This document shows, piece by piece, positions 1 through 64,000 of a stretch of DNA of 64,000 bases. Made by a program: the position numbers and the translations under genes. Source of the DNA: a virus. Its lineage: Duplodnaviria > Caudoviricetes. The notes below the pieces were generated by a model. It saw nothing but the letters and a program-made list of their open reading frames with translations. It had not been told where the DNA came from and ran no database searches. The stretch is from positions 1 through 64,000 of IMG/VR virus record IMGVR_UViG_3300044212_000014. One strand, 5' to 3'. Each line of letters opens with the position of its first letter. The first letter of the stretch is position 1.

Positions 1-1673
1 CACAGTCTACAGTGACTCTTGACCAAATGGGCCTTGGTGGAGTATATAAATTTAAAGGTCCTGTGGCAACATACGCTGATCTTCCTTCTACTGGGGTATC
101 TGCTGGGTGGGTATATAATATAGTTGACACTGGTAAGAACTATGCGTATACCCCAGAAGGGACGTGGGATGATTTAGGTGGCACCGTAGATTTATCCTCT
201 TATAGCTTAAAAACAGACGCGGTAAAGGATATTGCTGGTTCTAGCGCAGTACTAACAATAACTAAAGGTGATGGGACAACATCTACCATAACGGTAAATA
301 ATGTGGCTAATGCCACTCATGCTACAACAGCAGATTCGGCAACCACAGCTACTTCTGCGGATTTAGCAACGAAAGCTACACAAGATGGTTCTGGTAATAA
401 TATTAATTCAACGTATTTAAAATTATCCGGCGGAACCATGACTGGAAATCCCATCTTAAAAAATGCAGTCCCTCTGAGAGGGAATACAGCTTCTGGTAAG
501 TCTGTAAACTTAGCTTTCGTGTCACCTTCTAATGAATCAGTATTAGCAAATGCGAGTTTACATACTTCTATATACTCATCCACAGTACCAACTTGGGAAA
601 CCGATACAACTTCACATGTATTTGCTATGACTGATAGTGATATTACTGGAAGGGCGGCTTCATTAACTCCTACAGCAATTCCTTCTGGTTCTGATTTAAA
701 TAACTACACTACACCGGGATGGTATTGTGCCACATCCAATGATATCGCGGCTTCTATGACTAATTCCCCATCAACAACTGCATTTACATTAGAAGTTATT
801 CCGTGGTCTGGTACTTATGGAATTATTCAGAGGATAGTCCAATTTAATACTGGTAAACTCTATATTAGGTCATCTAGCGATAATAATAGTAGTTGGATTA
901 GATGGACTGATCAGTCAATGTCTACTTTTATCAACGCAAATTCTGATCTACGTAATTACACTACACCGGGGAGTTATTATTGCGATACTGATACTTCTGC
1001 CGCCACCTTATCTAATTGCCCTGTTACCAACGCTTTTTCATTGGAGGTTATACGTTGGGGTAGAACTAACAATGTTATTCAAAGGCTCACCAGATATACC
1101 GATAATAGAGTATATCTTTGCAGATTAAATGGCACCGTTTGGAGTAGTTGGGTTACTCAGGCATTTTCTAGTGACTTATCTTCGTATTTGCCTTTGGCTG
1201 GTGGTGTAATGACAGGGGGTATTACATTACCAAATGGTAGTTATGGATTATCGATTAAAAATTCATCTGGTGGAGGATATAATGTATTATCATTTAATTC
1301 AGATAATAAAATATATGTAGGGAATACATCATATCCTCTTATATTCAATGTTTCTACTAATCCTGTATGTAATATAGGTGGTATCACTAAAACACTAGCA
1401 ATGACAAGTGATATTCCTGCATCTACTATTGTATCTATTACTTTATCCTCGGCTTCTTGGAGTAGTGGTACTTATACTTATAGCAATTCTTCCATAACAG
1501 CCAATTCAAAAGTAACCATAGTGCCTAATGCTACCAACACTACAGGTACTATGTATGATGCTATTGCGGCAGGGAAATTGGCGGGGACAGTAAGTGCTGG
1601 ACAAGTTGTTATTAAGGCATTAGGTACAGCACCAACAATAGACGTTACGTGTGATTTATTAATAGAGGGGTGA
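1..1673 (+). CDS. Tail fibre protein, probably 5'-truncated by the window edge
   Basis: Two tandem copies of a knob-like module (SDLNNYTTPGWY...FTLEV...QR / SDLRNYTTPGSY...FSLEV...QR). YLKLSGGTMTG and YLPLAGGVMTG motifs are typical of tail fibres. The frame is open to the window edge. Confidence 0.75.
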   Translation, partial: QSTVTLDQMGLGGVYKFKGPVATYADLPSTGVSAGWVYNIVDTGKNYAYTPEGTWDDLGGTVDLSSYSLKTDAVKDIAGSSAVLTITKGDGTTSTITVNNVANATHATTADSATTATSADLATKATQDGSGNNINSTYLKLSGGTMTGNPILKNAVPLRGNTASGKSVNLAFVSPSNESVLANASLHTSIYSSTVPTWETDTTSHVFAMTDSDITGRAASLTPTAIPSGSDLNNYTTPGWYCATSNDIAASMTNSPSTTAFTLEVIPWSGTYGIIQRIVQFNTGKLYIRSSSDNNSSWIRWTDQSMSTFINANSDLRNYTTPGSYYCDTDTSAATLSNCPVTNAFSLEVIRWGRTNNVIQRLTRYTDNRVYLCRLNGTVWSSWVTQAFSSDLSSYLPLAGGVMTGGITLPNGSYGLSIKNSSGGGYNVLSFNSDNKIYVGNTSYPLIFNVSTNPVCNIGGITKTLAMTSDIPASTIVSITLSSASWSSGTYTYSNSSITANSKVTIVPNATNTTGTMYDAIAAGKLAGTVSAGQVVIKALGTAPTIDVTCDLLIEG

Positions 1674-1677
1674 TATA

Positions 1678-2352
1678 ATGGGAGCATTTATTTCAAGATT
1701 TACCGGAGGTAGCGGTAGCGGGGCTAATTATTTGGAGGAATTATTGTTTAGTAGTTTACAAGAATTAACAGATGATACAGTATCTCCCACTAAAGTTACC
1801 TCCCTTCCCAATTATATTTTTTATATTAACAGCGGAATAGAAACCATAAATTTATCGGGGGTAACTTCTGTTGAGAATTACTCCTTATATGGTATGAAAG
1901 ACTTGAAAACAGCAACATTTAGTAATATTGAAACACTCCCAGTCGGAGGATTTATATGGGGTAACTCTTCTCATATACCTCCTTTAACAAGCATTAATAT
2001 CCCAAAGGTTACGGTTCTCCCTGCAAGTACATTCGTATGGTGTACATCACTTGCTACTTTTGATTTTTCTAATATAACAGATATTGGATATAGTGCTCTT
2101 GGGTACACCGCATTTACATCTCTGTATCTTCCCAACATCATAACCATAAGTGGTAGTTCCATTATGGGATTAGCCGAGAATTCTACTTTGGCTTCTGTGG
2201 ACATGGGGTCATCTGTATCTTCTATTAATAGCACCGCATTTTCACATTGTAATGCTTTAACTACTATAAACATTAATAGGCCACCCGGGGCGGTAAGTGG
2301 GGCGCCTTGGGGAGCAACAAACGCCACAGTTCATTGGACAGTTATGACCTAG
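1678..2352 (+). CDS. BspA-like leucine-rich-repeat (LRR_5) protein, likely a tail-associated adhesin or receptor-binding accessory
   Basis: Repeating L..I.LP.V..I...AF..C..L pattern, C-terminal GAPWGA.NATVHW, directly downstream of the tail fibre. Confidence 0.7.
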   Translation: MGAFISRFTGGSGSGANYLEELLFSSLQELTDDTVSPTKVTSLPNYIFYINSGIETINLSGVTSVENYSLYGMKDLKTATFSNIETLPVGGFIWGNSSHIPPLTSINIPKVTVLPASTFVWCTSLATFDFSNITDIGYSALGYTAFTSLYLPNIITISGSSIMGLAENSTLASVDMGSSVSSINSTAFSHCNALTTININRPPGAVSGAPWGATNATVHWTVMT

Positions 2353-2363
2353 GAGGAGTTAAA

Positions 2364-2582
2364 ATGACACAGAAACCAGTTTATATTTATGCAGGAACAT
2401 CAGGAAAGATTCAAACCCCTATTCAACTACAGGGGATAACTCCTGAATCTACTTTGGTTCGGTTGATGGCTGATTATGGAAAAATTCTAGTAAAAGGGGA
2501 TGTTAAAACAAGTTGTATTGATGTAGAAGAATCTGATATTCCAAACTGGATAGAAGAAGTTTCTATTGTGACTGGAGGGTAA
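2364..2582 (+). CDS. Small hypothetical tail-associated protein (72 aa)
   Basis: AGGAGG RBS before the ATG at 2364; abuts the next gene. Confidence 0.6.
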   Translation: MTQKPVYIYAGTSGKIQTPIQLQGITPESTLVRLMADYGKILVKGDVKTSCIDVEESDIPNWIEEVSIVTGG

Positions 2583-4088
2583 ATGGCAAAACAGGTAGGA
2601 AAATCAAAGCGGGTAAAAGAGTTTGATATAGCGAATTTAACGGGCGGTATGGATATAGCTACCGACCCGTTTTTCCTATATAAAGACGCGACATGCGCCC
2701 AGCTTATAGAGAACATGGAGTTTGACTCCGAGGGAGAAAGGCTAATGTCTCGTAGGGGACTTGGCTCACCAATACAAACCTTCGACTCTAATATACGATA
2801 TATTTGGTATGACTATGGTATGAATGACTATCTTATATTCCTAGAGAATAAAAACGTATATAAATATGAGTATGGAGGAACCCCTTCTCTTATAGGGGTA
2901 ATAAACGGAGACTTAACCCACAACCCTCAAATAACAAGGTATACGAATGCTAATGGTACATACCTACTTATAGCAAGCGGAGGCACCCTACAGTACTACG
3001 AATATAGTGGAACGAGCATTAGCACAGACTTATCATATCCTCTAATAGATGGTATAATGGAACGATTTACCAGAATGCTAGTGTATGAGTCAAGCACGAA
3101 TAATATTAAATATTCTGGGGTAGCAGACCCGTTTAACTGGACAGAAAACAGTAATGACGCATCTGCCATGAAAGATTTAGATGTCGGGGACGTGTCTCCT
3201 GTCGTAGGTATATACCCGTTAGCCGACGTTATTATAGTGTTTAAAGAAAACGGAAGAATATACAAGATTGCTAATGAACCTGAGGACTGGAATGTCTCGT
3301 TGGTTGGCACAGATAGTGATTTTGTATCGAGAGATTCTATGACAAATTTCGAGGAAGACGTTGTATTCTTTTCTCGGCAGGGACTTCGTTCTCTAGCGAC
3401 CACAGAAACGTATGGAGATTTTACGACTGCGGAAGTTGGAGAAAAGATGAACCCCGAAATGAAAAAGGACTACAGTTCATCATATATGGTTAAAGACCTA
3501 AGAACTAACCAGCTATTTATTAATCCAAATAGGGGAAGTACTGTTTATGTGTATCATTACAGACTAAAGGCATTTACAAAATGGACATTTCCTCAGCCAG
3601 TCATAACGATAGCTCCTGCCATAGACAAAACTTTGGTCGGCATTGGTAAAGAAATGTTCAATTTATCGGCTGAAAATAATTCTGATATTATCGGGGGAGA
3701 AGAAACCCCCATACACCAAAAGATAGTATCGTCTATATTATCTGATTTAAACATTATGACCTTATATCGGTCGCATTTAATGGTTACATCAGATTCAGCA
3801 GGTAGTGCTACTTTAACCGTAAATGATACGACTTGGACTTGGCCTTGGACAGCAGATGAGCAAAGGCAAGAGTTTAAAACGCAGATACGTAAAAACCAAA
3901 TGTTATTTACGTTTGAGACTGATGATATAATTACCTTCCACTATTGGATAGCGGTTATCGTTCAACAATACGTGGCAATGACAGCAACCCAATCTTCTGA
4001 CTCAAGCACAAGCCGGGGAAGTGGAAAGTGGGGACAAGGAACATTCGGAGGTGTCACAAATGGAACTGGTGGAAGCCCATACGGTTGA
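2583..4088 (+). CDS. Tail tube/nozzle (DNA stabilisation) protein, P22 gp10 / T7 gp12-like beta-propeller
   Basis: 501 aa, beta-rich. N-terminal F.GG motif (NLTGGMD) followed by ..ENM...G..L.SRRG. YSGVADPFNW motif. Position in the podovirus tail module. Confidence 0.65.
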   Translation: MAKQVGKSKRVKEFDIANLTGGMDIATDPFFLYKDATCAQLIENMEFDSEGERLMSRRGLGSPIQTFDSNIRYIWYDYGMNDYLIFLENKNVYKYEYGGTPSLIGVINGDLTHNPQITRYTNANGTYLLIASGGTLQYYEYSGTSISTDLSYPLIDGIMERFTRMLVYESSTNNIKYSGVADPFNWTENSNDASAMKDLDVGDVSPVVGIYPLADVIIVFKENGRIYKIANEPEDWNVSLVGTDSDFVSRDSMTNFEEDVVFFSRQGLRSLATTETYGDFTTAEVGEKMNPEMKKDYSSSYMVKDLRTNQLFINPNRGSTVYVYHYRLKAFTKWTFPQPVITIAPAIDKTLVGIGKEMFNLSAENNSDIIGGEETPIHQKIVSSILSDLNIMTLYRSHLMVTSDSAGSATLTVNDTTWTWPWTADEQRQEFKTQIRKNQMLFTFETDDIITFHYWIAVIVQQYVAMTATQSSDSSTSRGSGKWGQGTFGGVTNGTGGSPYG

Positions 4089-4428
4089 TATAGTTCGTCG
4101 CTTAGACGAATACAATAAAAAATTAAATAGGTCATTTTTAGAGGACTGGGATGTAAAAAAATATCCCTTCGTATTTTTATTAGAAGATGGTTCTATTTGT
4201 GCGTATGGGATGGGACTCAACTACATAGACGTTGGGCCAACTTCCGGCGAATTTAAACCAATGTTAAAAAAAATAAAGGAACTTGCAAGATATTGTGGGG
4301 TTCCCAAATTAATAACGACGACACCTAGAAATCCAGATGCCTACGCAAAACTAAGCGGGGCAAAATTAACAGGCGCACTCGTCCATCCAGATGGGTATGC
4401 TGAGTATTATTTCGAAATGGAGGTATAA
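4060..4428 (+). CDS. GNAT-like small virion-module protein
   Basis: GGAGGTG RBS before the ATG at 4060. Size and position (between nozzle and ejection genes) match acetyltransferase-fold genes in podoviruses. Confidence 0.4.
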   Translation: MELVEAHTVDIVRRLDEYNKKLNRSFLEDWDVKKYPFVFLLEDGSICAYGMGLNYIDVGPTSGEFKPMLKKIKELARYCGVPKLITTTPRNPDAYAKLSGAKLTGALVHPDGYAEYYFEMEV

Positions 4429-5106
4429 ATGAGTAGCCACACGTCAGTACAACAACGCCCACTATCTTACGAAGAAAAGGCGTTGTATGCACAACAGCTA
4501 GCCTATATGCAAGAGGTTTCTCCCTATATAACAAATTTGTTAGGGTCTGGGCAAACGGCGCTAAACAATCAAGCGAACATTGATTGGAGTTCACTATACA
4601 ATAATTATACGTCACAACTATCTGATATTATGGACAAGCAAAGTTCGCTATTAAACGGGGAATTACCATCAGCATTTACAGATGCAAAAAATACATATTA
4701 CAACAGGACGTATGAGAATACCCTTGGCTCACAATTATCTAATTTAGCTAAGAGTGGGGTTATTAATAGTTCTCGGATGAACACGACGACAAATGATCTA
4801 CAGAAAAATCTAGCATCTCAAATGAGTAGCGACTATTCAAATGATATAACCCAATATAATAATCTTTTAAATACAAGGCAAAGTTGGCTACAAGGGCAGG
4901 TAAATGATACGGCTAACATAAGTAACGCAAGTACACAAAATGCTACCAATTACTTTAATGCCGCGAGCGCATTGCAATCAGCAAATACGAATGCCCTAAG
5001 CACCATAGCGAATAATGAAAATGGTAGATCATATACGACAACAAGCCAGAGTGGACTAGGTTCTGCATTAAGCGGACTAGCAAGCGTAGGCTCATTATTC
5101 AAATAG
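4429..5106 (+). CDS. Internal virion/ejection (pilot-like) protein
   Basis: Q/N/S-rich helical sequence with a Gly/Ala-rich hydrophobic C-terminus (GLGSALSGLASVGSLFK). Confidence 0.5.
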   Translation: MSSHTSVQQRPLSYEEKALYAQQLAYMQEVSPYITNLLGSGQTALNNQANIDWSSLYNNYTSQLSDIMDKQSSLLNGELPSAFTDAKNTYYNRTYENTLGSQLSNLAKSGVINSSRMNTTTNDLQKNLASQMSSDYSNDITQYNNLLNTRQSWLQGQVNDTANISNASTQNATNYFNAASALQSANTNALSTIANNENGRSYTTTSQSGLGSALSGLASVGSLFK

Positions 5107-5115
5107 GAGGCGTAA

Positions 5116-5874
5116 ATGTATAACATAAACATACCAGTACAGAATAGCCCGTGGTATAGTATTGGACAGATGGCTGGGCTGTTGGGGTCTACGATGAAAG
5201 ATAACCGAGATGCACGAGAAGGGTTAAAACAGCGTAATGACCTATATGCACAAAATGCCGCAGATAACCAGACAACACTGAATAATAACTTGCAGAATGC
5301 CTATAACACGTATGATAATACAAAAAACTCAACCCTATCTAATCTGCAAGGGTTGGCAAACACATATAACCAAAGCCAGAGTGGAGATAACTGGAATGCT
5401 ATGGTAAATGCCGCAAAGAAAATTGATCCGTCATTTGATTCTAGCGACCCCAATGCCATGACGAATTTAATCAATTCCGTCCAGTCTGGGTCTGCATCTT
5501 ATTTACAACCATATCGGCAGGCGGCACAAGCGGCGGCCCTTGCCATTAATCCAAATGCAGATTTAAAATCTGGGACTTGGGGTACGGACGCATATAATCG
5601 TGGAACTGGAAACTTAAACTATGTTAATAATTATAAGACCACAAACGATGGCAAGAAGATTAATGGTACTGGCACGCAAAAATGGCAACCATTCTCCACT
5701 TACTATGGTAATAACCAGAACAATTTGGTTCAGGGGGCGCTGGGGGCTGGGACGCCTATCGCTATGACAGCGGTGACATCTCCTGCAACTCCTATAGACT
5801 TACAACAAGCAAGTCAATTAAGTACTAACTGGTATGACCCAGAACAGCTAAAACAATATCTGCGAGGAGGTTAA
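5116..5874 (+). CDS. Internal virion/ejection protein
   Basis: N/Q-rich low-complexity sequence, AGGAGG RBS, position in the ejection module. Confidence 0.45.
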   Translation: MYNINIPVQNSPWYSIGQMAGLLGSTMKDNRDAREGLKQRNDLYAQNAADNQTTLNNNLQNAYNTYDNTKNSTLSNLQGLANTYNQSQSGDNWNAMVNAAKKIDPSFDSSDPNAMTNLINSVQSGSASYLQPYRQAAQAAALAINPNADLKSGTWGTDAYNRGTGNLNYVNNYKTTNDGKKINGTGTQKWQPFSTYYGNNQNNLVQGALGAGTPIAMTAVTSPATPIDLQQASQLSTNWYDPEQLKQYLRGG

Positions 5875-5875
5875 T

Positions 5876-6838
5876 ATGGACAATAACATCCTACAGATTA
5901 TGAATGCCATCCGAGATCAAGAATCTAGCGGTAATTACGATGCCGTAAATAGTGATTCTGGTGCGTTTGGCGCATATCAGTTTATGCCTGATACTTGGAA
6001 TGATACGGCTAGTCGTTATGGATTAGACGCTAGCGACACGTCACCACAGAACCAAGATAGAATGGCATATGCCTTAATGAACGAATACTATCAACAATTC
6101 GGTTCTCCACAAGCTGTAGCACAGGCTTGGTACGGAGGCCCGGGGTCTGTTGGTAGCAATGTTAGTGGGGGAGCAGGATATCCAGACTCTGACACATATG
6201 CCTCTGAGGTTATGTCAAAGATGGGGAATGGTATGTTCAATTTCCAAGCTAAGAGCGCAAATAATAAGCCATTCCTGAATATGATAGCCCACCTAAGAAC
6301 CAGCGACCCAAACGAAAAGTTTAACACAAATGGGATACTATCTATTATATCACAGCAGAACCCAAATGTAAAGGAAATTGTAAATAACCAGAATACATAC
6401 GGTCAGCACTATGACGAACTTGCAGGCGCATTGCCATCAGGAGTTAGGAAATACGTTCAGCCAGTAGCTGATAATCTTATGCAAAACCAAGTAAACTCCA
6501 TGAAGCAAAATATAGCCCAGAGCATACTCCAAAATGACCTAAAAAAGGGGCAAGAAGCCATTGGTCTTATTAACAATAGCAATAATGTGGATAACAAGGT
6601 GGCATATTCTTCTATTATGAAATCATTTGGTATAGATGTCCCTTCTAACGCAGATCAATATGTCGGTGGTAAACAACTATTGGGAGATGAAATAAATCAA
6701 GCAAACTCAGATAGAAAATATAATCTATCTCAGCAACAACTTAAAAATAACGCCATATTAAACGAAGCTCAAATGGGATTATTGCAGGATAACTTAGACC
6801 ATATGAATAGACTTGCGTCCTTATATGGTTATAAATAG
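5876..6838 (+). CDS. Virion-associated lytic transglycosylase (N-terminal lysozyme-like domain) fused to an ejection-protein domain
   Basis: QESSGNYDAVN...AFGAYQFMPDTW and AWYGGPG motifs of SLT/lysozyme-like domains. Confidence 0.8.
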   Translation: MDNNILQIMNAIRDQESSGNYDAVNSDSGAFGAYQFMPDTWNDTASRYGLDASDTSPQNQDRMAYALMNEYYQQFGSPQAVAQAWYGGPGSVGSNVSGGAGYPDSDTYASEVMSKMGNGMFNFQAKSANNKPFLNMIAHLRTSDPNEKFNTNGILSIISQQNPNVKEIVNNQNTYGQHYDELAGALPSGVRKYVQPVADNLMQNQVNSMKQNIAQSILQNDLKKGQEAIGLINNSNNVDNKVAYSSIMKSFGIDVPSNADQYVGGKQLLGDEINQANSDRKYNLSQQQLKNNAILNEAQMGLLQDNLDHMNRLASLYGYK

Positions 6839-6847
6839 GAGGTATAA

Positions 6848-7825
6848 ATGGATACTGGAACTGGGTTTAATTATCAAGCCAAAGACGCAAGTGGTAATCC
6901 TTTCTTAAATATGCAGGCGTTTATACGTACTAGCGACCCGAAAGAACCATTTGACCAACAGTCTATACAGGGTATATTATCCCAACAAGGGCCATCTTAT
7001 GCTACTCAGCATATGAATGACTATATATATGGGCCTCATTATGAAGATGCTACTCTAGCACTAGGAAGCGGAGTGAGAAAATATGTACAGCCCGTAGGGG
7101 CTATGCTAGATGCAAATAGAGACGCCGATATGAAAGCTAGAATAGACGCCCAAAATCAGCAGGTGAAAATGGGACAAGCTGTTCAGCTTGCACAACTTAT
7201 AAATGGTAGTAATAGCGTTGATAACCGGAGAGGATATTCGGCACTGGCGAAAATGTTTGGTATTAACGTACCAGATGATTCAGATCAATTCGTTGGCGGT
7301 AATGACCTACTAAAGAGCCAGATATCAATGAATGACTCTGAACGAAACTATAACTTAGAACAGCAGAAGCAACAGCAACAAGCTGACTTCCAGAATAGAT
7401 CACTTGAGCTAAGGAAACAGATAGCTGATAGGACAGCTAGTATACAAGAACAGAAACTTGCGGCGGCTCAGAATGCGGCTGGGGCCGGAGGAGGATTAAA
7501 TGGGAAGGGAATTGGAACCCTACTTTCTATTGTAAAGGCAAAGTACGATTATGCAGACAAACATCCGGGCCAGCCAAATCCATTCGACAGATTCGGGGAC
7601 GTGGCAGAACAGCAATTAAATAACTCTGCGGTTCCACCAGATTTTGATGATTATAATTATGATATGAGTGACGCAAACTCTATCATGGAAAATTCCGCAC
7701 AAGCCATGGCTAACGGACAAAAATTTCCATCTCGACAACAACTAGAAGGCTTCATGACGGCGCAGTACGGAGACTTAGCCCCTAGTGTCATTGGTGGTAT
7801 CGACTGGGGAGATTATGGGTATTAA
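6848..7825 (+). CDS. Ejection protein paralogous to the C-terminal domain of the upstream transglycosylase gene
   Basis: FNYQAKDASGNPFLNM...RTSDP...GPHY...LGSGVRKYVQPV aligns with FNFQAKSANNKPFLNM...RTSDP...GQHY...LPSGVRKYVQPV. Confidence 0.6.
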   Translation: MDTGTGFNYQAKDASGNPFLNMQAFIRTSDPKEPFDQQSIQGILSQQGPSYATQHMNDYIYGPHYEDATLALGSGVRKYVQPVGAMLDANRDADMKARIDAQNQQVKMGQAVQLAQLINGSNSVDNRRGYSALAKMFGINVPDDSDQFVGGNDLLKSQISMNDSERNYNLEQQKQQQQADFQNRSLELRKQIADRTASIQEQKLAAAQNAAGAGGGLNGKGIGTLLSIVKAKYDYADKHPGQPNPFDRFGDVAEQQLNNSAVPPDFDDYNYDMSDANSIMENSAQAMANGQKFPSRQQLEGFMTAQYGDLAPSVIGGIDWGDYGY

Positions 7826-7850
7826 CTTATAGTGATTAGGGGGACATAAA

Positions 7851-10800
7851 TTGGCTAATATATATTTAGACAGGGTTCAACAATATACGGGTGACTTCAA
7901 TGGTGTCCCCCAGTATGGCGACGGCGGTTATATCGACACCGCTGAAAATAGCTTCTTATATGGGCTAGGTGGCTCCCTAAATCAACTTGGTACATATACA
8001 GATCAAAGCCTTGGTATGGGAGCTGGTATGGCGGATTTTGGCTCCGACTTAATGACAGGCAGAACGCCTCGTCGTGAGTACAGCTGGAACGATATGCAAG
8101 AACACCCTCTGGATTATGCTACAGACCCAAATGGATTACTCTCTAGCATTGCGTCAATGGCAGGTTCATCACTTCCCGGAACTGTGGCAACATTAGGGGC
8201 GACAGCTCTTATTGGGGCTACGGGTGGTGCGGCGGCGGCCCCATTAGCGGCGGCAGTTGCAGAGGGTAGTACGCTCGCCAGAGCATTGACTATTGGGGGT
8301 AAAGTTGCTAGTAGTGTTATGGGAGCCGCTGTTGGGGGCGGCATAGACTCCGCTATAGAAGGTGGTCAGAGCTATCAGCAGGCTATCCAACAAGGTCAGT
8401 CACAAGACCAAGCTCGGCAGGCAATGGACACTACATTTGAAGGTAACGTAGCATTGTCAACCGCAGAAAACTTAATCGGCGTTGGGATGTTAAAAAATGC
8501 CGCTGGCGTTGGCTCTCGCTTATTAGGGAGAGAAGTCGCAGGTGCCGCAGAAAGCGAAGGTTCAAACCTATTAAATGCACTTGCAGATTTCGGTGATAAA
8601 AACTTCGCTACCCGTATGGCAACAAGAGGAATCCCCGGCTCTTTGGCAGAAGGGTATACAGAAGGGTTACAGAATGAAATACAGAACTATGCGGTAAATG
8701 GGACTGATATAAACTACAACCCCTTAAATATGGATGACGATTCTAAGACACAGATGGCACAAGCATTCTTTGGTATGTTACCTACTGGTGCTGTTGGTGC
8801 TGTGGGAAGATCAAGAAGAGGAAACGTGGTAGAATCTTCGCCGGAAGAAGGCCCAATAGAACAAGTGGCTCCTCAGATAGCCCAGCAAGTAGCTCCTGTT
8901 GAAGGAGAAATAAATGACAATATTTCTCAGCCAATAGATAATGCTCCGATTGAAGGGGAAGTATCAACAGACCAAGACGCTCAACCATATTCATTTAACG
9001 ATGAATTGCAGAACTACATTGCGAATCCAACGGAACGTGACCTATCAGAACGTGAATCATATAACGGAAACCAAGCGGACGAAATGGCCTATAATCAAGC
9101 ATTAGCAAACATGGCTAATGATAATAATATTGGGCAAGACGTTTTAAATAAAGATACTGTGCAAGAGGGAGATAGGGATGCAATCGCCAATCAGCTTGTA
9201 CAGTCTCAAGAACTATCTGGGATAAATGATATTGATACGGCAAGAAACGTTGCTGATCTCATGATTCAGAGGAACAGTAGCGACAATCTCCGTAACGAAG
9301 CACAATCATTATTACAGCAAAAAGCAGATATGGGACTAACTATATCTGATAATGAAACCCAAAATGCGGCTAAGGCGAATCCTGACTCTGTCGTCGTAGA
9401 CCAAACCAGAAATGATATCCGAAGCGCAAAAGAAAGAGAGACGTTAACTCCTTCTCAGAGGGTAGATAGAGCAAGAGAATTAATTCAAAACGACGTGGCT
9501 GAAAAGGGTGTGAATAGTGAGTTCTATACTGGTAATAAGAAACTATCCGATAACGCTAAACAAAGACTAGATAATTTGAATGTTTCTCCCGAAAACTCTG
9601 CTATCACAAGAGAAATTGCCACACAAAATGCTCAGGTAGACCAGCAGACACAAGCTGAAAATACCGCAAAGCTAAAACAATATGTGCCAGAGATACAGAA
9701 TAGCCTTCTTAACGAAGGTGTTAATAGTAAATATTATGTCCCCAATGGAGATATTAGCAAATTATCCCCAGAGGTGGCTAATACATTACAGGTAAATGGG
9801 GAAATAAACCCTCATATCTCCGACCGTATTACGAAACTTAGCAAAAACGCAGAACGGAAGCAGAACGCTGAAACAGAACAAGCCACAAAAGAACAGGCCC
9901 TTAATAAAGATTTATCGCTCGCTCAAAACATTTCTAATATAAATAGCTTTGGGATATCTTTAGACCCGAATAAGCTAAAGAAAATGAGTCCGTCCAAAAG
10001 GAAGAAAGCTATTGATTCCGCAAATAATAAAATAAGTACTCGTAAAGAACGGGCAGATGTTGACTTACAAAGCGGGTTATCCCCAGAACGTAACTTAGAA
10101 GTGCAGGAAAATGATACAACCAAAAGTATTGTAAACCATATAGCTTCTTTATCGAGCAACCCAGAGTCAGTAGAAAAAGCAATAAACAATATGACGGATA
10201 AATATTTAAAATACCAGAAGTTAAACTGGTCGCCAGTCTTATCTAAGTTTGAAAAAGGCAAAAGAGATTCTGCCCAAAAAGCCATTGTTAAATATATGAA
10301 CTACCGAGTTGGTAAAGAACCTTTCGTAAAGAGAGCAGTCGAACAACAACAAGCAGAGGAAGTTAGAACAGCAAACGAAAAAATACAGAAAGAAATGGCT
10401 AAGCAACATATTGTAAACCCTAAACAGACTGCTACAAAGTCGGTTCTATATGGCGCACTACAGGAAATACTGGGAAAAGACAGCAACAACAATAACAAAC
10501 GAATGTCCGTAATGGCTCGGCTATTTAATGACCCTCGAAATGTATTCAAAGAATATTTGCCAAGAGCTATGTCGGTATATGATCTAGCTGATAAAGCCCG
10601 TAGAAGAATGGAAGATACCGTTCAGCGGTATAACGGTAAATTCTCTGATATATACCAAGGATTAGGAAAAAAACATACTGACGAGTTGAATAAACTTGTA
10701 TTATACGCAGATCAAATTCACCGCGATCCAGTTCAGGTAGTGGGATTAGATGACGGTACTCACCTCGTCCTAACAAAGGACTCGTATATCGAACATTTTG

Positions 10801-13520
10801 AAGATTTAGCTCAAGCAGAACAGACAGAAAAACAGATGAGAGATTCTGGGCAATACCAAACGGTGAAGAGCGTAGCTGAAACTCCTAACGAAGACAATAT
10901 GGAATCTGGCCCAGCAACCACCGTATATGCGTTATCTGGTAGAAGTAAGGCGTTTACATCAGAAGAAAGTGCGAATAAATATGCAAATAGTATATATAAT
11001 ACAGAAATAAACGAAACGGTAAACTCAATATCTAATAAAGAATACTCTCAGAAAGATTCTACTCCTGTCGCAGAGGCATATAAAAAATACCGTGACCTTA
11101 TGGATGAAGTTTGGAATGAGATTGTATCTGCATCTACACAAAATAGACAGTACAGTCGAGTACCCAAGAAGGTATTTGGATATTATCCTCACCAGCATTT
11201 GCCATTCGTAATCTACGAGCAGGACAAAGCTGGTATTTGGCACAAAACAAACTCGTTCTATACGGTAAGAGAAGCTAATAAATACGTAAATGAAGTGAAT
11301 AAAAATGGTGGTAATGCTCAGTATGCAGAAATGTCTCCGTTCGATAGCATTATTATGAGACAGCAGATTAACAAAACGGACAATCTAACTCCCGAACAGT
11401 TACAAGAGCTAAAAGACAATGGGTTATTACGTACCCCAGAAGGGGATTACGAAGATTCTGAGAACCATAATAAGGCACTAAAGTCCGTATTTAATCCTTT
11501 GTTTAAAGATAGCGATACTGCTAAAATAGAAGATGTTATTAAAGCCGTTCATAAGGCCCAAAATAGGTCGTCAAATACATCTAGCCAAATATACAACAAT
11601 ACGGTAAAGGCCGCGCAAAACCAGATAAAATCAACGAATATTATTAAACAATTACAGAGAATAAAAGCTAAGCAAACAATAACACAGACTAAGTTAAATG
11701 ACATGATAAATCAGGCGAATATGCACCATAAATTCTACGGTAGCTTGCTAATGCAAACAGATGCTAAAGGGTATAGCCAGAATGTACAGAATACCGTCTA
11801 TAGATATTTAATGGGGGCGGCGAACTACTCTAGTAAAGAAAAATTTTTCTCAGAGGCTACTGCCACTTACTCAGACGTGTTCCATGGAGCAGACTTCAAA
11901 GATCAAGCGGTAACTCAAGAACAGAAGTTTTTGCAACAATACATAAGGGCTAATTATGCTCCGAATAGTGTAACTGCTCTTGATAACTTAATAGATGAAG
12001 CTATAACTTCAATTCCCGGCCTAGGGACTATTCTCCGTAGATTCTATTCCAATAAACCATACACTGATTTTGCTCGGTCTGCAATATCTATGCAGAATGT
12101 ATTAAAGCTAGGGATGTTCAACCCATCTTCCGCTTTCGTCCAGATGGCGCAGTTATTAAACGCCAATGCTAAACTCGGTGGAAACAAGTTGTTCGGAATG
12201 TCATCTTACTTTAGAAAAGGGTTAAACGGAGCGCTAATAGATCGAAACGAATCGAACGCCAAATATAAAGAGCTATATGATTATATCGGAGTAGATAACA
12301 AACACTTTGCTTTAGACTCTGAACTTATTGGTACAAAGCCCGGAATTATGGATAAAAAATTACTATTTGGGAAATCCCTAAATGATTTTGCAAATAAGTC
12401 CATGTTTTTCTTTAACTTGGGCGACCAAGGCGCTAGAAAGGCCACGGCAATAGGAGCTTACTTAAAGGGGCAAGACCAGTTTTCAGCGATATCAGCAGAG
12501 AATAAAAATAAAATGTTACAAAAAGCTACGGCAAAATGGGAATCAGCAAGGCGAAAGGCCATTGAGAATAAAGAAAGTTTCTCGGAAGCTAAGCCTACGA
12601 TGGATTCTATACGGAAAGATTTTACGTTTAAATATGCAAAAGATATCGTAACAGACACCAACTTTGACTATTCCGTAGTTAATACTCCGCTTGCAATGAC
12701 ACAGCTAGGGTTAACTGGGAAGTTATTACTACAGTTCAAAAAATACCCTATATTTACTCTTAACTTCCTGCGCCACAACAACATGGAAGAAAATGTTCGG
12801 TTCCTCGTCCCGATGATGGTATTATCTGGTGTACTAGGGATGCCAGCCGCCAACTTCTTTGACGATGCGTCGGACAAAATAACAGGGCATAGCCCAATAC
12901 TAGCAATGAAGAAAGCAATGATAACATGGGCTGGTGATAGCCCCACGAAGAAAGCACTTGTAAACGTTGCTATGTACGGTGCGCCATCTCTTGCCAACAT
13001 AAATCTCTCTGGTCGGATAGGATTAGGAGATGCAGTTGCACTTGATCTTGGGCCTACAGTAAGCACTATTGACAATATCTTGCAAGGTAGAGGAGTTGTA
13101 AAATCACTAGCTCCTAGAGCTGGTTCATTAGACTCTATTATCAGCGGAAAGTACGAGAATACTAAAGGAGATACGATAGCAAATCTATCTCCATATGACA
13201 GAATGTTAAAGGGGCTTGGATTTAAGCCTATTAGCGAAACGAACGCAAGTGATACTTCGCGGGTTCTTAACCAATACAAAGAGAAGTATAACCAAATAGT
13301 ATCTGAGGCAAAGAAGGAGTATGTCAAAAACCCAAACGCAGAGAACTATCAGGCCCTTGTTATTTATGGGGTACGGGAATCAGATATGGCTAAAATGTTA
13401 CAGACAAAAAATACGAGTACGGTAGACAAGCAGTTAAAATCGATTCCCAAACGTGGGACATCCGACGATACGAAAGACCTACAAGAACTAGCAAAAGCCG
13501 CACAAGGATTTACTAAATAA
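7851..13520 (+). CDS. Very large internal virion/DNA-ejection protein (1889 aa)
   Basis: N-terminal Gly/Ala-rich hydrophobic helices, a long coiled-coil middle and a C-terminal hydrophobic helical region. It is the last gene of the structural module. Confidence 0.55.
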   Translation: MANIYLDRVQQYTGDFNGVPQYGDGGYIDTAENSFLYGLGGSLNQLGTYTDQSLGMGAGMADFGSDLMTGRTPRREYSWNDMQEHPLDYATDPNGLLSSIASMAGSSLPGTVATLGATALIGATGGAAAAPLAAAVAEGSTLARALTIGGKVASSVMGAAVGGGIDSAIEGGQSYQQAIQQGQSQDQARQAMDTTFEGNVALSTAENLIGVGMLKNAAGVGSRLLGREVAGAAESEGSNLLNALADFGDKNFATRMATRGIPGSLAEGYTEGLQNEIQNYAVNGTDINYNPLNMDDDSKTQMAQAFFGMLPTGAVGAVGRSRRGNVVESSPEEGPIEQVAPQIAQQVAPVEGEINDNISQPIDNAPIEGEVSTDQDAQPYSFNDELQNYIANPTERDLSERESYNGNQADEMAYNQALANMANDNNIGQDVLNKDTVQEGDRDAIANQLVQSQELSGINDIDTARNVADLMIQRNSSDNLRNEAQSLLQQKADMGLTISDNETQNAAKANPDSVVVDQTRNDIRSAKERETLTPSQRVDRARELIQNDVAEKGVNSEFYTGNKKLSDNAKQRLDNLNVSPENSAITREIATQNAQVDQQTQAENTAKLKQYVPEIQNSLLNEGVNSKYYVPNGDISKLSPEVANTLQVNGEINPHISDRITKLSKNAERKQNAETEQATKEQALNKDLSLAQNISNINSFGISLDPNKLKKMSPSKRKKAIDSANNKISTRKERADVDLQSGLSPERNLEVQENDTTKSIVNHIASLSSNPESVEKAINNMTDKYLKYQKLNWSPVLSKFEKGKRDSAQKAIVKYMNYRVGKEPFVKRAVEQQQAEEVRTANEKIQKEMAKQHIVNPKQTATKSVLYGALQEILGKDSNNNNKRMSVMARLFNDPRNVFKEYLPRAMSVYDLADKARRRMEDTVQRYNGKFSDIYQGLGKKHTDELNKLVLYADQIHRDPVQVVGLDDGTHLVLTKDSYIEHFEDLAQAEQTEKQMRDSGQYQTVKSVAETPNEDNMESGPATTVYALSGRSKAFTSEESANKYANSIYNTEINETVNSISNKEYSQKDSTPVAEAYKKYRDLMDEVWNEIVSASTQNRQYSRVPKKVFGYYPHQHLPFVIYEQDKAGIWHKTNSFYTVREANKYVNEVNKNGGNAQYAEMSPFDSIIMRQQINKTDNLTPEQLQELKDNGLLRTPEGDYEDSENHNKALKSVFNPLFKDSDTAKIEDVIKAVHKAQNRSSNTSSQIYNNTVKAAQNQIKSTNIIKQLQRIKAKQTITQTKLNDMINQANMHHKFYGSLLMQTDAKGYSQNVQNTVYRYLMGAANYSSKEKFFSEATATYSDVFHGADFKDQAVTQEQKFLQQYIRANYAPNSVTALDNLIDEAITSIPGLGTILRRFYSNKPYTDFARSAISMQNVLKLGMFNPSSAFVQMAQLLNANAKLGGNKLFGMSSYFRKGLNGALIDRNESNAKYKELYDYIGVDNKHFALDSELIGTKPGIMDKKLLFGKSLNDFANKSMFFFNLGDQGARKATAIGAYLKGQDQFSAISAENKNKMLQKATAKWESARRKAIENKESFSEAKPTMDSIRKDFTFKYAKDIVTDTNFDYSVVNTPLAMTQLGLTGKLLLQFKKYPIFTLNFLRHNNMEENVRFLVPMMVLSGVLGMPAANFFDDASDKITGHSPILAMKKAMITWAGDSPTKKALVNVAMYGAPSLANINLSGRIGLGDAVALDLGPTVSTIDNILQGRGVVKSLAPRAGSLDSIISGKYENTKGDTIANLSPYDRMLKGLGFKPISETNASDTSRVLNQYKEKYNQIVSEAKKEYVKNPNAENYQALVIYGVRESDMAKMLQTKNTSTVDKQLKSIPKRGTSDDTKDLQELAKAAQGFTK

Positions 13521-13522
13521 TT

Positions 13523-13546
13523 GGGGGCGAAAGCCCCCTCTATCTT
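13523..13546 (+). terminator. GC hairpin (GGGGGC-GAAA-GCCCCC) after the ejection gene; possible terminator or processing site
   Basis: 6-bp stem with a GNRA loop; the U-tract is weak. Confidence 0.45.
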
Positions 13547-13557
13547 TGGAGGGATAG

Positions 13558-13944
13558 ATGGAAAACTTTCAGAGTATCATCCAGTTGTTATTGCTGTTCG
13601 GGGCCGCGCTTGGGGGTTTTAAGCAGTACATCCTAAAACCATATTTTGAGCATCGGGACGAAGAAAGAGCATGGCGAGAAAAATTGGAGAAAACAAAAGA
13701 GGAGAAGAACCTCGAAAAGGAAAGACGAGAGGACGAGAGAGCAAGGGCGGTTGGAGATAAATACCAGCAACTAGCAGAGAGTATAACGGAGTTGTCCGCA
13801 ATGGTTAGGACTATAACAGAAGACCAACATAACATTCATATAAACGAAACGAAAATAGAAGGTCGGTTATTATCTCACGACAAACGTATTGATGGATTAG
13901 AACATGATTATGAATGTTTACACAAGAAGGTGTATGATGAATAA
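13558..13944 (+). CDS. Membrane-anchored coiled-coil protein of the lysis cassette (holin-associated)
   Basis: N-terminal TM segment then a charged coiled coil; first gene of the lysis cassette. Confidence 0.5.
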   Translation: MENFQSIIQLLLLFGAALGGFKQYILKPYFEHRDEERAWREKLEKTKEEKNLEKERREDERARAVGDKYQQLAESITELSAMVRTITEDQHNIHINETKIEGRLLSHDKRIDGLEHDYECLHKKVYDE

Positions 13945-14275
13945 TATTTTAGAAAAAGGGAAGGGGATTCTCCAAAGCGCCGTATTAAAAATGACACAGA
14001 TACAGAAACCGCTATTATGGATAGCCGTAACATACGTGTTTGTCCTATTGCTAATAATTGTGGTTTGGATTTCATTCTGGTTTATTGATTACGCGCAATC
14101 TGGGGTAGCCAACTTACAGATTCTATTATCATTCTTTAATTCAATGAAAGACCCGACCATGGTTGGCTGTGTAACATTTATTCTAGGTCTATTTACAGAC
14201 AGAGATCATGACGGGGTGTTGGACATTAACGAAGAGGAATACGGAGGTAATAATGTACAAAGTAATAGACATTAG
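13934..14275 (+). CDS. Putative holin
   Basis: Two hydrophobic segments, acidic C-terminal DRDHDGVLD, immediately upstream of the endolysin. Confidence 0.6.
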   Translation: MMNNILEKGKGILQSAVLKMTQIQKPLLWIAVTYVFVLLLIIVVWISFWFIDYAQSGVANLQILLSFFNSMKDPTMVGCVTFILGLFTDRDHDGVLDINEEEYGGNNVQSNRH

Positions 14276-14846
14276 TGATTGGCAAGAAGGGATTAGTTTC
14301 CAGAGCATTGTGGACGATGGTATAAATGGAGTTATTATAAAGATAACAGAAGGCACCAGCATCACAGATAACTTCCATTCTTTTTTACAATCAGCCAAAG
14401 AATATAATATTCCGTGGGGAGTATACTGCTACGCTCACGCTCAAAACGTAGATGAAGCTACCGAGGAAGCAAACGAGGTGTTATATATCTTACAGGGAGA
14501 GGTACCCCCTATGGGTATATGGTATGACGTAGAAGACCCAGAATGCTTCGAAGATGGAGTAGACACAACCGCGGTATGCTCTGCTTTTATTGTGTATTGT
14601 AACGCCGCAGGTTATAAAGCTGGAATTTATACTTCGTCATTAAAATGTACCGCATACATGACAAACTCTATCAGACCAGACCTATTAGCTGATTATGTGA
14701 ACTATTGGATTGCCGATTATCGGGGATACAATGGGTTTAAACAGTCTTTCCCGTATAACGCCGTAGCTGGGTGGCAATATACAGAATCATATAACCTAGA
14801 TGGTAAAAATGTTGATATGAGTTATTGGTACGCCGAGCTAGAATAA
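14253..14846 (+). CDS. Endolysin, GH25 muramidase
   Basis: VIDISDWQ, GVYCY, WYDVE and WQYT motifs of glycosyl hydrolase family 25; GGAGG RBS. Confidence 0.9.
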   Translation: MYKVIDISDWQEGISFQSIVDDGINGVIIKITEGTSITDNFHSFLQSAKEYNIPWGVYCYAHAQNVDEATEEANEVLYILQGEVPPMGIWYDVEDPECFEDGVDTTAVCSAFIVYCNAAGYKAGIYTSSLKCTAYMTNSIRPDLLADYVNYWIADYRGYNGFKQSFPYNAVAGWQYTESYNLDGKNVDMSYWYAELE

Positions 14847-14856
14847 GGGGGCAATA

Positions 14857-15285
14857 ATGAATGTTAATACGAAGAAAGTTTGTTACATTATTGGTGTTAT
14901 TCTCATTGTTATCGCCTTCGGTATATTTATGCGCGGATACTATAGCGACAGAGCAGAATCAGACGGTAACGATGCAATTAACACAGTACAACAGATTGAA
15001 AGAAATAACCAATCAGCAAGAGATGAAAATACAGAAGCTAACAGCCTTAATGAATCTATTGGAACAGAACTCGACGCAGGACAAACAGACGTTAGTGGAG
15101 CTACAGAATCAGTTGGACGACTGCAAGACTCGGCTAGCGAACGCGCAGGAATTATTAGCCAAGCAAAAGATGGACTTGCAGACAGTCAACTACTTATTGA
15201 CGAAGAACGAAGCATCTTTGCAGACATTGACAGAGCAAATAAAATCACTACAGAACAAAATAGCGACACTCCGTCGTCAACGTGA
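14857..15285 (+). CDS. Putative i-spanin-like protein (N-terminal TM plus coiled coil)
   Basis: KK-then-hydrophobic N-terminus (YIIGVILIVIAFGIF), long helical tail, directly after the endolysin. Confidence 0.55.
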   Translation: MNVNTKKVCYIIGVILIVIAFGIFMRGYYSDRAESDGNDAINTVQQIERNNQSARDENTEANSLNESIGTELDAGQTDVSGATESVGRLQDSASERAGIISQAKDGLADSQLLIDEERSIFADIDRANKITTEQNSDTPSST

Positions 15286-15340
15286 CCTATATGCAATAGG
15301 GGCTGGCATCCTCGGAGCAATACTAATGACAAAAAGATAG
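14861..15340 (+). CDS. Putative second spanin subunit in an overlapping frame (signal peptide, coiled coil, C-terminal hydrophobic helix)
   Basis: RRK plus hydrophobic leader ending SVYLCA, heptad-rich body, C-terminal LYAIGAGILGAILM. It overlaps the previous ORF almost completely. Confidence 0.55.
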   Translation: MLIRRKFVTLLVLFSLLSPSVYLCADTIATEQNQTVTMQLTQYNRLKEITNQQEMKIQKLTALMNLLEQNSTQDKQTLVELQNQLDDCKTRLANAQELLAKQKMDLQTVNYLLTKNEASLQTLTEQIKSLQNKIATLRRQRDLYAIGAGILGAILMTKR

Positions 15341-15463
15341 CTCACAAGGGCGTACAACGAGTTATTGTTATTTGGGCATTAGATTATACCTAAGATATAG
15401 TAGACATGCTTTACTAGCCCTTCCAGTAAGGAAAACAGACAAAAAACAGCATTCAGTGCTTTT

Positions 15464-15489
15464 ACCCTCCCGTAAAAAGGAGGGTTTTT
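15464..15489 (+). terminator. Rho-independent terminator ending the lysis operon
   Basis: ACCCTCC-loop-GGAGGGT followed by TTTT. Confidence 0.75.
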
Positions 15490-15518
15490 ATTTGTCTGTA
15501 AAACTTTTAAAATAATAC

Positions 15519-15547
15519 TTGACAAAATGTTGTTTTTGTGTTATAAT
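15519..15547 (+). promoter_or_regulatory. sigmaA/sigma70 consensus promoter
   Basis: TTGACA-17 bp-TATAAT with extended TG. Confidence 0.85.
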
Positions 15548-15644
15548 ATGTTATGTAAAGAGATAAAATAGGATAAAACTATATATTGTATATTGACAGT
15601 AAAATAAGTGACGAAAAATCAATATATAGAATAAAATAAAATAC

Positions 15645-15673
15645 TTGACAAAAGATTTGTTTTATGGTATAAT
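15645..15673 (+). promoter_or_regulatory. sigmaA/sigma70 consensus promoter driving tRNA-Leu and the mini-tmRNA
   Basis: TTGACA-17 bp-TATAAT with extended TG. Confidence 0.85.
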
Positions 15674-15685
15674 ATAACTAACCGT

Positions 15686-15763
15686 GGGAGCATGGTGCAA
15701 CTGGCAGACACAACTGGTTTAAGCCCAGTACAATTAAGAGTTCGAATCTCTTTGCTCCTACCA
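15686..15763 (+). tRNA. tRNA-Leu(TAA) with a short variable region
   Basis: Acceptor GGGAGCA/TGCTCCT-A-CCA, anticodon arm ACTGG-tTTAAgc-CCAGT, T arm AAGAG-TTCGAAT-CTCTT. Confidence 0.9.
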
Positions 15764-15766
15764 CGC

Positions 15767-15850
15767 GGGGACGTGAATGGTTTCGACATGGAATAATGCC
15801 GCTTGACGGAGATTCTATGGACAAGGGTTCGAATCCCTTCGTCTCCACCA
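15767..15850 (+). ncRNA. Minimal tmRNA-like RNA: tRNA-like domain only, with no tag reading frame
   Basis: Acceptor GGGGACG/CGTCTCC-A-CCA with the G3.U70 alanine determinant, tmRNA-type unpaired D loop ending TTTCGAC, helix ATGGAAT/ATTCTAT closed by a short hairpin, GGAC linker, canonical T arm; only 84 nt long. Confidence 0.8.
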
Positions 15851-16304
15851 ACAAAAAAATTGAATAAAGCCTCATCGGTAGAAAGGTTTACTTATAAGTG
15901 AGGAAGATACGTGGCGAAGAGATGCAAACCGCTTAAAAATAACATTTCGGAATTAACACTCCGAGGAATTGCCGTTAGATGGTGGGGGAGTTTCCCTGTT
16001 TTATGATTGCTGGATAGAGAAAGATATTCAGCGCCCATCCTAGATGTAACCGTCCTGTTGACCATTGGTCAGGCAAGGAACGCGAAACTTAGTTGAGTTA
16101 CGAGATAAAGGCAGACCTAGGCTCGTTATTAGCGTTTAATCATACTTCAAACTGAAATACGGAGTATCCTTGTTCCCCCATTAGTGGGGGGCAAGTATCA
16201 CCTTCTCCTAAAGCCGGAGTACCTACAGAGCCTTTCCCAAATCCCTTAGACCTTAATCAATAAAAGAATTAAAACCCGTCCCTTCCGTCACTTGAACTTA
16301 GTCC

Positions 16305-16333
16305 TTGACAAATCACTTAGGGTGTGGTATAAT
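16305..16333 (+). promoter_or_regulatory. sigmaA promoter for the replication module
   Basis: TTGACA-17 bp-TATAAT with extended TG. Confidence 0.85.
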
Positions 16334-16378
16334 ACAGATATTCGAGACATGAAGTTATCAGAGAAAAGGAGATACAGG

Positions 16379-16609
16379 ATGGATACAAGACAAAGACGGA
16401 GAAGATACCCAAAGGGAGATTCCTTTCATAAAGGACTAACGCACGAGGTTAGAAAACAGCACATTCACTACATGACGGATGACCAGTATTTAAAAATAAC
16501 AAAATGCCAAGACAAGGGTTGCCCAATATTCTCTGGTTTTAGGTATTGCGACGCAGAAAGATATTTAAAACGGTATTACGTATATGGATGGAATGGAGAA
16601 AAAATATGA
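16379..16609 (+). CDS. Small basic hypothetical protein
   Basis: AGGAGA RBS; its stop overlaps the dnaE start. Confidence 0.55.
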   Translation: MDTRQRRRRYPKGDSFHKGLTHEVRKQHIHYMTDDQYLKITKCQDKGCPIFSGFRYCDAERYLKRYYVYGWNGEKI

Positions 16610-19473
16610 ATGAGTTTACCTGTAACTTTCACACACATACTGACTTTTCAATACACGATGGTTTTTCTAAAATACCAGAGCTTGTTGGTTACGCCAAAGA
16701 ACTTGGGTATACCTCATTAGCTATAACAGACCACGGGACAATGACAGGAGCAATATCTTTTTATGAAGAATGTAAAAAACAGGGAATAAAACCCATTATT
16801 GGTTGCGAATGTTATTTCACAATGGACATAGATGCTAAAGGAGACACATACCATTTAATATTACTTGCAAAAGATTTACAAGGTTATCGTAATTTAATGC
16901 GTATTGATACATATTCTCACGAGCATTTTTATCGTAAGCCAAGAATTAGTTTCGATATCTTAGAAAAATACCACGAAGGTATTGTTTGTACAACAGCTTG
17001 TATAGCTGGCCCGTTATCTAGCGATTTAAAAGATTACATTATGTCACGGTTAATATCTATATTTGGTGAAGACTTATATATAGAAATACAACCTCACGAC
17101 TTTGAAGAACAAAAAGTGTATAATTATACATTTATATCTCAATATCCCGAAGTTAAAAAGATAATCACACTCGATAGTCACTACGTTTGCAAAGATGATA
17201 CCCAATATCATAGACTTTGGCTAGATTTAGATGACGATGCTGAGTATTATTCTTCTAGTGATTATTACCTTATGGGTACAGATGAAATTGTAAGTAAGCT
17301 CTCTTACATGGAGTCATCCGATATACAAGATATGATTAAAAATACAAAAGAGTTGGAAGATAAGTTTAACTTAGAAATACCATTTGGTGAACAGCACTAT
17401 CCTGTGTTCTGCGAAGACCCTGAAAGATATGTTAGAGATAAGATGAATGCTGGTTGGGTTCAAAAGGGAATTTCCATGTTGCCAAATCACACTAAATACA
17501 GAGAGCAGGCAAATCATGAACTAGAAGTATTAAGGAAAGTCCATTATTTTAATTATTTCTGTATTGTTAACGACATGTTGAAATTCTGCGAAGACAACAA
17601 TATTCCAACTGGCATAGGCCGTGGTAGCGTAGGGGGGTGTCTAGTTGCTTATCTTATGGGCATTACAAAGGTAGACCCAATTAAATACAATTTGGTATTC
17701 GAACGGTTTACCAACCTAGAACGTGTAACTCCATGTGACATTGATACTGACGTAAGTCAAGGTAAACGACAAGAGCTTATTGAATATATCAAAAGTAAAT
17801 ATGGGGAAGCGTATCCCGTTAGAACCGTCGGAACCTGTGAAGACAAGGCCGCTGTTCAAGCCTCTGCTAGGTCACTTGATATTGACCCTACCATATATAA
17901 GAAAATGAGTAAGAATATAAACACGGTAGAAGATATGCCAGAAAAAACGGCAAGCGATAAACGATGGAAACAGGTGGCAATGAAGTTCAGAGGACACGTA
18001 CAGAACTATGGTAAACATCCATCTGCTATGTTGGTATCGCCTGAGGATATTTGTAAGTGGAGTCCAGTAGAAAAGCAGAAAGACGATTATGTTGTTTGTT
18101 ATGACTTCCACCAGCTAGAAGACCAAGGGTTATTAAAACTCGATGTTCTTGGTCTAAAGACCCTTGACATAATTGAAGACACAAAGAGACGGGCGGGAAT
18201 AGATACTGATATTTCCCAATTTCCAGACTTAGATTCACCTACTTGTGCCATGTTAGCAAAAGGAGACACAGAAGGATGTTTCCAAATAGAAAGTAATGTA
18301 ATGACTCCGATAGCAATGAGAATGAACGTTAGGGGAATGGAAGACTTGGCAACCGTCGTCGCTCTTGGTCGCCCCGGCCCTTTAGATTCTGGAATGGTAG
18401 AAACATTTTTAAAACGCCGGAATAAACAACTTCCTACCACCTACGACATTCCCGACCTAGAACCGTTACTTAAAGACACTGAGGGAGTTATTATATATCA
18501 GGAACAGATTATGAAGATTGTTCAGGTAATATGTGGATATTCCTTAGGGGAAGCAGATAACCTTCGTCGTATTATAGGGCGTAAGGTAGTAGATGAAATG
18601 AACCCCGTTGTCGAGGATATGATTCGTAGGGGTATAGAAAAGGGACATACAAGAGAACAGATGGTAAAACTAACTGATGATATAAAAACATTCGCGCTTT
18701 ATGGATTTAACCTATCCCATTCCTTAGCTTACGGAAAAACGGCGTGGGTTACATCATACCTTAAATGTCACTACCCAGCGGCATTCATGGCCTCATTGTT
18801 AGATTACAACTGTAAAGATAAACCGAAGTTAGCCACTTATATTGTCTACTGCCAGAACCATAATATACGTATCCTTCCACCTAGGGTAAACCATCACAAC
18901 TGCTACTCAGATTATGACGAAGATGGCCCTTATATCGTTCTTGGACTAAACTGTATCGCTGGCGTTGGGAACGTATCTATTGATTCCTCAGATAGTGACT
19001 TTGAGGCATTTTTGGAAAAGAACATAAACGTTAATAAGAAAGCTCTCGGTAGTATGGTTAGGGCTGGTGTATTTAGTGGCAATAGAGATATGATGTTACA
19101 GTATATAGATTGGATGAAAGACAAGAGAAAGTCTAAGGGAGAGTTTACATATGTACCAACACGATATGATGATGACATGGAACAATCCAAAGTAATTGGA
19201 GTTAGTTTTGGTGATGTCCTTAGTAAATATGACTTGTCTATAGTAGACGGGATAAGTACGTTTGGAGTCGAAGTATTAGAAGTTAAGGGAAGAAAGACAA
19301 AGACCGGAAAGCCAATGGCATTCGTTAAAGTAAAAGACTCCAAGTTCGTTAAGGACTTTGTTATCTTTAGCGCAGATTATAAATACATAAAGACACACAA
19401 GGTTTATATCATGAGAGTTCGTAATAATCGCATCTTTGAATTTGTTGAAGCTATGCCACTTGACAAAACGTAA
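16606..19473 (+). CDS. dnaE: DNA polymerase III alpha subunit (family C)
   Basis: PHP domain (HTHTDFS..DG, AITDHG, PIIGCE), GIGRGSVGG, PCDIDTD catalytic motif, KLDVLGL, FNLSHS; start inferred at MNEFTCNFH. Confidence 0.95.
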   Translation: MNEFTCNFHTHTDFSIHDGFSKIPELVGYAKELGYTSLAITDHGTMTGAISFYEECKKQGIKPIIGCECYFTMDIDAKGDTYHLILLAKDLQGYRNLMRIDTYSHEHFYRKPRISFDILEKYHEGIVCTTACIAGPLSSDLKDYIMSRLISIFGEDLYIEIQPHDFEEQKVYNYTFISQYPEVKKIITLDSHYVCKDDTQYHRLWLDLDDDAEYYSSSDYYLMGTDEIVSKLSYMESSDIQDMIKNTKELEDKFNLEIPFGEQHYPVFCEDPERYVRDKMNAGWVQKGISMLPNHTKYREQANHELEVLRKVHYFNYFCIVNDMLKFCEDNNIPTGIGRGSVGGCLVAYLMGITKVDPIKYNLVFERFTNLERVTPCDIDTDVSQGKRQELIEYIKSKYGEAYPVRTVGTCEDKAAVQASARSLDIDPTIYKKMSKNINTVEDMPEKTASDKRWKQVAMKFRGHVQNYGKHPSAMLVSPEDICKWSPVEKQKDDYVVCYDFHQLEDQGLLKLDVLGLKTLDIIEDTKRRAGIDTDISQFPDLDSPTCAMLAKGDTEGCFQIESNVMTPIAMRMNVRGMEDLATVVALGRPGPLDSGMVETFLKRRNKQLPTTYDIPDLEPLLKDTEGVIIYQEQIMKIVQVICGYSLGEADNLRRIIGRKVVDEMNPVVEDMIRRGIEKGHTREQMVKLTDDIKTFALYGFNLSHSLAYGKTAWVTSYLKCHYPAAFMASLLDYNCKDKPKLATYIVYCQNHNIRILPPRVNHHNCYSDYDEDGPYIVLGLNCIAGVGNVSIDSSDSDFEAFLEKNINVNKKALGSMVRAGVFSGNRDMMLQYIDWMKDKRKSKGEFTYVPTRYDDDMEQSKVIGVSFGDVLSKYDLSIVDGISTFGVEVLEVKGRKTKTGKPMAFVKVKDSKFVKDFVIFSADYKYIKTHKVYIMRVRNNRIFEFVEAMPLDKT

Positions 19474-19488
19474 TAAATGTGATATAAT
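19460..19488 (+). promoter_or_regulatory. sigmaA promoter
   Basis: TTGACA-17 bp-TATAAT with extended TG. Confidence 0.85.
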
Positions 19489-19533
19489 GTATTAGTAGAT
19501 AAATAATACTTTATTTTTAAAAGGAGAAAACAC

Positions 19534-20289
19534 ATGAGCATTTTTGATGAACTTAAAAAACCTTTCCCCCCTAGTGATGTCGAATGGAGATTGAGCAGTA
19601 AGTCGAAGGACAAAAAAAGAGGTCAGGTACTTGCGTATATCACAGCTCGTGGCGTACAAGAACGTCTCGACGAGGTGGTTGGGCCGGAAAACTGGTCAAT
19701 TTCATACCGTCCAGCAGACCTTGGTGTTATTACTCAGTCTACATATAATGGAGACAAGTCTGTACCAGTTAAGGGTTTCTTGGCAGAACTTACTGTATAT
19801 GTAGGAGATAAGGTAATTACTCGCGTGGATGGCAGTAACTGTACGGACTTCGAGCCGTTTAAGGGTGGCTTGTCTGGCGCATTAAAAAGGGCCGCGTCTG
19901 CTCTCGGCATTGGTCGGTATCTGTATAAGCTTCCTCCGACTTGGGTTCCCATTGACAACTATGGTAATTTCAAGAACCCACAACTTCCTGAATGGGCGTT
20001 ACCGGAGGGGTTCCAGTATCCTCACGAATACCATAGTGAAGAAGCAGAAACTCCTCATCAATATCACGGAAGTGAAGACCCAGCACCGTCGTTTGACGCT
20101 GAACAGCAAGGGCCTATTGGGCCAGTAACAATGCCTCGCGGTAAATTCACCGGAAAGCCAGTCGCTGAAATTACAGACTACGGATATCTTGACTGGATTG
20201 TGAATAAGTCTAGCTTTGAAGCTGATATTAAAGAAGCGGCGGCGGCGGCATTAAAGAAACGAATGGACGAGCTTGAGTTCGCTGGTTAA
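19534..20289 (+). CDS. Rad52/Rad22-family single-strand annealing protein (Sak-like) with a small C-terminal domain
   Basis: LKKPF...VEWR...LAYITAR.VQERLDEVVG..NW; KGG.S.ALKRAA..LGIGRYLY; C-terminal MPRGKF.GK...I...YL.W. Confidence 0.85.
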   Translation: MSIFDELKKPFPPSDVEWRLSSKSKDKKRGQVLAYITARGVQERLDEVVGPENWSISYRPADLGVITQSTYNGDKSVPVKGFLAELTVYVGDKVITRVDGSNCTDFEPFKGGLSGALKRAASALGIGRYLYKLPPTWVPIDNYGNFKNPQLPEWALPEGFQYPHEYHSEEAETPHQYHGSEDPAPSFDAEQQGPIGPVTMPRGKFTGKPVAEITDYGYLDWIVNKSSFEADIKEAAAAALKKRMDELEFAG

Positions 20290-20304
20290 TGGCGAGGTGA
20301 TATA

Positions 20305-20505
20305 ATGTCATTAGATTTATTTTGGAAAGCATTCTTCTACACATTTTTTACCGCTGGAATAGCCGCTTATAGTTTTCTCACCTACACTATAATTTCCAGC
20401 AGTAGTGCTTATGAATCATGTTTTGAAGAGTGGTCTATTATTACTATTGTCCTTTTAGTCCTATTCTGTGTTCTGCTTGGTGTTGTGTCAGGGGGTGTTA
20501 CATGA
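20305..20505 (+). CDS. Small membrane protein
   Basis: GAGGTG RBS, two hydrophobic segments. Confidence 0.55.
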   Translation: MSLDLFWKAFFYTFFTAGIAAYSFLTYTIISSSSAYESCFEEWSIITIVLLVLFCVLLGVVSGGVT

Positions 20506-20804
20506 CAACGTATGAGTACATAGAAGAAGAATATGGTAAGATTCCGGCCTTAGTCTATCAAGTAGTTGAAAAGAAGTGCGAAGAAAAAGGTGTCCTACTC
20601 AAGGGACACCTATTCGTGCGATTAGGGATAAAGGAAATTAGTGCCGAGATTTCGTGCGTTGGTATAGAAAGTATACATAACGCCGTGAGCAAGCTAACAA
20701 AAAATGGCTTAATGGAAAGCATAAAATTCCACTGCTATTTAGAGAAGTTTAGGAGAGTTAAATCATTTAGGGGGAAAGATGGACAGACATACGGCCCAAA
20801 GTGA
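20502..20804 (+). CDS. Hypothetical protein
   Basis: ATGA overlap with the upstream gene. Confidence 0.5.
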   Translation: MTTYEYIEEEYGKIPALVYQVVEKKCEEKGVLLKGHLFVRLGIKEISAEISCVGIESIHNAVSKLTKNGLMESIKFHCYLEKFRRVKSFRGKDGQTYGPK

Positions 20805-21078
20805 TATGGTGCAGATGTATCTTATTAAATCTATGAGACTAATAGGTACAAATTCACCAAATTATATGCGTGTTATGCGCTATTTTGACGGAAGGCGAGA
20901 AGAAGAGATATATAGATTCTATAATTATTTAATGACACACGACCTTCCGTTAGGTTGTTCTCTAGGAGAGTTATACCATTTAGAGGCAAGATATAGAAAT
21001 ATAGATAGTTATAAAGAACTTGATTTGCCTGAACTAAAAGATACAATACCCTATTCGGTAGAATTACTCTCCGACTAA
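20779..21078 (+). CDS. Hypothetical protein
   Basis: ORF in the operon with a GGGGG RBS. Confidence 0.5.
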   Translation: MDRHTAQSDMVQMYLIKSMRLIGTNSPNYMRVMRYFDGRREEEIYRFYNYLMTHDLPLGCSLGELYHLEARYRNIDSYKELDLPELKDTIPYSVELLSD

Positions 21079-21091
21079 TGGAGGTAATACC

Positions 21092-21331
21092 ATGGAGTAC
21101 AATAAGACAGATCGGTTAGACCAACTCTTATTTGGTTTGTTTTTGCAAGTTAGAGATTTCTACCACATAAAAGATAATGCCGGGGTAGAGCAAGACTTGG
21201 AAATGAGAGAAAAAATGTTAAGAATTACCGCACAGAGGATAGAGGCCCTTTACAAAGGCGAAGATATGTGTTATAATAAGGACAAGGGGAAATTGATTAA
21301 CTTCCCATCTGTACCATGGTCTAAGTTATAA
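21092..21331 (+). CDS. Hypothetical protein
   Basis: GGAGGT RBS. Confidence 0.55.
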   Translation: MEYNKTDRLDQLLFGLFLQVRDFYHIKDNAGVEQDLEMREKMLRITAQRIEALYKGEDMCYNKDKGKLINFPSVPWSKL

Positions 21332-21340
21332 GGGGGTATA

Positions 21341-23323
21341 ATGAACCTAAGACAAACGATTATTGCTAAAGTTGATTTGCCAAGTTTTATATCGCAAGAA
21401 TCAGGGGTTGAGTTACATAGGTCGTCAAACGGGTTCCGATGCGCTTGTCCCATTCATGGCTCTGGCAATGAAACGACAATGTTCATTGATGATAACGGTG
21501 GCTATTACTGTTACTCTTGCGGGTCTGGTGGTAGTGTAATCAACTTTCTTTCGGAGTACGAACATATAAGTTATAGCTCTGCGCAAGAAAAGCTAGCCTA
21601 TATGTTAAACATTGATTTGGATATCGACGGTGATTATGCACAACAGAAAGAGATAGAAAACAGATACGAAGAAAGAAAGAACATTGACAAACGAAGTATT
21701 TCCGTCATGAGAGATTATCTCACGAAAAAGAGGATGTTCACGGACGATACTATTAATGCTTTTGAGCTTGGTGTATATCACGATAAGAAATTAACAATAC
21801 CTTTGCTAGATCAAAATGGAAGAACAGTTGCTTTGGCTTGGCGGTCGTTTGAAGAAAGTGGGCCCAAATATGTAAACAGCAAGAATAACCTTCTGTACGA
21901 TAAGTCTTGTTTCTTATTTAACCTTGATAAAGCAAGAAGGTTAATTAGAGATAAGGTATATATCGTCGAAGGATACATGGATGCCATGTCAGGCCACCAA
22001 ATGGGACTTCCAACGGTAGCATATTGCGGAAGTGAGATACACAAAGACCAGATTGTATCACTATCACAATATTTACAGAAGGATACCAGTATTATTATCT
22101 GCCCTGATAATGACGACGCTGGGATGGATAGGACTCCCCTCGTGTCAGAGATCATTTCAAAAAGATATGTCCCTGAAAGACAGGTAAGAGTTATCTGTGT
22201 ACCCGACGGAATAAAGGACATGAACGACATGCTGGTAGCTGGCATAAATCCGGCAGATTTACCGTCAGAAGACATTAGTAAGTTTGTTTTGAGGCGCATC
22301 CTTAATAAATGTAAAACGATAGAGCAAGAGTACTCAAAAGCGGAAGAGTTTTTTAGGACAGTATCTAGTCAGCTTATAAAACTGGATATAATCCATATGT
22401 TATCAGAACGCTGGGGGAAAGAGTTTGATGACCTAAAAAAGACATTCTCAGCAGTAGGTGAGGACACAGAATCCATATTACAAGAAGCGTCAAACGTAGA
22501 TGATTGTATCGCAGACCTACGACAGATATATGAGTCTGGGGGATACCCAACACACTTCCAACAAATTGATAACTGTATTCATAAGGTAGAAAAGAAACAG
22601 GTAGTTATCGTAGGGGCTTGTGCTGGTTGTGGTAAGTCTAACTTTGCTATAGAGTATATGTTAAGAGCTATATGCCACAATAAACAACGTGTTATATTCT
22701 TCTCTCTCGAAATGCCAAAGGGCAAACTCATGGAGAGAATAATTGCCCAGTTGTTAAAAGTGCCAGTTCCAGATGTAGAAAACTTAATATTACAGGGAAA
22801 CCCGTTAGTATTAAAAATACTAGACCTGTTACGCAAGAAATTAATTGTGTTTGATGGTAACTCTATGGACATGGAAGGTATTGCGAGGAGAATAGATATC
22901 GTCAATGCCAAAGAACTTCTTGGTGGCCCAGTTGATATGGTGTTTGTTGATTACTTCGGCTATGTAAAGGGTACGTCTGATTTCGAGGGTGCGTCTAATG
23001 CCGCTAGGGAAATGAAGGGTATCGCGAAAAGTAGAAACATTATATTCGTTATGTTAAGCCAGTTAAACCGTAGTGGTAATGAATACAGCGAACCAACGAT
23101 GCAACAGTTAAAACTTACGGGAGACTTAGAAGCGTCTGGAGATATCGTAATGTTATTGTGGCGACCAGAGAAAGACCCTAACTTAGCACTTGCTGATAGA
23201 CAGGAGCTAGAGAATGTGACTAGGTTAAAGATATGCAAAGCCAGAGATGGTATGTATGGCTCCAATATGATACAGTTTAAGTATAACAAACAGGAATCAC
23301 GACTAGAAGAATGTTACATGTAG
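21341..23323 (+). CDS. Primase-helicase (CHC2 Zn finger, TOPRIM, DnaB-like helicase)
   Basis: CACPIH...YYCYSCG, IVEGYMD, PDNDDAG, Walker A GACAGCGKS, VFVDYFG, LSQLNR. Confidence 0.92.
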   Translation: MNLRQTIIAKVDLPSFISQESGVELHRSSNGFRCACPIHGSGNETTMFIDDNGGYYCYSCGSGGSVINFLSEYEHISYSSAQEKLAYMLNIDLDIDGDYAQQKEIENRYEERKNIDKRSISVMRDYLTKKRMFTDDTINAFELGVYHDKKLTIPLLDQNGRTVALAWRSFEESGPKYVNSKNNLLYDKSCFLFNLDKARRLIRDKVYIVEGYMDAMSGHQMGLPTVAYCGSEIHKDQIVSLSQYLQKDTSIIICPDNDDAGMDRTPLVSEIISKRYVPERQVRVICVPDGIKDMNDMLVAGINPADLPSEDISKFVLRRILNKCKTIEQEYSKAEEFFRTVSSQLIKLDIIHMLSERWGKEFDDLKKTFSAVGEDTESILQEASNVDDCIADLRQIYESGGYPTHFQQIDNCIHKVEKKQVVIVGACAGCGKSNFAIEYMLRAICHNKQRVIFFSLEMPKGKLMERIIAQLLKVPVPDVENLILQGNPLVLKILDLLRKKLIVFDGNSMDMEGIARRIDIVNAKELLGGPVDMVFVDYFGYVKGTSDFEGASNAAREMKGIAKSRNIIFVMLSQLNRSGNEYSEPTMQQLKLTGDLEASGDIVMLLWRPEKDPNLALADRQELENVTRLKICKARDGMYGSNMIQFKYNKQESRLEECYM

Positions 23324-23330
23324 AAAAGAC

Positions 23331-23359
23331 TTGACAAAACGTTAAAAATGTGGTATAAT
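23331..23359 (+). promoter_or_regulatory. sigmaA promoter (duplicated at 31100-31128)
   Basis: TTGACA-17 bp-TATAAT with extended TG. Confidence 0.85.
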
Positions 23360-23379
23360 GTATTCATGGAGGTAAGGAA

Positions 23380-24042
23380 ATGCCATATACAATACCTGAG
23401 TTCGAAAATTACATATTATATGATAACCTAGATGTTTTTAGCAAGACGTCTGGTAGGTTTTTAAGCGCAGAGGTGGTAACACTGTGCAACGGCAAAACTA
23501 GAAAGCATTTTACTAGGAACTCTCTTAAGAAATATATCCCCATAGATGATAAGTATATTAAAATCCCTGGTTTTAACGGGGAATATGGGATATCAAAAGA
23601 TGGTGAGGTTTATAGCTTTAAAACATTTAGGGTATTAAAATCATACCCCAACAAATATCGTCGCGGATATGTATATATCATACTGAGCCTCAATGGGAAA
23701 CCAAAAACTTGCAAGGTACATAGGTTAGTAGCATTAACATACATACCAAATCCAAGTGGTAAGGAGTGCGTTAACCATATTAATGGAAATGTACAGGATA
23801 ACAGTGTCGATAATTTGGAATGGTGTACAGTTAAAGAAAACAACCTTTGGAATGTTAGTAGAGGCGTTGCTAATGGTGGTAACCATAAAAAATGTTATCT
23901 ATACACCAAGTCCGGAGAGTTTGTTGGTTCGTTTCGCTCTATTAGAAAGGCTAGCGAATACGTCAAGTCTATTGGGTGTAGCGGATATGATGATATTAGG
24001 AAATTAAAATATAATAAATATTACACGTTGGAGGTGCGTTAA
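23380..24042 (+). CDS. HNH homing endonuclease (NUMOD4/HNH_3 type)
   Basis: IPGF.GEYGISKDG.V.S, KVHRLVA..YIPNP....VNHINGN..DN.V.NLEW.T..EN. Confidence 0.9.
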   Translation: MPYTIPEFENYILYDNLDVFSKTSGRFLSAEVVTLCNGKTRKHFTRNSLKKYIPIDDKYIKIPGFNGEYGISKDGEVYSFKTFRVLKSYPNKYRRGYVYIILSLNGKPKTCKVHRLVALTYIPNPSGKECVNHINGNVQDNSVDNLEWCTVKENNLWNVSRGVANGGNHKKCYLYTKSGEFVGSFRSIRKASEYVKSIGCSGYDDIRKLKYNKYYTLEVR

Positions 24043-24927
24043 TTGCCACTAAGTAGCTATTTTTGTCCCGACGGCGGGAGAATCAAAATTGAAGATTGTT
24101 TAAAAGAATGTAGATTAAAAGGTAAGATGAACCCAATAACCGGAATGGACTATGTTACTTGCGGGAGGTGTTTATCTATACCGACATTAAGAGCCGTTTC
24201 CGAACAGAGAAGTTGGACTGGCAAACCATCCACTACTCAGTTGTTACGAGGAACGAGAGAGGCATATTTAACTCTTACGAGAGAATATGCAATCGACCCC
24301 AAAAGTATGATGTTTGCTCTTCACGGCACAAACACTCATGCGAGACTCGAAGACGGCATGTCAGAAGAGGACTTGGGGGAACAGCGGCTGGATGACGGAG
24401 TGTCCACTGGAGCATTTGACTACTACTCAGATGAAGACGGGGGAACGCTATTCGACTATAAGACGTACTCTTCATATGTTTGTGGAAAGTATATGGGAAT
24501 AGGGAGCAGGAAGGAACTAATAGGCCATTACAAGAATGGTAAACCTAGATTTCAGTCAGTAAGAACTTATGGTAATGCAAAGCACGACCTAGACCTAGCC
24601 ATACAGTTAAACGATTACCGGATGAAAATACAAAAGGTTCTTAAAAAGCCAGTAGCAAACATGGTTTGTGAGATGATTGTAAGAGACGGTGGCACGTATA
24701 TGGCTAAGAATAGAGGGGTAGATGATACTGCATACCTCATTAAGGTTGGTAAAATAAGTGATATTTGGGTTGAGAGGTATATGAAACGAAAAGCAAACGA
24801 TTTAATTTCTGCGCTAGAAACTGGGAGAATGCCGCCACCATGCAGACCACATGAATGCTGGCACGGTAGAAAATGCAGAGACTTCTGCCCAGTTAATATG
24901 TATTGTGACGCATACAAAGGAGAATAA
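24043..24927 (+). CDS. Cas4/RecB-like PD-(D/E)XK exonuclease with a probable Fe-S cluster
   Basis: GAFD...LFDYKT motif, Q...Y, Cys residues at both termini (CRPHEC...KCRDFC...YC). Confidence 0.75.
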   Translation: MPLSSYFCPDGGRIKIEDCLKECRLKGKMNPITGMDYVTCGRCLSIPTLRAVSEQRSWTGKPSTTQLLRGTREAYLTLTREYAIDPKSMMFALHGTNTHARLEDGMSEEDLGEQRLDDGVSTGAFDYYSDEDGGTLFDYKTYSSYVCGKYMGIGSRKELIGHYKNGKPRFQSVRTYGNAKHDLDLAIQLNDYRMKIQKVLKKPVANMVCEMIVRDGGTYMAKNRGVDDTAYLIKVGKISDIWVERYMKRKANDLISALETGRMPPPCRPHECWHGRKCRDFCPVNMYCDAYKGE

Positions 24928-24928
24928 C

Positions 24929-25195
24929 ATGGATAAAGACATCTTAGCAGAATTTGAGAAAGAATTAAAGTCTGGTATTAAAATTGGGATTAACATGAAA
25001 GAGAATAACGACAAGGTTGAGTGTGGCATTATCGGTGATAAAGAGTATTCTCCTCAGCTTGTACTAACCTTGTTGATCATCTCCATTGCTAATCTTATGC
25101 AGATAGACCCAAGCGATCTGTTAGACGCGTGTGTTTCTGCTCGCAAGAAAGATGGTATTGACTTGTCAGACCAGTTCGAACATCTTATTAACTAA
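24929..25195 (+). CDS. Hypothetical protein
   Basis: AGGAGA RBS before the ATG at 24929. Confidence 0.55.
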   Translation: MDKDILAEFEKELKSGIKIGINMKENNDKVECGIIGDKEYSPQLVLTLLIISIANLMQIDPSDLLDACVSARKKDGIDLSDQFEHLIN

Positions 25196-25857
25196 TGGAT
25201 GAGTGCGAAGTAAGAAGTAATTGTAGGAAGAGTTATGATTGCGATTGGTGCGATTACTATAGCGAATATTCCCCAATAAACATTAATATTAAATGCAAAA
25301 GACAGATAGAAAATACAAAAATTCGTAGAGAGCAGAGGAAAGTGAAAAGAATTTCCGATGCCTCTAAGAGGGGAAGGTCAAACAGAAGGAACGGACGTAA
25401 GGCAGAACGAGACGTTGAAAATCTATTAAACGAACTGGGGTTAGATGCCTCAAGAACTCCTATGTCCGGCGCACTTAAAACAGCAAACCTCATACCTCAA
25501 TTAAAAGACCATGTGTCCGGTGATATAAGAATAAAGTATTTAGACAAAGAGCTTATAGTTGAATGCAAAAGGAATATTCATTCGGATAGTTGGTATAAAC
25601 TTACAGAAAAAGGTTTAATACATATAGATGGGTTTTGCTATGGTCTTACAAAAGAGTTATTCGAATATTTGGTAAACGGACTACTAAGTGGGGAATGTAT
25701 TGATATCCCAGACAACAAATTTAAGATGTTGCATAAATATTTCGACCAAGATAACTCAGATATCGTCGTTGTTACTAGGCCATGGCACGACCCCCTGTTC
25801 TTCTTAAAAGAAAAAACATTTGAATTATTCGGAGGTAATATAAATCATGATAAGTAG
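25195..25857 (+). CDS. Holliday junction resolvase-like PD-(D/E)XK nuclease
   Basis: G...ERDV..LL, SGAL, GDIRI...IVECKR. Confidence 0.7.
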   Translation: MDECEVRSNCRKSYDCDWCDYYSEYSPININIKCKRQIENTKIRREQRKVKRISDASKRGRSNRRNGRKAERDVENLLNELGLDASRTPMSGALKTANLIPQLKDHVSGDIRIKYLDKELIVECKRNIHSDSWYKLTEKGLIHIDGFCYGLTKELFEYLVNGLLSGECIDIPDNKFKMLHKYFDQDNSDIVVVTRPWHDPLFFLKEKTFELFGGNINHDK

Positions 25858-26095
25858 CGAAAATAGAATGTCGAGAATTGAACCTACGTCGCTTTATATC
25901 TCTAGCGTTAGCGAGAAAGACCAGCATGGAATTGACCGTTTAGTCGCAACTCGCATTATGGCTTTAAATGCAACGACTCCTAAGCCTATCGTGGTAAAGA
26001 CGTTCGCTATCGGAGACTTTGACAACGGGGTAAAAATAGAAACTTCCGAACGTCTTTTGGAAGTAACTAAAGATGCCATGGAGGATATAGGATAA
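25847..26095 (+). CDS. Hypothetical protein
   Basis: Translationally coupled ORF. Confidence 0.5.
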   Translation: MISSENRMSRIEPTSLYISSVSEKDQHGIDRLVATRIMALNATTPKPIVVKTFAIGDFDNGVKIETSERLLEVTKDAMEDIG

Positions 26096-26532
26096 TGCCT
26101 CCGGCATATGAAGAGTTGGTAAGCCAATTCGAAGAAATAAAGTATAGATACGAACAACTCACGGATACAGATGTGTTAGAGGCATTCTCTCTCATGAGAG
26201 ATTCCTCTTCACTACTGGCAAGTTACGACACGATGGTAGCGGAGTCATACAAACTAACGGCACTTACCGAAAGACAAGCTAGGGCGGTAGAGGCCAGAAA
26301 AAGTATAGAACTTTCTGTTAAACCGACGGAAGGCGCGAGAAGAGCAACCGCTGATGAAGAAGTCGTATCGGCGTGGAATAAATATATATCGGTAGCTACA
26401 AGTCAGAAATATATAGAAGCCAACGCAAAGTTCCTTAGTAGAGTATATTTCGATGCCAAGATGATAACTGAGAATTGTTATCGAAAGGAAAGGCCGGCAG
26501 TAGGAACAGACCGTATTGTTGGTAGAACGTAA
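26095..26532 (+). CDS. Hypothetical helical protein
   Basis: Translationally coupled ORF. Confidence 0.55.
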   Translation: MPPAYEELVSQFEEIKYRYEQLTDTDVLEAFSLMRDSSSLLASYDTMVAESYKLTALTERQARAVEARKSIELSVKPTEGARRATADEEVVSAWNKYISVATSQKYIEANAKFLSRVYFDAKMITENCYRKERPAVGTDRIVGRT

Positions 26533-26549
26533 TCAGCCTAGGAGGTTTT

Positions 26550-27071
26550 ATGCCAAGAACAAGAAAAAATGAAACTTATTCTGTAGATGATTTAAAAGTA
26601 ACTAAATATGAACCATATACGCCAGAGGCCCCGAAGGTGAAGGTAAAGTTTATAAAAGAAAGACCCGACTCTAAGGCTCCTGAATATAAGACGGATGGCT
26701 CGTTTGCTTTTGACCTGTACTCCGATAGGGACTGTACTGTTGTTGGTAATAAACCTACACTAATTTCTTTGGGGGTAAAAGTTGAAATTCCATCTGGATA
26801 TGGTATGTTAATTATTCCTAGGTCATCCATTGGGAGCAAAACTCCCCTTCGTCAGTCAAATTCAGTTGGCCTAATTGATAGTGATTACCGTGGTGTTGTT
26901 ATGGTAATGTATGAATCAAACAGAGATATTGCTGGTTCGACTATAGTTCGTAGAGGGGATAGAATAGCGCAGGGATTTCTAATCCCATATGTAAATGTTG
27001 ACTTTGTAGAAGCAGACGAATTAAGCGAGACAGAAAGGGGTACTGGTGGATTTGGTTCTACTGGTAGATAG
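26550..27071 (+). CDS. dut: Trimeric dUTPase
   Basis: AFDL, PRSS, GLIDSDYRG, DRIAQ, RGTGGFGSTG motifs. Confidence 0.95.
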   Translation: MPRTRKNETYSVDDLKVTKYEPYTPEAPKVKVKFIKERPDSKAPEYKTDGSFAFDLYSDRDCTVVGNKPTLISLGVKVEIPSGYGMLIIPRSSIGSKTPLRQSNSVGLIDSDYRGVVMVMYESNRDIAGSTIVRRGDRIAQGFLIPYVNVDFVEADELSETERGTGGFGSTGR

Positions 27072-27080
27072 GAGAACGAT

Positions 27081-27288
27081 ATGTGTGTAACTAGAGTGCA
27101 ACTATTTTTTATGGTAGCAGGATTCATTGCTGGTCTTGTGTCCCTATCTGGTGTTATATACCATCTTGTTATGACATTTCGATGGAATGATATTGTAGCG
27201 TGGAGTGGTATGTTATCGTCTTATATTGTTTGAGGTATCCGACCTATTTAAGCCAGACTTTGAAGATAATGACATGGAGGATAAATAA
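27081..27288 (+). pseudogene. Small membrane protein, frameshifted relative to copy 2 (34850-35056)
   Basis: Extra C near 27220 (TCGTCTTAT vs TCGTTTAT) gives a TGA at 27231-27233. Confidence 0.7.
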
Positions 27289-27289
27289 T

Positions 27290-27647
27290 ATGAAAGTACC
27301 AGAACATTACGTAGAATATTTCGAAAACAGAAGAAAAAGGTGTCGTTGTTTGCAAGTTAAAAAACTGCTTTACCGTTAGGAAGTGCGCTATTGACCATCT
27401 GAGCAAAATGGGTGACTGGGCGATTAGAGATGCTTTCTCGGCATACTCCGCTAGCGTAGACGAAAATAAACAGCAAAGAATCGGTATTGCTCATTTAGCC
27501 GACGGTGATATCTGGGACTCTCGCACTGGTCGTAAAGTGGCAAAGACGAAACTTGAAACGCACGTAAGTAACTATTTCTTGAAAGTATTAGATAGCATTA
27601 CCAATGATGCGTTACAGGTCGTAACTTGCTTTTTAACGGAGGTGTAG
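27290..27647 (+). pseudogene. Hypothetical protein, frameshifted relative to copy 2 (35058-35414)
   Basis: GAAAACAGAAG vs GAAAATGAAG: a 1-bp insertion near 27329 leads to an early TAG. Confidence 0.7.
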
Positions 27648-27651
27648 TCCA

Positions 27652-27945
27652 TTGAATGTTATTGGATATGACAACTCAGGTAAGAAGAAAAAAGCGACGA
27701 AAGAAACGAACGAATGGTTTGACGAACATTACGGTGGAACAAGTGATGAAATTCAACCAATAGAATTTATGCAATCTCAATTTTCAGAAGAAGCGTTTGT
27801 TGGCGCTATCTTGTTTAATATAGTTAAGTACTCTTCACGGCTCGGGAAAAAGGATTCCCCTTTAGAGGAAGCGCGGAAGATACTACGATATTCCCAATGG
27901 TTAGTTAAGGTACTAGAGGGAGAAACAATAGACCCAAGGGTTTAA
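27652..27945 (+). CDS. DUF3310/SaV-like protein
   Basis: HY....IQPIEF...F....NIVKY..RLGKK....E.RK...Y..WL. Confidence 0.8.
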   Translation: MNVIGYDNSGKKKKATKETNEWFDEHYGGTSDEIQPIEFMQSQFSEEAFVGAILFNIVKYSSRLGKKDSPLEEARKILRYSQWLVKVLEGETIDPRV

Positions 27946-27976
27946 ATATAAAATTATGTTTTATTGAAGGGGGTTT

Positions 27977-28291
27977 TTGATGCCGAAGTTATTGGCAATC
28001 CTCTCACTATTATTCGTTTTCGCAATGCCCGTTTATGGGATGCAGGTTAGATGTACTGCATATACAACTACTGAGAACACGGGCATTATGGCTAACGGTA
28101 TGGAAGCGCAGGTCGGATATGTGGCTTGTGACTTCCTTCCCTTAGGTACTGTCATATACATAGACGGTGCTAGGTACATAGTAGGAGATAGGATAGGAGA
28201 CGGAACAAACAACCATATTGATATTGTTTTTAACAGTTACGACGAAGCAATAAACTTTGGTGTGCAGTATTTAGATATGGAGGTAGCATAA
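27977..28291 (+). CDS. Secreted 3D-domain (MltA-like) protein
   Basis: Signal peptide, then TAY...MANG...VACD.LPLGT.IYI.G..Y.V.DR...HIDI. Confidence 0.85.
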   Translation: MMPKLLAILSLLFVFAMPVYGMQVRCTAYTTTENTGIMANGMEAQVGYVACDFLPLGTVIYIDGARYIVGDRIGDGTNNHIDIVFNSYDEAINFGVQYLDMEVA

Positions 28292-29092
28292 TTGAATGAG
28301 ACGGACATGATAAGTAAAGCGTACCTACCTCACGTAATGAGGACTAGGGTTATTGGAGATAAAGGTGCGCTGGCTGTCTTATCTGATATACATGAGGGTG
28401 CAAACAACAGGAAATATTTACAAGATGCCGTGTCGTTCTTGTTATCGCTAGGGCCTCGATGTAAAGTTGTTATCGGTGGAGATAGTACCAATACCATAAC
28501 ACGGAATAGCAAGGGAATACCTATCGAAGAATGGGCTAGCGGGGATAAACAAATATTTTCCCTCGTTGATGATATAAAGCCATTGTATGACTCAGGACAG
28601 ATCATAGGGATTACATCTGGTAATCACACGAGGAGAGCATATGACAGCACATTTATAACGATAGAAGCCATGATCGCAAGCATACTGGGCGATAGGTCAT
28701 TATATAAGGGTTCTATGGGTATTGTATATTTCAACGTAAATAAAAATTGTTACGTCCACCATATTTTACATAAACATAGGGCTACGGAAGGTGCATATGA
28801 TTTCTTCTCGGCAGACGCTAACTGGTTCGAGCATAAGCATAAGCCAATGGTTCGCCCTAAGATAATGATTGACCATAACAAATATGAAAAGGTTCCCGTG
28901 GCTAAGAGATGTTGGGATATATACCAGTCTTCATTTCAGGATTATCCTGATTATGCCAAGGTCGCTGGATATAGACCTAGTGTCCCCGGATTTTATATTT
29001 GCGAAATGAGCGGAGATATTCATAATAGATCGCTTACCCCATATATGGATGGAACGTACCACGCACTTATTAATGGCGGTTATGTGTTTTAA
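28292..29092 (+). CDS. Calcineurin-like metallophosphoesterase
   Basis: SDIH.G, GGD, SGNH, H.H and HKH motifs. Confidence 0.8.
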   Translation: MNETDMISKAYLPHVMRTRVIGDKGALAVLSDIHEGANNRKYLQDAVSFLLSLGPRCKVVIGGDSTNTITRNSKGIPIEEWASGDKQIFSLVDDIKPLYDSGQIIGITSGNHTRRAYDSTFITIEAMIASILGDRSLYKGSMGIVYFNVNKNCYVHHILHKHRATEGAYDFFSADANWFEHKHKPMVRPKIMIDHNKYEKVPVAKRCWDIYQSSFQDYPDYAKVAGYRPSVPGFYICEMSGDIHNRSLTPYMDGTYHALINGGYVF

Positions 29093-29104
29093 GGAGAGAG
29101 TAAA

Positions 29105-29617
29105 ATGCCGAATTATCTTGATAGCCTAATAGATTCTTATGTTGATGATACGGAGCAAGATACGTACCAGTTACAAAAATATATCGTGGGCCTAATCGAC
29201 AAATATTCTTCCGAACAGATAGATGGTAAAGAGGCGTGTCGTAGCATATCAAATATTACACGTCGAGACGAGTGGATACAGGACGTAAATAGTAATAGAT
29301 TGAAAGAGAAAATAAAACAGAAATACTCGTTTGTCCGGTATGCAAAATCGCCTGAGGATATAATTATAGAGTGGGAAACCGCGGAAAAGATACTACATTT
29401 CCTTACGTGGTTACATTCTATAATTAATCACACTGATTGGTATATACTTACTCAGATGTCATTTAGGAAGATACCAGCTACTATGTTAGCAAGAGAAATG
29501 AACATACCAAGGGACACGATATATAAAAGACTTTCCGTTGTTAGGAATGTGGCTAAAGAGTTTATGCCATATTATGCGGAACAGTTCGGAGATATTAAAG
29601 AATATTTGGAGGACTAG
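29105..29617 (+). CDS. Putative transcription regulator with a C-terminal sigma-region-4-like HTH
   Basis: IPATMLAREMNIPRDTIYKRL HTH pattern. Confidence 0.6.
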   Translation: MPNYLDSLIDSYVDDTEQDTYQLQKYIVGLIDKYSSEQIDGKEACRSISNITRRDEWIQDVNSNRLKEKIKQKYSFVRYAKSPEDIIIEWETAEKILHFLTWLHSIINHTDWYILTQMSFRKIPATMLAREMNIPRDTIYKRLSVVRNVAKEFMPYYAEQFGDIKEYLED

Positions 29618-29739
29618 ACATGGACACGGTTAAAGCAGAAAAAGATTCTATAAAAGTATATGTATCAATACCACCGTTAAGTTCTGTATAATAATATAAC
29701 TAAAATAAAGGCAACAGTTCGTTAAAATGGAGGGAAAAT

Positions 29740-31092
29740 TTGAAAATATATAACGGCGATTGTATGGAATGCTTACTAATGATACCAGATAATAGCGTAG
29801 ATGCTGTAGTTACTGATCCCCCTTATGAATTAGGATTCATGGGCAAAAAGTGGGACAAGACAGGGATAGCTAATAATGTAGACATGTGGCACGAAGTATT
29901 ACGTGTTTTAAAACCGGGCGGTCACTTGCTGGCATTTGGGGGTACTCGACAGGTAAGAGTTATCTGTGTACCCGACGGAATAAAGGACATGAACGACATG
30001 CTGGTAGCTGGCATAAATCCGGCAGATTTACCGTCAGAAGACATTAGTAAGTTTGTTTTGAGGCGCATCCTTAATAAATGTAAAACGATAGAGCAAGAGT
30101 ACTCAAAAGCGGAAGAGTTTTTTAGGACAGTATCTAGTCAGCTTATAAAACTGGATATAATCCATATGTTATCAGAACGCTGGGGGAAAGAGTTTGATGA
30201 CCTAAAAAAGACATTCTCAGCAGTAGGTGAGGACACAGAATCCATATTACAAGAAGCGTCAAACGTAGATGATTGTATCGCAGACCTACGACAGATATAT
30301 GAGTCTGGGGGATACCCAACACACTTCCAACAAATTGATAACTGTATTCATAAGGTAGAAAAGAAACAAGTAGTTATCGTAGGGGCTTGTGCTGGTTGTG
30401 GTAAGTCTAACTTTGCTATAGAGTATATGTTAAGAGCTATATGCCACAATAAACAACGTGTTATATTCTTCTCTCTCGAAATGCCAAAGGGCAAACTCAT
30501 GGAGAGAATAATTGCCCAGTTGTTAAAAGTGCCAGTTCCAGATGTAGAAAACTTAATATTACAGGGAAACCCGTTAGTATTAAAAATACTAGACCTGTTA
30601 CGCAAGAAATTAATTGTGTTTGATGGTAACTCTATGGACATGGAAGGTATTGCGAGGAGAATAGATATCGTCAATGCCAAAGAACTTCTTGGTGGCCCAG
30701 TTGATATGGTGTTTGTTGATTACTTCGGCTATGTAAAGGGTACGTCTGATTTCGAGGGTGCGTCTAATGCCGCTAGGGAAATGAAGGGTATCGCGAAAAG
30801 TAGAAACATTATATTCGTTATGTTAAGCCAGTTAAACCGTAGTGGTAATGAATACAGCGAACCAACGATGCAACAGTTAAAACTTACGGGAGACTTAGAA
30901 GCGTCTGGAGATATCGTAATGTTATTGTGGCGACCAGAGAAAGACCCTAACTTAGCACTTGCTGATAGACAGGAGCTAGAGAATGTGACTAGGTTAAAGA
31001 TATGCAAAGCCAGAGATGGTATGTATGGCTCCAATATGATACAGTTTAAGTATAACAAACAGGAATCACGACTAGAAGAATGTTACATGTAG
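29740..31092 (+). CDS. Chimeric ORF: DNA methyltransferase N-terminus fused in frame to the primase-helicase C-terminus (duplication junction)
   Basis: The first ~70 aa match 37507-38538 (TDPPY...FGGTR); the rest (QVRVICV...EECYM) matches 21341-23323. Confidence 0.9.
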   Translation: MKIYNGDCMECLLMIPDNSVDAVVTDPPYELGFMGKKWDKTGIANNVDMWHEVLRVLKPGGHLLAFGGTRQVRVICVPDGIKDMNDMLVAGINPADLPSEDISKFVLRRILNKCKTIEQEYSKAEEFFRTVSSQLIKLDIIHMLSERWGKEFDDLKKTFSAVGEDTESILQEASNVDDCIADLRQIYESGGYPTHFQQIDNCIHKVEKKQVVIVGACAGCGKSNFAIEYMLRAICHNKQRVIFFSLEMPKGKLMERIIAQLLKVPVPDVENLILQGNPLVLKILDLLRKKLIVFDGNSMDMEGIARRIDIVNAKELLGGPVDMVFVDYFGYVKGTSDFEGASNAAREMKGIAKSRNIIFVMLSQLNRSGNEYSEPTMQQLKLTGDLEASGDIVMLLWRPEKDPNLALADRQELENVTRLKICKARDGMYGSNMIQFKYNKQESRLEECYM

Positions 31093-31148
31093 AAAAGACT
31101 TGACAAAACGTTAAAAATGTGGTATAATGTATTCATGGAGGTAAGGAA

Positions 31149-31811
31149 ATGCCATATACAATACCTGAGTTCGAAAATTACATATTATATGATAACCTAG
31201 ATGTTTTTAGCAAGACGTCTGGTAGGTTTTTAAGCGCAGAGGTGGTAACACTGTGCAACGGCAAAACTAGAAAGCATTTTACTAGGAACTCTCTTAAGAA
31301 ATATATCCCCATAGATGATAAGTATATTAAAATCCCTGGTTTTAACGGGGAATATGGGATATCAAAAGATGGTGAGGTTTATAGCTTTAAAACATTTAGG
31401 GTATTAAAATCATACCCCAACAAATATCGTCGCGGATATGTATATATCATACTGAGCCTCAATGGGAAACCAAAAACTTGCAAGGTACATAGGTTAGTAG
31501 CATTAACATACATACCAAATCCAAGTGGTAAGGAGTGCGTTAACCATATTAATGGAAATGTACAGGATAACAGTGTCGATAATTTGGAATGGTGTACAGT
31601 TAAAGAAAACAACCTTTGGAATGTTAGTAGAGGCGTTGCTAATGGTGGTAACCATAAAAAATGTTATCTATACACCAAGTCCGGAGAGTTTGTTGGTTCG
31701 TTTCGCTCTATTAGAAAGGCTAGCGAATACGTCAAGTCTATTGGGTGTAGCGGATATGATGATATTAGGAAATTAAAATATAATAAATATTACACGTTGG
31801 AGGTGCGTTAA
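31149..31811 (+). CDS. HNH endonuclease (copy 2)
   Basis: Identical protein to 23380-24042. Confidence 0.9.
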   Translation: MPYTIPEFENYILYDNLDVFSKTSGRFLSAEVVTLCNGKTRKHFTRNSLKKYIPIDDKYIKIPGFNGEYGISKDGEVYSFKTFRVLKSYPNKYRRGYVYIILSLNGKPKTCKVHRLVALTYIPNPSGKECVNHINGNVQDNSVDNLEWCTVKENNLWNVSRGVANGGNHKKCYLYTKSGEFVGSFRSIRKASEYVKSIGCSGYDDIRKLKYNKYYTLEVR

Positions 31812-32696
31812 TTGCCACTAAGTAGCTATTTTTGTCCCGACGGCGGGAGAATCAAAATTGAAGATTGTTTAAAAGAATGTAGATTAAAAGGTAAGATGAA
31901 CCCAATAACCGGAATGGACTATGTTACTTGCGGGAGGTGTTTATCTATACCGACATTAAGAGCCGTTTCCGAACAGAGAAGTTGGACTGGCAAACCATCC
32001 ACTACTCAGTTGTTACGAGGAACGAGAGAGGCATATTTAACTCTTACGAGAGAATATGCAATCGACCCCAAAAGTATGATGTTTGCTCTTCACGGCACAA
32101 ACACTCATGCGAGACTCGAAGACGGCATGTCAGAAGAGGACTTGGGGGAACAGCGGCTGGATGACGGAGTGTCCACTGGAGCATTTGACTACTACTCAGA
32201 TGAAGACGGGGGAACGCTATTCGACTATAAGACGTACTCTTCATATGTTTGTGGAAAGTATATGGGAATAGGGAGCAGGAAGGAACTAATAGGCCATTAC
32301 AAGAATGGTAAACCTAGATTTCAGTCAGTAAGAACTTATGGTAATGCAAAGCACGACCTAGACCTAGCCATACAGTTAAACGATTACCGGATGAAAATAC
32401 AAAAGGTTCTTAAAAAGCCAGTAGCAAACATGGTTTGTGAGATGATTGTAAGAGACGGTGGCACGTATATGGCTAAGAATAGAGGGGTAGATGATACTGC
32501 ATACCTCATTAAGGTTGGTAAAATAAGTGATATTTGGGTTGAGAGGTATATGAAACGAAAAGCAAACGATTTAATTTCTGCGCTAGAAACTGGGAGAATG
32601 CCGCCACCATGCAGACCACATGAATGCTGGCACGGTAGAAAATGCAGAGACTTCTGCCCAGTTAATATGTATTGTGACGCATACAAAGGAGAATAA
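31812..32696 (+). CDS. Cas4/RecB-like exonuclease (copy 2)
   Basis: Identical protein to 24043-24927. Confidence 0.75.
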   Translation: MPLSSYFCPDGGRIKIEDCLKECRLKGKMNPITGMDYVTCGRCLSIPTLRAVSEQRSWTGKPSTTQLLRGTREAYLTLTREYAIDPKSMMFALHGTNTHARLEDGMSEEDLGEQRLDDGVSTGAFDYYSDEDGGTLFDYKTYSSYVCGKYMGIGSRKELIGHYKNGKPRFQSVRTYGNAKHDLDLAIQLNDYRMKIQKVLKKPVANMVCEMIVRDGGTYMAKNRGVDDTAYLIKVGKISDIWVERYMKRKANDLISALETGRMPPPCRPHECWHGRKCRDFCPVNMYCDAYKGE

Positions 32697-32697
32697 C

Positions 32698-32964
32698 ATG
32701 GATAAAGACATCTTAGCAGAATTTGAGAAAGAATTAAAGTCTGGTATTAAAATTGGGATTAACATGAAAGAGAATAACGACAAGGTTGAGTGTGGCATTA
32801 TCGGTGATAAAGAGTATTCTCCTCAGCTTGTACTAACCTTGTTGATCATCTCCATTGCTAATCTTATGCAGATAGACCCAAGCGATCTGTTAGACGCGTG
32901 TGTTTCTGCTCGCAAGAAAGATGGTATTGACTTGTCAGACCAGTTCGAACATCTTATTAACTAA
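32698..32964 (+). CDS. Hypothetical protein (copy 2)
   Basis: Identical to 24929-25195. Confidence 0.55.
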   Translation: MDKDILAEFEKELKSGIKIGINMKENNDKVECGIIGDKEYSPQLVLTLLIISIANLMQIDPSDLLDACVSARKKDGIDLSDQFEHLIN

Positions 32965-33626
32965 TGGATGAGTGCGAAGTAAGAAGTAATTGTAGGAAGA
33001 GTTATGATTGCGATTGGTGCGATTACTATAGCGAATATTCCCCAATAAACATTAATATTAAATGCAAAAGACAGATAGAAAATACAAAAATTCGTAGAGA
33101 GCAGAGGAAAGTGAAAAGAATTTCCGATGCCTCTAAGAGGGGAAGGTCAAACAGAAGGAACGGACGTAAGGCAGAACGAGACGTTGAAAATCTATTAAAC
33201 GAACTGGGGTTAGATGCCTCAAGAACTCCTATGTCCGGCGCACTTAAAACAGCAAACCTCATACCTCAATTAAAAGACCATGTGTCCGGTGATATAAGAA
33301 TAAAGTATTTAGACAAAGAGCTTATAGTTGAATGCAAAAGGAATATTCATTCGGATAGTTGGTATAAACTTACAGAAAAAGGTTTAATACATATAGATGG
33401 GTTTTGCTATGGTCTTACAAAAGAGTTATTCGAATATTTGGTAAACGGACTACTAAGTGGGGAATGTATTGATATCCCAGACAACAAATTTAAGATGTTG
33501 CATAAATATTTCGACCAAGATAACTCAGATATCGTCGTTGTTACTAGGCCATGGCACGACCCCCTGTTCTTCTTAAAAGAAAAAACATTTGAATTATTCG
33601 GAGGTAATATAAATCATGATAAGTAG
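32964..33626 (+). CDS. Holliday junction resolvase-like nuclease (copy 2)
   Basis: Identical to 25195-25857. Confidence 0.7.
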   Translation: MDECEVRSNCRKSYDCDWCDYYSEYSPININIKCKRQIENTKIRREQRKVKRISDASKRGRSNRRNGRKAERDVENLLNELGLDASRTPMSGALKTANLIPQLKDHVSGDIRIKYLDKELIVECKRNIHSDSWYKLTEKGLIHIDGFCYGLTKELFEYLVNGLLSGECIDIPDNKFKMLHKYFDQDNSDIVVVTRPWHDPLFFLKEKTFELFGGNINHDK

Positions 33627-33864
33627 CGAAAATAGAATGTCGAGAATTGAACCTACGTCGCTTTATATCTCTAGCGTTAGCGAGAAAGACCAGCATGGAA
33701 TTGACCGTTTAGTCGCAACTCGCATTATGGCTTTAAATGCAACGACTCCTAAGCCTATCGTGGTAAAGACGTTCGCTATCGGAGACTTTGACAACGGGGT
33801 AAAAATAGAAACTTCCGAACGTCTTTTGGAAGTAACTAAAGATGCCATGGAGGATATAGGATAA
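33616..33864 (+). CDS. Hypothetical protein (copy 2)
   Basis: Identical to 25847-26095. Confidence 0.5.
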   Translation: MISSENRMSRIEPTSLYISSVSEKDQHGIDRLVATRIMALNATTPKPIVVKTFAIGDFDNGVKIETSERLLEVTKDAMEDIG

Positions 33865-34301
33865 TGCCTCCGGCATATGAAGAGTTGGTAAGCCAATTCG
33901 AAGAAATAAAGTATAGATACGAACAACTCACGGATACAGATGTGTTAGAGGCATTCTCTCTCATGAGAGATTCCTCTTCACTACTGGCAAGTTACGACAC
34001 GATGGTAGCGGAGTCATACAAACTAACGGCACTTACCGAAAGACAAGCTAGGGCGGTAGAGGCCAGAAAAAGTATAGAACTTTCTGTTAAACCGACGGAA
34101 GGCGCGAGAAGAGCAACCGCTGATGAAGAAGTCGTATCGGCGTGGAATAAATATATATCGGTAGCTACAAGTCAGAAATATATAGAAGCCAACGCAAAGT
34201 TCCTTAGTAGAGTATATTTCGATGCCAAGATGATAACTGAGAATTGTTATCGAAAGGAAAGGCCGGCAGTAGGAACAGACCGTATTGTTGGTAGAACGTA
34301 A
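33864..34301 (+). CDS. Hypothetical protein (copy 2)
   Basis: Identical to 26095-26532. Confidence 0.55.
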   Translation: MPPAYEELVSQFEEIKYRYEQLTDTDVLEAFSLMRDSSSLLASYDTMVAESYKLTALTERQARAVEARKSIELSVKPTEGARRATADEEVVSAWNKYISVATSQKYIEANAKFLSRVYFDAKMITENCYRKERPAVGTDRIVGRT

Positions 34302-34318
34302 TCAGCCTAGGAGGTTTT

Positions 34319-34840
34319 ATGCCAAGAACAAGAAAAAATGAAACTTATTCTGTAGATGATTTAAAAGTAACTAAATATGAACCATATACGCCAGAGGCCC
34401 CGAAGGTGAAGGTAAAGTTTATAAAAGAAAGACCCGACTCTAAGGCTCCTGAATATAAGACGGATGGCTCGTTTGCTTTTGACCTGTACTCCGATAGGGA
34501 CTGTACTGTTGTTGGTAATAAACCTACACTAATTTCTTTGGGGGTAAAAGTTGAAATTCCATCTGGATATGGTATGTTAATTATTCCTAGGTCATCCATT
34601 GGGAGCAAAACTCCCCTTCGTCAGTCAAATTCAGTTGGCCTAATTGATAGTGATTACCGTGGTGTTGTTATGGTAATGTATGAATCAAACAGAGATATTG
34701 CTGGTTCGACTATAGTTCGTAGAGGGGATAGAATAGCGCAGGGATTTCTAATCCCATATGTAAATGTTGACTTTGTAGAAGCAGACGAATTAAGCGAGAC
34801 AGAAAGGGGTACTGGTGGATTTGGTTCCACTGGTAGATAG
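34319..34840 (+). CDS. dut: dUTPase (copy 2)
   Basis: Identical protein to 26550-27071. Confidence 0.95.
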   Translation: MPRTRKNETYSVDDLKVTKYEPYTPEAPKVKVKFIKERPDSKAPEYKTDGSFAFDLYSDRDCTVVGNKPTLISLGVKVEIPSGYGMLIIPRSSIGSKTPLRQSNSVGLIDSDYRGVVMVMYESNRDIAGSTIVRRGDRIAQGFLIPYVNVDFVEADELSETERGTGGFGSTGR

Positions 34841-34849
34841 GAGAACGAT

Positions 34850-35056
34850 ATGTGTGTAACTAGGATGCAACTATTTTTTATGGTAGCAGGATTCATTGCT
34901 GGTCTTGTGTCCCTATCTGGTGTTATATACCACCTTATTATGACTTTCGAATGGAATGATATTGTTGCATGGGGCGGTATGTTATCGTTTATATTGTTTG
35001 AGGTATCAGACCTATTTAAACCAGAATTTGAAGATAATGACATGGAGGATAAATAA
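34850..35056 (+). CDS. Small two-TM membrane protein (intact copy)
   Basis: AGGAGA RBS, two hydrophobic helices. Confidence 0.65.
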   Translation: MCVTRMQLFFMVAGFIAGLVSLSGVIYHLIMTFEWNDIVAWGGMLSFILFEVSDLFKPEFEDNDMEDK

Positions 35057-35057
35057 T

Positions 35058-35414
35058 ATGAAAGTACCAGAACATTACGTAGAATATTTCGAAAATGAAG
35101 AAAAAGGTGTCGTTGTTTGTAAATTAAAAAACTGCTTTACCGTTAGGAAGTGCGCTATTGACTATCTCAACAAAATGGGTGATTGGGCAATTAAAGACGC
35201 TTTCGCGGCATACTCCGCTAGCGTAGATGAAAATAAACAGCAGAAAATCGGTATTGCTCATTTAGCCGACGGTGATATCTGGGACTCTCGCACTGGTCGT
35301 AAAGTGGCAAAGACGAAACTTGAAACGCACGTAAGTAATTATTTCTTGAAAGTATTAGATAGTATTACCAACGATGCTTTACAGGTGGTTACTTACTTTT
35401 TAACGGAGGTGTAA
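35058..35414 (+). CDS. Hypothetical protein (intact copy)
   Basis: Start MKVPEHY after GGAGG; ends with GGAGGTG overlapping the next RBS. Confidence 0.6.
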   Translation: MKVPEHYVEYFENEEKGVVVCKLKNCFTVRKCAIDYLNKMGDWAIKDAFAAYSASVDENKQQKIGIAHLADGDIWDSRTGRKVAKTKLETHVSNYFLKVLDSITNDALQVVTYFLTEV

Positions 35415-35418
35415 TCCA

Positions 35419-35712
35419 TTGAACGTTATCGAATATGACAACTCAGGTAAGAAGAAAAAAGCGACGAAAGAAACGAACGAATGGTTTGACGAACATTACG
35501 GTGGAACAAGTGATGAAATTCAACCGATAGAATTTATGCAATCTCAATTTTCAGAAGAAGCGTTTGTTGGCGCTATCTTGTTTAATATAGTTAAGTACTC
35601 TTCACGGCTCGGGAAAAAGGATTCCCCTTTAGAGGAAGCGCGGAAGATACTACGATATTCCCAATGGTTAGTTAAGGTACTAGAGGGAGAAACAATAGAC
35701 CCAAGGGTTTAA
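35419..35712 (+). CDS. DUF3310/SaV-like protein (copy 2)
   Basis: One substitution relative to copy 1. Confidence 0.8.
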   Translation: MNVIEYDNSGKKKKATKETNEWFDEHYGGTSDEIQPIEFMQSQFSEEAFVGAILFNIVKYSSRLGKKDSPLEEARKILRYSQWLVKVLEGETIDPRV

Positions 35713-35743
35713 ATATAAAACTATGTTTTATTGAAGGGGGTTT

Positions 35744-36058
35744 TTGATGCCGAAGTTATTGGCAATCCTCTCACTATTATTCGTTTTCGCAATGCCCGTT
35801 TATGGGATGCAGGTTAGATGTACTGCATATACAACTACTGAGAACACGGGCATTATGGCTAACGGTATGGAAGCGCAGGTCGGATATGTGGCTTGTGACT
35901 TCCTTCCCTTAGGCACTGTCATATACATAGACGGTGCTAGGTACATAGTAGGAGATAGGATAGGAGACGGAACAAACAACCATATTGACATTGTTTTTAA
36001 CAGTTACGACGAAGCAATAAACTTTGGTGTGCAGTATTTAGATATGGAGGTAGCATAA
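35744..36058 (+). CDS. 3D-domain protein (copy 2)
   Basis: Identical protein to 27977-28291. Confidence 0.85.
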   Translation: MMPKLLAILSLLFVFAMPVYGMQVRCTAYTTTENTGIMANGMEAQVGYVACDFLPLGTVIYIDGARYIVGDRIGDGTNNHIDIVFNSYDEAINFGVQYLDMEVA

Positions 36059-36859
36059 TTGAATGAGACGGACATGATAAGTAAAGCGTACCTACCTCAC
36101 GTAATGAGGACTAGGGTTATTGGAGATAAAGGTGCGCTGGCTGTCTTATCTGATATACATGAGGGTGCAAACAACAGGAAATATTTACAAGATGCCGTGT
36201 CGTTCTTGTTATCGCTAGGGCCTCGATGTAAAGTTGTTATCGGTGGAGATAGTACCAATACCATAACACGGAATAGCAAGGGAATACCTATCGAAGAATG
36301 GGCTAGCGGGGATAAACAAATATTTTCCCTCGTTGATGATATAAAACCACTATATGATTCAGGACAGATTATAGGGATTACATCTGGTAATCACACGAGG
36401 AGAGCATATGACAGCACGTTTATAACGATAGAAGCCATGATCGCAAGCATACTGGGCGATAGGTCATTATATAAGGGTTCTATGGGTATTGTATATTTCA
36501 ACGTAAATAAAAATTGTTACGTCCACCATATTTTACATAAACATAGGGCTACGGAAGGTGCATATGATTTCTTCTCGGCAGACGCTAACTGGTTCGAGCA
36601 TAAGCATAAGCCAATGGTTCGCCCTAAGATAATGATTGACCATAACAAATATGAAAAGGTTCCCGTGGCTAAGAGATGTTGGGATATCTACCAGTCTTCA
36701 TTTCAGGATTATCCTGATTATGCTAAGGTAGCAGGGTATAGGCCCAGTGTTCCGGGATTTTATATTTGCGAAATGAGCGGAGATATTCATAATAGATCGC
36801 TTACCCCATATATGGATGGAACGTACCACGCACTTATTAATGGCGGTTATGTGTTTTAA
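36059..36859 (+). CDS. Metallophosphoesterase (copy 2)
   Basis: Identical protein; synonymous SNPs. Confidence 0.8.
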   Translation: MNETDMISKAYLPHVMRTRVIGDKGALAVLSDIHEGANNRKYLQDAVSFLLSLGPRCKVVIGGDSTNTITRNSKGIPIEEWASGDKQIFSLVDDIKPLYDSGQIIGITSGNHTRRAYDSTFITIEAMIASILGDRSLYKGSMGIVYFNVNKNCYVHHILHKHRATEGAYDFFSADANWFEHKHKPMVRPKIMIDHNKYEKVPVAKRCWDIYQSSFQDYPDYAKVAGYRPSVPGFYICEMSGDIHNRSLTPYMDGTYHALINGGYVF

Positions 36860-36871
36860 GGAGAGAGTAAA

Positions 36872-37384
36872 ATGCCGAATTATCTTGATAGCCTAATAGA
36901 TTCTTACGTAGATGACACGGAGCAAGACACGTATCAATTACAAAAATATATCGTGGGCCTAATCGACAAATATTCTTCCGATAAGATAGATGGTAAAGAG
37001 GCGTGTCGTAGTATATCAAATATTACACGTCGAGACGAGTGGATACAGGACGTAAATAGTAATAGATTGAAAGAGAAAATAAAACAGAAATACTCGTTTG
37101 TCCGGTATGCAAAATCGCCTGAGGATATAATTATAGAGTGGGAAACCGCGGAAAAGATATTACATTTTCTTACATGGTTACATTCTATAATTAATCACAC
37201 TGATTGGTATATACTTACTCAGATGTCATTTAGGAAGATACCAGCTACTATGTTAGCAAGAGAAATGAACATACCAAGGGACACGATATATAAAAGACTT
37301 TCCGTTGTTAGGAATGTGGCTAAAGAGTTTATGCCATATTATGCGGAACAGTTCGGAGATATTAAAGAATATTTGGAGGACTAG
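36872..37384 (+). CDS. HTH transcription regulator (copy 2)
   Basis: EQ>DK difference from copy 1. Confidence 0.6.
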   Translation: MPNYLDSLIDSYVDDTEQDTYQLQKYIVGLIDKYSSDKIDGKEACRSISNITRRDEWIQDVNSNRLKEKIKQKYSFVRYAKSPEDIIIEWETAEKILHFLTWLHSIINHTDWYILTQMSFRKIPATMLAREMNIPRDTIYKRLSVVRNVAKEFMPYYAEQFGDIKEYLED

Positions 37385-37506
37385 ACATGGACACGGTTAA
37401 AGCAGAAAAAGATTCTATAAAAGTATATGTATCAATACCACCGTTAAGTTATGTATAATAATATAACTAAAATAAAGGCAACAGTTCGTTAAAATGGAGG
37501 GAAAAT

Positions 37507-38538
37507 TTGAAAATATATAACGGCGATTGTATGGAATGCTTACTAATGATACCAGATAATAGCGTAGATGCTGTAGTTACTGATCCCCCTTATGAATTAG
37601 GATTCATGGGCAAAAAGTGGGACAAGACAGGGATAGCTAATAATGTAGACATGTGGCACGAAGTATTACGTGTTTTAAAACCGGGCGGTCACTTGCTGGC
37701 ATTTGGGGGTACCCGTACATATCATCGTATGGCATGTGCCATTGAGGATGCAGGATTTGAAATCCGTGACCAACTACAGTGGATTTATGGCAGTGGATTT
37801 ACAAAGTCCATGGATATTAGCAAGGCGATTTATAAAAAAGCTGGGATATGGAGAGGAAAAGCGGGCAACGTAATCTCTAAAAATGGTTCTATGAGCGCAC
37901 CAAATTATGAACGGACACCAAAAGTGGAGCCTATTACTGAACTTGCTAAACAATGGAACGGATTTGGCACAGCTCTTAAGCCTGCAAACGAGCCTATCTG
38001 TCTTGCTCGTAAGCCGCTGACTAAAAAAAGTGTTGTAGATAATATACTGAGATACGGTACCGGAGGCATTAATATTGACGGGTGTCGAATACCCACTACG
38101 CAACTGCACGTTCAAAAAGCAAAAGGTTCTAATGGGACTCAGGGGATATACGGCGACTTTAATACCATGGGTGTATATGCCCCCAACCCACACGGTAGAT
38201 TCCCGTCGAACGTTATACTCGACGAAAACGCATCACAACTTTTAGATGCGCAGACAGGAACTCTTAAAAGCCGATTTTTTTACTGTGCAAAGGCTTCACG
38301 GAAGGAACGTGACCAAGGACTTGACGACCACAACAATCATCCGACAGTAAAGCCTGTAGACCTTATGCGATATTTAGTTAGCCTTGTTACAAAAGAAGGG
38401 CAAGTCGTTCTTGATCCGTTTATGGGTAGTGGGACAACTGGGGTTGCTTGTGTGTTAAATCATAGAGATTTTATAGGGATAGATAAAGACAAGCATTATT
38501 GTGATATTGCCGAAAGGCGCATCGCCTATTCTATATAG
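37507..38538 (+). CDS. DNA amino-methyltransferase (N6-adenine/N4-cytosine, beta class)
   Basis: TDPPY near the N-terminus; HPTVKP and DPFMGSGTTG (FxGxG) near the C-terminus. Confidence 0.92.
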   Translation: MKIYNGDCMECLLMIPDNSVDAVVTDPPYELGFMGKKWDKTGIANNVDMWHEVLRVLKPGGHLLAFGGTRTYHRMACAIEDAGFEIRDQLQWIYGSGFTKSMDISKAIYKKAGIWRGKAGNVISKNGSMSAPNYERTPKVEPITELAKQWNGFGTALKPANEPICLARKPLTKKSVVDNILRYGTGGINIDGCRIPTTQLHVQKAKGSNGTQGIYGDFNTMGVYAPNPHGRFPSNVILDENASQLLDAQTGTLKSRFFYCAKASRKERDQGLDDHNNHPTVKPVDLMRYLVSLVTKEGQVVLDPFMGSGTTGVACVLNHRDFIGIDKDKHYCDIAERRIAYSI

Positions 38539-38569
38539 GATACACTATGTAAGTTAGGAGATATTTATA

Positions 38570-38701
38570 ATGTTTAAAATATTATTTTGTGGACTAACCA
38601 CATTCACCATTCTACTTTGGGTAATAACCATGGACGTTACTATTGGTTTATGTGCTAATATACTTGTTACATGCACTTTAAATTCATTAAATAGAGAGTG
38701 A
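38570..38701 (+). CDS. Small hydrophobic protein (43 aa)
   Basis: AGGAG RBS; fills the gap before thyX. Confidence 0.45.
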   Translation: MFKILFCGLTTFTILLWVITMDVTIGLCANILVTCTLNSLNRE

Positions 38702-38711
38702 GGATATTGAA

Positions 38712-39383
38712 ATGGCATATATGAAAGATTTCCCGTCCGCACAATTAGTGTCTGGTACAAGCCTTGACCTAGCGATACAAGCAATGAATAATTGCTATGG
38801 CAACACCTGTACTATAAAAAGTTTGATCGGCTCTATTCGAGCTGGTCATCTTAGTTTGTTAGAACATGTCACTGCTACATTTGATATTCTTTGTAGCGAA
38901 GCAGTTTTAAAACAAATATCTCGTCATCGCCATTTATCTCCTACCGTAGAGTCAAGTCGAGGTAGTGACATAACTGATAATGGGTTTTATATTCATCCTT
39001 TCACCGAATATAAAGGGACAACATTCGCAAGTTTTGATGAGGATTACAACAGCCTTTATGGAGAATTTACTGCTCAAGAATATATTTGTCGGATATACGA
39101 TAATATCCTATTCCAATATCATGTGATGGTAAACAAAGGTGTCCCGCGAGAAGTAGCCGCATACATTCTTCCCATGGCTACTATGGTACGTATGAGATAT
39201 ACTGGTAACTTACGAGCATGGTTTGAGTACTTACAGAAGAGATTGTGTAAGAGAGCGAGTATCGAACATAGAGAACTGGCTGAAAAGATTTACAAAGAAT
39301 TAAACCTTACGTATCCTGATATTTTTAATAAGGAAATGTTAGGAATGTGCGTAAACTGTAAAGAACGTGGTTGTAGTTTTTAA
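38712..39383 (+). CDS. thyX: FAD-dependent thymidylate synthase
   Basis: GHLSLLEH, QISRHRHLS...ESSR (RHRxxSxxxxSxR), EVAAYILP, GNLRAW, LCKRA..EHR. Confidence 0.92.
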   Translation: MAYMKDFPSAQLVSGTSLDLAIQAMNNCYGNTCTIKSLIGSIRAGHLSLLEHVTATFDILCSEAVLKQISRHRHLSPTVESSRGSDITDNGFYIHPFTEYKGTTFASFDEDYNSLYGEFTAQEYICRIYDNILFQYHVMVNKGVPREVAAYILPMATMVRMRYTGNLRAWFEYLQKRLCKRASIEHRELAEKIYKELNLTYPDIFNKEMLGMCVNCKERGCSF

Positions 39384-39398
39384 AAGGAGAAAATAAAA

Positions 39399-39719
39399 AT
39401 GGAACAAGAAATTAAACATTACGTAGGTAAAGTTGGTTCTTTTGGCTATGCTATTGAAGTATTAAAGTTAGAAATCGGCAAGAAAGTTGCTAGGAAAGGC
39501 TGGAATGGAAAGAGTCAGTATATTGAATTAGCAACAAATGTAAGCTATAAAAATGGTAATGGAGAGATTGTCAATGTAGATCATGAGCAGATGGGTAATA
39601 AAGCAATTGCTTTTGTCGGAACATCTGGTGTACAGCTTGGTTGGTTAGCTAGTCAAGCAGATATGTTATCAGAAGATTGGTATATCGTTAAAGGAGATAA
39701 CAGTGCGAAGAAAATCTAA
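39399..39719 (+). CDS. DUF2829 / Tad2-like nucleotide-sponge family protein
   Basis: FG.AIE.LK...GKKVARKGWNGK..Y...GWLASQADML.EDW pattern of DUF2829. Confidence 0.8.
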   Translation: MEQEIKHYVGKVGSFGYAIEVLKLEIGKKVARKGWNGKSQYIELATNVSYKNGNGEIVNVDHEQMGNKAIAFVGTSGVQLGWLASQADMLSEDWYIVKGDNSAKKI

Positions 39720-39900
39720 AGTTATCTTAGAATTACCAAAGAATCCTTCTCCATTAAAAGCCATTCGCAAGCACTGCCTACAGTGTGGAGATGGAACAAC
39801 GTCTTGCGTTGCTGAGTGTGACTTAACCAAGTGTCCGCTACATCCTTACAGATTCGGCATGATGCCAGCAACGTACATTGCAAAAAATAGTAAGAAATAG
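39703..39900 (+). CDS. Small Cys-rich (Zn-binding) protein
   Basis: KAIRKHCLQC...C....CPLHPYRFG. Confidence 0.6.
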   Translation: MRRKSKVILELPKNPSPLKAIRKHCLQCGDGTTSCVAECDLTKCPLHPYRFGMMPATYIAKNSKK

Positions 39901-40010
39901 CTACTGGGAGGGCGTGTAAGCGTCCTCTCATTTATGTTAGGTATAATCTTATACCCATAATTCTTTATATTAAAAAAGCGCCCTGTGAGGGCGCATAAGG
40001 AGGATTTATT

Positions 40011-40490
40011 ATGAACAAAAACGGAGATGCGTTTAAAGCTAGGGAAATAGGACACGGGAATAGGCCCGGAAGAAAGGTTAAACGTAAACCAACAGTAAAG
40101 CAAGAAATATATGCGAAGAATGTTGTCGCTGGAGTGCCAAAGTGTGAGGCCGCAAAGATAGCAGGGTATGGCCCAACAGTATCCCCAGACAGATTCATAG
40201 GCGTAAAAGAAGCTATGGCTGATTGGCAACGTAAAATGACAAGGGAATTTATGAGCGACGCTCAGGAGATGAGACAGAATATGTTACAGCTTGCTAGAGA
40301 GTCTAGTTCAGATGCAGTCAGGTTCCAAGCCACTAAAGATATTTTAGATCGGGCAGGACTTAATCCAATTAATAAAAGCCAGACAGAAAGCGCCAAGTAT
40401 GTATCTGTTGAGTCCCGTTTCTCTCGTAATGCAATAGAACGGTACCAAAACGAGCTTAAAGAAGGACAAAAAGAAAAGGGTAGCAATTAG
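40011..40490 (+). CDS. Putative terminase small subunit
   Basis: HTH-like KQEIYA...EAAKIAGY followed by VRFQATKDILDRAG, as in TerS-like proteins. Confidence 0.6.
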   Translation: MNKNGDAFKAREIGHGNRPGRKVKRKPTVKQEIYAKNVVAGVPKCEAAKIAGYGPTVSPDRFIGVKEAMADWQRKMTREFMSDAQEMRQNMLQLARESSSDAVRFQATKDILDRAGLNPINKSQTESAKYVSVESRFSRNAIERYQNELKEGQKEKGSN

Positions 40491-40508
40491 CTACCCTCTC
40501 TTTTTTTT
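40470..40508. terminator. Bidirectional terminator between the convergent middle (+) and early (-) regions
   Basis: AGGGTAGC-AATTA-GCTACCCT, with an A-rich tract before and a T8 tract after. Confidence 0.8.
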
Positions 40509-40716
40509 ACATAGAACCAGTATAAATATACATATATATTGAATATATAGACATCATTGTTAGTGCCAACGACAAAACGAACATTACATACAGCAAATAC
40601 AGATTTTCATTATAGTTTTTTTCTTTAATCTGTTCATACGCATTTGCGATACTCCATACTGACATAGGAATGTAAAGTAGAAGTGTAGTAAGCCCCATGA
40701 AAAACACCGCTCCCAT
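40507..40716 (-). CDS. Small membrane protein
   Basis: Two TM segments. Confidence 0.55.
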   Translation of the reverse strand: MGAVFFMGLTTLLLYIPMSVWSIANAYEQIKEKNYNENLYLLYVMFVLSLALTMMSIYSIYMYIYTGSM

Positions 40717-41357
40717 TATTTATCGCCATCCAAACATTTAAGAAATACGTTTCCATGTTTATGCGCCCAAGGGAAGGTAGCTGTTTTAATGAAGTCTGAT
40801 ATTTCTTTATCATCAGGGTCTTTTATAGGAAGAATTTGAGCGAAGTGTGTCGGAGTCCAAGATAATTTCTCGTCTGTTCCTTCAAGTCTCCACTCGCCTT
40901 TCCATCTCCATGCTACTGCCCGCTTCCACTCTGCGCTGTCTACATCCATACCAACCAATACAATAGTACCATCATTCGGGCAAGTATCAGAAACTTCATC
41001 CCATTTTTGCATCCATCTATCTCTTAAAACATTTTCTACTGCATCCACCGTCATATCTAATGAGCCAAAGTCCGTATATATGCGGTCAATTTTTTGTGTG
41101 TATTTGTCGTAGAATGTATTTTCGTCAATATAAAATACTTGATCACTGGGCGTATGTAGCACAACTCCCATCTTTACCATTTTGATAACTCCCAAATCTG
41201 TGTCTATATTCCAGTTGCCGTTTTTATTTTTAAATACTCCTCCAGCCGAAATTATTTGTTCTAGCCATTCTGGATATTCTCCAAACTCAGGGGCATGGTC
41301 TTCTGGGATATAAGCTCTAACCGCGTCTATTGGCCCCGTTTTCTTATAGAATTTCAT
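40716..41357 (-). CDS. Hypothetical two-domain protein (C-terminal DUF551-like W...P....VLV...W...PTH)
   Basis: Motif resemblance only. Confidence 0.45.
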   Translation of the reverse strand: MKFYKKTGPIDAVRAYIPEDHAPEFGEYPEWLEQIISAGGVFKNKNGNWNIDTDLGVIKMVKMGVVLHTPSDQVFYIDENTFYDKYTQKIDRIYTDFGSLDMTVDAVENVLRDRWMQKWDEVSDTCPNDGTIVLVGMDVDSAEWKRAVAWRWKGEWRLEGTDEKLSWTPTHFAQILPIKDPDDKEISDFIKTATFPWAHKHGNVFLKCLDGDK

Positions 41358-41647
41358 TATTTATTACCTCCGTCTTTAACACAAAGAACAATAAAAACAA
41401 TTACATATATGAAAGGTACCACATATAAAAGAGCTATCCAAATACTCCATCCAATATCTCTCAATCTACGAATGCAAAGCCCCCATAGGCACGCCATAGA
41501 TATTACCATAACTGGTATTGATACTGCTTGAGGCCAATAACGACCAGCTATAAAGAATATAATGTACAATATAATACTTCTTGAGAAAAACTCCATTCTT
41601 GTTACAGCTCCGGAAAAGCTAGCATACTTCTTAATTAATTCTCTCAT
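41357..41647 (-). CDS. DUF805-family membrane protein
   Basis: FSG..TR.EF...L.IRRLRDIGWS.W..LL..VP. Confidence 0.8.
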   Translation of the reverse strand: MRELIKKYASFSGAVTRMEFFSRSIILYIIFFIAGRYWPQAVSIPVMVISMACLWGLCIRRLRDIGWSIWIALLYVVPFIYVIVFIVLCVKDGGNK

Positions 41648-41709
41648 TTATTTCTCCTTATTCTTTAATATAAAACCAAGCTGGATTTACAATATACATG
41701 TTACTTTAC

Positions 41710-41883
41710 CTATCCAAATTTTCTGTTGATTTCCTCAACCGCCTTTTTAAAATAATACTCTTTTAAATGCAATACGTCAATGCTAGTATCCCAATCAGGT
41801 TCTTTTATAGAGCCTGTTAAATTATCTCTACATGCTAACGTAAATGCCATATATAGAATTTCGTCATGTCTACTCTTATTCAT
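41710..41883 (-). CDS. Hypothetical protein
   Basis: GGAGGT RBS upstream of MNKSRH. Confidence 0.45.
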   Translation of the reverse strand: MNKSRHDEILYMAFTLACRDNLTGSIKEPDWDTSIDVLHLKEYYFKKAVEEINRKFG

Positions 41884-42097
41884 CTTTAGATACCTCCGCA
41901 TACATTGAAAGTAGACCATAATTAAGAATGATAATAATACTCCCCGCAAAACCTACCCCGAAAACATATACTGTGTCAATTCCAAATATAGCTGATATAA
42001 TAATGGCGATAGCTATCATATTTACCCATACCACGCCTATTTTTACAAACACCTTGTCTATTACTTCCTCTGATACTTTTATCCCAAAAACACTCAT
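41876..42097 (-). CDS. Small membrane protein
   Basis: Hydrophobic; coupled to its neighbours. Confidence 0.5.
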   Translation of the reverse strand: MSVFGIKVSEEVIDKVFVKIGVVWVNMIAIAIIISAIFGIDTVYVFGVGFAGSIIIILNYGLLSMYAEVSKDE

Positions 42098-43269
42098 AAT
42101 ATACCCTCCATATCTAGTTCTTTCACAAAGCGCCGTATTCCTTTCTGCATTTCTATGCTATCTTTACAATACAAGTTATAAATTGTTACGTCTCTATCTT
42201 GTGTAATACGGTGTATTCTATCTTGAGCCTGTTTACTTACAGATGGCGACCATAGATATTCTAAAAACACAGCCGTATCACTACTTGTTAGTGTTATACC
42301 TGTTGCAGAGGCTTGCAATGAACATACTATAACGGCCTTCTCTTTGTCTTGAAATTTCCTTACCGCCTCTTCTCTTTTATACATATCTTGACCGCCATAT
42401 ATACCAACAGCAATATCTTTGTACTGCTCGAAAATTTTAAACAGCAAGTCACGATGATGCACGAATATAACTGGTCGTTTCCCATTATACAGCAGATTAT
42501 TTATAAAGTCAATAGCCATTGGGAATTTTTCTTCATTTACTTTTTTCTGCTGTTCCTCCATTTCTTTAAATGTAGTTGCGAATGGCTGTTTTATCTCAGC
42601 TATTGGAATGTCGATAATTTGTTTGCGGGGAAGGCATATCCCACATTCATCTTTTGTTCTCCGTATCATATAGGAAGACAATAATTCTTTCAACTCTCTT
42701 TGGTTAGATGCCCCGCTATAATCCCATCCCCAACCACTGAATACGGGACTACAATATTTTTTATAAAACTTATCATATCCACCAAACTTACAAAGTAGAT
42801 TCATAATGTCAAGTTGTGGGGCTAAGTCTGATGGGCCGGATAACATTGGCGTGCCACTCAACATAAATACTTTTCGGGAAAATGACGTACATTCTTTGGC
42901 TAGTATATGCCGTTGTGAATATCTTCCCTTTAGGTAATGACACTCATCAAATACAATACCATGATACATTCCTCTTTTACACCACTCCTTAGCATACTTC
43001 AATCTCTCATAGTTTGTTACGGTTATTAGCCCACCGCAATAATTGTCCGGAACAATATCAATTCCCAACCACTTCTTTATTTCGTTACACCAATTCAGCT
43101 TTAATGAAGCTGGACAGACTACCAAGAATCTTCTATTCTTTTCAAGGTGATGTTTTATTCCGAATAACATCGTTGCTGTTTTGCCTAGCCCCATCTCATC
43201 AGCTAATAATAATTGGTGTGACTTCTGGATAACCTTTACTGCTTCTTTCTGGTATGGTTTTAAGGACAT
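42094..43269 (-). CDS. SNF2/SWI2-like SF2 helicase
   Basis: LADEMGLGKT, VVCPASLK.NW, DECH, LSGTP, GITLT, QAQDRIHR. Confidence 0.9.
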   Translation of the reverse strand: MSLKPYQKEAVKVIQKSHQLLLADEMGLGKTATMLFGIKHHLEKNRRFLVVCPASLKLNWCNEIKKWLGIDIVPDNYCGGLITVTNYERLKYAKEWCKRGMYHGIVFDECHYLKGRYSQRHILAKECTSFSRKVFMLSGTPMLSGPSDLAPQLDIMNLLCKFGGYDKFYKKYCSPVFSGWGWDYSGASNQRELKELLSSYMIRRTKDECGICLPRKQIIDIPIAEIKQPFATTFKEMEEQQKKVNEEKFPMAIDFINNLLYNGKRPVIFVHHRDLLFKIFEQYKDIAVGIYGGQDMYKREEAVRKFQDKEKAVIVCSLQASATGITLTSSDTAVFLEYLWSPSVSKQAQDRIHRITQDRDVTIYNLYCKDSIEMQKGIRRFVKELDMEGIL

Positions 43270-43292
43270 CTCCACCTCCTATTATATCATAC

Positions 43293-43586
43293 TTAATCTT
43301 CAGTATCAAGTCTTAAATAACAAATATCCCCATATATTTTTTCTAGCCCGTTCATATAGCAATGATACTTACACACTCCGGGCCTTCCCAACACTTTGCA
43401 TCCAAATGTCCCATTCCTCTGTATTTGGGCATACTTTATACACGCATACTTCCCAGCTTTTATTGCCATGAGCCTCTGTACTGACTCTACCAAGTTGTGT
43501 CTTCTTGTGTTGTATCCTCTTACGCTACCTGTTAGGAGTGCCAACTCTACATTCGTCACATTAAACCTCCCTATCCCATCTTGCAC
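43293..43586 (-). CDS. Hypothetical Cys/His-containing protein
   Basis: C...C....GVCKYHC; start uncertain. Confidence 0.4.
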   Translation of the reverse strand: MQDGIGRFNVTNVELALLTGSVRGYNTRRHNLVESVQRLMAIKAGKYACIKYAQIQRNGTFGCKVLGRPGVCKYHCYMNGLEKIYGDICYLRLDTED

Positions 43587-43978
43587 TTACTCCAAAACCC
43601 AGCGTTACCATAGTGCATGACATATTGCAATTTCATTTCGTCACGATACTTTACTTCTCCCCCAAGTTGTTTTATAATATATTGCCTATCACTTATAATA
43701 TGAGCGATAAGTGTTTCCAACTTATCCACGGGAAAAAATATTCTCTTAACCCCATTATTCTTATATATCCTCATTTCCCCCACTTTACCAACTTCTACAT
43801 TATACCGATAAGATAAACCTTTCTTGCCTTTGTGGTCTGCAATGCGAATTGTATGGAGAACCCCATAATCCACCTTTATATATATACTTGATGTCGTCAT
43901 TGCGTGGTAGTACTGCACGGTAATTCCATGCTTTTTTAGCTTATTAATTAGATACTCGCAAATTTGTTCTGCTTTCAT
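43571..43978 (-). CDS. Hypothetical protein
   Basis: ORF in the early operon. Confidence 0.6.
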   Translation of the reverse strand: MKAEQICEYLINKLKKHGITVQYYHAMTTSSIYIKVDYGVLHTIRIADHKGKKGLSYRYNVEVGKVGEMRIYKNNGVKRIFFPVDKLETLIAHIISDRQYIIKQLGGEVKYRDEMKLQYVMHYGNAGFWSKCKMG

Positions 43979-44004
43979 ATTTTTCCTGATTACCTTTCCA
44001 ATAA

Positions 44005-44211
44005 TTATCGCCCCCCGTAAAACAATTCTAGCATTTCTCTTTCATATATCGCAATAGACTTTATGCCCATCCTCGATCGTATACCATACATGATAGTCAT
44101 ATGTAGTAATTCGCTATATTCCGGTTGGGTATTTTTTGACGGTTTCATCTCTTGAAGGGCTTTGGTCATTATTGCCAACTCCGTAATCGATTTGTCTCTC
44201 CGAAATATCAT
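44005..44211 (-). CDS. Hypothetical protein
   Basis: Coupled ORF. Confidence 0.5.
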   Translation of the reverse strand: MIFRRDKSITELAIMTKALQEMKPSKNTQPEYSELLHMTIMYGIRSRMGIKSIAIYEREMLELFYGGR

Positions 44212-44429
44212 TGTAACAACTCCCTCAGTTTTTCTTTTATGTCCTGAAAATTATCTCCTATTATCATCCCAATACCATTCCCATATATTTCATTCTTTTT
44301 TGTCGCATCTTTAAAACTCCCGTATCTCCTATATATGGAAGTAATGTCTGCTAGCCGTTCTATTATTTTATTCAGTGAATAATTGGCATCTGGGAATTTA
44401 TTTTTGGCTATATCTAAAGTCTGTTGCAT
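44208..44429 (-). CDS. Hypothetical protein
   Basis: AGGAG RBS. Confidence 0.5.
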   Translation of the reverse strand: MQQTLDIAKNKFPDANYSLNKIIERLADITSIYRRYGSFKDATKKNEIYGNGIGMIIGDNFQDIKEKLRELLQ

Positions 44430-44436
44430 AACTATA

Positions 44437-44652
44437 TCAACTCCTAAGTTGTTTCATTTCTTTCTCCAAGTCTTTAAGTATGATAAAACGACCCCCAACC
44501 AATGTCCGATATGGCATTGGTCGCGTATCATACCGATTAAAATAATATCTTGCTAGGGTTAACATCCCATTATAATCTTTTGCCTGATATCTACTACGAC
44601 CGTTAATTCTTAATAAATGGGAAACGTATGCTAATTTTTTATTTCTATACAT
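44437..44652 (-). CDS. Small basic hypothetical protein
   Basis: GAGGTG RBS before MYRNKK. Confidence 0.5.
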   Translation of the reverse strand: MYRNKKLAYVSHLLRINGRSRYQAKDYNGMLTLARYYFNRYDTRPMPYRTLVGGRFIILKDLEKEMKQLRS

Positions 44653-44662
44653 GTTTACACCT

Positions 44663-44884
44663 CTATTGTGATAAAAGTAAATTAAGTCTTGCAAAAACTG
44701 GATATGTCCTAAAAAAACTCCCGCAAACAATTATCGACGGCACTAATTCTCCGTGCCATAAGAATGTTTTATACAATGGGGCGAAAGACAGTGCCTCGTC
44801 GTTACTTCTAAATTCATCTGTCCTGTTCTGTATGTATACTGTCATTATGGTAAGTTCTTTTATATTATACACGATACCCTCCAA
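44663..44884 (-). CDS. Hypothetical protein
   Basis: ORF in the early operon; start uncertain. Confidence 0.45.
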   Translation of the reverse strand: MEGIVYNIKELTIMTVYIQNRTDEFRSNDEALSFAPLYKTFLWHGELVPSIIVCGSFFRTYPVFARLNLLLSQ

Positions 44885-44914
44885 AGGGGACGGGGGAAAG
44901 AATCCCCCATCTTA

Positions 44915-45883
44915 CTAAATCTGTTTGAATGGTAATAATCTTGTAATCCCCTGTTCTATCTTGACTTCAATAGTACCTTCTGGAACCATACTAGAGCAAT
45001 CATCTTCATAGAACGTTAAGAGGATGTCTCCATCGTCCGTGGGGATATTGTCTTGAACCAAGATGTCATACTTAGTTTCAAAAGCCGCCGCGATCTTATC
45101 AAGGTCTTTTTGGTTTATGCCTGTCCCTGACACTTTGACAATACCATATACTTCATACTCGTTTACTGGCAATTCTTTCAATTTCTTTTTATCTTTCTTG
45201 TAATTAACTACCGAAGCCACGCTACCATTTGTCGAGGCTTTCTTATTGTTTTTATATGAATACCCCTTGTAGTCATAGCCACAACCGCAATTATCCCAAC
45301 TCCCCTGATACACATACGATTTGTATGAAGAGTTGCTGTACAGGGCTTTGCTATCTCTACTCTGCACAAACGCACCACTTGTAACAGTCTTATCCGGTGT
45401 CATAAAGGCAAACCGAGACGTAGTATAGAGTTCCAACAAATCAATCGTTACGGCTTCTGTGAGGCGTTCTCCCAACCGACTAAGGATTTCTTTGTCAAAC
45501 ACCATTGTGTCCGACTGTTTGGATGACATACCACCCTTAGGAGTAAATTCTGTAAGAATACCATTGTGAGCGAATGCAGACGTTGAGTTAGCGGATACGA
45601 GAGCCATCTCTTTATAATTATCTGTGATGGGGAATGGATGGCAACACGCACCAGACACTTTCCCCGACGTTGCAATTCGGAAGTGGAATACACGGTCAAC
45701 ATCTTTCGGTACCGTCCGTGCCATAGCCCAGAAATCATCAAACGTCATAAACCCTTTCTCAATGTGGACGTGATCTCCCTGTTGAAACATCATACCAGCC
45801 CCGTCATGATTTACACGGAAACATTCTTTCAATTCTTTCTTGTTTAAGTCCAAACCTTTTTTATATACAGCGATTACGCACAT
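44915..45883 (-). CDS. Class II (Ntn) glutamine amidotransferase
   Basis: N-terminal MC, N.DGAG, HFRIATSG, CHPF, HNG, SDT. Confidence 0.9.
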   Translation of the reverse strand: MCVIAVYKKGLDLNKKELKECFRVNHDGAGMMFQQGDHVHIEKGFMTFDDFWAMARTVPKDVDRVFHFRIATSGKVSGACCHPFPITDNYKEMALVSANSTSAFAHNGILTEFTPKGGMSSKQSDTMVFDKEILSRLGERLTEAVTIDLLELYTTSRFAFMTPDKTVTSGAFVQSRDSKALYSNSSYKSYVYQGSWDNCGCGYDYKGYSYKNNKKASTNGSVASVVNYKKDKKKLKELPVNEYEVYGIVKVSGTGINQKDLDKIAAAFETKYDILVQDNIPTDDGDILLTFYEDDCSSMVPEGTIEVKIEQGITRLLPFKQI

Positions 45884-45918
45884 AGTATTTTCTCCTTTTT
45901 AATACCAAATATAATATA

Positions 45919-47439
45919 TTAACCTACCTGAGTGTAGTCATACCCATTAACTTGAGGGCTTTCGAAATCAGCGTCAAGTTCTGCGATAAAATGCTCACAA
46001 TTTCCATCCTCAACAGCAACCTCTCTGATGTCATCCCATCCGAAATTGCTTTTACCACTCTTAGCCGTTAGTGATAGGGCATGAGCAAACTCGATAATGG
46101 CCCACATGTGACTTGCTTCGTTTGTTGTCTTAAAGAATCGGAGTTCCAAGTTACTAGAGTTACTAAGGTTTACGGCGGAACAATGCCGTTCCAACGTATC
46201 AATAACCCCGCTTGTACTAAGCCCATCAACACAGTGATGTTCGCAATACCCAGTTCGGTTTGGATTACGTCTACCAAACTTTATGCAGTCTGCATAGTGA
46301 GTCATTACGAATACCCCAATTTCAGCAACCGCGTCTTTACCTAGCGGTGCGTTAGAGATATGAACATGGATACCTGAGCTATCATCCGGCGACAACCCTT
46401 CTTTGTTTAGAATGTCCATGTATGTATCCAAATCCTGAGTTTGTTTCCAGTACTTGAATGTCATAGCGTCACTGATAATTTCCATCCCGTCATGCACGGA
46501 AGAATCTGTTTCTATCTTCCGACTGAACATATCGGTTAATTTCTTAGCTAAATATCCGTTCCGGCCTACGTTTGGCACTTCATGTTCCACGCCAATGTAG
46601 ATATTCTTGCTAAGTGGGTTCCCCCTGTTACTACCGAGACTGATAAACCGTGGGTCTCTACTGCCATGATAACCATGGATATAATCTGTGTAACGTTCCC
46701 CGAAGCAGGAATGGCACCACACTTCCCCACTCTCTTCATCTGTCTCCATCTGATCGGCAAGATGATAATCTCCGCAATTACTGCACTGTAAAATTTCTCC
46801 TCTCTCTACTGCGGTATGTAAGCATGACTGGCAATACCACTGCCCGTCTACCACTCTCATATCAGACTTCTTGTGCCATTCTCCGCACGCGGAGCATTGC
46901 TTGTATTGTGTTGCGCATTTTGCGCATATATGATGAGTACCGACATCTTTCATTTCACTTTCTGGAACCCATTTACCGCAATCAGGGCATTGTACAAAAC
47001 TAGCTCGGCATGTTTCACAAATATAACCATTATGTTCTGTAGCTCCAAGATCATCAAAGTCATGTAACTCTCCGCACACGGAGCAAGCAATCTTGAATCG
47101 ACTCAGATCACTCAGATTTACAACAAACGGACGATCTTCCCATTCAATCAGCGCCAACTTATATTCATCATTTACTGCCAAAACCTTAACAACTTTTTTT
47201 TCACTCATATTGTCTTCTCCTATTGTAATTTTATCCAAATGTGTAATATCTATAAATAATCCTCTGTTGCTTTTTATCCTACCTAGCAAGCTATTACCCA
47301 TGAATGGCTTTTCTCCGAAAGGGAATACCACACAGGCAAATGGTTCTGAAATGTCTATAACAACCCCCTGTCTGCCAACCCACTCATTAAATTCGGGGTC
47401 TGCTACCCTTATAATATCTCTAATATTAATGTCTTCCAT
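45919..47439 (-). CDS. Putative amidoligase (COOH-NH2 ligase-like) with N-terminal tandem CxxC zinc-ribbon repeats
   Basis: IGVEHEV, ETDSSV..GMEIIS, SGIHVHIS, AVNL...LELRFF; about 8 CxxC pairs upstream. Confidence 0.8.
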   Translation of the reverse strand: MEDINIRDIIRVADPEFNEWVGRQGVVIDISEPFACVVFPFGEKPFMGNSLLGRIKSNRGLFIDITHLDKITIGEDNMSEKKVVKVLAVNDEYKLALIEWEDRPFVVNLSDLSRFKIACSVCGELHDFDDLGATEHNGYICETCRASFVQCPDCGKWVPESEMKDVGTHHICAKCATQYKQCSACGEWHKKSDMRVVDGQWYCQSCLHTAVERGEILQCSNCGDYHLADQMETDEESGEVWCHSCFGERYTDYIHGYHGSRDPRFISLGSNRGNPLSKNIYIGVEHEVPNVGRNGYLAKKLTDMFSRKIETDSSVHDGMEIISDAMTFKYWKQTQDLDTYMDILNKEGLSPDDSSGIHVHISNAPLGKDAVAEIGVFVMTHYADCIKFGRRNPNRTGYCEHHCVDGLSTSGVIDTLERHCSAVNLSNSSNLELRFFKTTNEASHMWAIIEFAHALSLTAKSGKSNFGWDDIREVAVEDGNCEHFIAELDADFESPQVNGYDYTQVG

Positions 47440-47447
47440 TTATCCTC

Positions 47448-47729
47448 CTATGAAAATAATTCCCCCCATTCCTTGTCTATAGCTCTAATCGAGAACATCC
47501 AACATCTATCACAATCGGCATTAGCGGGTATGGTGCAGATGTTGTCTGGCGGGCATCCATTGTGGAACCATGTACTATCGTCCCAGTTTTTATTTATTAC
47601 TATATCTGAATAATAAATCTCCGTTGTTCTTATTGTTGTTCTCCAACCCTCTAAAATACTTCGTTTGAAAACCATAGACCTATATTTTATAGTCAACACC
47701 TTTAACCCAATCCTTGATATCTCCTTCAT
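47448..47729 (-). CDS. Cys-motif small protein 1 (C..C..CxxCW)
   Basis: GCPPDNIC......DCDRCW. Confidence 0.6.
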   Translation of the reverse strand: MKEISRIGLKVLTIKYRSMVFKRSILEGWRTTIRTTEIYYSDIVINKNWDDSTWFHNGCPPDNICTIPANADCDRCWMFSIRAIDKEWGELFS

Positions 47730-47748
47730 TTGTCCTCCTCTCGCCTAT

Positions 47749-47776
47749 ATTATATCACGTCCATATGATTTGTCAA
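47749..47776 (-). promoter_or_regulatory. sigmaA promoter inside the early region
   Basis: TTGACA-16 bp-TATAAT with extended TG on the minus strand. Confidence 0.65.
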
Positions 47777-48012
47777 GTAAAAAGTTTTTTTATGTCCTCT
47801 CTCACCTCTCTCTTTTTGGTGTGCCAACAAGCGCAACAATTATTTACAAGGCAACGATTAACATTATCATAGTCGGCACAACAAGTCTCTTTAAAGCCAG
47901 CTAGAATCTCATTTTCAATTCTAAACCACGAAGATAACCCCCCACTTTCTCTATAACTTCTAGCAACTACGGTTAGTTCGATTAGCTTCCTTCTCGACAT
48001 GTTTTTTATCAT
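47773..48012 (-). CDS. Cys-motif small protein 2
   Basis: TCCAD...RCLVNNCCACW; GAGGT RBS. Confidence 0.6.
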   Translation of the reverse strand: MIKNMSRRKLIELTVVARSYRESGGLSSWFRIENEILAGFKETCCADYDNVNRCLVNNCCACWHTKKREVREDIKKLFT

Positions 48013-48275
48013 GTATCTACCTCGTAAAAAAGCGTATCTATCTCTTTTTTTACCACGTTTAGGGACAGCTCCCAGCAATCTTTGCATTGGATATTGTCGC
48101 AAGCGTCTGGACGATAAGAGTGGGCGCAAAGACAATGGCGAATTCTATCAAAACCCATTTCTTTCATAGCGCTAATTGGCCTCTCTAACATATCTTTGTC
48201 ACATACGTTATCCCTATAGCTTCTTATGAGAGTGGTTAATATTACCATCTGATAACGGCTTAATTTGTTCTCCAC
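48009..48275 (-). CDS. Cys-motif small protein 3
   Basis: HCLC...ACDNIQCKDCW. Confidence 0.6.
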   Translation of the reverse strand: MENKLSRYQMVILTTLIRSYRDNVCDKDMLERPISAMKEMGFDRIRHCLCAHSYRPDACDNIQCKDCWELSLNVVKKEIDTLFYEVDT

Positions 48276-48281
48276 ACCTAA

Positions 48282-48560
48282 TCACCTTTTCCCCAACAGC
48301 TTGTTATTCTCTTTCTGCCTTTTTAATACTTTATCTTCCCAGCAATCGTGGCACAATATTCTACCACAGGGATATCTCGGTTCGCAACAGCCAATTATAC
48401 CCCAAGGTAATCTCCCATCTCGGTACCGTTTTTTAGCCATGCTCTGTATACTTTCCCACGTTTTGCCTATGTATTGTGGAGTTATTTCTTCCCCAGCCCG
48501 CTTACTAACTTCTACCCATATAGATAGTATAGCGAGTTTCCTACTGTTCGTTAGCCTCAT
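48282..48560 (-). CDS. Cys-motif small protein 4
   Basis: GCCEPRYPCGRILCHDCW. Confidence 0.6.
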   Translation of the reverse strand: MRLTNSRKLAILSIWVEVSKRAGEEITPQYIGKTWESIQSMAKKRYRDGRLPWGIIGCCEPRYPCGRILCHDCWEDKVLKRQKENNKLLGKR

Positions 48561-48918
48561 CACCAAAATCAACTCCTAACAACTTATACTCCTTTTCTAT
48601 TTCAAGTTCCTCTTGCTTAAAACATCCCATGCAACCTCCTTCTGGACACTCTGCGCATATATGTTTTGTTCCATCAGAGAAGTATTTAGTATAGAGATTG
48701 GTACAGTTACAGCCGTGATTATGCCAAGCCTCAAATTTGTCATCCCAATAATCATCCATAGCTTCTTCTACTATATTCCCGAAGGTGTGGCCTATCTTAT
48801 TCATTTTTCCGCACGGCCCTTCATTTGACGGTGGCATCCCCTCTTCCCTTCTTAGCTCCGCCATCCTAATTTTCGCCCTCTCCATACTCACGATATATAA
48901 TATTTGTTGTCTATTCAT
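48541..48918 (-). CDS. Cys-motif small protein 5
   Basis: HGCNC...CAEC...CMGCF...YKLLGV.FGDE. Confidence 0.65.
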   Translation of the reverse strand: MNRQQILYIVSMERAKIRMAELRREEGMPPSNEGPCGKMNKIGHTFGNIVEEAMDDYWDDKFEAWHNHGCNCTNLYTKYFSDGTKHICAECPEGGCMGCFKQEELEIEKEYKLLGVDFGDEANEQ

Positions 48919-48927
48919 TATACCTCC

Positions 48928-49236
48928 TTATTCGTCGCCAAATGGTACCCCCAGCAACTTATAGTCTTCTTCTATTTCTTTTCTATCCTCATCAAAACAC
49001 TCCTTACAAGCGCCGGAATAGTCCCTTGTGCAATCACCTACCATAGATATCCTCCTACAATTACATCCGTGTCCCATGTCGGCCTTAAAGTTACTCTTCG
49101 CATCAGCATAGGAAACAAGTTCATCAAATGTCATCCGCGTGGAATCATTCGGCCCTATGTTATCTAATCCGAGTTGTTTCTTCCTTCTTTTTGCAAGCTC
49201 CATGCACACTAAGTATAATATTTTCTCTTGTTCCAT
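48928..49236 (-). CDS. Cys-motif small protein 6 (close paralogue of 5)
   Basis: HGCNC...DC...ACKECF...YKLLGVPFGDE. Confidence 0.65.
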   Translation of the reverse strand: MEQEKILYLVCMELAKRRKKQLGLDNIGPNDSTRMTFDELVSYADAKSNFKADMGHGCNCRRISMVGDCTRDYSGACKECFDEDRKEIEEDYKLLGVPFGDE

Positions 49237-49245
49237 TTGCCCTCC

Positions 49246-49473
49246 TTACGAAAGGTGATATGCTAGAGTTTCGGGGTCGCGAGAAGAAATGTAGTTAAAC
49301 ATCTTTTCTGCGGAAGAAAACTGAATGCTTCTACCTTTTGTTTTTACGTAAAAAGTACCTTTATACTTCTCGAACCGAATCCCAGCCTTGCGAAATTTTC
49401 TTTCAAAAGACAATGACTTTAACCAATACTTACGGTCAACATATCTCTTTTTTAAAATAAACATTGTTATCAT
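49246..49473 (-). CDS. Small basic hypothetical protein
   Basis: GAGGG RBS. Confidence 0.5.
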   Translation of the reverse strand: MITMFILKKRYVDRKYWLKSLSFERKFRKAGIRFEKYKGTFYVKTKGRSIQFSSAEKMFNYISSRDPETLAYHLS

Positions 49474-49507
49474 CCCTCTTTCTTTGTGTATTATACATCA
49501 CATATGA

Positions 49508-49771
49508 TCATCTGTCAAGGAAAATACGTTTAAATTCTTTCGTTTTTTTATACTTATTTATTGCGTCCTCCCAGCATCCAGTACACCCATTGCCGCGACA
49601 CCGTATTGGAGGGCAGTAATATAATCTTGCCGTTCCAATAAAATGTTCTAGTCTTTTCATCCTCGGGTTCCCCAGTATTATATTTGCGACCCGAAATGTA
49701 GTTTTCATTTCGGCATTTGGTTCGTTCCTAAAACACATAGTTAGAACCACCAAAACGTCATTTGAATACAT
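49508..49771 (-). CDS. Cys-motif small protein 7
   Basis: YCPPIRCRGNGCTGCW.AI.KY. Confidence 0.6.
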   Translation of the reverse strand: MYSNDVLVVLTMCFRNEPNAEMKTTFRVANIILGNPRMKRLEHFIGTARLYYCPPIRCRGNGCTGCWEDAINKYKKTKEFKRIFLDR

Positions 49772-50091
49772 TACATCACCTCATATATCTCCCGATCTCT
49801 TTTATAAATTTTTGATTGATGATATTTTTTTATGGCCCCCTTCCAACATTGGTGGCAACTATAATAAGAGGAGCATGGGAGGACGCGCTGATTATCGCTA
49901 GGGCAACCAAAGTGTACGATTCCACTGCCCCAAATAAAATAATCTGCGATAGCTTTTATTTCTCTCTCGATCGGTAGTCTAGGCCCTGTATAATCTCTAC
50001 AAATTAAAGTCATAATCTCTAAGGCTTCCTTTCCAAACTCCCTTTCCATATCTCCTCCTAGTCTACATACGTCCCGTATATAATTCTCCAT
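49771..50091 (-). CDS. Cys-motif small protein 8
   Basis: GCPSD....PCSSYYSCHQCW.AI.KY. Confidence 0.6.
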   Translation of the reverse strand: MENYIRDVCRLGGDMEREFGKEALEIMTLICRDYTGPRLPIEREIKAIADYFIWGSGIVHFGCPSDNQRVLPCSSYYSCHQCWKGAIKKYHQSKIYKRDREIYEVM

Positions 50092-50273
50092 TCCGTTGTA
50101 ACAGAGGGGTTTTCTGTGGCATCTATTCTAGCCATCTCTTTCATTGCTGGTATACCAACGTCAAGAGTTTTTACTCTGAGTACAGTCGTCCATTCGTCCT
50201 CATGGTCATACGGAGTATCATATGACCGTTCCCGCATTTGTATTGAAACGTCCATGTTTTGTAAGTCAAACAT
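50058..50273 (-). CDS. Small acidic hypothetical protein
   Basis: GAGGTG RBS. Confidence 0.5.
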   Translation of the reverse strand: MFDLQNMDVSIQMRERSYDTPYDHEDEWTTVLRVKTLDVGIPAMKEMARIDATENPSVTTEWRIIYGTYVD

Positions 50274-50286
50274 TTAATATCACCTC

Positions 50287-50385
50287 TCAGTAAAGGAACT
50301 TGCAAGCCAAATACATAATATATAATATTGTGTATGACAACACTAGCCAAGCCAGCGCATAAGCAATATTTTGTTTTGTAAACAT
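50287..50385 (-). CDS. 32-aa single-TM peptide
   Basis: MFTKQNIAYALAWLVLSYTILYIMYLACKFLY; GAAGGT RBS. Confidence 0.4.
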   Translation of the reverse strand: MFTKQNIAYALAWLVLSYTILYIMYLACKFLY

Positions 50386-50386
50386 T

Positions 50387-50746
50387 TTACTTACCTTCTT
50401 TCCAACTAATTGATATTTTCGTCCGCCCACCGTAGTCTATTGGGGATTTACTAATGACATACCACATCTGCCGAAAATACCAACATATTTTTTCTATCTC
50501 CTCGTCAAAAAGATCATCTAAGTATACCTCTGTTATGTAATTACCTTCGTCTACCGCTTCCATTATTTTTACGCTGATCATATCTATACTGCGGTAATTC
50601 TTCCTACCGTGAAAGAACGGTATGAGATATACTATCTGATTGCTATATTTTTTTTCTATGTATTTATTTCTTTTGCTAATCTCGGATATCCTTTTTTTAT
50701 TATTATTCGCTATCGCTAGATTCCTAGCTTCTTCCGCATTTATCAT
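50387..50746 (-). CDS. Hypothetical early protein carrying a 16-codon insertion copied from the portal gene
   Basis: GGGAGG RBS before MINAEE; paralogue of 50743-51036. Confidence 0.55.
   Translation of the reverse strand: MINAEEARNLAIANNNKKRISEISKRNKYIEKKYSNQIVYLIPFFHGRKNYRSIDMISVKIMEAVDEGNYITEVYLDDLFDEEIEKICWYFRQMWYVISKSPIDYGGRTKISISWKEGK
50588..50635 (+). repeat. 48-bp exact direct repeat of portal gene positions 59734-59781
   Basis: ACTGCGGTAATTCTTCCTACCGTGAAAGAACGGTATGAGATATACTAT occurs at both sites with different flanks. Confidence 0.9.
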
Positions 50747-51036
50747 TTCGCTCCCTCCCAACCGATTTTTAAAATATATGTATGTTCCCTCTCTGATAGT
50801 ACATATGCCATATATCCTTTATCTTGTAAGTAATCAACAATATCATATACGGTTTTTCTATTAAAATCCTCAATAGTAAAATTAGTTTCGCTTTTCCCGT
50901 CCTCTGCCGTCTTAAATATTTTATCATCTATCTCAGACAATATAAGTGAAAATGCTTTTTCAAGTAGATAAATGCGCATTTTCTTTGTATCTATTGCAAC
51001 TTGAGTCTGTATCCATACTTCTCCCGCTGTTCTCAT
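50743..51036 (-). CDS. Hypothetical early protein
   Basis: MRTA.E...G...L..KGY...I.W family pattern. Confidence 0.55.
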   Translation of the reverse strand: MRTAGEVWIQTQVAIDTKKMRIYLLEKAFSLILSEIDDKIFKTAEDGKSETNFTIEDFNRKTVYDIVDYLQDKGYMAYVLSEREHTYILKIGWEGAK

Positions 51037-51389
51037 TTAGAATTCCTCCTATATAATTCGTCGTGGTCAATTTCGCGCTGTTCGGCAGGTGCGGATGTAA
51101 TTATTGTAGGGGGATAACCAACAACTTCGTTACGTATTATTTCATATACCGGATACATTATATGCTTGTGCATTAGATATAAGTTTTTTGGCGAGACTTC
51201 CGATTTTAGATTTGTTACGTCCTTAACTTTAGTATATCCTAAAGTTACAATGTTGTCAAGTGCCTCCTCTAAGCTTTCAATTCTCTTATGCAATTCTCTT
51301 ATATAGCTAAAATTTGAGTCGTATAGTTGTTTTGTGTATTTCTCTTGATAATCAAGTTCTCTCATAACTTCTTTTCTAAACATAAACAT
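51033..51389 (-). CDS. Hypothetical coiled-coil protein
   Basis: GGAGG RBS. Confidence 0.55.
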   Translation of the reverse strand: MFMFRKEVMRELDYQEKYTKQLYDSNFSYIRELHKRIESLEEALDNIVTLGYTKVKDVTNLKSEVSPKNLYLMHKHIMYPVYEIIRNEVVGYPPTIITSAPAEQREIDHDELYRRNSK

Positions 51390-51437
51390 TGTAATTCCTC
51401 CTATTCATACAATACCGCGTATGGCATTATCGTCATA

Positions 51438-51755
51438 TCACACCTCTATTTCATTCTCGATAACATAATCAACCAACTGGTCGATATCAATAGGGCCGTC
51501 CATGTCTCCAAGGCTATTAAAGCTAGTGGCTTCACCGTTGTCTTTGATATAAACATAGTCGTCACCATAGCGATATCGCTTACTTTTCACGATCCCCATG
51601 AGTTCGGCTCTGTTAAGGCCATTAAGGAATGTATCATTGTTAAAATCTATTCGTTCCCACCGATTATCCTCAGCGAACTTGTTCCAATTATATATAAAAT
51701 CATCCGGTGTCATTTGTAAAAGTCTTGATTTAATCTCATTTTTGTCTGCAATCAT
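51438..51755 (-). CDS. Acidic hypothetical protein (paralogue of 54499-54801)
   Basis: WN...RI..N..F.N...V...Y..DD.....SFNSL.D..P.D..L. Confidence 0.6.
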   Translation of the reverse strand: MIADKNEIKSRLLQMTPDDFIYNWNKFAEDNRWERIDFNNDTFLNGLNRAELMGIVKSKRYRYGDDYVYIKDNGEATSFNSLGDMDGPIDIDQLVDYVIENEIEV

Positions 51756-51936
51756 GGTAATACCTCCTATATATCTAACTTACGTTTTTTAACTTCTTTA
51801 GCTTTAGGCTGGGGGAATCTAACCTTAGTAATGTCAACCTTTGTTATATTTCTTGTATCTCTCATTTCTAGGTAGTATTCCCCTCTCCATACAAATATCT
51901 TACCTTTTCTCCCGTTCTTAAATTGGATAGTCATAC

Positions 51937-52692
51937 CTATTTATCTAATCTAGCCTTTTTGCCAAATAATCTAGGCAATGCCACACAAAACACACCATAA
52001 TCAAGGCTAAAAGTATCTTTTGGATTGCAAATTGCATATGAGTTAGCCCTATGCCCATTTTTAACCTTTGTTAGTCGTATTTTTTTACCTTCTACGTGTA
52101 CCAATATATTATCCGGCAACTGATAGTTATGTTTAAGTTTTAATACTGATTGGGACGAAAACGAGCCTATATTATCAAGATCAACCACCTGATTGCCGAT
52201 AATATTTCTAACTACCGACATCCTACCAATAAACGCTTTGTTGAGAACTTCTAATAACACTACCTTATCACCTTTGTGTAATTCTTCTCCCTGAACGTCA
52301 GTAACCTTTTTGATAACCTCATATTTTTTAAACACGTTTTCCGGCATTTTTGCTGTCCTACTTGAGTTTATGTCCTTTATGCACATAACAGCTTCGGAAG
52401 TTACGTCATAACGGGGGGATAGCATTAGGTCTTCTTCATCAAAAAACCAGCAATCATGATATTCGCTAGGCTTACCCTTATATCTTTTATGGGTTTTAAG
52501 CCCCGATCCAGTATGCAATATAAGGCCTTCATTTTCAATAAATACCAAAGGATATTTAACAAGATATACATTATCCTCATGTTCGGTATAATATCCTTGT
52601 ATTACCCCGTGGCGACCCCTCAGCATCATATCGGCGCCTTTAAGTCCCCCTCTGTTTTTCGCAAATACGCGATCTCCTAGTTTAAATTTCAT
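51937..52692 (-). CDS. Hypothetical protein with SH3-like N-terminal repeats
   Basis: MKFKLGDRV...G.I; C-terminal AICNP.D.F...G..VAL.RL. Confidence 0.6.
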   Translation of the reverse strand: MKFKLGDRVFAKNRGGLKGADMMLRGRHGVIQGYYTEHEDNVYLVKYPLVFIENEGLILHTGSGLKTHKRYKGKPSEYHDCWFFDEEDLMLSPRYDVTSEAVMCIKDINSSRTAKMPENVFKKYEVIKKVTDVQGEELHKGDKVVLLEVLNKAFIGRMSVVRNIIGNQVVDLDNIGSFSSQSVLKLKHNYQLPDNILVHVEGKKIRLTKVKNGHRANSYAICNPKDTFSLDYGVFCVALPRLFGKKARLDK

Positions 52693-52704
52693 TTTTATTT
52701 CCTC

Positions 52705-52884
52705 CTATTCAATTAAGAACTCATCATAACCGCATGTTATGTGGCATTTGCTTCTTTTCTTTATATTCCATTGTATCGCGTCAATATCTTGACTATCTAA
52801 AGTATAACAGTTTTCGAGTAGCTCGTCAATACAATGGTTTAAGCTTCCTTGTGTAATTACCCTCCCGTTTATTAATAGCTTCAT
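52705..52884 (-). CDS. Small hypothetical protein whose RBS is stem II of hammerhead HH1
   Basis: GGGAGG upstream of ATGAAG (alternative start at 52893). Confidence 0.55.
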   Translation of the reverse strand: MKLLINGRVITQGSLNHCIDELLENCYTLDSQDIDAIQWNIKKRSKCHITCGYDEFLIE

Positions 52885-52894
52885 TTTAATCATC

Positions 52895-52963
52895 CTCCCT
52901 CATCAGTGCCATATAGCCTATGGCATACGTGAGAGTATGCGTCTCCTCTTCACGTTTCGGGAA
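52895..52963 (-). ncRNA. Type II hammerhead ribozyme HH1
   Basis: Minus strand: UUCCC-GAAA-stem III (CGUG.AGAG/CUCUCACG)-UA-stem I (UGCCAUA/UAUGGCA)-CUGAUGA-GGGAG. GUA triplet; cleavage predicted between 52926 and 52925. Confidence 0.9.
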
Positions 52964-53076
52964 ACAGTTCTCGTACTGTCAGACGATAATAGATTTGGGA
53001 ATAAAGTAAGTAGTTTGACGCATGAACGGTTTTAGCCCCGTCAGGCACGAACATTAAACTGCTACCTCATGTTTCT

Positions 53077-53105
53077 ATCATATCATATTCTATTGGCTCT
53101 GTCAA
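53077..53105 (-). promoter_or_regulatory. sigmaA promoter upstream of HH1
   Basis: TTGACA-17 bp-TATGAT on the minus strand. Confidence 0.75.
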
Positions 53106-53207
53106 TATAATCTTGTAAAGATTGTAGGCAAGGCGGCAAACAATAATTCACATTCTTACATTGATGATACCATACGTTTATACCGTCGGACTTCTCGCGC
53201 TGTACAT
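53083..53207 (-). pseudogene. Small ORF with an apparent 1-bp deletion near its start
   Basis: Strong AAGGAGGTG RBS gives MYSARSPTV*, while a shifted frame continues EKSDGINVWYHQCKNV...RI*. Confidence 0.4.
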
Positions 53208-53233
53208 GACGCTCTCACCTCCTTTGTGCGTGT

Positions 53234-53497
53234 CTAGTACCAGTCGTCATTGTCATAATATTTTTTCACATCAGCCCCCATTTCAGAGAGAGCTTTTAAG
53301 CATTGTAACTCATGGTCTACACAACCTCTGAAAATGATATCTCTTGTTCCCCTAACACTCACATCAATCCCCTGCATAGCCATCTCCGCCATGGCATTTG
53401 CAAAACAATAGTCCTCATGATTTAGCCCAATGCTGTTAATGATATCCCCTAATTCTTCCGGTGTATAACTCAATTTCTTTCCCATTTTATCCTCCAA
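53234..53497 (-). CDS. Hypothetical protein
   Basis: ORF in the early operon. Confidence 0.55.
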   Translation of the reverse strand: MEDKMGKKLSYTPEELGDIINSIGLNHEDYCFANAMAEMAMQGIDVSVRGTRDIIFRGCVDHELQCLKALSEMGADVKKYYDNDDWY

Positions 53498-53753
53498 TTT
53501 TTACAAAATATAAGCAATCTAAGCCACGTTCCCACGACCGGATATTTTTGGTCGCAATTTTAACTTCATCATTGAAGTCCTCTTTTGTAGTGCCAACCAA
53601 AGTAAACTCAATGGGACTAGCTATTTGTATATCGTCGTGATTCATGTACACTAGCAAGGTATTGCCTTTCTTAGCGTGTCGATATGCGGCATTTTTAGGT
53701 ACTCTCATATATTCCTCGCCGTCTTTTATGACTCTCATTTCTTTAAACTGCAC
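53487..53753 (-). CDS. Hypothetical protein
   Basis: GGAGGT RBS. Confidence 0.55.
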   Translation of the reverse strand: MQFKEMRVIKDGEEYMRVPKNAAYRHAKKGNTLLVYMNHDDIQIASPIEFTLVGTTKEDFNDEVKIATKNIRSWERGLDCLYFVKIGG

Positions 53754-53767
53754 TTATATACCTCCTA

Positions 53768-54121
53768 TTACCAATGGAATTTACCTTTTCCGGGCTTAAT
53801 TACCCAATTCGGATAAAAACCGCCTCTTTCGTTTAGGTATAGAATCCCTCTTATTTTCTCTTGTTTACCTCTTTTACCAACGATGTTCGTAGGCTGAACA
53901 ATATTGAAAACATCTCTAATAATTCTTTGTATACGCCCCGTTGTGACACTATATTTACGGTCATCAAACCTAGCAAATTCTCCGTCCGTCCTAAATATCT
54001 CTGTTTGATATGACTTAATAACATACTCATTATCATCCGTATAGTATGCCGAGACAGACTCTCCTACGAATGGTACGCTGTGTCTGATTTTATCTGGCAT
54101 ATCTTTATATGTAGTTTTCAT
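53768..54121 (-). CDS. Hypothetical protein (SY.T.I...YS.TT.R.Q phage family)
   Basis: GGGG RBS; motif typical of phage early proteins. Confidence 0.55.
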   Translation of the reverse strand: MKTTYKDMPDKIRHSVPFVGESVSAYYTDDNEYVIKSYQTEIFRTDGEFARFDDRKYSVTTGRIQRIIRDVFNIVQPTNIVGKRGKQEKIRGILYLNERGGFYPNWVIKPGKGKFHW

Positions 54122-54135
54122 TTTATTACGCCCCC

Positions 54136-54450
54136 TTATAGTAATACAGAATCTTGAATTTCTTCCGTTGCGAGTGCTATTGACTCTTGATTCAGTCCGG
54201 CCTTAATACCTTTTATTGCACCGCATACTTTTTCGTAAGTGGTAAATAGTAACTCAATTTTGAATGTCTTCTCGGTTATAACCTGCCCGTTTTCATGAGT
54301 ATACACGCCCTCTGCGCCTACAAACGTAGCGCCGTCAATTCCATTCTTTGCAAACTCTCCATTGATAATGGATTTTGCCTTTTTAACAGAGATAATTTGT
54401 TTCTTTAAATCCTTGTCAGCTAAGCCGACGTATAACGTATATCTTTTCAT
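54136..54450 (-). CDS. Candidate SAM lyase / DUF3574-like ferredoxin-fold protein
   Basis: YTLYVG...G.T...A.GVY.HENG....EKT..IE...LNQESI resembles the GCY...EEKT...EQD core of T3 SAMase. Confidence 0.55.
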   Translation of the reverse strand: MKRYTLYVGLADKDLKKQIISVKKAKSIINGEFAKNGIDGATFVGAEGVYTHENGQVITEKTFKIELLFTTYEKVCGAIKGIKAGLNQESIALATEEIQDSVLL

Positions 54451-54498
54451 ATCAACTCCACCTTTCAAAGTTATTATATCACGTTTTTACAGCTTTGT

Positions 54499-54801
54499 CT
54501 ACTGTTTTTCCAGCCACTCTTTCAACTCGTTCATATCAAACGGGCATTTAAAATCATCTAAACTATTAAAACTAATTAAGTCATCTCCTATTTCTGATAG
54601 GGTAAAAAAATTGTCGTCCGTAGAATATAATCCAGTTTCTACCATCCACGCCATTTCCCAAGGGGTAGATTCGTTGAACCAGTGGTTAAAGTGGTCAGGA
54701 ATATTTTCATGAATCCTATCACCTTCTCGTCCTTTTTCGCCAATCATGTCATTCCATAAACCAATCAATTCCATATCTGTTAAGTTTTTTAAATTTACCA
54801 T
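54499..54801 (-). CDS. Acidic hypothetical protein (paralogue of 51438-51755)
   Basis: Shared WN...SFNSL.D..P.D..L pattern. Confidence 0.6.
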   Translation of the reverse strand: MVNLKNLTDMELIGLWNDMIGEKGREGDRIHENIPDHFNHWFNESTPWEMAWMVETGLYSTDDNFFTLSEIGDDLISFNSLDDFKCPFDMNELKEWLEKQ

Positions 54802-54802
54802 G

Positions 54803-55042
54803 TTAATTATTCCTTTCTTGAAAACGGCATCCAAAACTGAAATATGTTTTATGTGAAGAAATTTCTATAAACCTAACTGGCTTATAAAAACCAGTACGAT
54901 GTCTAAAACCTATAGCACCTAGACGAGCAAGTTCTTTTTTTGTAAGTAACTGCCCTTCTACTACCGGAATGTGAGATACACAAACCGCGTTTTTGTTTTT
55001 TGTGATGATAACTCCATCCGTCATGATTTTATAATATTTCAT
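54803..55042 (-). CDS. Small basic hypothetical protein directly downstream of hammerhead HH2
   Basis: GAGGAGG RBS then ATG (MKYYKIMTDG). Confidence 0.6.
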   Translation of the reverse strand: MKYYKIMTDGVIITKNKNAVCVSHIPVVEGQLLTKKELARLGAIGFRHRTGFYKPVRFIEISSHKTYFSFGCRFQERNN

Positions 55043-55061
55043 TTTAACTCCTCCTCTACCT

Positions 55062-55120
55062 ATCTCATCAGTGTATAGCCAGTAACCGCTATACAGACAG
55101 GGCAAATGCCCTGTTTCGAT
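55062..55120 (-). ncRNA. Type II hammerhead ribozyme HH2
   Basis: Minus strand: AUC-GAAA-CAGGGC(AUUU)GCCCUG-UC-UGUAUAGC(GGUUACUG)GCUAUACA-CUGAUGA-GAU. Canonical GUC triplet; cleavage predicted between 55096 and 55095. Confidence 0.9.
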
Positions 55121-55282
55121 TCGCCCACCTGTCACGTAGGAAGTCTTTCTGTAAATTCAATTTTCAAAGAACAGGTGTTCGCGTGGGAAACAACCCACGT
55201 TCCCGTTTTCATACTGGTTACATTCTCAGTAATAGCAAGTTACTATTACCTATCCGACCACTGCCGGACTTTCTATGGCTCT

Positions 55283-55311
55283 ATTATACAACCCTTGATT
55301 CAACTTGTCAA
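55283..55311 (-). promoter_or_regulatory. Early sigmaA promoter
   Basis: TTGACA-17 bp-TATAAT with extended TG. Confidence 0.85.
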
Positions 55312-55376
55312 GCAAATCTTTTTTGAATGTAGACTGTCGCTATCTGCCGTTTCTACACCGGGAGATTTACTGGTTT

Positions 55377-55431
55377 GTCTCGTCAGTATACAGAGAACCA
55401 TTCTGTATATACGGGCATTGCCCGTTTCGAC
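55377..55431 (-). ncRNA. Type II hammerhead ribozyme HH3
   Basis: Minus strand: GUC-GAAA-CGGGC(AAU)GCCCG-UA-UAUACAGA(AUGGUUC)UCUGUAUA-CUGACGA-GAC. Loop I UGGUU can pair with the AACCA just 3' of stem II. Cleavage predicted between 55410 and 55409. Confidence 0.9.
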
Positions 55432-55448
55432 CTCTACCTTTCTCCTTC

Positions 55449-55477
55449 ATTCTACCATACTATTTCTTGCCTGTCAA
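55449..55477 (-). promoter_or_regulatory. Early sigmaA promoter
   Basis: TTGACA-17 bp-TAGAAT with extended TG. Confidence 0.8.
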
Positions 55478-55547
55478 GGGATTTTGTGTGCCTGGCGACT
55501 GCCGATATTATCCGTCCTTCCAATCTGTCTGTCCCTTGACACTTACT

Positions 55548-55576
55548 ATCTTACATTATTTTGACCTGTTTGTCAA
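55548..55576 (-). promoter_or_regulatory. Early sigmaA promoter
   Basis: TTGACA-17 bp-TAAGAT. Confidence 0.7.
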
Positions 55577-55585
55577 GCCTTTTCT

Positions 55586-55837
55586 TTACAGTGATTCCCA
55601 ACCCGTTTTTTCGAGGTACTGGATGTCTACACATCCATATGCTTCTCCTATAGAATCAAGAGGGGCAAAAGACGAATCGTTTGAAGAAAGGCCGTGAAAG
55701 TAAACCTTTCCGCCCCCGTCCACAAGCCGGAATTTGTGAACGCATTTTTCTTTGATAAACCTTGCGGTTTTATATCCGGTCAACTTCTTTTCACCTGCGT
55801 TTGTGTCATTGATAAAATCCTTTGTAATTATGAACAT
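55586..55837 (-). CDS. First early gene, small hypothetical protein
   Basis: AAGGGG RBS before MFIITK; F.L.D..G..YF.G...FAPLD..G...GC..I.Y phage family pattern. Confidence 0.6.
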   Translation of the reverse strand: MFIITKDFINDTNAGEKKLTGYKTARFIKEKCVHKFRLVDGGGKVYFHGLSSNDSSFAPLDSIGEAYGCVDIQYLEKTGWESL

Positions 55838-55883
55838 ATCGGTCGCCCCTTTTCTAATAACCATTAACTTAACTTGCAAGCTC

Positions 55884-55912
55884 ATTGTACCATGTAGTGA
55901 AGGTGTTGTCAA
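55884..55912 (-). promoter_or_regulatory. Outermost early sigmaA promoter
   Basis: TTGACA-17 bp-TACAAT with extended TG. Confidence 0.8.
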
Positions 55913-55975
55913 GGAATATTTTGAAATTGGTGGGAAAACATTTTCACGTTCTCCTATAATGATATATATATAAGA

Positions 55976-56095
55976 AACAATACCTAGTATGGTATATACC
56001 TATAGGGAGTAAGAGTATAAAGGTATACCCAGTTAGGGTATGAACCCATAGGGGGTATAAGTACATAGGTATAGGGGGTATGGGTATGGCATTTG
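55976..56095. repeat. Cluster of degenerate TAGGG(GG)TAT / TACC repeats in the long non-coding gap
   Basis: TATAGGGAGT, TTAGGGTAT, CATAGGGGGTAT, TATAGGGGGTATGGGTAT. Confidence 0.55.
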
Positions 56096-56666
56096 GAACG
56101 GCGGGAAAAAGAAGAAACGTTCCTATTTAATAATAACCCTATTCTTTATATATACAGTAGTAAGTAGTAACAGAGATTAAATGATAAAGAGTATTTGTTA
56201 GTAGTTTACATTATTAGATAACTAAAAACACAGAAACATATAAAAATAACTAATAATACTTAAAAATACATAGTTTTAGACACTTCATATCCATTACTAA
56301 TACCCATTACTTAACAATAATTATTCCTTAAGAATGGCTTAACAGAGCCGTTTATAGCGATAATGAGTATCATTCTCAGGGGGTGGGGCTTCGTCAGGGC
56401 AAAGGAATGGCGGGGGGGCGATATTAGGGAAGTTATTCCAATCTTATACGTCCATTTTTTTACCAAATTACGTTTTCCAAAAAATTTTTTACAATTTTCC
56501 ATACCTATTTATATAAATATACAGCGTTTTTGCATAAAACTATCATATAACACGGGGTTTGTACCGACAAATGCTAATATATATACAAATATAGTGTAGT
56601 AATGTACTGATAGTAAGACAAAAGAAAGTAAAGAAGACGAATAATAGTGTAAAGGGGAGATATAAT

Positions 56667-58103
56667 ATGGATAATAAAGTAGTAATGGCGAAGCTGTTTA
56701 GTGACGCTAAGAAAGACTTATTGTTATTCAGAAAGGTTTTCCTTCCAGTCCCCGGAAAAGAATTACCAACGCCGGAATACCAGAAAGAATGGGGCAATGT
56801 ATTAATACGAGGAGAGCATCATTACGCGGTCGAGGGCTATCGTGAGTCTGGCAAGTCCAGTTTAGTACTCAGGGCCTTTCCACTACACTGTTTAACATAC
56901 CCATCCAAGAAGAACCAATACATTGTATTCATTATGGCAAACCAATCCAGCGCCAGTAAGAGGCTAAAGGAAATCGAGACAGAATGGTTACATGACGAAT
57001 TACTTTCGATGAATTTAGTTAGGGTAGTAGAGCAATCCGCTACTGGTTTCGAAGTTATTGTAAAAGATGATAATGGAGAAGAAATGTGGGTACGGCTAGA
57101 GGCCTATGGTAAGGGTTCCGCAGTCCGTGGATTATTGGTACATGATTGTCGTCCCTCGCTCGTTCTGATTGATGACCCGCAAGATACGGACGATAGCAAG
57201 TCTGACACGGTACAAGAAAACGACTGGGAATGGTTCTTATCTGACATCCTGTTTCTAGGGAAAGAAACCCGTATATTTCTAATTGGGAATAACTTAGGTG
57301 AGAAATGCCTAATAGAACGGATTATTGAGAACCAGAAAGACCTTGGGTTTGTAGGGGTACGTATTCCCATACTTGATATGGAGGGTAATAGTGTATGGCC
57401 TGAACGGTGGAGTACTGAGGATGTCATAGCAGAACGAGAAAGTATGAGGCGTATTGGGAAGTTAGATGTATGGGAACGGGAGAAAATGTGCCTAGCTATT
57501 TCCCCAGAAAGCCAATTATTCCGTAAAGAGTACTTCCGTTACTACGAACCGCAGAATCTTCATATCCGAGACTTAAATGTATTCACTACGGTCGATTTAG
57601 CCATCTCTAAAAAAGAAACAGCCGACTATACAGTAGTATGTACAATCGGCGTAAATGCGGATAATCAATGGTTCCTGTTAGATGTCCAATTCGGAAGATG
57701 GGATCCCTCGGAAAGTATGGATCATATATTCGAAGCGGTAACACGGTATAAGCCCTTATACGTAGGGATAGAAAAGGTAGCATACCAAGCGGCGTTATCT
57801 CACTTTATTGAAAAGGAAATGCCTAAGCGTAATATATTCTTTACGACAAAGGACTTGGAAGCGAAAGAGAAGAAAGAAGAACGTATTAAAGCAATACAAC
57901 CTAGGTTCAAAGCTGGTACTGTTATGTTTGCTAAAGGAGCTAGTTACCTAGGAGAATTGGAAAGTGAACTGTTAGCTTTCCCGAAGTCTCTACATGATGA
58001 TTTGATTGATGCACTGGCATATCAAGATCAGATTTACTTCGCTCCCGTAAGCTCATTTGAAAAAGTGGAAGGGGAACAAATACCCCTAGCAGGAGCTATG
58101 TAA
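56667..58103 (+). CDS. terL: Terminase large subunit
   Basis: Walker A-like GYRESGKSS, VRGL...RP.LVLIDDPQ, RNase H-like VDLAIS, IEKVAYQ, HDDLIDAL. Confidence 0.92.
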   Translation: MDNKVVMAKLFSDAKKDLLLFRKVFLPVPGKELPTPEYQKEWGNVLIRGEHHYAVEGYRESGKSSLVLRAFPLHCLTYPSKKNQYIVFIMANQSSASKRLKEIETEWLHDELLSMNLVRVVEQSATGFEVIVKDDNGEEMWVRLEAYGKGSAVRGLLVHDCRPSLVLIDDPQDTDDSKSDTVQENDWEWFLSDILFLGKETRIFLIGNNLGEKCLIERIIENQKDLGFVGVRIPILDMEGNSVWPERWSTEDVIAERESMRRIGKLDVWEREKMCLAISPESQLFRKEYFRYYEPQNLHIRDLNVFTTVDLAISKKETADYTVVCTIGVNADNQWFLLDVQFGRWDPSESMDHIFEAVTRYKPLYVGIEKVAYQAALSHFIEKEMPKRNIFFTTKDLEAKEKKEERIKAIQPRFKAGTVMFAKGASYLGELESELLAFPKSLHDDLIDALAYQDQIYFAPVSSFEKVEGEQIPLAGAM

Positions 58104-58109
58104 CGGGGC

Positions 58110-58138
58110 TTGACAAAACCTGATTTATATGATATAAT
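58110..58138 (+). promoter_or_regulatory. sigmaA promoter for the tRNA cluster
   Basis: TTGACA-17 bp-TATAAT with extended TG. Confidence 0.85.
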
Positions 58139-58288
58139 ATAACTAACCTCAAGAGAGAGGAGTTGATTAGTATTAACGGTACTACATCTAACATAATCTG
58201 AGAGGGGGTGGTCAAAGAATCATGTCCGAACTTTGTAGCCTGTCAGAATGGGTGAGTTTGGTAGGACATTCCTTTTAAGGAGGACGAC

Positions 58289-58465
58289 ATGGATAAATTT
58301 ATAGAATGTTGCAAGGGATTGTTTGTTGTTTTACTTGCTGTATTGGTAACAGAGGGCATTGGTGTAGCGGCGTATAACGCATTTGATATGACTGGTTTTA
58401 TCTTATCTGGCGTTATTGTAACGGCATTCATTGGTTATATAGCCTCTGATATCACTATCGGCTAA
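58289..58465 (+). CDS. 58-aa two-TM membrane protein
   Basis: AAGGAGG RBS; MDKFIECCKGLFVVLL... Confidence 0.55.
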   Translation: MDKFIECCKGLFVVLLAVLVTEGIGVAAYNAFDMTGFILSGVIVTAFIGYIASDITIG

Positions 58466-58468
58466 TAT

Positions 58469-58542
58469 TGCGGGGTATTTTAATGGCAGAATACTAGGCT
58501 CATTCCCTAGTGACGAGTGTTCGACTCGCTCTCCCGCAACCA
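58469..58542 (+). tRNA. tRNA-CAT (Met or Ile2) with an atypical U37
   Basis: Acceptor TGCGGGG/TCCCGCA-A-CCA; CTAGG-ctCATtc-CCTAG. Confidence 0.8.
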
Positions 58543-58543
58543 T

Positions 58544-58618
58544 GCTTGTGTGGCGCAATGCTAGCGCAACTGACTTGTAATCAGTAGGTTGAAAGTTGGA
58601 ATCTTTCCACAAGCTCCA
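58544..58618 (+). tRNA. tRNA-Thr(TGT) with a C19-G56 elbow
   Basis: GCTTGTG/CACAAGC-T-CCA; ACTGA-ctTGTaa-TCAGT; D loop AATGCTA; T loop TTGGAAT. Confidence 0.85.
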
Positions 58619-58621
58619 TAC

Positions 58622-58696
58622 ACCTTGGTAGTTCAATGGTAGAGCGCCTGACTGTTAATCAGGAAGTTGTAGGTTCGAATCCTACCCTTGGTGCCA
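58622..58696 (+). tRNA. tRNA-Asn(GTT) with two U.U mismatches in the acceptor stem
   Basis: CCTGA-ctGTTaa-TCAGG; acceptor ACCTTGG/CCTTGGT-G-CCA. Confidence 0.8.
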
Positions 58697-58699
58697 CAT

Positions 58700-58773
58700 A
58701 GGGGAGTCGTTCAATGGCAGGACATGAGACTTTGACTCTCAGAATCTTAGTTCAATTCTAAGTTCCCCTTCCA
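58700..58773 (+). tRNA. tRNA-Gln(TTG)
   Basis: AGGGGAG/TTCCCCT-T-CCA; TGAGA-ctTTGac-TCTCA. Confidence 0.85.
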
Positions 58774-59017
58774 AAATGGAGGAATAAAAGTCGGCATTCC
58801 TCAGCTATAATGAGTGATGTAGCACGGTTATGGTACTGCACTACAGATGGCTAAACCTACAGTGATGTCATCATGGGCGCCGCCCCTAATAGTCGAGGGA
58901 TAAAAGCAGACTAACGATACGTACATCGGGACTTATATTGTATGTCTGATCTATAGACGGACTTGATGTGGTCTTGATTTCCTTTTGGAGGGTTAGCGGG
59001 TTAAATGCCTCCCCCAT

Positions 59018-59104
59018 GGATGATTGGCAGAATGGCTATTGCAACTGTCTTGAAAACAGTCAAACCGAAAGGTTTTGTGGGTTCGAATCCTACATCATCC
59101 TCCA
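59018..59104 (+). tRNA. tRNA-Ser(TGA)
   Basis: GGATGAT/ATCATCC-T-CCA; ACTGT-ctTGAaa-ACAGT; long variable arm. Confidence 0.9.
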
Positions 59105-59108
59105 ACAT

Positions 59109-59194
59109 GTTAGGGTGGGCGAGTGATTAATGCCAGCAGTCTGTAAAACTGCCCTCTTCGGAGTTCGTAAGTTTGAATCTTACCCCTAGCACCA
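59109..59194 (+). tRNA. tRNA-Tyr(GTA) with an A19-U56 elbow
   Basis: GTTAGGG/CCCTAGC-A-CCA; GCAGT-ctGTAaa-ACTGC; D loop GAGTGATTA; T loop TTTGAAT. Confidence 0.85.
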
Positions 59195-59197
59195 CAT

Positions 59198-59274
59198 ACT
59201 AGACTGGTGCAACTGGCAGACACAATGGTCTTAGAAGCCATAAAGTAAGGGTTCGAATCCCTTGTCTAGTACCA
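59198..59274 (+). tRNA. tRNA-Leu(TAG) with a short variable region
   Basis: ACTAGAC/GTCTAGT-A-CCA; ATGGT-ctTAGaa-GCCAT. Confidence 0.9.
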
Positions 59275-59289
59275 CATATTTGATTTAAG

Positions 59290-59314
59290 AGTCGCTCTAC
59301 GGAGCGACTTTTTT
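59290..59314 (+). terminator. Rho-independent terminator after the tRNA cluster
   Basis: AGTCGCTC-TACG-GAGCGACT followed by a T tract. Confidence 0.85.
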
Positions 59315-59316
59315 AT

Positions 59317-59619
59317 ATGCAAAAAAAGGATGGAGTTGTTATTATGAAGTGTCATGAAGACCCAGACTTTTCAGATCACAAGTTATATGGCCCGTTTTTA
59401 GACGTTGGCTTTAATTTTATTGTAAATGTAGATCGGGTTACAAGTATAATACCGATGCTCGGATTAAAAGCAAAGCGTCTATACCTAGAAAAAAGAGACG
59501 CTGGCCTCATTATTGATGCTACGCGGGGACGTAAAAAGCAATGCCTTATCGTACTGGATACAGGCGAGGTAGTAGCATGTGCGTTTAGACCGAAAACAAT
59601 TATTGACAGACAGTTCTAA
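59317..59619 (+). CDS. RemA/DUF370-like protein
   Basis: LDVGFN.IV..DRV..I......KR......G.IIDATRGRK...IV.DTG.VV...RP.TI matches the RemA (YlzA) pattern; start uncertain. Confidence 0.75.
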   Translation: MQKKDGVVIMKCHEDPDFSDHKLYGPFLDVGFNFIVNVDRVTSIIPMLGLKAKRLYLEKRDAGLIIDATRGRKKQCLIVLDTGEVVACAFRPKTIIDRQF

Positions 59620-59631
59620 GGAGGTGTAACG

Positions 59632-61794
59632 TTGAGTTTTATCCAAAATAACAGTAATCCTTCGCTCGACCAAATAGACACGAGCCTTGTTACTGCGGTA
59701 CAAAGAGACATACAAGACGCAGAGGATTACCAAACTGCGGTAATTCTTCCTACCGTGAAAGAACGGTATGAGATATACTATGCGGATAAAGACTATTACG
59801 CTAGGAAATTCCCTAAACTGTCTAAAGTATCCTCTTTGGTATCCACTGACGTAACAGATACAATCGAATGGGCGTTACCATCTCTTACTAAGGTATTTAC
59901 GCAAGGTGACGAGATTGTTACGGTACAAGGCGTAACAGAAGAAGATGACCGTAACGCTGATGTCATGCAGGAATTGCTGAAATACCAGCTACAGCGCCAG
60001 AATAGGTTCTTCCCAATCCTATATAACTGGATGAAAGATGCTTTGATTACTGGTATGGGCATTATAAAATGCTACTGGGAACGTAAAGAAGACACACAGT
60101 TGATGGAACAGTCCATGAACTTACGCGCTTTCCAGCAGTTATCTCAGTCTGGGGTACAAATCCAGTCCGTTGATGGCCCTGACCAGTTCGGTATATTCAG
60201 AGTACAGTATTATTCCCCATATTACGTAAAAAACGCTCCAATGATAGAGAATATACTGGTATCGGAGTTGCTTTATTCATCAGATGCCAAGACTCTCGAT
60301 GAAGCTAATTTCGTAGCTCACAAGAAGAAAGTTACTATGAGTTACCTTCGCGAACGAGAACAGCAGGGAATTTACGCCAATATAGACCAAATAACTCCCA
60401 AGCCCATTAATTCATTCGTATATGACGACGAAGTTGAAATGGTTATTGGTGATAACTACCAAGGCATGAGCCGTGAGGCTGATGACGCGAGAGCAGAGGT
60501 AGTAATTTACGAATGCTATACAAAGCTCGACTGGAATAACGATGGTGTACTGGAAGACCTGATTGTAACGATTTGTGATGACGTTATCCTTCGGGTAGAG
60601 CCGAATTACATGGGTAGACATCCATTCTTCTCTATCTCACCAACGAAAGACCCTCACCGCATCTGGGTTAAGCGTTCTTACGCCGAACTAATTGGGGAGC
60701 TACAGGACTTAAAAGTAGCCCTGACTCGTCAGATTGTGCAGAATATATCGCTTACAAACGACCCTAAAATGATATTATCGGAAGATTCTATCAATATTAA
60801 GGATTATGTAGACGGTAGGGCAGTTATTCGGAAGAAAGCAAACCAGCCAATGAATGACGTGGCTATGGCTATGCCAGTAAACCAATTAAGCCCGTATACA
60901 TATCAATTCCTTGAATATATCGAAGGCCAGAAGGAAAATCGTACTGGTATTACTCGGTATAACCAAGGTTTAGACGCGAATACCTTGAATAAAACCGCTA
61001 CGGGCATCTCCGCTATCTTAGGACAAAGCTCACAACGGTTAGAGTTAATAGCGAGAATGTTTGCTGAAACTGGATTCTACGAACTATTCCGCTTTTTGAT
61101 TGGTTTAAATCAGCGGTTTATGGATCAGGGAACAGTAATTCGGCTAACAAATAAAGAATTAAAGATAAGTCCTGATGATTTACAGGGTAACTTTGATTTG
61201 ATTGTAAATTCTGGTATCTCAATGGCTAGCAAACAGGAAACACAGCTTACACTACAGACAATGATGACTGCGCTAATGCAGGCAAGAGCATCTGGGCTTC
61301 CTATTTGTACGCCAGAAAACATATACAACTTGTTTAAGAAATGGATTGAATCTGCTGGCCTTAGAAATTATGCGGACTATATCACGGAACCTGCCCTAGT
61401 AGGACAGAGGATGATGATAGAAGAACAGTTAAAGATGCAGGTATTGGCATCACTACCGCCTCAAGCAACGCAAATGTATATGGAAACTGGAGTGTTACCA
61501 CCGCAGGTATTACTACAGTTGCCGCCTGAATTACAAGCGCTGTTCGGTAGCGGTTATCCGACAGACGGAGGAATGAATAGTGGACAAAACGGAGCTGGAA
61601 TACAAAACGGAGTTGGAGTCCCAACAACGCCTAATGCAGGCAATGGAGCTGTCCGACAAAGCAGAAATAACGCTGGAAGTGGCGGACAAATGGTTGGAGG
61701 ACTATCAAGGGTGGATAACAAACAGCCTCAAAACGTGCCAAGACAATCAGGTAATGGGCCTTCGCAACCTTCTAGTGGTGTCGGAGGCTTTTAA
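59632..61794 (+). CDS. Portal protein (P22-like) with a low-complexity C-terminal tail
   Basis: 720 aa; YEIYY, DALITGMG, NPY.GRHPF-like segment, ELIGELQDL, TGITRYNQG, TATGI; downstream of TerL. Confidence 0.85.
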   Translation: MSFIQNNSNPSLDQIDTSLVTAVQRDIQDAEDYQTAVILPTVKERYEIYYADKDYYARKFPKLSKVSSLVSTDVTDTIEWALPSLTKVFTQGDEIVTVQGVTEEDDRNADVMQELLKYQLQRQNRFFPILYNWMKDALITGMGIIKCYWERKEDTQLMEQSMNLRAFQQLSQSGVQIQSVDGPDQFGIFRVQYYSPYYVKNAPMIENILVSELLYSSDAKTLDEANFVAHKKKVTMSYLREREQQGIYANIDQITPKPINSFVYDDEVEMVIGDNYQGMSREADDARAEVVIYECYTKLDWNNDGVLEDLIVTICDDVILRVEPNYMGRHPFFSISPTKDPHRIWVKRSYAELIGELQDLKVALTRQIVQNISLTNDPKMILSEDSINIKDYVDGRAVIRKKANQPMNDVAMAMPVNQLSPYTYQFLEYIEGQKENRTGITRYNQGLDANTLNKTATGISAILGQSSQRLELIARMFAETGFYELFRFLIGLNQRFMDQGTVIRLTNKELKISPDDLQGNFDLIVNSGISMASKQETQLTLQTMMTALMQARASGLPICTPENIYNLFKKWIESAGLRNYADYITEPALVGQRMMIEEQLKMQVLASLPPQATQMYMETGVLPPQVLLQLPPELQALFGSGYPTDGGMNSGQNGAGIQNGVGVPTTPNAGNGAVRQSRNNAGSGGQMVGGLSRVDNKQPQNVPRQSGNGPSQPSSGVGGF

Positions 61795-61909
61795 AACTTG
61801 GCTGAAAGTAAAGATAGATGCAGGAGCTATGGCGGCAAGTGATTTGCAAGAACTACGTGAGGCCGCTAAAGAGCCTAAAGTAACTGACGATTGGTACAAA
61901 AACCTATAA
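61580..61909 (+). CDS. Small helical protein overlapping the portal 3' end
   Basis: GGAGG RBS before MDKTEL. Confidence 0.55.
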   Translation: MDKTELEYKTELESQQRLMQAMELSDKAEITLEVADKWLEDYQGWITNSLKTCQDNQVMGLRNLLVVSEAFKTWLKVKIDAGAMAASDLQELREAAKEPKVTDDWYKNL

Positions 61910-61918
61910 GGAGGTATA

Positions 61919-62923
61919 ATGGCAAGACCAACACAGATTTCGTTTAAAGGCAGTCCAGCCGACCAACAGGCTATGGCATTACAGGCGGCACTTAACGCCC
62001 CTGCGAATGCTACCCCAGCCAAGCAAGTCACAAGCGGCGAAGAACAAAAAAATAACGTCGTTTCTGCGCCAATATCACAAGCGGTACAGAATTATGTGAC
62101 GGGAGATTTAATCAATCGACTGGCTGGTACAAATTTGCAACAATATCTTCCGTCAAGTACGGGAGTGAATGACCCATCTACATTTAGTACACAGGGCCAG
62201 TTTGGGAGTTCTTGGAGTCCTACGGTATATAATCAAGACGCACTTAATACATACGACCAAGGACTACAGCAAGCACAGGATTGGGACGCTAAAAGCTCAC
62301 TAAGTCCCGGATTTAAACAGAGAGTATATCAGACGTTGAACGGCCCGCGCCCTGCGGCACAGTTAACCCAATATGTACCGAATGCGGCTCAACAGGCATC
62401 TACAACGCCTCTGAACGATGGTTCCTCTACGATGAACCCATCAGACCCATCCCAAGCACAACAATGGAATGTGCAAAAGATACAGGCAGACCATCCTGAC
62501 TGGGACGCAAATACGATTCAAAACTTTATGGGACAACAGTATAACTGGAAAGCCTATAACGCCCTTGTAAATGCTGGTTATATTCAGCCTACGCAGGAAT
62601 CACAAAATTGGACTGCGTATCAGCAACAACAGGCTAGACAAGCGGCTATTGCCGCACAACAAGCGCAATATGGTTCATTACCTCAGTATTACCAACCTGA
62701 CACATCTGGTTATGTAGAAGATACTGGTGGATACGTAGATAATAGCCAGCCTGCGCAAGAAGAAACACTAGCCCCGTCGCCAGTACCACAGAAAGATGAC
62801 TCTGGGTATACAATATCAGCTCCTAGCGGAGTATATGAAACACCAGATACATCTTATTATAGCTCGGTAGGGGACGCAGTAAGAGATAAAAACAACTATT
62901 GGAAGAGTCTATTTGGACTCTAA
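61919..62923 (+). CDS. Q/P/A-rich hypothetical virion-module protein
   Basis: AGGAGG RBS; low complexity. Confidence 0.55.
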   Translation: MARPTQISFKGSPADQQAMALQAALNAPANATPAKQVTSGEEQKNNVVSAPISQAVQNYVTGDLINRLAGTNLQQYLPSSTGVNDPSTFSTQGQFGSSWSPTVYNQDALNTYDQGLQQAQDWDAKSSLSPGFKQRVYQTLNGPRPAAQLTQYVPNAAQQASTTPLNDGSSTMNPSDPSQAQQWNVQKIQADHPDWDANTIQNFMGQQYNWKAYNALVNAGYIQPTQESQNWTAYQQQQARQAAIAAQQAQYGSLPQYYQPDTSGYVEDTGGYVDNSQPAQEETLAPSPVPQKDDSGYTISAPSGVYETPDTSYYSSVGDAVRDKNNYWKSLFGL

Positions 62924-62960
62924 TTTTACCAACCCATTGAGGGAGTAAAAGGAGATTAAC

Positions 62961-64000
62961 ATGGATAAAGAACTCAGCTTTGACATTCAGTTATTCGCGG
63001 AAGAACCCGTGGTAACAGAACCTACATCGGGACAACCTGCAACGGAACCCGTTGTAAATACACCTAACGTACCTGCCGAAGCGGTAGTACCCGCGGCAGG
63101 GGGTCAGGAGACAGAAGACTTTGATTGGCAGATTGACCCAGCTACAGGGAAAGTAGTCTTTGACGAACATGCGTTCGACGATAAACCGCAGGAATCAGAG
63201 GTAAGCCCAGCGCAACCGCCTGCCGAAGAAAAACCAGCAGAAGAACCGCCCGAACAAAAGTACACCGTCAAAGTAAATGGGGTCGAACAGGAAGTAACGT
63301 TAAACGAACTCTTAAACGGGTATATGATGCACAGCGATTATTCTCGCAAGACTAAAGAACTTGCCGAGCAACGCCGTCAGTTTCAGGAACAGGCACAGCA
63401 AGCGGCACCCCAGCAACCGCAGGGACAAGCCCAACAGCAGGAACCGCCTAAAGTAGACCCGAAAGAGTACTATAAACAACTCTCTGATTATGCTGTCAAA
63501 CAAGTCGAAGGGAAGTTGGGGGAACAGTTTGATGAATACAATGCAATCCACCAGACAGCTTTAGCTGATGAAATCTCGACAATTAAAGCTCAGGTTTATG
63601 AACGCAATGTAAATCAGCAACGCATTGCCTCTGTTTATCAGCGATATGCGCAAGACCCTAATTTTAGAGAAATTGATAACTATGCCGCACAGCGGTTGCA
63701 AGAATTGCCCTACAAACAAGCCGTTATTATCCAGAATGCGTTACGTAGTAATAACGCAGAGGTAATTGACGGTTATATGGGAGCTGTTCGAGACGAATGG
63801 TATCAAAAACGCGGGTATGTCCCAGCAGGCTCACAGCCAGCTCAGATAGCTCCCACGGTACCTACTCCGGTAGCAACGCCTAAAACGTCTCCGAAACCCC
63901 CATTCGCAGAACCTACTGGCGCACAGCAACAGCCCAAACCAGTAGAACAAACGATTGATTATAAAAAACTTGGAAAATTAACGCTTGAACAACAAGCTCT
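62961..64000 (+). CDS. Capsid scaffolding protein (3'-truncated by the window)
   Basis: AGGAG RBS; acidic Pro-rich N-terminus, KVNG.EQEVTL.ELLNGY...DYSRKT.ELAE.R motif; N-terminal FDIQLFAE. Confidence 0.8.
   Translation, partial: MDKELSFDIQLFAEEPVVTEPTSGQPATEPVVNTPNVPAEAVVPAAGGQETEDFDWQIDPATGKVVFDEHAFDDKPQESEVSPAQPPAEEKPAEEPPEQKYTVKVNGVEQEVTLNELLNGYMMHSDYSRKTKELAEQRRQFQEQAQQAAPQQPQGQAQQQEPPKVDPKEYYKQLSDYAVKQVEGKLGEQFDEYNAIHQTALADEISTIKAQVYERNVNQQRIASVYQRYAQDPNFREIDNYAAQRLQELPYKQAVIIQNALRSNNAEVIDGYMGAVRDEWYQKRGYVPAGSQPAQIAPTVPTPVATPKTSPKPPFAEPTGAQQQPKPVEQTIDYKKLGKLTLEQQA

Follow-up and report, generated by a model that had tools for sequence, protein, structure and literature searches.

Bacteria rescue their ribosomes mainly by trans-translation, which is also a drug target. 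Forms of tmRNA reduced to its tRNA-like domain (TLD) are on record: "Mycobacterium phage DS6A (TLD only)" was listed by Hudson, Lau and Williams in 2014 (PMC4131195; tmRNA Website ID 11587), and a database paper of 2025 restated the DS6A case and added CDS-less plastid forms of ~65 bp (PMC11915505). A TLD-only tmRNA from a phage has been in print since 2009/2014 as a single curiosity, and no published account was found of such RNAs as a widespread phage class. The DS6A element was located at 28478-28560 of JN698994, where it is unannotated; gp33 lies on one side of it and a gene with the annotation DNA polymerase III on the other. RNA resembling the TLD alone strongly inhibited E. coli tmRNA whether or not it could be charged, perhaps by titration of SmpB (Mao et al. 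2009, according to PMC4131195 and PMC11915505). SmpB binds the TLD with its globular domain, and the TLD and SmpB together mimic a whole tRNA (PMC3929946); as summarized in the same source, TLD fragments not only bind SmpB but enter the ribosome together with EF-Tu, and in vitro they sustain polyalanine synthesis without a template.

The window analyzed here is a stretch of 64 kb, the first part of a 74,271-bp IMG/VR virus record rated 100% complete by CheckV. Direct reading of 15767-15850 (+) identified an 84-nt TLD-only (tag-less) tmRNA, hereafter a mini, which comprises the tRNA-like domain of tmRNA and no other part of it. Its 5' half runs from GGGGACG to GGUUUCGAC, and its segments, assigned by direct reading or from the segment layout, are:

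15767-15773, + strand, acceptor 5' strand GGGGACG (direct reading)
15774-15787, + strand, D-loop analogue, UGAAUGGU plus UUCGAC (direct reading)
15788-15794 with 15812-15818, + strand, helix P2a, a 7-bp stem AUGGAAU/AUUCUAU (segment layout)
15795-15811, + strand, internal loops AAUG and AG, 3-bp apical stem CCG/CGG and loop CUUGA (segment layout)
15819-15822, + strand, GGAC (direct reading)
15823-15827 with 15835-15839, + strand, T stem AAGGG/CCCUU (segment layout)
15828-15834, + strand, T loop UUCGAAU (segment layout)
15840-15846, + strand, acceptor 3' strand CGUCUCC (segment layout)
15847-15850, + strand, A73 and encoded CCA (segment layout)

All seven acceptor positions are paired, including G3.U70, which is the alanine identity mark. 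The linker between the two TLD halves is a 31-nt hairpin made of P2a, the internal loops and the apical mini-hairpin; this hairpin alone separates the halves, and pseudoknots PK1-PK4 are absent. The mRNA-like domain (resume codon, tag frame and stop) is likewise absent according to Rfam, direct reading and ARAGORN. The Rfam tmRNA model RF00023 (gathering cut-off 47 bits) matched exactly 15767-15850 at 76.3 bits (E 7e-28); the alignment covers model positions 1-374 with high posterior probabilities at both ends, and 304 interior positions are replaced by 13 nt. This is the single RF00023 match in the whole record, which holds no full-length tmRNA. Covariance model R1, from whose construction the window mini was excluded, scored 73.6 bits over the element end to end and matched nothing else within the 64-kb window. 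Because the stability of the minimum free energy fold is unremarkable (z -1.66), the case for the element is one of homology and covariation.

The segment at 15767-15850 is therefore a complete TLD in standard order without tag frame or pseudoknots. A preliminary description had claimed just this, with both termini in normal order, G3.U70, an encoded CCA and a joining hairpin of ~30 nt, and direct reading, RF00023 and R1 uphold it in every point, A73 being present as well. That description had also set the element apart from the permuted two-piece form, correctly so: the order is standard, RF04321 (tmRNA_permuted) scored 19.2 bits against a cut-off of 47, and two genuine permuted tmRNAs encountered in the survey (L011 and L017) differ from it in appearance. 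A tRNA-Ala was considered and rejected, given that ARAGORN made no tRNA call and the best match in the tRNA/tmRNA clan of Rfam was tmRNA. The check by ARAGORN and Rfam proposed at the outset had a divided outcome. Rfam returned the 76.3-bit tmRNA match, and ARAGORN, a common tool for annotating phage tmRNAs, missed the element, calling neither a tmRNA nor a tRNA at 15767-15850.

The same form was then sought in other phages, as the preliminary description had suggested. A first pattern retrieved 42 IMG/VR loci; its sole fixed elements were UUCGAC, GGAC, the T arm's G-C core and the CUCCACCA end, and pairing was not required. Together with the window's own element these loci make 43. A perfect 7-bp GGGGNNG acceptor stem is present in 39 of them; the remainder comprises two permuted tmRNAs, a locus cut off at its end and a match that is doubtful. 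A looser pattern yielded at least 119 viral loci, and a scan for the acceptor stem of the window mini yielded 12 metagenome contigs and 4 further viral contigs. Filtering left at least 122 distinct minis of 67-97 nt from viral contigs, and the segment layout of the window mini is that of the 122 other minis listed. Common to many are a 5' internal loop rich in A (typically UAAAGCC), a very small hairpin at the apex and GGNAC on the 3' side, a plan that the helix-2 hairpin of the window mini follows too. Rfam called 18 of 20 other minis at 57-78 bits. ARAGORN produced 324-nt or permuted calls at two loci (L014 and L035), which are overcalls; at L014, Rfam placed an 83-nt mini only.

Pairing in the class was assessed by counts anchored on the segments and by an alignment, A3; two MAFFT alignments (A1 and A2) were set aside because the D region varies in length and they misplace the 5' acceptor strand. 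Among 33 minis obtained with the pairing-free pattern, the free positions of the acceptor (5-68, 6-67) and T stem (49-65, 50-64) and the first five P2a pairs were paired in 27-33 of 33, with four to eight base combinations per position, four to six of them standard pairs. This level of pairing was reached by none of 1000 shuffles. In the same minis, helix 2a was paired in 179 of 198 cells in register versus 73 of 198 when slid by one. A3 comprised 37 phage minis of equal D-length without the window mini, and acceptor and T-stem pairing, but not helix 2a, served as a filter for that set; 98.9% of its cells were paired versus 72.5% after shuffling, and the covariation score was 0.726 versus 0.175 for shuffled alignments and at most 0.13 with the partners slid. 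P2a was never a selection criterion, and its first five positions are paired in 106-121 of the 122 minis listed. R1 was built from A3 and scored 59.6 bits on the DS6A element; its recognition of both that element and the window mini settles class membership. Judged by this covariation, the mini structure is under selection across the class.

The mini pattern was also run on 185,579 bacterial and archaeal species genomes, one genome per species. Only two of the 44 matches were true minis, one in a Butyrivibrio metagenome-assembled genome, on a contig of 1.6 kb, and the other in a Prochlorococcus single-cell assembly, on a phage contig of 130 kb. The remaining 42 proved to be the 3' ends of ordinary 352-418-nt tmRNAs with a chance UUCGAC and no paired 5' acceptor strand, and these full-length bacterial tmRNAs mostly have canonical ...ALAA-type tags. 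The 3' 28-mer of the window mini was not found in the 185,579 species genomes, and an exact-sequence scan for the window mini in IMG/VR gave no match. Across the genomes and viral records surveyed, then, the class is found almost only on phage DNA. In 11 of 20 other mini loci the mini lies inside a tRNA array. Among 38 other mini-bearing viral records, the mini is the only tmRNA match above cut-off in 20, with no full-length tmRNA, and SmpB was found in none of the 38, including the eight that are at least 90% complete.

The window's record encodes terminase, an SU10-type portal, endolysin and a DnaE polymerase. The mini is housed in an ORF-free island of 1.2 kb (15341-16545) between the late (lysis) and replication blocks. 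On the 5' side of the island are genes for a very large tail-region protein, several lysis-type proteins and a 159-aa protein, and genes for a Rad52-family protein and a primase-helicase lie further downstream on the other side. Features of the island and its flanks are:

14208-14846, GH25-like endolysin, among the lysis-type proteins upstream of the island
15464-15485, + strand, terminator-like hairpin, a 7-bp stem with 5 G-C pairs followed by the T run TTTTATTTGT
15519-15547, + strand, distal sigma-A/sigma-70-type promoter, TTGACA-17-TATAAT, 12/12, TG-extended -10
15645-15673, + strand, proximal promoter, TTGACA-17-TATAAT, 12/12, TG-extended -10
15686-15763, + strand, tRNA-Leu (anticodon UAA) with encoded CCA, found by ARAGORN and scoring 49.8 bits with the Rfam tRNA model
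16034-16139, + strand, EGFOA RNA (RF02955), Rfam 61.6 bits, cut-off 37.7
16305-16333, + strand, third perfect promoter, at the right edge of the island
16546-19473, DnaE-type DNA polymerase, in the replication operon downstream of the island

Transcription of the late (tail/lysis) unit upstream of the island probably stops at the hairpin at 15464-15485. Perfect TTGACA-N17-TATAAT sites occur nine times in the window against 0.01 expected, and this is evidently the standard strong, host-sigma-dependent promoter of the phage; one of the nine precedes a second tRNA cluster (seven tRNAs, 58469-59274, flanked by terminase and the SU10-type portal), and the one at 16305-16333 opens the replication operon, which begins with a small ORF followed by the DnaE-type polymerase. 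The last base of the proximal -10 hexamer is 12 nt 5' of tRNA-Leu, so the leader from the presumed start site would be very short. Only three nucleotides (CGC) separate tRNA-Leu from the mini, and the two are probably co-transcribed. Both the 3-nt distance to tRNA-Leu and the two consensus promoters upstream (12/12 at 15519 and 15645) had been noticed in the preliminary description; the ARAGORN call of tRNA-Leu(UAA) at 15686-15763 and the promoter matches confirm them. The EGFOA RNA was considered as a regular partner of minis and rejected in that role, since none of 20 other minis has one alongside. Genes for SmpB, RF-1/ArfB-type proteins or Pth were not found in the phage, so any such partner must come from the host.

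The nearest relatives of the polymerase and endolysin come from phages of human faeces and from Bacillus, Moorella and Clostridia phages. A large protein database holds many polymerase relatives with 42-65% identity, on contigs of ~55-76 kb. One is annotated as Megasphaera elsdenii, where a prophage end lies beside a repressor-like HTH gene, lepA, hemN and rpsU; others adjoin the same host genes or a secretin gene. From these Megasphaera-type prophage relatives, a Negativicutes host such as Megasphaera is likely. The acceptor strand CGUCUCC of the window mini is also present in the Bacillus tmRNAs retrieved.

We favor, with moderate confidence, the reading that 15767-15850 is a functional phage TLD-only tmRNA gene whose product would compete for host SmpB and stalled ribosomes, blocking or diverting ssrA tagging. 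The mini would be transcribed early with tRNA-Leu, cut by RNase P at its 5' end (G15767) and trimmed at its 3' end to the encoded CCA. Host AlaRS would alanylate it by way of G3.U70 and A73, and it would bind host SmpB and, once charged, EF-Tu. Lacking both resume codon and tag frame, it would compete rather than tag, the contest with host tmRNA being for SmpB and for the empty A sites of stalled ribosomes, and ssrA tagging would be blocked or diverted during infection. Phage proteins made on broken or stalled messages would then be spared tagging and proteolysis, which is the likely benefit; or else the mini would shut down a host rescue function by which the phage is limited. The preliminary description had suggested SmpB sequestration or competition with host tmRNA, or release without tagging, and these ideas agree with those put forward for the DS6A element in PMC4131195. 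Several phages reportedly need trans-translation, so the benefit of inhibiting it is not obvious. The published inhibition was observed in E. coli with a similar RNA rather than with the window mini (Mao et al. 2009, as described in PMC4131195). A search of the literature found no test of the function of a phage mini during infection.

The main rival, possible though unlikely, is a productive role in tag-less rescue, in which the alanylated mini, with host SmpB and EF-Tu, would enter stalled ribosomes and accept the nascent chain. The ribosome might be freed without a degradation tag, or repeated rounds might add a short template-free alanine tail; in either case the phage would recycle ribosomes without losing its proteins. 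G3.U70, A73 and CCA are kept in all 122 minis listed (G1-G4 and the CUCCACCA end having been fixed by the search pattern), and a pure SmpB sponge would not need these charging marks, given that, in the account of PMC4131195, the construct inhibited whether chargeable or not. In vitro, a TLD fragment with SmpB sustained polyalanine synthesis in the absence of mRNA (Shimizu and Ueda 2006, as cited in PMC3929946), organellar CDS-less tmRNAs occur alongside SmpB and are regarded as functional (PMC11915505), and minis accompany phage tRNA arrays, which are translation-boosting gene sets. The retention of G3.U70 may, on the other hand, merely reflect the search patterns and tmRNA descent. Release of the peptidyl-Ala-mini would require another factor, and RF-1/ArfB-type proteins and Pth were not found in the phage; the single in vivo result, as relayed in PMC4131195, points to inhibition. 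Productive participation of TLD fragments with SmpB in peptidyl transfer in vitro (PMC3929946) favors tag-less rescue or alanine tailing over inhibition.

A more specific proposal, which we regard as unlikely, is that the mini, rather than a passive SmpB sponge, is an active template-free device for alanine tailing or rescue. Charged by host AlaRS and accompanied by host SmpB and EF-Tu, it would enter stalled ribosomes repeatedly and add one or more alanines but no ssrA degron, with the A-rich loop and mini-hairpin of helix 2 as a second functional site. Were this so, the phage would rewrite the outcome of host ribosome quality control.

It is improbable that the mini acts independently of SmpB, whether as a decoy or sink for a defence nuclease that attacks tRNA or tmRNA, for AlaRS, RNase P or EF-Tu, or as a non-ribosomal alanine donor. 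Minis sit in tRNA arrays in many phages, and the A-rich internal loop and apical hairpin go beyond the 63-nt TLD crystallized with SmpB (PMC3929946) and could bind another factor. Yet the tmRNA-specific D analogue GGUUUCGAC and GGAC distinguish the mini from a plain acceptor/T-arm minihelix, and both fall in the part of the TLD that is bound by SmpB (PMC3929946).

That the element is an inert remnant, namely a decaying tmRNA gene, the result of a recent internal deletion or an attP-type fragment, is very improbable. Island integration commonly leaves pieces of ssrA behind (PMC4131195), and close relatives of the phage are temperate: in one (L249), genes for an integrase and a repressor adjoin that of the polymerase, and others are prophages beside lepA. 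Against this, the element has its two halves in standard order and perfectly paired, and the covariation across the class is that of a structure under selection. Tyrosine integrase (Phage_integrase) and Resolvase domains were not found in the 74-kb record, so an attP reading does not fit; the preliminary description had dismissed it, and the presence of the 5' half bears this out. Comparison with a close strain is also informative. An independent metagenome contig of 2.8 kb (L125) is 98.5% identical to the window and carries the mini with 84/84 identity; no substitutions were found across 15615-16377 and 42 elsewhere in the 2.8-kb overlap, and the one difference in the island is an extra base in the A-run right after CCA.

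A deletion should leave its trace in relatives, and a full-length ssrA at this place in related phages had been named beforehand as the sign of one. Eight relatives are syntenic (in sequence, tail gene, lysin, small protein and polymerase), with polymerase identities of 42-65%, and have a spacer of 80-750 nt where the island stands; one of them is a Megasphaera elsdenii prophage. In all eight, R1 with filters off and ARAGORN found neither a tRNA nor a mini nor a full-length tmRNA at distances up to 4 kb from the polymerase gene, and in four of them Rfam at E 0.01 or better found no tRNA or tmRNA within 4 kb either. Polymerase relatives in IMG/VR, which at 34% identity or less are too distant to inform, have no mini within 4 kb. 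As the syntenic relatives lack ssrA of any length in these 4 kb around the polymerase gene, the island is a gain in this lineage and not the leftover of a deletion here, and by this synteny the mini arrived within the acquired RNA island. The closest other mini is found on unrelated viral contigs of 33-43 kb (L127, L137 and L139), where the 5' strand and the beginning of helix 2 are the same and the rest is changed, which fits horizontal spread of ready-made minis.

The idea of a minimal true tmRNA with a two-codon tag, suggested by the Ala-Ala-stop frame (AAUAAU-GCC-GCU-UGA) visible in the hairpin after an A/U-rich stretch and by the two-residue Ala-Ala tags of Fermentibacterota tmRNAs (PMC11915505), is scarcely credible, the frame being taken as a coincidence because it is not conserved (the nearest other mini has no in-frame stop, and an Ala-codon frame closes inside the hairpin in only 14 of 45 minis, at inconsistent positions) and is buried in the 31-nt hairpin, 10 nt from the TLD, with no pseudoknot or single-stranded lead-in to the decoding center.

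If, as the favored reading has it, the mini plugs into trans-translation, minis would represent a new class of phage countermeasure against host translation quality control. With at least 122 distinct members the class is large, selected, nearly confined to phage DNA and missed by ARAGORN, and it offers a natural answer to the question of the minimum size of a tmRNA-derived RNA that selection has kept.

Compared with canonical one-piece tmRNA (RF00023), the window mini matches the TLD position for position, with the GGGG start, G3.U70, the D analogue UGGUUUCGAC, GGAC, the T arm GGGUUCGAAUCCC and the CUCCACCA end; the partners RNase P, AlaRS, SmpB and EF-Tu are presumably common to both. It lacks ~290 nt, comprising helices 2b-2d, PK1-PK4, the resume codon, the tag frame and the stop codon (the full-length bacterial tmRNAs retrieved measure about 352-418 nt), and so cannot perform the mRNA-switching half of trans-translation. 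The CDS-less organellar tmRNAs of jakobid mitochondria and the ~65-bp genes of Mallomonadaceae plastids (PMC11915505) are likewise natural TLD-only derivatives that obtain SmpB from another genome. They differ in being the sole tmRNA of their own cell, presumably serving rescue, whereas the phage mini enters a cell with a full tmRNA and can thus act as a competitor. In engineered TLD fragments (for example the 63-nt TLD of T. thermophilus in PDB 2CZJ, and the work of Shimizu and Ueda 2006 described in PMC3929946), the 5' and 3' TLD strands are also joined by a capped helix 2a, but the natural minis are ~15-20 nt longer, and their A-rich internal loop and apical mini-hairpin recur across the class.

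The closest counterpart remains the DS6A element. Both are phage-borne, ~83-84 nt long and in standard order, with a complete acceptor stem including G3.U70, a T arm and neither tag frame nor pseudoknots; a helix-2a stem, an internal loop rich in A and a small hairpin at the apex connect the halves in each, and R1 matches both. Each stands at the end of the late gene block, just 5' of a gene annotated as DNA polymerase III. The DS6A element differs in its actinobacterial host and GC-rich sequence, in having no encoded CCA and in having GCAC where the window mini has GGAC, and it scores 43.2 bits with RF00023, under the cut-off, versus 76.3 for the window mini. DS6A is temperate, with a tyrosine integrase, whereas no integrase was found in the window's record, and the window mini is fused to tRNA-Leu and stands beside an EGFOA RNA. 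To the DS6A kind, the present locus adds a member from a gut-type phage with relatives that infect Megasphaera.

The 84-nt mini-tmRNA, a tRNA-like domain without a tag reading frame, is followed after 183 nt by an EGFOA RNA, and both lie inside one ORF-free island. The EGFOA RNA and the perfect TTGACA-N17-TATAAT promoters of the window are as follows:

16034-16139, + strand, EGFOA RNA (RF02955), 61.6 bits
15519, 15645, 16305, 19460, 23331, 31100 and 58110, + strand, perfect TTGACA-N17-TATAAT promoters
49518 and 55311, - strand, perfect TTGACA-N17-TATAAT promoters

The EGFOA RNA is clearly phage-borne, and its sequence is unchanged in the 98.5%-identical strain represented by an independent metagenome contig. 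A 2026 preprint (10.64898/2026.07.01.735769) demonstrates trimer and dimer formation by EGFOA RNAs and places these RNAs in unusually large intergenic regions. An EGFOA RNA was found next to none of the other mini-tmRNAs (0 of 20 loci). Nine perfect promoters were present where 0.01 would be expected by chance, and most share the context TTGACAAAA...TGTGnTATAAT. They are evidently a stereotyped phage set for the primary sigma factor of the host.

Relatives with 51-65% identity in the polymerase (L249, L251, L254 and L256) are temperate. In L249 (7100-8907), a repressor of the HTH type and a tyrosine integrase come immediately after the polymerase gene, and prophage ends in the L251, L254 and L256 group adjoin lepA/hemN or ABC-transporter genes; one of the prophages ending at lepA/hemN is in Megasphaera elsdenii (GCA_016899685.1). 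In the window phage, the gene next after the polymerase is Rad52, and an integrase is absent. This phage appears to be a derivative in which the lysogeny module has been lost and the RNA island acquired.

The early region contains a direct tandem repeat (22179-29947 and 29948 to about 37715) with a unit of ~7.77 kb spanning replication genes and other early genes. The copies are near-identical across the first ~4.9 kb (one mismatch, offset 7769) and diverge beyond it, although at offset 7767 one later 300-nt segment still shows 93% identity. ORF lengths of 220, 294, 220, 173, 266 and 170 aa recur between them. Either the duplication is genuine or it arose during assembly; in the latter case the actual genome size would be about 66.5 kb.

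Several other RNAs were detected on viral contigs. Permuted (two-piece) tmRNA genes in L011 (3600-3998) and L017 (6412-6810), with tags ANDDVYAVRQAA and ANDSVYAVRQAA, matched the mini-tmRNA pattern only because of a chance UUCGAC; a tRNA-Arg(UCU) overlaps or adjoins each. A 6.7-kb contig, L027, carries both an 89-nt mini-tmRNA and a HEARO RNA (RF02033, 794-1003, 170.6 bits). Two only distantly related contigs, L051 and L052, each have an ARAGORN-predicted suppressor-type tRNA (10175-10250) near the polymerase gene. Its UUA anticodon reads UAA, which might point to a recoded stop codon in these phages.

The published element of Mycobacterium phage DS6A is located as follows:

JN698994 28478-28560 (L141 1501-1583), TLD-only tmRNA

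It is unannotated in the GenBank record and scores 43.2 with Rfam, under the gathering threshold of 47. Another DS6A gene product, gp76, is an RtcB-like RNA ligase. The DS6A element separates the late block from a polymerase-III-annotated gene, and the window mini-tmRNA is placed likewise.

Follow-up and report, generated by a model that had tools for sequence, protein, structure and literature searches.

A type II hammerhead ribozyme, HH1, stands directly in front of a gene for a 59-aa protein in a genome of the Caudoviricetes, and the 3' strand of its stem II is at the same time the Shine-Dalgarno sequence (SD) of that gene. This identity, proposed in the initial annotation of the locus, was confirmed, with GGGAGG (52899-52894) found 9 nt before the AUG of the open reading frame 52705-52884. 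Judged from its sequence, HH1 is a genuine and probably active type II hammerhead, and it belongs to the 5' UTR of an operon expressed early by the phage. With somewhat more conviction than doubt, we read HH1 as a constitutive ribozyme that trims or insulates the leader and that was grafted on the gene's own SD, with release of the SD as a built-in consequence. The locus is a compact case, in which one promoter and one ribozyme occur together with one SD common to both, and for which a natural control lacking the hammerhead exists.

The analyzed window comprises 64,000 nt (positions 1 to 64,000 of the IMG/VR record IMGVR_UViG_3300044212_000014). The source record is a virus genome of 74,271 nt that is rated as complete by CheckV, and the large terminase of this phage shares only about 25% identity with its counterparts in known phages. 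HH1 and two further type II hammerheads, HH2 and HH3, were all identified on the minus strand within 2.5 kb, amid a run of small orphan early genes (Table 1). The 59-aa protein showed a weak match to phrog_30214 (E 1.8e-4) and homologs with 95 and 80% identity, while the proteins neighbouring it were orphans in searches of Pfam and PHROGs. Homologs of the neighbouring 251-aa and 79-aa proteins were near-identical only, a search for related loci in viral contigs with these two proteins returned no relatives, and blastn of 51900-55200 against GenBank phages returned no match.

Promoters were assigned by a scan against a sigma-70-type consensus. Transcription from the promoter before HH1 is predicted to start near 53070, and this promoter is kept in the related contig L158 with one change in the spacer. 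As this promoter stands upstream of it, HH1 is placed in a 5' UTR. The promoter between HH3 and HH2 is kept in both L002 and L158, and since it precedes HH2, this ribozyme would also lie in a 5' UTR, about 155 nt past the predicted start.

Table 1. Positions of the hammerheads, promoters and reading frames at the locus.
Feature	Position	Strand	Details
HH1, type II hammerhead	52894-52964	minus	identified by sequence, RF02276 and structural descriptor
HH1 stem II, 5' strand	52964-52959	minus	UUUCCC
HH1 GAAA	52958-52955	minus	
HH1 stem III	52955-52927	minus	ACGUGA(A)GAG, 10-nt loop, CUC-UCACGU; 9 bp, one bulge
HH1 A17	52926	minus	cleavage predicted at 52926/52925
HH1 stem I	52925-52907	minus	UGCCAUA-GGCUA-UAUGGCA; 7 bp
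HH1 CUGAUGA	52906-52900	minus	
HH1 stem II, 3' strand, identical to SD	52899-52894	minus	GGGAGG; 6 bp, two of them G.U
59-aa ORF	52705-52884	minus	AUG 52884; in-frame alternative AUG 52893
251-aa ORF	51937-52692		coupled; next after the 59-aa ORF
5' leader	52965-53070	minus	AUCGUCU 52987-52981 predicted to pair with GGAUGAU 52895-52889; predicted hairpin 52980-52963
Promoter before HH1	53077-53105	minus	TTGACA, 17 nt, TATGAT; extended -10 TG; 11/12 matches
HH2, type II hammerhead	55056-55120	minus	stem II AUC/GAU, 3 bp; C17 55096; stem I 55095-55072
HH2 CUGAUGA	55071-55065	minus	
HH2 tail	55061-55056	minus	AGGUAG
SD downstream of HH2	55056-55050	minus	GAGGAGG (GGAGG 55054-55050); AUG 55042; ORF 55042-54803
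Promoter between HH3 and HH2	55283-55311	minus	TTGACA, 17 nt, TATAAT; perfect, 12/12
HH3, type II hammerhead	55370-55431	minus	CUGACGA; A17 55410; loop I / 3' tail pseudoknot UGGUU:AACCA
Promoter before HH3	55477-55449	minus	consensus scan

The core nucleotides of HH1 are canonical at all 13 of 13 positions, with the pairs G10.1-C11.1 (G52899-C52959) and A15.1-U16.1 (A52955-U52927) intact. HH1 also has the topology of the family, in which stems I and III are capped by loops and stem II is open to the flanks. Since stems I and III are hairpins, the cleavage products share only stem II. The initial annotation was thus right on this topology but set the connection at only 5-6 bp, while the minimum free energy (MFE) structure extends stem II to 4+7 bp (UCCC/GGGA and AUCGUCU/GGAUGAU around an inserted hairpin). 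The alternative AUG at 52893 abuts GGGAGG directly, and the start site would overlap HH1 even more if this were the true start. By inspection, no pseudoknot between loop I and the tail was found in HH1, the loop I sequence GGCUA having no complement in AUGAUUAAA, and HH1 may therefore be slow at cellular Mg2+. Many but not all members of the family have such a pseudoknot. A candidate pseudoknot of 4 bp, GGCU:AGCU at a distance of 13 nt, was rejected as being at chance level. HH1 is identical in all four copies (the window, L001, L002, and L158) and therefore has no covariation support of its own; it shows 0 changes in 71 nt, compared to a difference of about 4% between L158 and the window over the surrounding 2 kb.

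In a search restricted to 131 nt, HH1 was matched to the Rfam family RF02276 with 23.7 bits (E 0.004), below the gathering score of 37, and HH2 with 39.4 bits. The low score of HH1 is explained by a 16-nt insertion in stem III and the missing usual pseudoknot tail, not by the core. Rfam searches of the whole window at the gathering score, of 20 kb at E<=1, and of the whole genome with RF02276 returned no hammerhead, which is apparently an effect of the speed filters in long runs and not a sign of absence. A structural descriptor demanding the hammerhead core and three helices was also applied, and its chance level was obtained from 100 dinucleotide-shuffled genomes. HH1, HH2, and HH3 received descriptor scores of 22, 20, and 17, respectively. 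Shuffled genomes contained 0.26 matches each, with a top score of 17 that was reached once in 100 shuffles, and the score of HH1 was reached by 0 of 100. A fourth match at 40816 scored 11 and was dismissed as chance level. Rfam searches of the leader and the ribozyme flanks yielded no family at E<=1, a hit to cow-rumen-1 (E 4) being at chance level. No sensor or aptamer domain coupled to the HH1 core is visible, and HH1 does not qualify as a ligand-controlled ribozyme.

The ownership of the SD could be read from contig L157, which carries the homolog of the 59-aa protein with 80% identity and has no hammerhead upstream. There, the gene lies about 55 nt past a promoter of TTGACA, 17 nt, and TATAAT, behind a plain leader. 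In the alignment, the similarity between L157 and the window begins exactly at GGAGGAUGAUU..AUG, with the same SD and spacer. As the homology begins at precisely this point, the SD and the spacer belong to the gene; GGAGG is the gene's own, and the ribozyme supplies only the first G (10.1). HH1 was joined to the gene, or removed from it, at the SD junction. Since L157 keeps the same SD without a hammerhead, the gene needs no ribozyme for its translation.

Masking of the SD was modelled with ViennaRNA. The probability that GGGAGG is unpaired was 0.012-0.015 in precursors containing the leader versus 0.25 in the 3' product, and the corresponding masking amounted to 2.75 and 0.86 kcal/mol, respectively. 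In bare HH1 without the leader, the predicted cost of opening the SD was 0.87 kcal/mol versus 0.86 in the 3' product, which corresponds to no masking. Shuffled leaders showed a mean masking of 3.58 kcal/mol and reached or exceeded the native 2.75 kcal/mol in 120 of 200 cases, while the leader of L157, which has no hammerhead, gave 3.21 kcal/mol. Because shuffled leaders mask the SD as much or more, the argument that the leader evolved to hide it falls, and the 4+7-bp extension of stem II as a sign of evolved masking is likewise unsupported by the shuffle test. In nearest-neighbour modelling, the bare hammerhead fold is not the dominant one. The energy model ignores the tertiary structure of the hammerhead; for this reason, the predicted masking neither proves nor excludes a real one. 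The earlier proposal that cleavage unmasks the ribosome-binding site was accordingly borne out in its geometry, with SD and anti-SD on opposite products; the predicted masking is no greater than with shuffled leaders.

The association of the two cleavage products was predicted at -10.2 to -10.6 kcal/mol, corresponding to a Kd of about 40-60 nM. Given the extended stem II and a product binding of about -10.4 kcal/mol, release of the 5' fragment may be slower than assumed; in this model, the fragment would plausibly leave, though not instantly, and could conceivably bind again. The fold of the HH1 leader reached a z-score of only -1.4. An upstream AUUCCC (about 53003-52998) was considered as an alternative, riboswitch-like anti-SD and was rejected, since it reads AUUCCA in L158.

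HH2 ends just upstream of the GAGGAGG of ORF 54803-55042, as the initial annotation had also described. The SD of this gene is not part of the ribozyme, and the prediction is that it is open whether or not the RNA has been cleaved (P 0.49 before versus 0.62 after). In L158, HH2 carries a compensatory change from A-U to G-C in stem III and a change from U7 to C. The homology to L158 stops right after the HH2 tail GAUAGGUAGA, and a different gene with its own SD follows there.

HH3 begins about 10 nt past the predicted start site of the promoter preceding it and is followed by no ORF, and its cleavage would leave the transcript without its 5' triphosphate end almost immediately. The L158 copy was matched to RF02276 with 41.4 bits. 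A17 of HH3 is replaced by C17 in both L002 and L158, and copies in related contigs show one more base pair in stem III and a pseudoknot that is kept as AGCCA with a G.U pair. The compensatory changes and the changes at positions where they are allowed (H17, N7) in HH2 and HH3 indicate that the hammerheads of this phage group are under structural selection. Homology between L158 and the window sets in exactly with the first base of the 5' strand of HH3 stem II. As homology breaks at the hammerhead edges, the ribozymes are regarded as discrete modules abutting the SD of each gene, and they behave as boundaries of exchangeable gene cassettes.

Several further observations were made around these ribozymes. 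The breakpoints of homology at hammerhead edges are located at 55431 and 55055 in the window, at 37-416 in L158, and at 224 in L157. The interval between the cleavage sites of HH3 and HH2 (55096-55409, minus strand) measures 314 nt, holds no convincing ORF, and contains the promoter 55311-55283. The interval is about 92% conserved in L158, and its excision would give it 5'-OH and 2',3'-cyclic-phosphate ends. The 9-mer AGGUAGAGG occurs twice on the minus strand, directly 5' of HH3 at 55440-55432 and at 55061-55053, where it forms the HH2 tail and the beginning of the SD. It is missing upstream of HH3 in L158, and its presence at both places may reflect recombination between ribozyme modules. 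The sequence CUUCCUAC (55143-55136, minus strand) is complementary to GUAG(A)GGAG (55059-55051), which comprises the HH2 tail and the SD, and L002 and L158 carry CCUCCUAC in its place, which pairs in a shifted register. A role of CUUCCUAC as a long-range anti-SD for the gene behind HH2 is possible, and this pairing dominates the predicted fold only if the RNA starts near 55160.

For a comparison with other phages, viral contigs were fetched by a pattern that was unconstrained 3' of G10.1 and were then filtered by structure, which yielded 72 distinct type II hammerheads. The start codon followed the CUGAUGA core at a median of 28.5 nt, with a distance of 20-39 nt in 48 of the 72, and the upstream stop codon lay at a median of 10 nt before stem II. 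The SD was usually separate and located past the pseudoknot tail. Based on this spacing, a position just before the ribosome-binding site, as in HH2, is the norm, and the surveyed type II hammerheads may be general elements of gene-boundary processing. An SD embedded in the ribozyme was found in about 7% of them, and HH2 and HH3 are not among such cases.

At least three other phage lineages, namely L076, the L079 family, and L172, also have start sites embedded in type II hammerheads. L076 carries four hammerheads of the form CUGAYGA-GGU-N5-7-AUG, one of which scores 48.7 bits and has its AUG within the part covered by the Rfam model. The AUG of the L079 family stands 7 or 4 nt after the core, and elsewhere the same ribozyme is followed by a hairpin and a separate SD. 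The hammerhead of L172 has a stem II of GGAG/CUCC and an AUG at +11. When the viral contigs were scanned completely for hammerheads with CTGATGAGGAGG or CTGATGAGGGAG at the end, 20 and 17 stretches were returned, respectively, and no close look-alike of HH1. Only about five of these stretches were true hammerheads; in all of them, stem II is GGG, the tail is AGCC, and a separate SD follows downstream. In L163 and its relatives within the L079 family, the 3' strand of stem II (GGAUAG) can pair with a downstream CUAUCC, leaving AAGGAG in the loop; this hairpin is possibly a refold after cleavage that displays an SD.

The description of type II hammerheads, covering the pseudoknot and the clusters around phage genes, dates from 2011, when mRNA processing was proposed for them; in it, Perreault et al. 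make no mention of ribosome-binding sites (PMC3088659). The view in the literature is that hammerheads of bacteria and phages probably serve to process polycistronic mRNAs, although a review of 2019 still called their purpose undefined (PMC6765202, PMC3088659), and our literature search found no paper combining "type II hammerhead" with "Shine-Dalgarno". HH1 shares the core and the permuted topology of the RF02276 type II hammerheads (PMC3088659), in which stems I and III end in loops and only stem II is open. These hammerheads form intergenic clusters in phages, several per locus and flanking small genes, which is also the case here. HH1 differs from them by the missing pseudoknot between loop I and the 3' tail and by a stem II of 6 bp (predicted 4+7) compared to the usual 2-4 bp. 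In addition, the 3' strand of its stem II is the downstream SD, and it is located in a promoter-proximal 5' UTR and not between cistrons.

Engineered hammerhead and twister ribozymes that sequester an SD in E. coli express 5- to 100-fold more from active than from dead constructs (PMC7445771, PMC5052635), and this cleavage-dependent expression makes an unmasking mechanism physically plausible. As in these devices, the SD of HH1 is one strand of a helix whose other strand, the anti-SD, is found on the other cleavage product. In the engineered platforms, which are designed constructs, the SD is hidden in P1/P3 of a twister or in a lengthened stem I of a type I hammerhead, usually in combination with an aptamer. 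HH1, in contrast, is a natural RNA whose SD belongs to stem II of a type II hammerhead, and no sensor is visible in it. HH1 resembles the glmS ribozyme-riboswitch as a self-cleaving RNA in a bacterial-type 5' UTR, glmS cleavage being known to alter downstream expression. In contrast, glmS depends on a ligand and its cleavage leads to mRNA decay (OFF), whereas HH1 has no ligand domain and a predicted effect that is neutral or ON. RNase III trims the leaders of phage early mRNAs, such as those of the T7 early region and lambda N, and thereby removes structure at start sites and defines stable ends. That processing is performed by a host protein enzyme on a long hairpin, whereas the HH1 RNA would cut itself. 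In fungal and plant RNA viruses, self-cleavage of a hammerhead in the 5' UTR is reported in a preprint to be needed for cap-independent initiation of translation (bioRxiv 10.1101/2024.05.16.594327). Unlike HH1, that system is eukaryotic, involves a type I hammerhead and no SD, and acts by a mechanism unrelated to unmasking.

In the favoured reading of HH1 as a constitutive trimming or insulating ribozyme, transcription from the promoter 53105-53077, or read-through from upstream, would produce a precursor in which UUUCCC pairs with GGGAGG and closes the ribozyme, and in which AUCGUCU/GGAUGAU may lengthen the pairing. Self-cleavage after A52926 would then shed a leader of about 145 nt bearing a 2',3'-cyclic phosphate, and leave an mRNA whose 5'-OH end lies flush in the hairpin of stem I, 26 nt upstream of the SD. 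Both the folding ribozyme and the 30S subunit need these six nucleotides of the SD, so that the SD would be free permanently once the RNA is cut and the 5' fragment has left. The outcome would be a defined 5' end that is uncoupled from upstream RNA and probably shielded by the hairpin; from what is known of RNase J/E, a hairpin flush with a 5'-OH end may be expected to protect it.

It is unlikely that sequestration of the SD is itself the selected function and that HH1 is a cleavage-gated ON device, acting as a timer or sensing Mg2+, temperature, or a factor, with the uncleaved mRNA being silent. Such a device would account for the anti-SD and SD on opposite sides of the cleavage site, for the 6 bp of stem II where 3-4 bp are usual among the surveyed hammerheads, for a predicted extension of the pairing that covers the spacer and the first AUG, and for a precursor SD that is predicted to be about 20-fold less open than that of the 3' product. 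Embedded start sites in independent phages and the synthetic precedent (PMC5052635, PMC7445771) are also consistent with it. The long stem II could merely compensate for the missing pseudoknot, however, and shuffled leaders mask the SD as well or better, as does the hammerhead-less leader with its 3.21 kcal/mol. The L157 ortholog has the same start region without a hammerhead, the leader holds no aptamer-like or other known RNA family, and only about 7% of the surveyed hammerheads embed an SD, HH2 and HH3 not included. The translational ON switch of the initial annotation lacks specific support: nothing suggests regulated cleavage, so that the "switch" is at best a constitutive maturation step. 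At the other extreme, the overlap of ribozyme and SD could be without functional consequence, HH1 processing or stabilising the mRNA or being a mobile or recombining module while ribosomes open stem II anyway. We consider this quite improbable, as a folded hammerhead gains tertiary stability that the energy model ignores and a comparable helix has strong effects in engineered cases (PMC5052635). The coincidence of module junctions with hammerhead edges is nevertheless in its favour, as are the low predicted cost of opening the SD, the weakness of stem II with its two G.U pairs, and the position of the SD outside the ribozyme in most type II hammerheads. The ribozyme of the L079 family, moreover, is joined to three different downstream contexts, in one of which the AUG stands 4 nt past the core, so that GAGG is no normal SD.

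Two further explanations concern the fragments and the activity of the ribozyme. The released leader of about 145 nt could be a functional small RNA with a 3' end defined by HH1, and it might act in trans as an anti-SD on its own or other mRNAs. Promoter and ribozyme would define both of its ends, the predicted product association (about -10.4 kcal/mol, Kd about 40-60 nM) would allow it to stay bound or to rebind, and the leader is largely conserved in L158. As no known RNA family matches the leader, its fold z-score is only -1.4, and the L158 leader contains indels and several substitutions that look unpaired, this explanation is very improbable. That HH1 is an inactive relic keeping a hammerhead-like sequence is scarcely credible in view of the intact core (13 of 13 positions, G10.1-C11.1, and A15.1-U16.1), the 0 changes in 71 nt compared to about 4% L158 divergence over the surrounding 2 kb, and the two clearly selected sister ribozymes nearby, even though its Rfam score is below gathering, no pseudoknot was found, and stem III is long and bulged.

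The start sites in this phage, in L076 (four times), in the L079 family, and in L172 might form a natural class of "ribozyme-licensed" start sites that are translatable only after self-cleavage and loss of the upstream RNA, a suggestion that we make tentatively and with considerable doubt. In these unrelated phages, stem II and the tail of the hammerhead incorporate the SD and in some cases the entire spacer. If true, such sites would be the natural counterpart of the engineered SD-masking switches and would provide the first defined function for phage hammerheads. If cleavage is needed for translation, nature would use the same trick that synthetic biologists designed, and the need would explain the type II permutation upstream of genes, with a hairpin-capped 5' end and release of the strand opposite the 3' flank. 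If cleavage is unnecessary, the locus still documents a fixed short spacing from hammerhead to start and hammerhead edges at the junctions of mosaic cassettes.

Elsewhere in the genome, positions 22179-29951 and 29948-37719 form a head-to-tail tandem duplication of 7.77 kb with 99.0% identity, which reflects either a genuine recent event or an error of the assembly. Beyond the window, a unit of 645 nt occurs in three tandem copies with >99.7% identity at genome positions 68513-70474. On the plus strand, 84 nt at 15767-15850 were matched with 76 bits to the tRNA-like ends of tmRNA, with the interior wholly missing, and adjoin a tRNA. About 180 nt beyond this match, a full-length match to the EGFOA RNA was found on the plus strand at 16034-16139 with 61.6 bits.

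Follow-up and report, generated by a model that had tools for sequence, protein, structure and literature searches.

Three putative hammerhead ribozymes of type II in a promoter-rich block of small genes of an uncultured phage

Introduction

Type II hammerhead ribozymes with a pseudoknot between loop I and the 3' tail were described by Perreault et al. in 2011 in clusters flanking small prophage genes, and were proposed to process long phage transcripts into single-gene mRNAs (PMC3088659). In vitro cleavage was seen for the prophage hammerheads that occur in clusters; for HHphage of the haloviruses HF1/HF2 the mapped 5' end of an early transcript lies within 3 nt of the hammerhead cleavage site (PMC3088659). 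Three Desulfovibrio type II hammerheads are active in vivo (PMC8782182).

The three type II hammerheads described here (HH1, HH2, and HH3) lie in the window (the whole stretch of DNA analysed, 64,000 nucleotides) of a 74-kb phage that is uncultured, appears to be lytic, and has a portal of the SU10 type. Such arrangements have been known in phages since 2011 (PMC3088659); the present locus is a well-formed example. The core, circular permutation, and short stem II are those of RF02276 and of the 2011 set, HH3 and probably HH2 have a candidate loop I to 3'-tail pseudoknot, and the elements cluster beside single small phage genes, with the same proposed cutting into gene-length mRNAs. In contrast to the 2011 prophage elements, those of this apparently lytic phage are interleaved with dense consensus host-type promoters, HH3 precedes another ribozyme rather than a gene, and HH1 shows no pseudoknot and has a ribosome-binding site as part of its stem II. 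HHphage differs in being a single element, versus three here, of an archaeal virus, and its variant core requires high Mg2+.

RNase III processes early polycistronic RNA in phage T7 and in the Bacillus phage SP82. That system also makes intercistronic cuts in early host-polymerase RNA, giving hairpin-ended products of altered stability, but the enzyme is a host protein that leaves 5'-phosphate and 3'-OH ends, whereas the hammerheads are predicted to make an RNA-catalysed, host-independent cut with 5'-OH and 2',3'-cyclic phosphate ends. RiboJ is reportedly a synthetic insulator (Lou et al., 2012) that joins a satellite-RNA hammerhead to a hairpin. Its order of promoter, ribozyme, and ribosome-binding site recurs at HH2 and HH1, and its cleavage removes the promoter-dependent leader and leaves a structured 5'-OH RNA; it differs in being engineered, in its hammerhead permutation, and in its extra downstream hairpin, while natural type II elements are mostly intergenic and show no tie to promoters. 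The glmS ribozyme of Bacillota likewise cleaves itself within a 5' leader, leaving a 5'-OH product that sets mRNA fate, but it is ligand-dependent and, according to PMC11780869 (citing Collins 2007), this product is degraded by RNase J1; the blunt hairpin at the start of a hammerhead product may reverse that outcome.

Results

A descriptor that demanded a strict core, with 4 bp or more in each of stems I and III, was applied to both strands of the 74,271-bp genome and found exactly three type II hammerheads; dinucleotide shuffles averaged 0.09 and never gave more than 1. No type I or type III hammerhead was found in the genome, and permitting one core mismatch gave a single extra match, which is intragenic and lacks stem II. 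All three elements lie on the minus strand in intergenic gaps of minus-strand genes and share one permutation, at the places where the sequence-only reading had put them.

55371-55431, minus strand: HH3, type II hammerhead, including the pseudoknot tail (element proper 55431-55377); descriptor and RF02276
55056-55120, minus strand: HH2, type II hammerhead, including a possible tail partner (element proper 55120-55062); descriptor and RF02276
52894-52964, minus strand: HH1, type II hammerhead; descriptor and RF02276

The cores, which that reading had called complete, contain every expected nucleotide: C3 U4 G5 A6 N7 G8 A9, G12 A13 A14, A15.1-U16.1, and an H17 other than G are exact in all three, with N7 being C, U, and U and H17 being A, C, and A in HH3, HH2, and HH1. 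Core-adjacent pairs 10.1-11.1, 1.1-2.1, and 15.1-16.1 are G-C, U-A, and A-U throughout; departure from these canonical pairs was the rejection rule of Perreault et al. (PMC3088659). Stems I and III are loop-closed and stem II is open. Stem I has 7-8 bp and stem III 6-7 bp (longer in HH1, which carries an insert), both completely paired although their sequences differ between elements, with predicted hairpin stabilities of -6.5 to -9.9 and -8.7 to -11.8 kcal/mol, respectively. Stem II has 3, 3, and 6 bp in HH3, HH2, and HH1, and the description of the helices as fully paired is correct for stems I and III; the stem II of HH2 and HH3 has just 3 bp, a length that is normal for the class. Predicted cleavage falls at 55410/55409 (HH3), 55096/55095 (HH2), and 52926/52925 (HH1), matching the downstream 5' ends given earlier (55409, 55095, and 52925).

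Against the Rfam Hammerhead_II model (RF02276, gathering score 37 bits), the check that had been proposed, HH2 passes with 39.4 bits, while HH3 (32.6 bits, E 1.3e-05) and HH1 (23.7 bits, E 0.0039) fall short. These matches are reported from short stretches only; scans at window scale gave none of the three because speed filters drop them. Apart from the Rfam cut-off and the tertiary contact, HH1-HH3 agree with the type II class in each sequence or structure criterion that could be tested.

HH3 reads, 5' to 3', GUC / GAA / stem III ACGGGC-AAU-GCCCGU / A17 / stem I UAUACAGA-AUGGUUC-UCUGUAUA / CUGACGA / GAC. Stem II pairs GUC (55431-55429) with GAC (55379-55377), G12 is at 55428, stem III spans 55425-55411, A17 is at 55410, stem I spans 55409-55387, and the CUGACGA core 55386-55380. 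Its minimum-free-energy fold is the three-way junction. The tail AACCA (55375-55371) can form five Watson-Crick pairs with UGGUU of loop I (55400-55396), at the offset that is modal among 154 viral hammerheads. There is no gene within 300 nt downstream of HH3, where another ribozyme comes next, and the label of mRNA leader therefore does not fit this element.

HH2 reads AUC / GAA / ACAGGGC-AUUU-GCCCUGU / C17 / UGUAUAGC-GGUUACUG-GCUAUACA / CUGAUGA / GAU, with AUC (55120-55118) paired to GAU (55064-55062) as stem II, G12 at 55117, stem III at 55114-55097, C17 at 55096, stem I at 55095-55072, and the core at 55071-55065. Its lowest-energy fold competes with stem III. Candidates for a tertiary contact are the possible tail partner GGUAG (55060-55056), with three Watson-Crick and two G-U pairs, or else an upstream GUGAC. 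A ribosome-binding site, GAGGAGGAG (55056-55048), follows directly, with an ATG at 55042, 22 nt from the core.

HH1 reads UUUCCC / GAA / ACGUGA...UCACGU / A17 / UGCCAUA-GGCUA-UAUGGCA / CUGAUGA / GGGAGG, with G12 at 52958, stem III at 52955-52927 including its insert, A17 at 52926, stem I at 52925-52907, and the core at 52906-52900, 15 nt from the ATG. A loop I to 3'-tail pseudoknot was looked for in HH1 and none was found. Given this and a score well under the Rfam cut-off, rapid cleavage in vivo would be least certain for HH1.

Promoter-like sites were scored against the sigma-70/sigmaA consensus, which is assumed to suit the host. The ribozymes, promoters, and small genes are interleaved as follows.

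55884-55912, minus strand: promoter-like TTGACA-17-TACAAT with TG (11/12), upstream of the 83-residue ORF
55586-55837, minus strand: ORF of 83 residues upstream of HH3, with a single weak PHROG match
55548-55576, minus strand: promoter-like TTGACA-17-TAAGAT (10/12)
55449-55477, minus strand: promoter-like TTGACA-17-TAGAAT with TG (11/12), predicted transcript start near 55442
55096-55409, minus strand: 314-nt interval between the HH3 and HH2 cleavage sites, containing the 55311 promoter
55283-55311, minus strand: promoter-like TTGACA-17-TATAAT, perfect consensus (12/12), between HH3 and HH2 and some 163 nt upstream of the latter
54803-55042, minus strand: ORF of 79 residues, its ATG 22 nt past the HH2 core
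53234-54792, minus strand: five small ORFs between HH2 and HH1 (54499-54792, 54136-54453, 53768-54121, 53487-53753, and 53234-53485)
54473-54501, minus strand: promoter-like TAGACA-17-TATAAT with TG (11/12), no ribozyme after it
53077-53105, minus strand: promoter-like TTGACA-17-TATGAT with TG (11/12), about 113 nt before HH1
52705-52884, minus strand: ORF of 59 residues after HH1, weak match to phrog_30214

The ORF at 54136-54453 is DUF3574-like. A further promoter-like site lies at 51259. Between 50.5 and 58.5 kb the minus strand carries six sites scoring at least 11/12, versus 0.19 in shuffles. The five promoters listed by the sequence-only reading (55912, 55576, 55477, 55311, and 53105) are all present on the minus strand, but its list left out 54501, which has an extended -10. 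No terminator-like site was found on the minus strand between 55912 and 52700; with promoters upstream, read-through transcripts would be cut at three defined points.

Three relatives (L001, L002, and L022) carry HH2-like elements whose stems show compensatory changes; in L001 and L022 the compensatory differences from HH2 are in stem III. Across the five elements of the clade, a small sample for covariation, all stem I and III pairs are canonical (100%) and 9 of 13 variable positions have changed on both sides. Among complete relatives, one has one hammerhead and three have none; the hammerheads are dispensable in the clade. Related genomes, which the earlier reading had proposed as a check, preserve the helices by compensatory change, but the presence of hammerheads is patchy.

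A survey covered 151 distinct type II hammerheads in 97 viral contigs. A ribosome-binding site and start codon follow within 5-45 nt in 71% (8% in controls; median 29 nt), and a stop codon lies within 60 nt upstream in 65% (20% in controls). The general rule of the class is thus to lie after one gene's stop codon and ahead of the ribosome-binding site that follows. Most of the elements have a stem II of 3-4 bp, at least two hammerheads, spaced 230-1500 nt apart, occur in 28 of the 97 contigs, and the downstream genes are small (median 96 residues) and mutually unrelated. Loop I-tail runs of at least four Watson-Crick pairs occur in 42% of 154 viral hammerheads versus 14% with shuffled tails, although for a single element shuffled tails often equal the pairing length once G-U pairs count. 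The pattern agrees with the pseudoknot of Perreault et al. (PMC3088659).

Discussion

Judged from sequence, it is probable (about 0.6) that HH1-HH3 are self-cleaving ribozymes which punctuate read-through transcripts of this promoter-rich block of small genes. Host RNA polymerase would initiate at several sigma-70/sigmaA-type promoters and encounter no terminator. Each hammerhead would fold as soon as transcription had passed CUGANGA and the stem II 3' strand, aided in HH3, and probably in HH2, by the loop I to 3'-tail pseudoknot, and would cut after H17. The upstream product would then end one nucleotide past the hairpin of stem III, that nucleotide bearing a 2',3'-cyclic phosphate, and the downstream product would begin with the stem I hairpin, its blunt base carrying the 5'-OH, followed by about 20 unpaired nucleotides, the ribosome-binding site, and the start codon. 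Such cuts would uncouple every cistron block from upstream sequence and provide a common leader whichever promoter fired. While the sequences, structures, positions, and statistics are as given above, in vivo cleavage, with its consequences for transcript stability and translation, is what we infer from them. The transcript, presumably an early one, had been read as both processed and insulated by its ribozymes; their position in gaps of the coding strand, with strong promoters upstream and no terminator, agrees with processing, but the link to promoters is not general.

The structured 5' end should slow 5'-end-dependent decay. The RNase J protection suggested by the sequence-only reading needs qualification, as a 5'-OH is not itself protective in hosts with RNase J: there such an end can mark RNA for degradation, as with glmS (PMC11780869), which counts against a stabilising role. 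Any protection would have to be supplied by the stem I hairpin with its blunt end. Both sigmaA and RNase J are assumptions about the host.

Promoter insulation could instead be the main purpose, the ribozymes stripping promoter-specific leaders such that tandem promoters yield one identical mRNA, as with RiboJ. At least one strong promoter lies 20-165 nt upstream of each hammerhead, HH3 begins about 11 nt past the predicted start of the 55477 transcript, and HH2 and HH1 are located between promoter and ribosome-binding site. The proposed RiboJ-like geometry is accordingly seen at HH2, at HH1, and where the 55477 promoter precedes HH3, but not at the 54501 promoter, which enters a gene directly with no ribozyme; the claim that every early transcript receives a ribozyme-made 5' end does not survive this. 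Nor does a gene follow HH3, and the L002 hammerhead sits between two genes with no strong promoter nearby. Promoter proximity is not enriched in the survey (4% versus 4% in controls, n = 151-155 viral type II hammerheads, a control weakened because promoter consensus differs between hosts), making insulation unlikely as the general purpose of the class. RiboJ-like insulation in this phage is plausible, but as the main purpose of the elements it is unlikely.

HH1 may act as a translational switch, its gene silent until self-cleavage frees the 5' fragment from a masked ribosome-binding site; this could operate alongside transcript punctuation, with which it is compatible. The GGGAGG of stem II (52899-52894), paired over 6 bp with UUUCCC (52964-52959), doubles as the ribosome-binding site of the next gene, 9 nt before the likely start of the 59-residue ORF (ATG 52884; the alternative ATG 52893 has no spacer). 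The lowest-energy fold is a competitor that pairs the same site with CUCUC from the insert in stem III; the two segments that mask the site would both depart with the 5' fragment. Against this, six pairs, two of them G-U, form a weak helix of a kind that ribosomes open, so short a core-to-start distance occurs in a minority of viral hammerheads, and HH1, the least canonical element, may cleave slowly. A switch is distinctly unlikely.

A broader reading, quite improbable on present evidence, treats the type II permutation as a dedicated bidirectional capping device for phage operons, combined in this phage with tandem host promoters, and adds a 314-nt non-coding RNA, carved out by HH3 and HH2, that acts early. 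If it were true, a single RNA-only cut would at once furnish the upstream message with a 3' hairpin and cyclic phosphate and the downstream one with a blunt hairpin at its 5' end, an unpaired landing pad, and a ribosome-binding site no longer masked, and the ribozyme-ended 314-nt RNA would be linear or ligated to a circle.

Taken by itself, release of that RNA (55409-55096), as a small RNA or as a circle closed by a host RtcB-type ligase, is highly improbable. RtcB acts on 5'-OH and 2',3'-cyclic phosphate ends, which the cleaved interval would carry. Three promoters feed the interval, which has no credible ORF (the longest on the minus strand has 33 residues and lacks a ribosome-binding site), and its fold is better than that of shuffles (z-score -3.3), a score that takes in the ribozyme halves. 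It shows no similarity in relatives and no Rfam match, and contains a perfect promoter. As in a retrozyme-like unit, two same-strand ribozymes flank an ORF-free stretch, but no RtcB or T4-type RNA ligase was found in the phage, in a search whose ligase control also matched nothing. Perreault et al. raised circular products as a possibility, but sought circles in their own systems and found none (PMC3088659). In other clusters, intervals that hold one gene typically show a spacing like these 314 nt, and the interval may thus be a decayed gene slot.

The least probable reading, which takes the ribozymes for inactive relics or for selfish passengers of no benefit to the phage, draws on their patchy distribution among close relatives, on hypervariable flanking genes, and on the scores of HH1 and HH3 below the Rfam cut-off, but is countered by the intact core (11/11 nucleotides) and core-adjacent pairs of all three, by perfect stems despite wholly diverged sequences, and by non-random placement relative to ribosome-binding sites across phages.

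Three type II hammerheads on the minus strand

Between 52700 and 56100 the minus strand of the phage reads as three hammerheads of the type II permutation. Their sites and cleavage coordinates match those noted earlier from the sequence alone, and that observation is confirmed.

55371–55431, minus strand: type II hammerhead HH3, predicted cut 3′ of 55410
55056–55120, minus strand: type II hammerhead HH2, predicted cut 3′ of 55096
52894–52964, minus strand: type II hammerhead HH1, predicted cut 3′ of 52926

The order of elements is the same in each. A short stem II 5′ strand leads to G12 A13 A14 and a closed stem III hairpin, which has A15.1 as its first nucleotide and U16.1 as its last. The unpaired H17 comes next, followed by a closed stem I hairpin, the core nucleotides C3 U4 G5 A6 N7 G8 A9, and the stem II 3′ strand, whose first nucleotide, G10.1, pairs with C11.1. 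Stems I and III are perfect helices of 6–8 bp. With a descriptor that demands the strict core and a minimum of 4 bp in each of stems I and III, a scan of both strands of the 74,271-bp record gave exactly three type II matches (HH1, HH2, and HH3); in 100 shuffles the mean was 0.09 matches and the highest count 1. Broadening the scan to types I and III, and tolerating one mismatch in the type II core, brought in a single extra match, which lacks stem II and lies inside a gene. Together, the shuffles and the wider scan rule out a chance origin of HH1–HH3.

When stretches of approximately 100 nt were scored with the Rfam Hammerhead_II model (RF02276; gathering score 37 bits), HH2 reached 39.4 bits, HH3 32.6 bits, and HH1 23.7 bits. 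In the comparison with Rfam hammerhead models proposed in the sequence-only reading, HH2 alone thus passes the cut-off, HH3 and HH1 being sub-threshold matches with intact cores. No hammerhead was reported at the gathering score in the whole window, at E up to 10 in 5-kb and 421-nt stretches, or in an RF02276 search of the phage's own genome. A gathering-score scan of ten related loci (148 kb) missed an element at 8188–8254 of L001, a related phage locus found via its terminase, despite its 39.7 bits with RF02276. Because the scans of approximately 100 nt report HH1–HH3, the blanks of the larger scans are attributed to speed-filter losses and not to absence of the motif. The absence of other ribozyme classes from the ten-locus scan is weak evidence, since that scan missed the L001 element. 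Standard Rfam scanning misses HH1–HH3 and the L001 element, including those above threshold, and phage type II hammerheads are probably under-annotated.

Tertiary contact and folding

In most type II hammerheads, loop I pairs with nucleotides directly 3′ of stem II (Perreault et al. 2011, PMC3088659). The corresponding loop I/tail sequences are UGGUU/AACCA in HH3 (five Watson–Crick pairs), UGGC(U)/(A)GCCA in the elements of L001 and of L022, another related locus, and only UUACU/GGUAG in HH2 (three Watson–Crick and two G–U pairs), where loop I could alternatively pair with an upstream GUGAC. No loop I/tail complementarity was found in HH1. For a single element such complementarity is not statistically compelling, shuffled tails often equaling it when G–U pairs are allowed. 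Across 154 viral hammerheads, among the matches listed, runs of at least four Watson–Crick pairs occur in 42%, versus 14% for shuffled tails, and the tail position of HH3 is the modal one. On this pseudoknot evidence, HH3 is expected to cleave fast and HH2 probably so, with HH1 doubtful. Folding is in agreement with the ranking: the lowest-energy structure of HH3 is the hammerhead junction, the centroid of HH2 keeps stems I and III in the presence of a competitor fold, and in HH1 the lowest energy belongs to a competing fold, in which the ribosome-binding site is paired as well.

Related phages and covariation

Terminase-anchored searches identified 21 related loci, with terminases 72–79% identical in all but three. 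A clean type II hammerhead is present in three loci (L001, L002, and L022), 1.5–1.9 kb upstream of the terminase and in the same orientation. It is the only one in the complete L002 genome, and none was found in three other complete relatives. By blastn, the early block has no nucleotide similarity to any relative, with nothing upstream of 56378. The relatives' element resembles HH2 and has the stem III apex GGCAUUUGCC in common with it, and the two differ by paired changes, from A–U to U–A at 15.3–16.3 and from G–C to A–U at 15.4–16.4. Covariation, which had been proposed as a check in related phages, was counted from pairs tabulated in standard hammerhead numbering (a MAFFT alignment misaligned the stems) and is borne out in this small sample: all stem I and III pairs are canonical in five distinct elements, with two-sided changes at 9 of the 13 variable positions. 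A pattern search for HH2-like stem III returned two contigs only, both already in the set of relatives.

In L002 a stop codon precedes the ribozyme and the next ribosome-binding site follows it; there is no strong promoter in its vicinity. On the minus strand of L002, at 9250–9480, a AGGCTACGGCT motif occurs three times in a long non-coding leader, and the gene after this leader precedes the hammerhead. Phage records contained no megablast match to the region, and the phage terminase shares no more than 28% identity with those of isolated phages, so that there is no cultured relative. Contig searches with the terminase and a RemA-like protein gave no prophage relative, and the protein atlas returned no host taxon.

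Promoters and genes of the block

A consensus scan confirmed the five minus-strand promoters of the sequence-only reading and added two more, at 54501 and 51259.

55912, minus strand: promoter
55576, minus strand: promoter
55477, minus strand: promoter; −10 ends at 55449, predicted transcript start at ~55442, ~11 nt before HH3
55311, minus strand: promoter; −10 to HH2, ~163 nt
54501, minus strand: promoter; gene directly downstream, without a ribozyme
53105, minus strand: promoter; −10 to HH1, ~113 nt
51259, minus strand: promoter

Six minus-strand sites of 50.5–58.5 kb match the consensus at 11 or more of 12 positions, versus 0.19 in 300 shuffles. No terminator-like site was found on the minus strand from 55912 to 52700, and read-through is therefore expected.

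The block is tiled by minus-strand ORFs of 59–117 aa with strong GGAGG-type ribosome-binding sites, almost none of which has a family assignment. An ATG at 55042 lies 22 nt past the end of the HH2 core, and the likely ATG at 52884 lies 15 nt past that of HH1. The 3′ strand of HH1 stem II, GGGAGG, is itself the ribosome-binding site of the gene at 52884; this start, with a 9-nt spacer, is more likely than the in-frame ATG at 52893 given by the ORF finder, which abuts the ribosome-binding site. HH3 is followed by no gene, the 55311 promoter and then HH2 lying downstream. The 314-nt interval between HH3 and HH2 is ORF-free, with a fold somewhat more stable than those of shuffled sequences (z −3.3). 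Two plus-strand ORFs overlapping HH2 and HH3, of 152 and 130 aa, were judged spurious, as they have no family matches and span three minus-strand promoters. The terms sigmaA and RNase J used earlier for this block are assumptions from the style of its promoters and ribosome-binding sites, and we infer that it is early from gene size, promoters, and position beside the divergent terminase. From the first minus-strand promoter to the terminase side, 55940–56100 is dense in short ATACC(C)/CCTAT-type repeats, which may form an array that binds protein or is related to packaging.

Survey of viral type II hammerheads

A search with a sequence-subtype pattern gave at least 119 viral stretches, and filtering for both stems left at least 151 distinct hammerheads on at least 97 contigs.

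Surroundings of the 151 hammerheads listed, compared with random same-strand positions
Ribosome-binding site and start of an ORF (40 aa or longer), 5–45 nt past the core: 71% (median 29 nt) versus 8%
Stop codon of an upstream ORF within 60 nt: 65% versus 20%
Strong sigma-70-type promoter in the 250 nt upstream: 4% versus 4%, a limited control, as host promoters differ between phyla

Stem II has 3–4 bp in 123 of the 151 hammerheads listed, and 28 of the 97 contigs listed carry two or more, spaced by 230–1500 nt. Among the matches listed, the downstream proteins have a median length of 96 aa, and 115 of 124 are without a relative in the set. Given this layout, HH2 and HH1 exemplify a widespread design in textbook fashion; the interleaving with promoters is a local feature. 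The RiboJ-like promoter insulation proposed from the sequence alone is consistent with HH2 and HH1, which lie between promoter and ribosome-binding site; against it stand the 54501 site, which has no ribozyme, and promoter proximity at the random level in the matches listed. A rule that could guide annotation and experiments is that type II hammerheads of viral contigs sit just past a stop codon and a median of 29 nt before a start codon, within arrays of small, unrelated genes. Two other IMG/VR contigs (L065, 97–1079; L102, 1951–5153) hold four type II hammerheads within 1–3 kb, at a spacing of about one small gene, and some strands in the survey set have up to nine among the matches listed.

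Proposed mechanism

Beyond sequence, fold, position, and statistics, the proposed mechanism draws on hammerhead chemistry and decay rules. Hammerhead cleavage yields 2′,3′-cyclic phosphate and 5′-OH ends. In the type II permutation stems I and III each fold as a hairpin within one half, and stem II alone joins the halves, so the products would separate after the cut. The upstream RNA would end in the stem III hairpin plus one nucleotide bearing the cyclic phosphate, and the downstream RNA would start with stem I, whose base is blunt, followed by the unpaired core and tail and then the ribosome-binding site. Predicted hairpin energies are −8.7 to −11.8 kcal/mol for stem III and −6.5 to −9.9 kcal/mol for stem I. 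Hairpins at the 5′ terminus stabilize mRNA in Bacillus and E. coli. Cleavage may uncouple neighboring cistrons, standardize leaders, and protect both new ends. In Bacillus subtilis, RNase J1 degrades the 5′-OH RNA left by glmS ribozyme cleavage (PMC11780869). Any protection would have to come from the hairpin and not from the hydroxyl. No RtcB gene was found in the phage.

Relation to known hammerheads

The locus belongs to an already described kind, and its novelty is modest. Natural type II hammerheads, with stem II down to two pairs and the pseudoknot, were already reported by Perreault et al. 2011 (PMC3088659), as were prophage hammerheads clustered around single genes or short blocks, three such arrays having cleaved in vitro. 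The same study proposed that long phage transcripts are processed to gene-length mRNAs, and described, in a halovirus, a hammerhead located 13 nt ahead of an early gene whose transcript has its 5′ end mapped to within 3 nt of the cut. Desulfovibrio type II hammerheads near phage-like genes are active in vivo (PMC8782182), and a 2019 review considered the purpose of bacterial and phage hammerheads still undefined (PMC6765202). Unusual local traits are the dense consensus promoters, the gene-free interval bounded by ribozymes, and a stem II strand that doubles as a ribosome-binding site. Overall, the interpretation of the block as a ribozyme-processed early transcript is partly supported. The three ribozymes graded in 'quality', together with six strong promoters and a lack of terminators, make this locus a compact natural test case.

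Other features of the phage

A tandem duplication of at least 5.1 kb (22153–27230 and 29922–34999; offset 7,769 bp, 99.2% identical) covers several ORFs downstream of the primase–helicase, and could be real or an assembly artefact. An 84-nt stretch adjoining a tRNA-Leu (15767–15850) matches both ends of the tmRNA model at 76 bits but lacks its entire middle part, and an EGFOA RNA match (16034–16139, 61.6 bits) lies just downstream. The RemA-like protein gene (59317–59619) directly precedes an SU10-type portal (59632–61794). A DNA polymerase III alpha subunit (16546–19473), a DnaG–DnaB primase–helicase fusion (21341–23323), and an SNF2 helicase (42094–43275) are also encoded.
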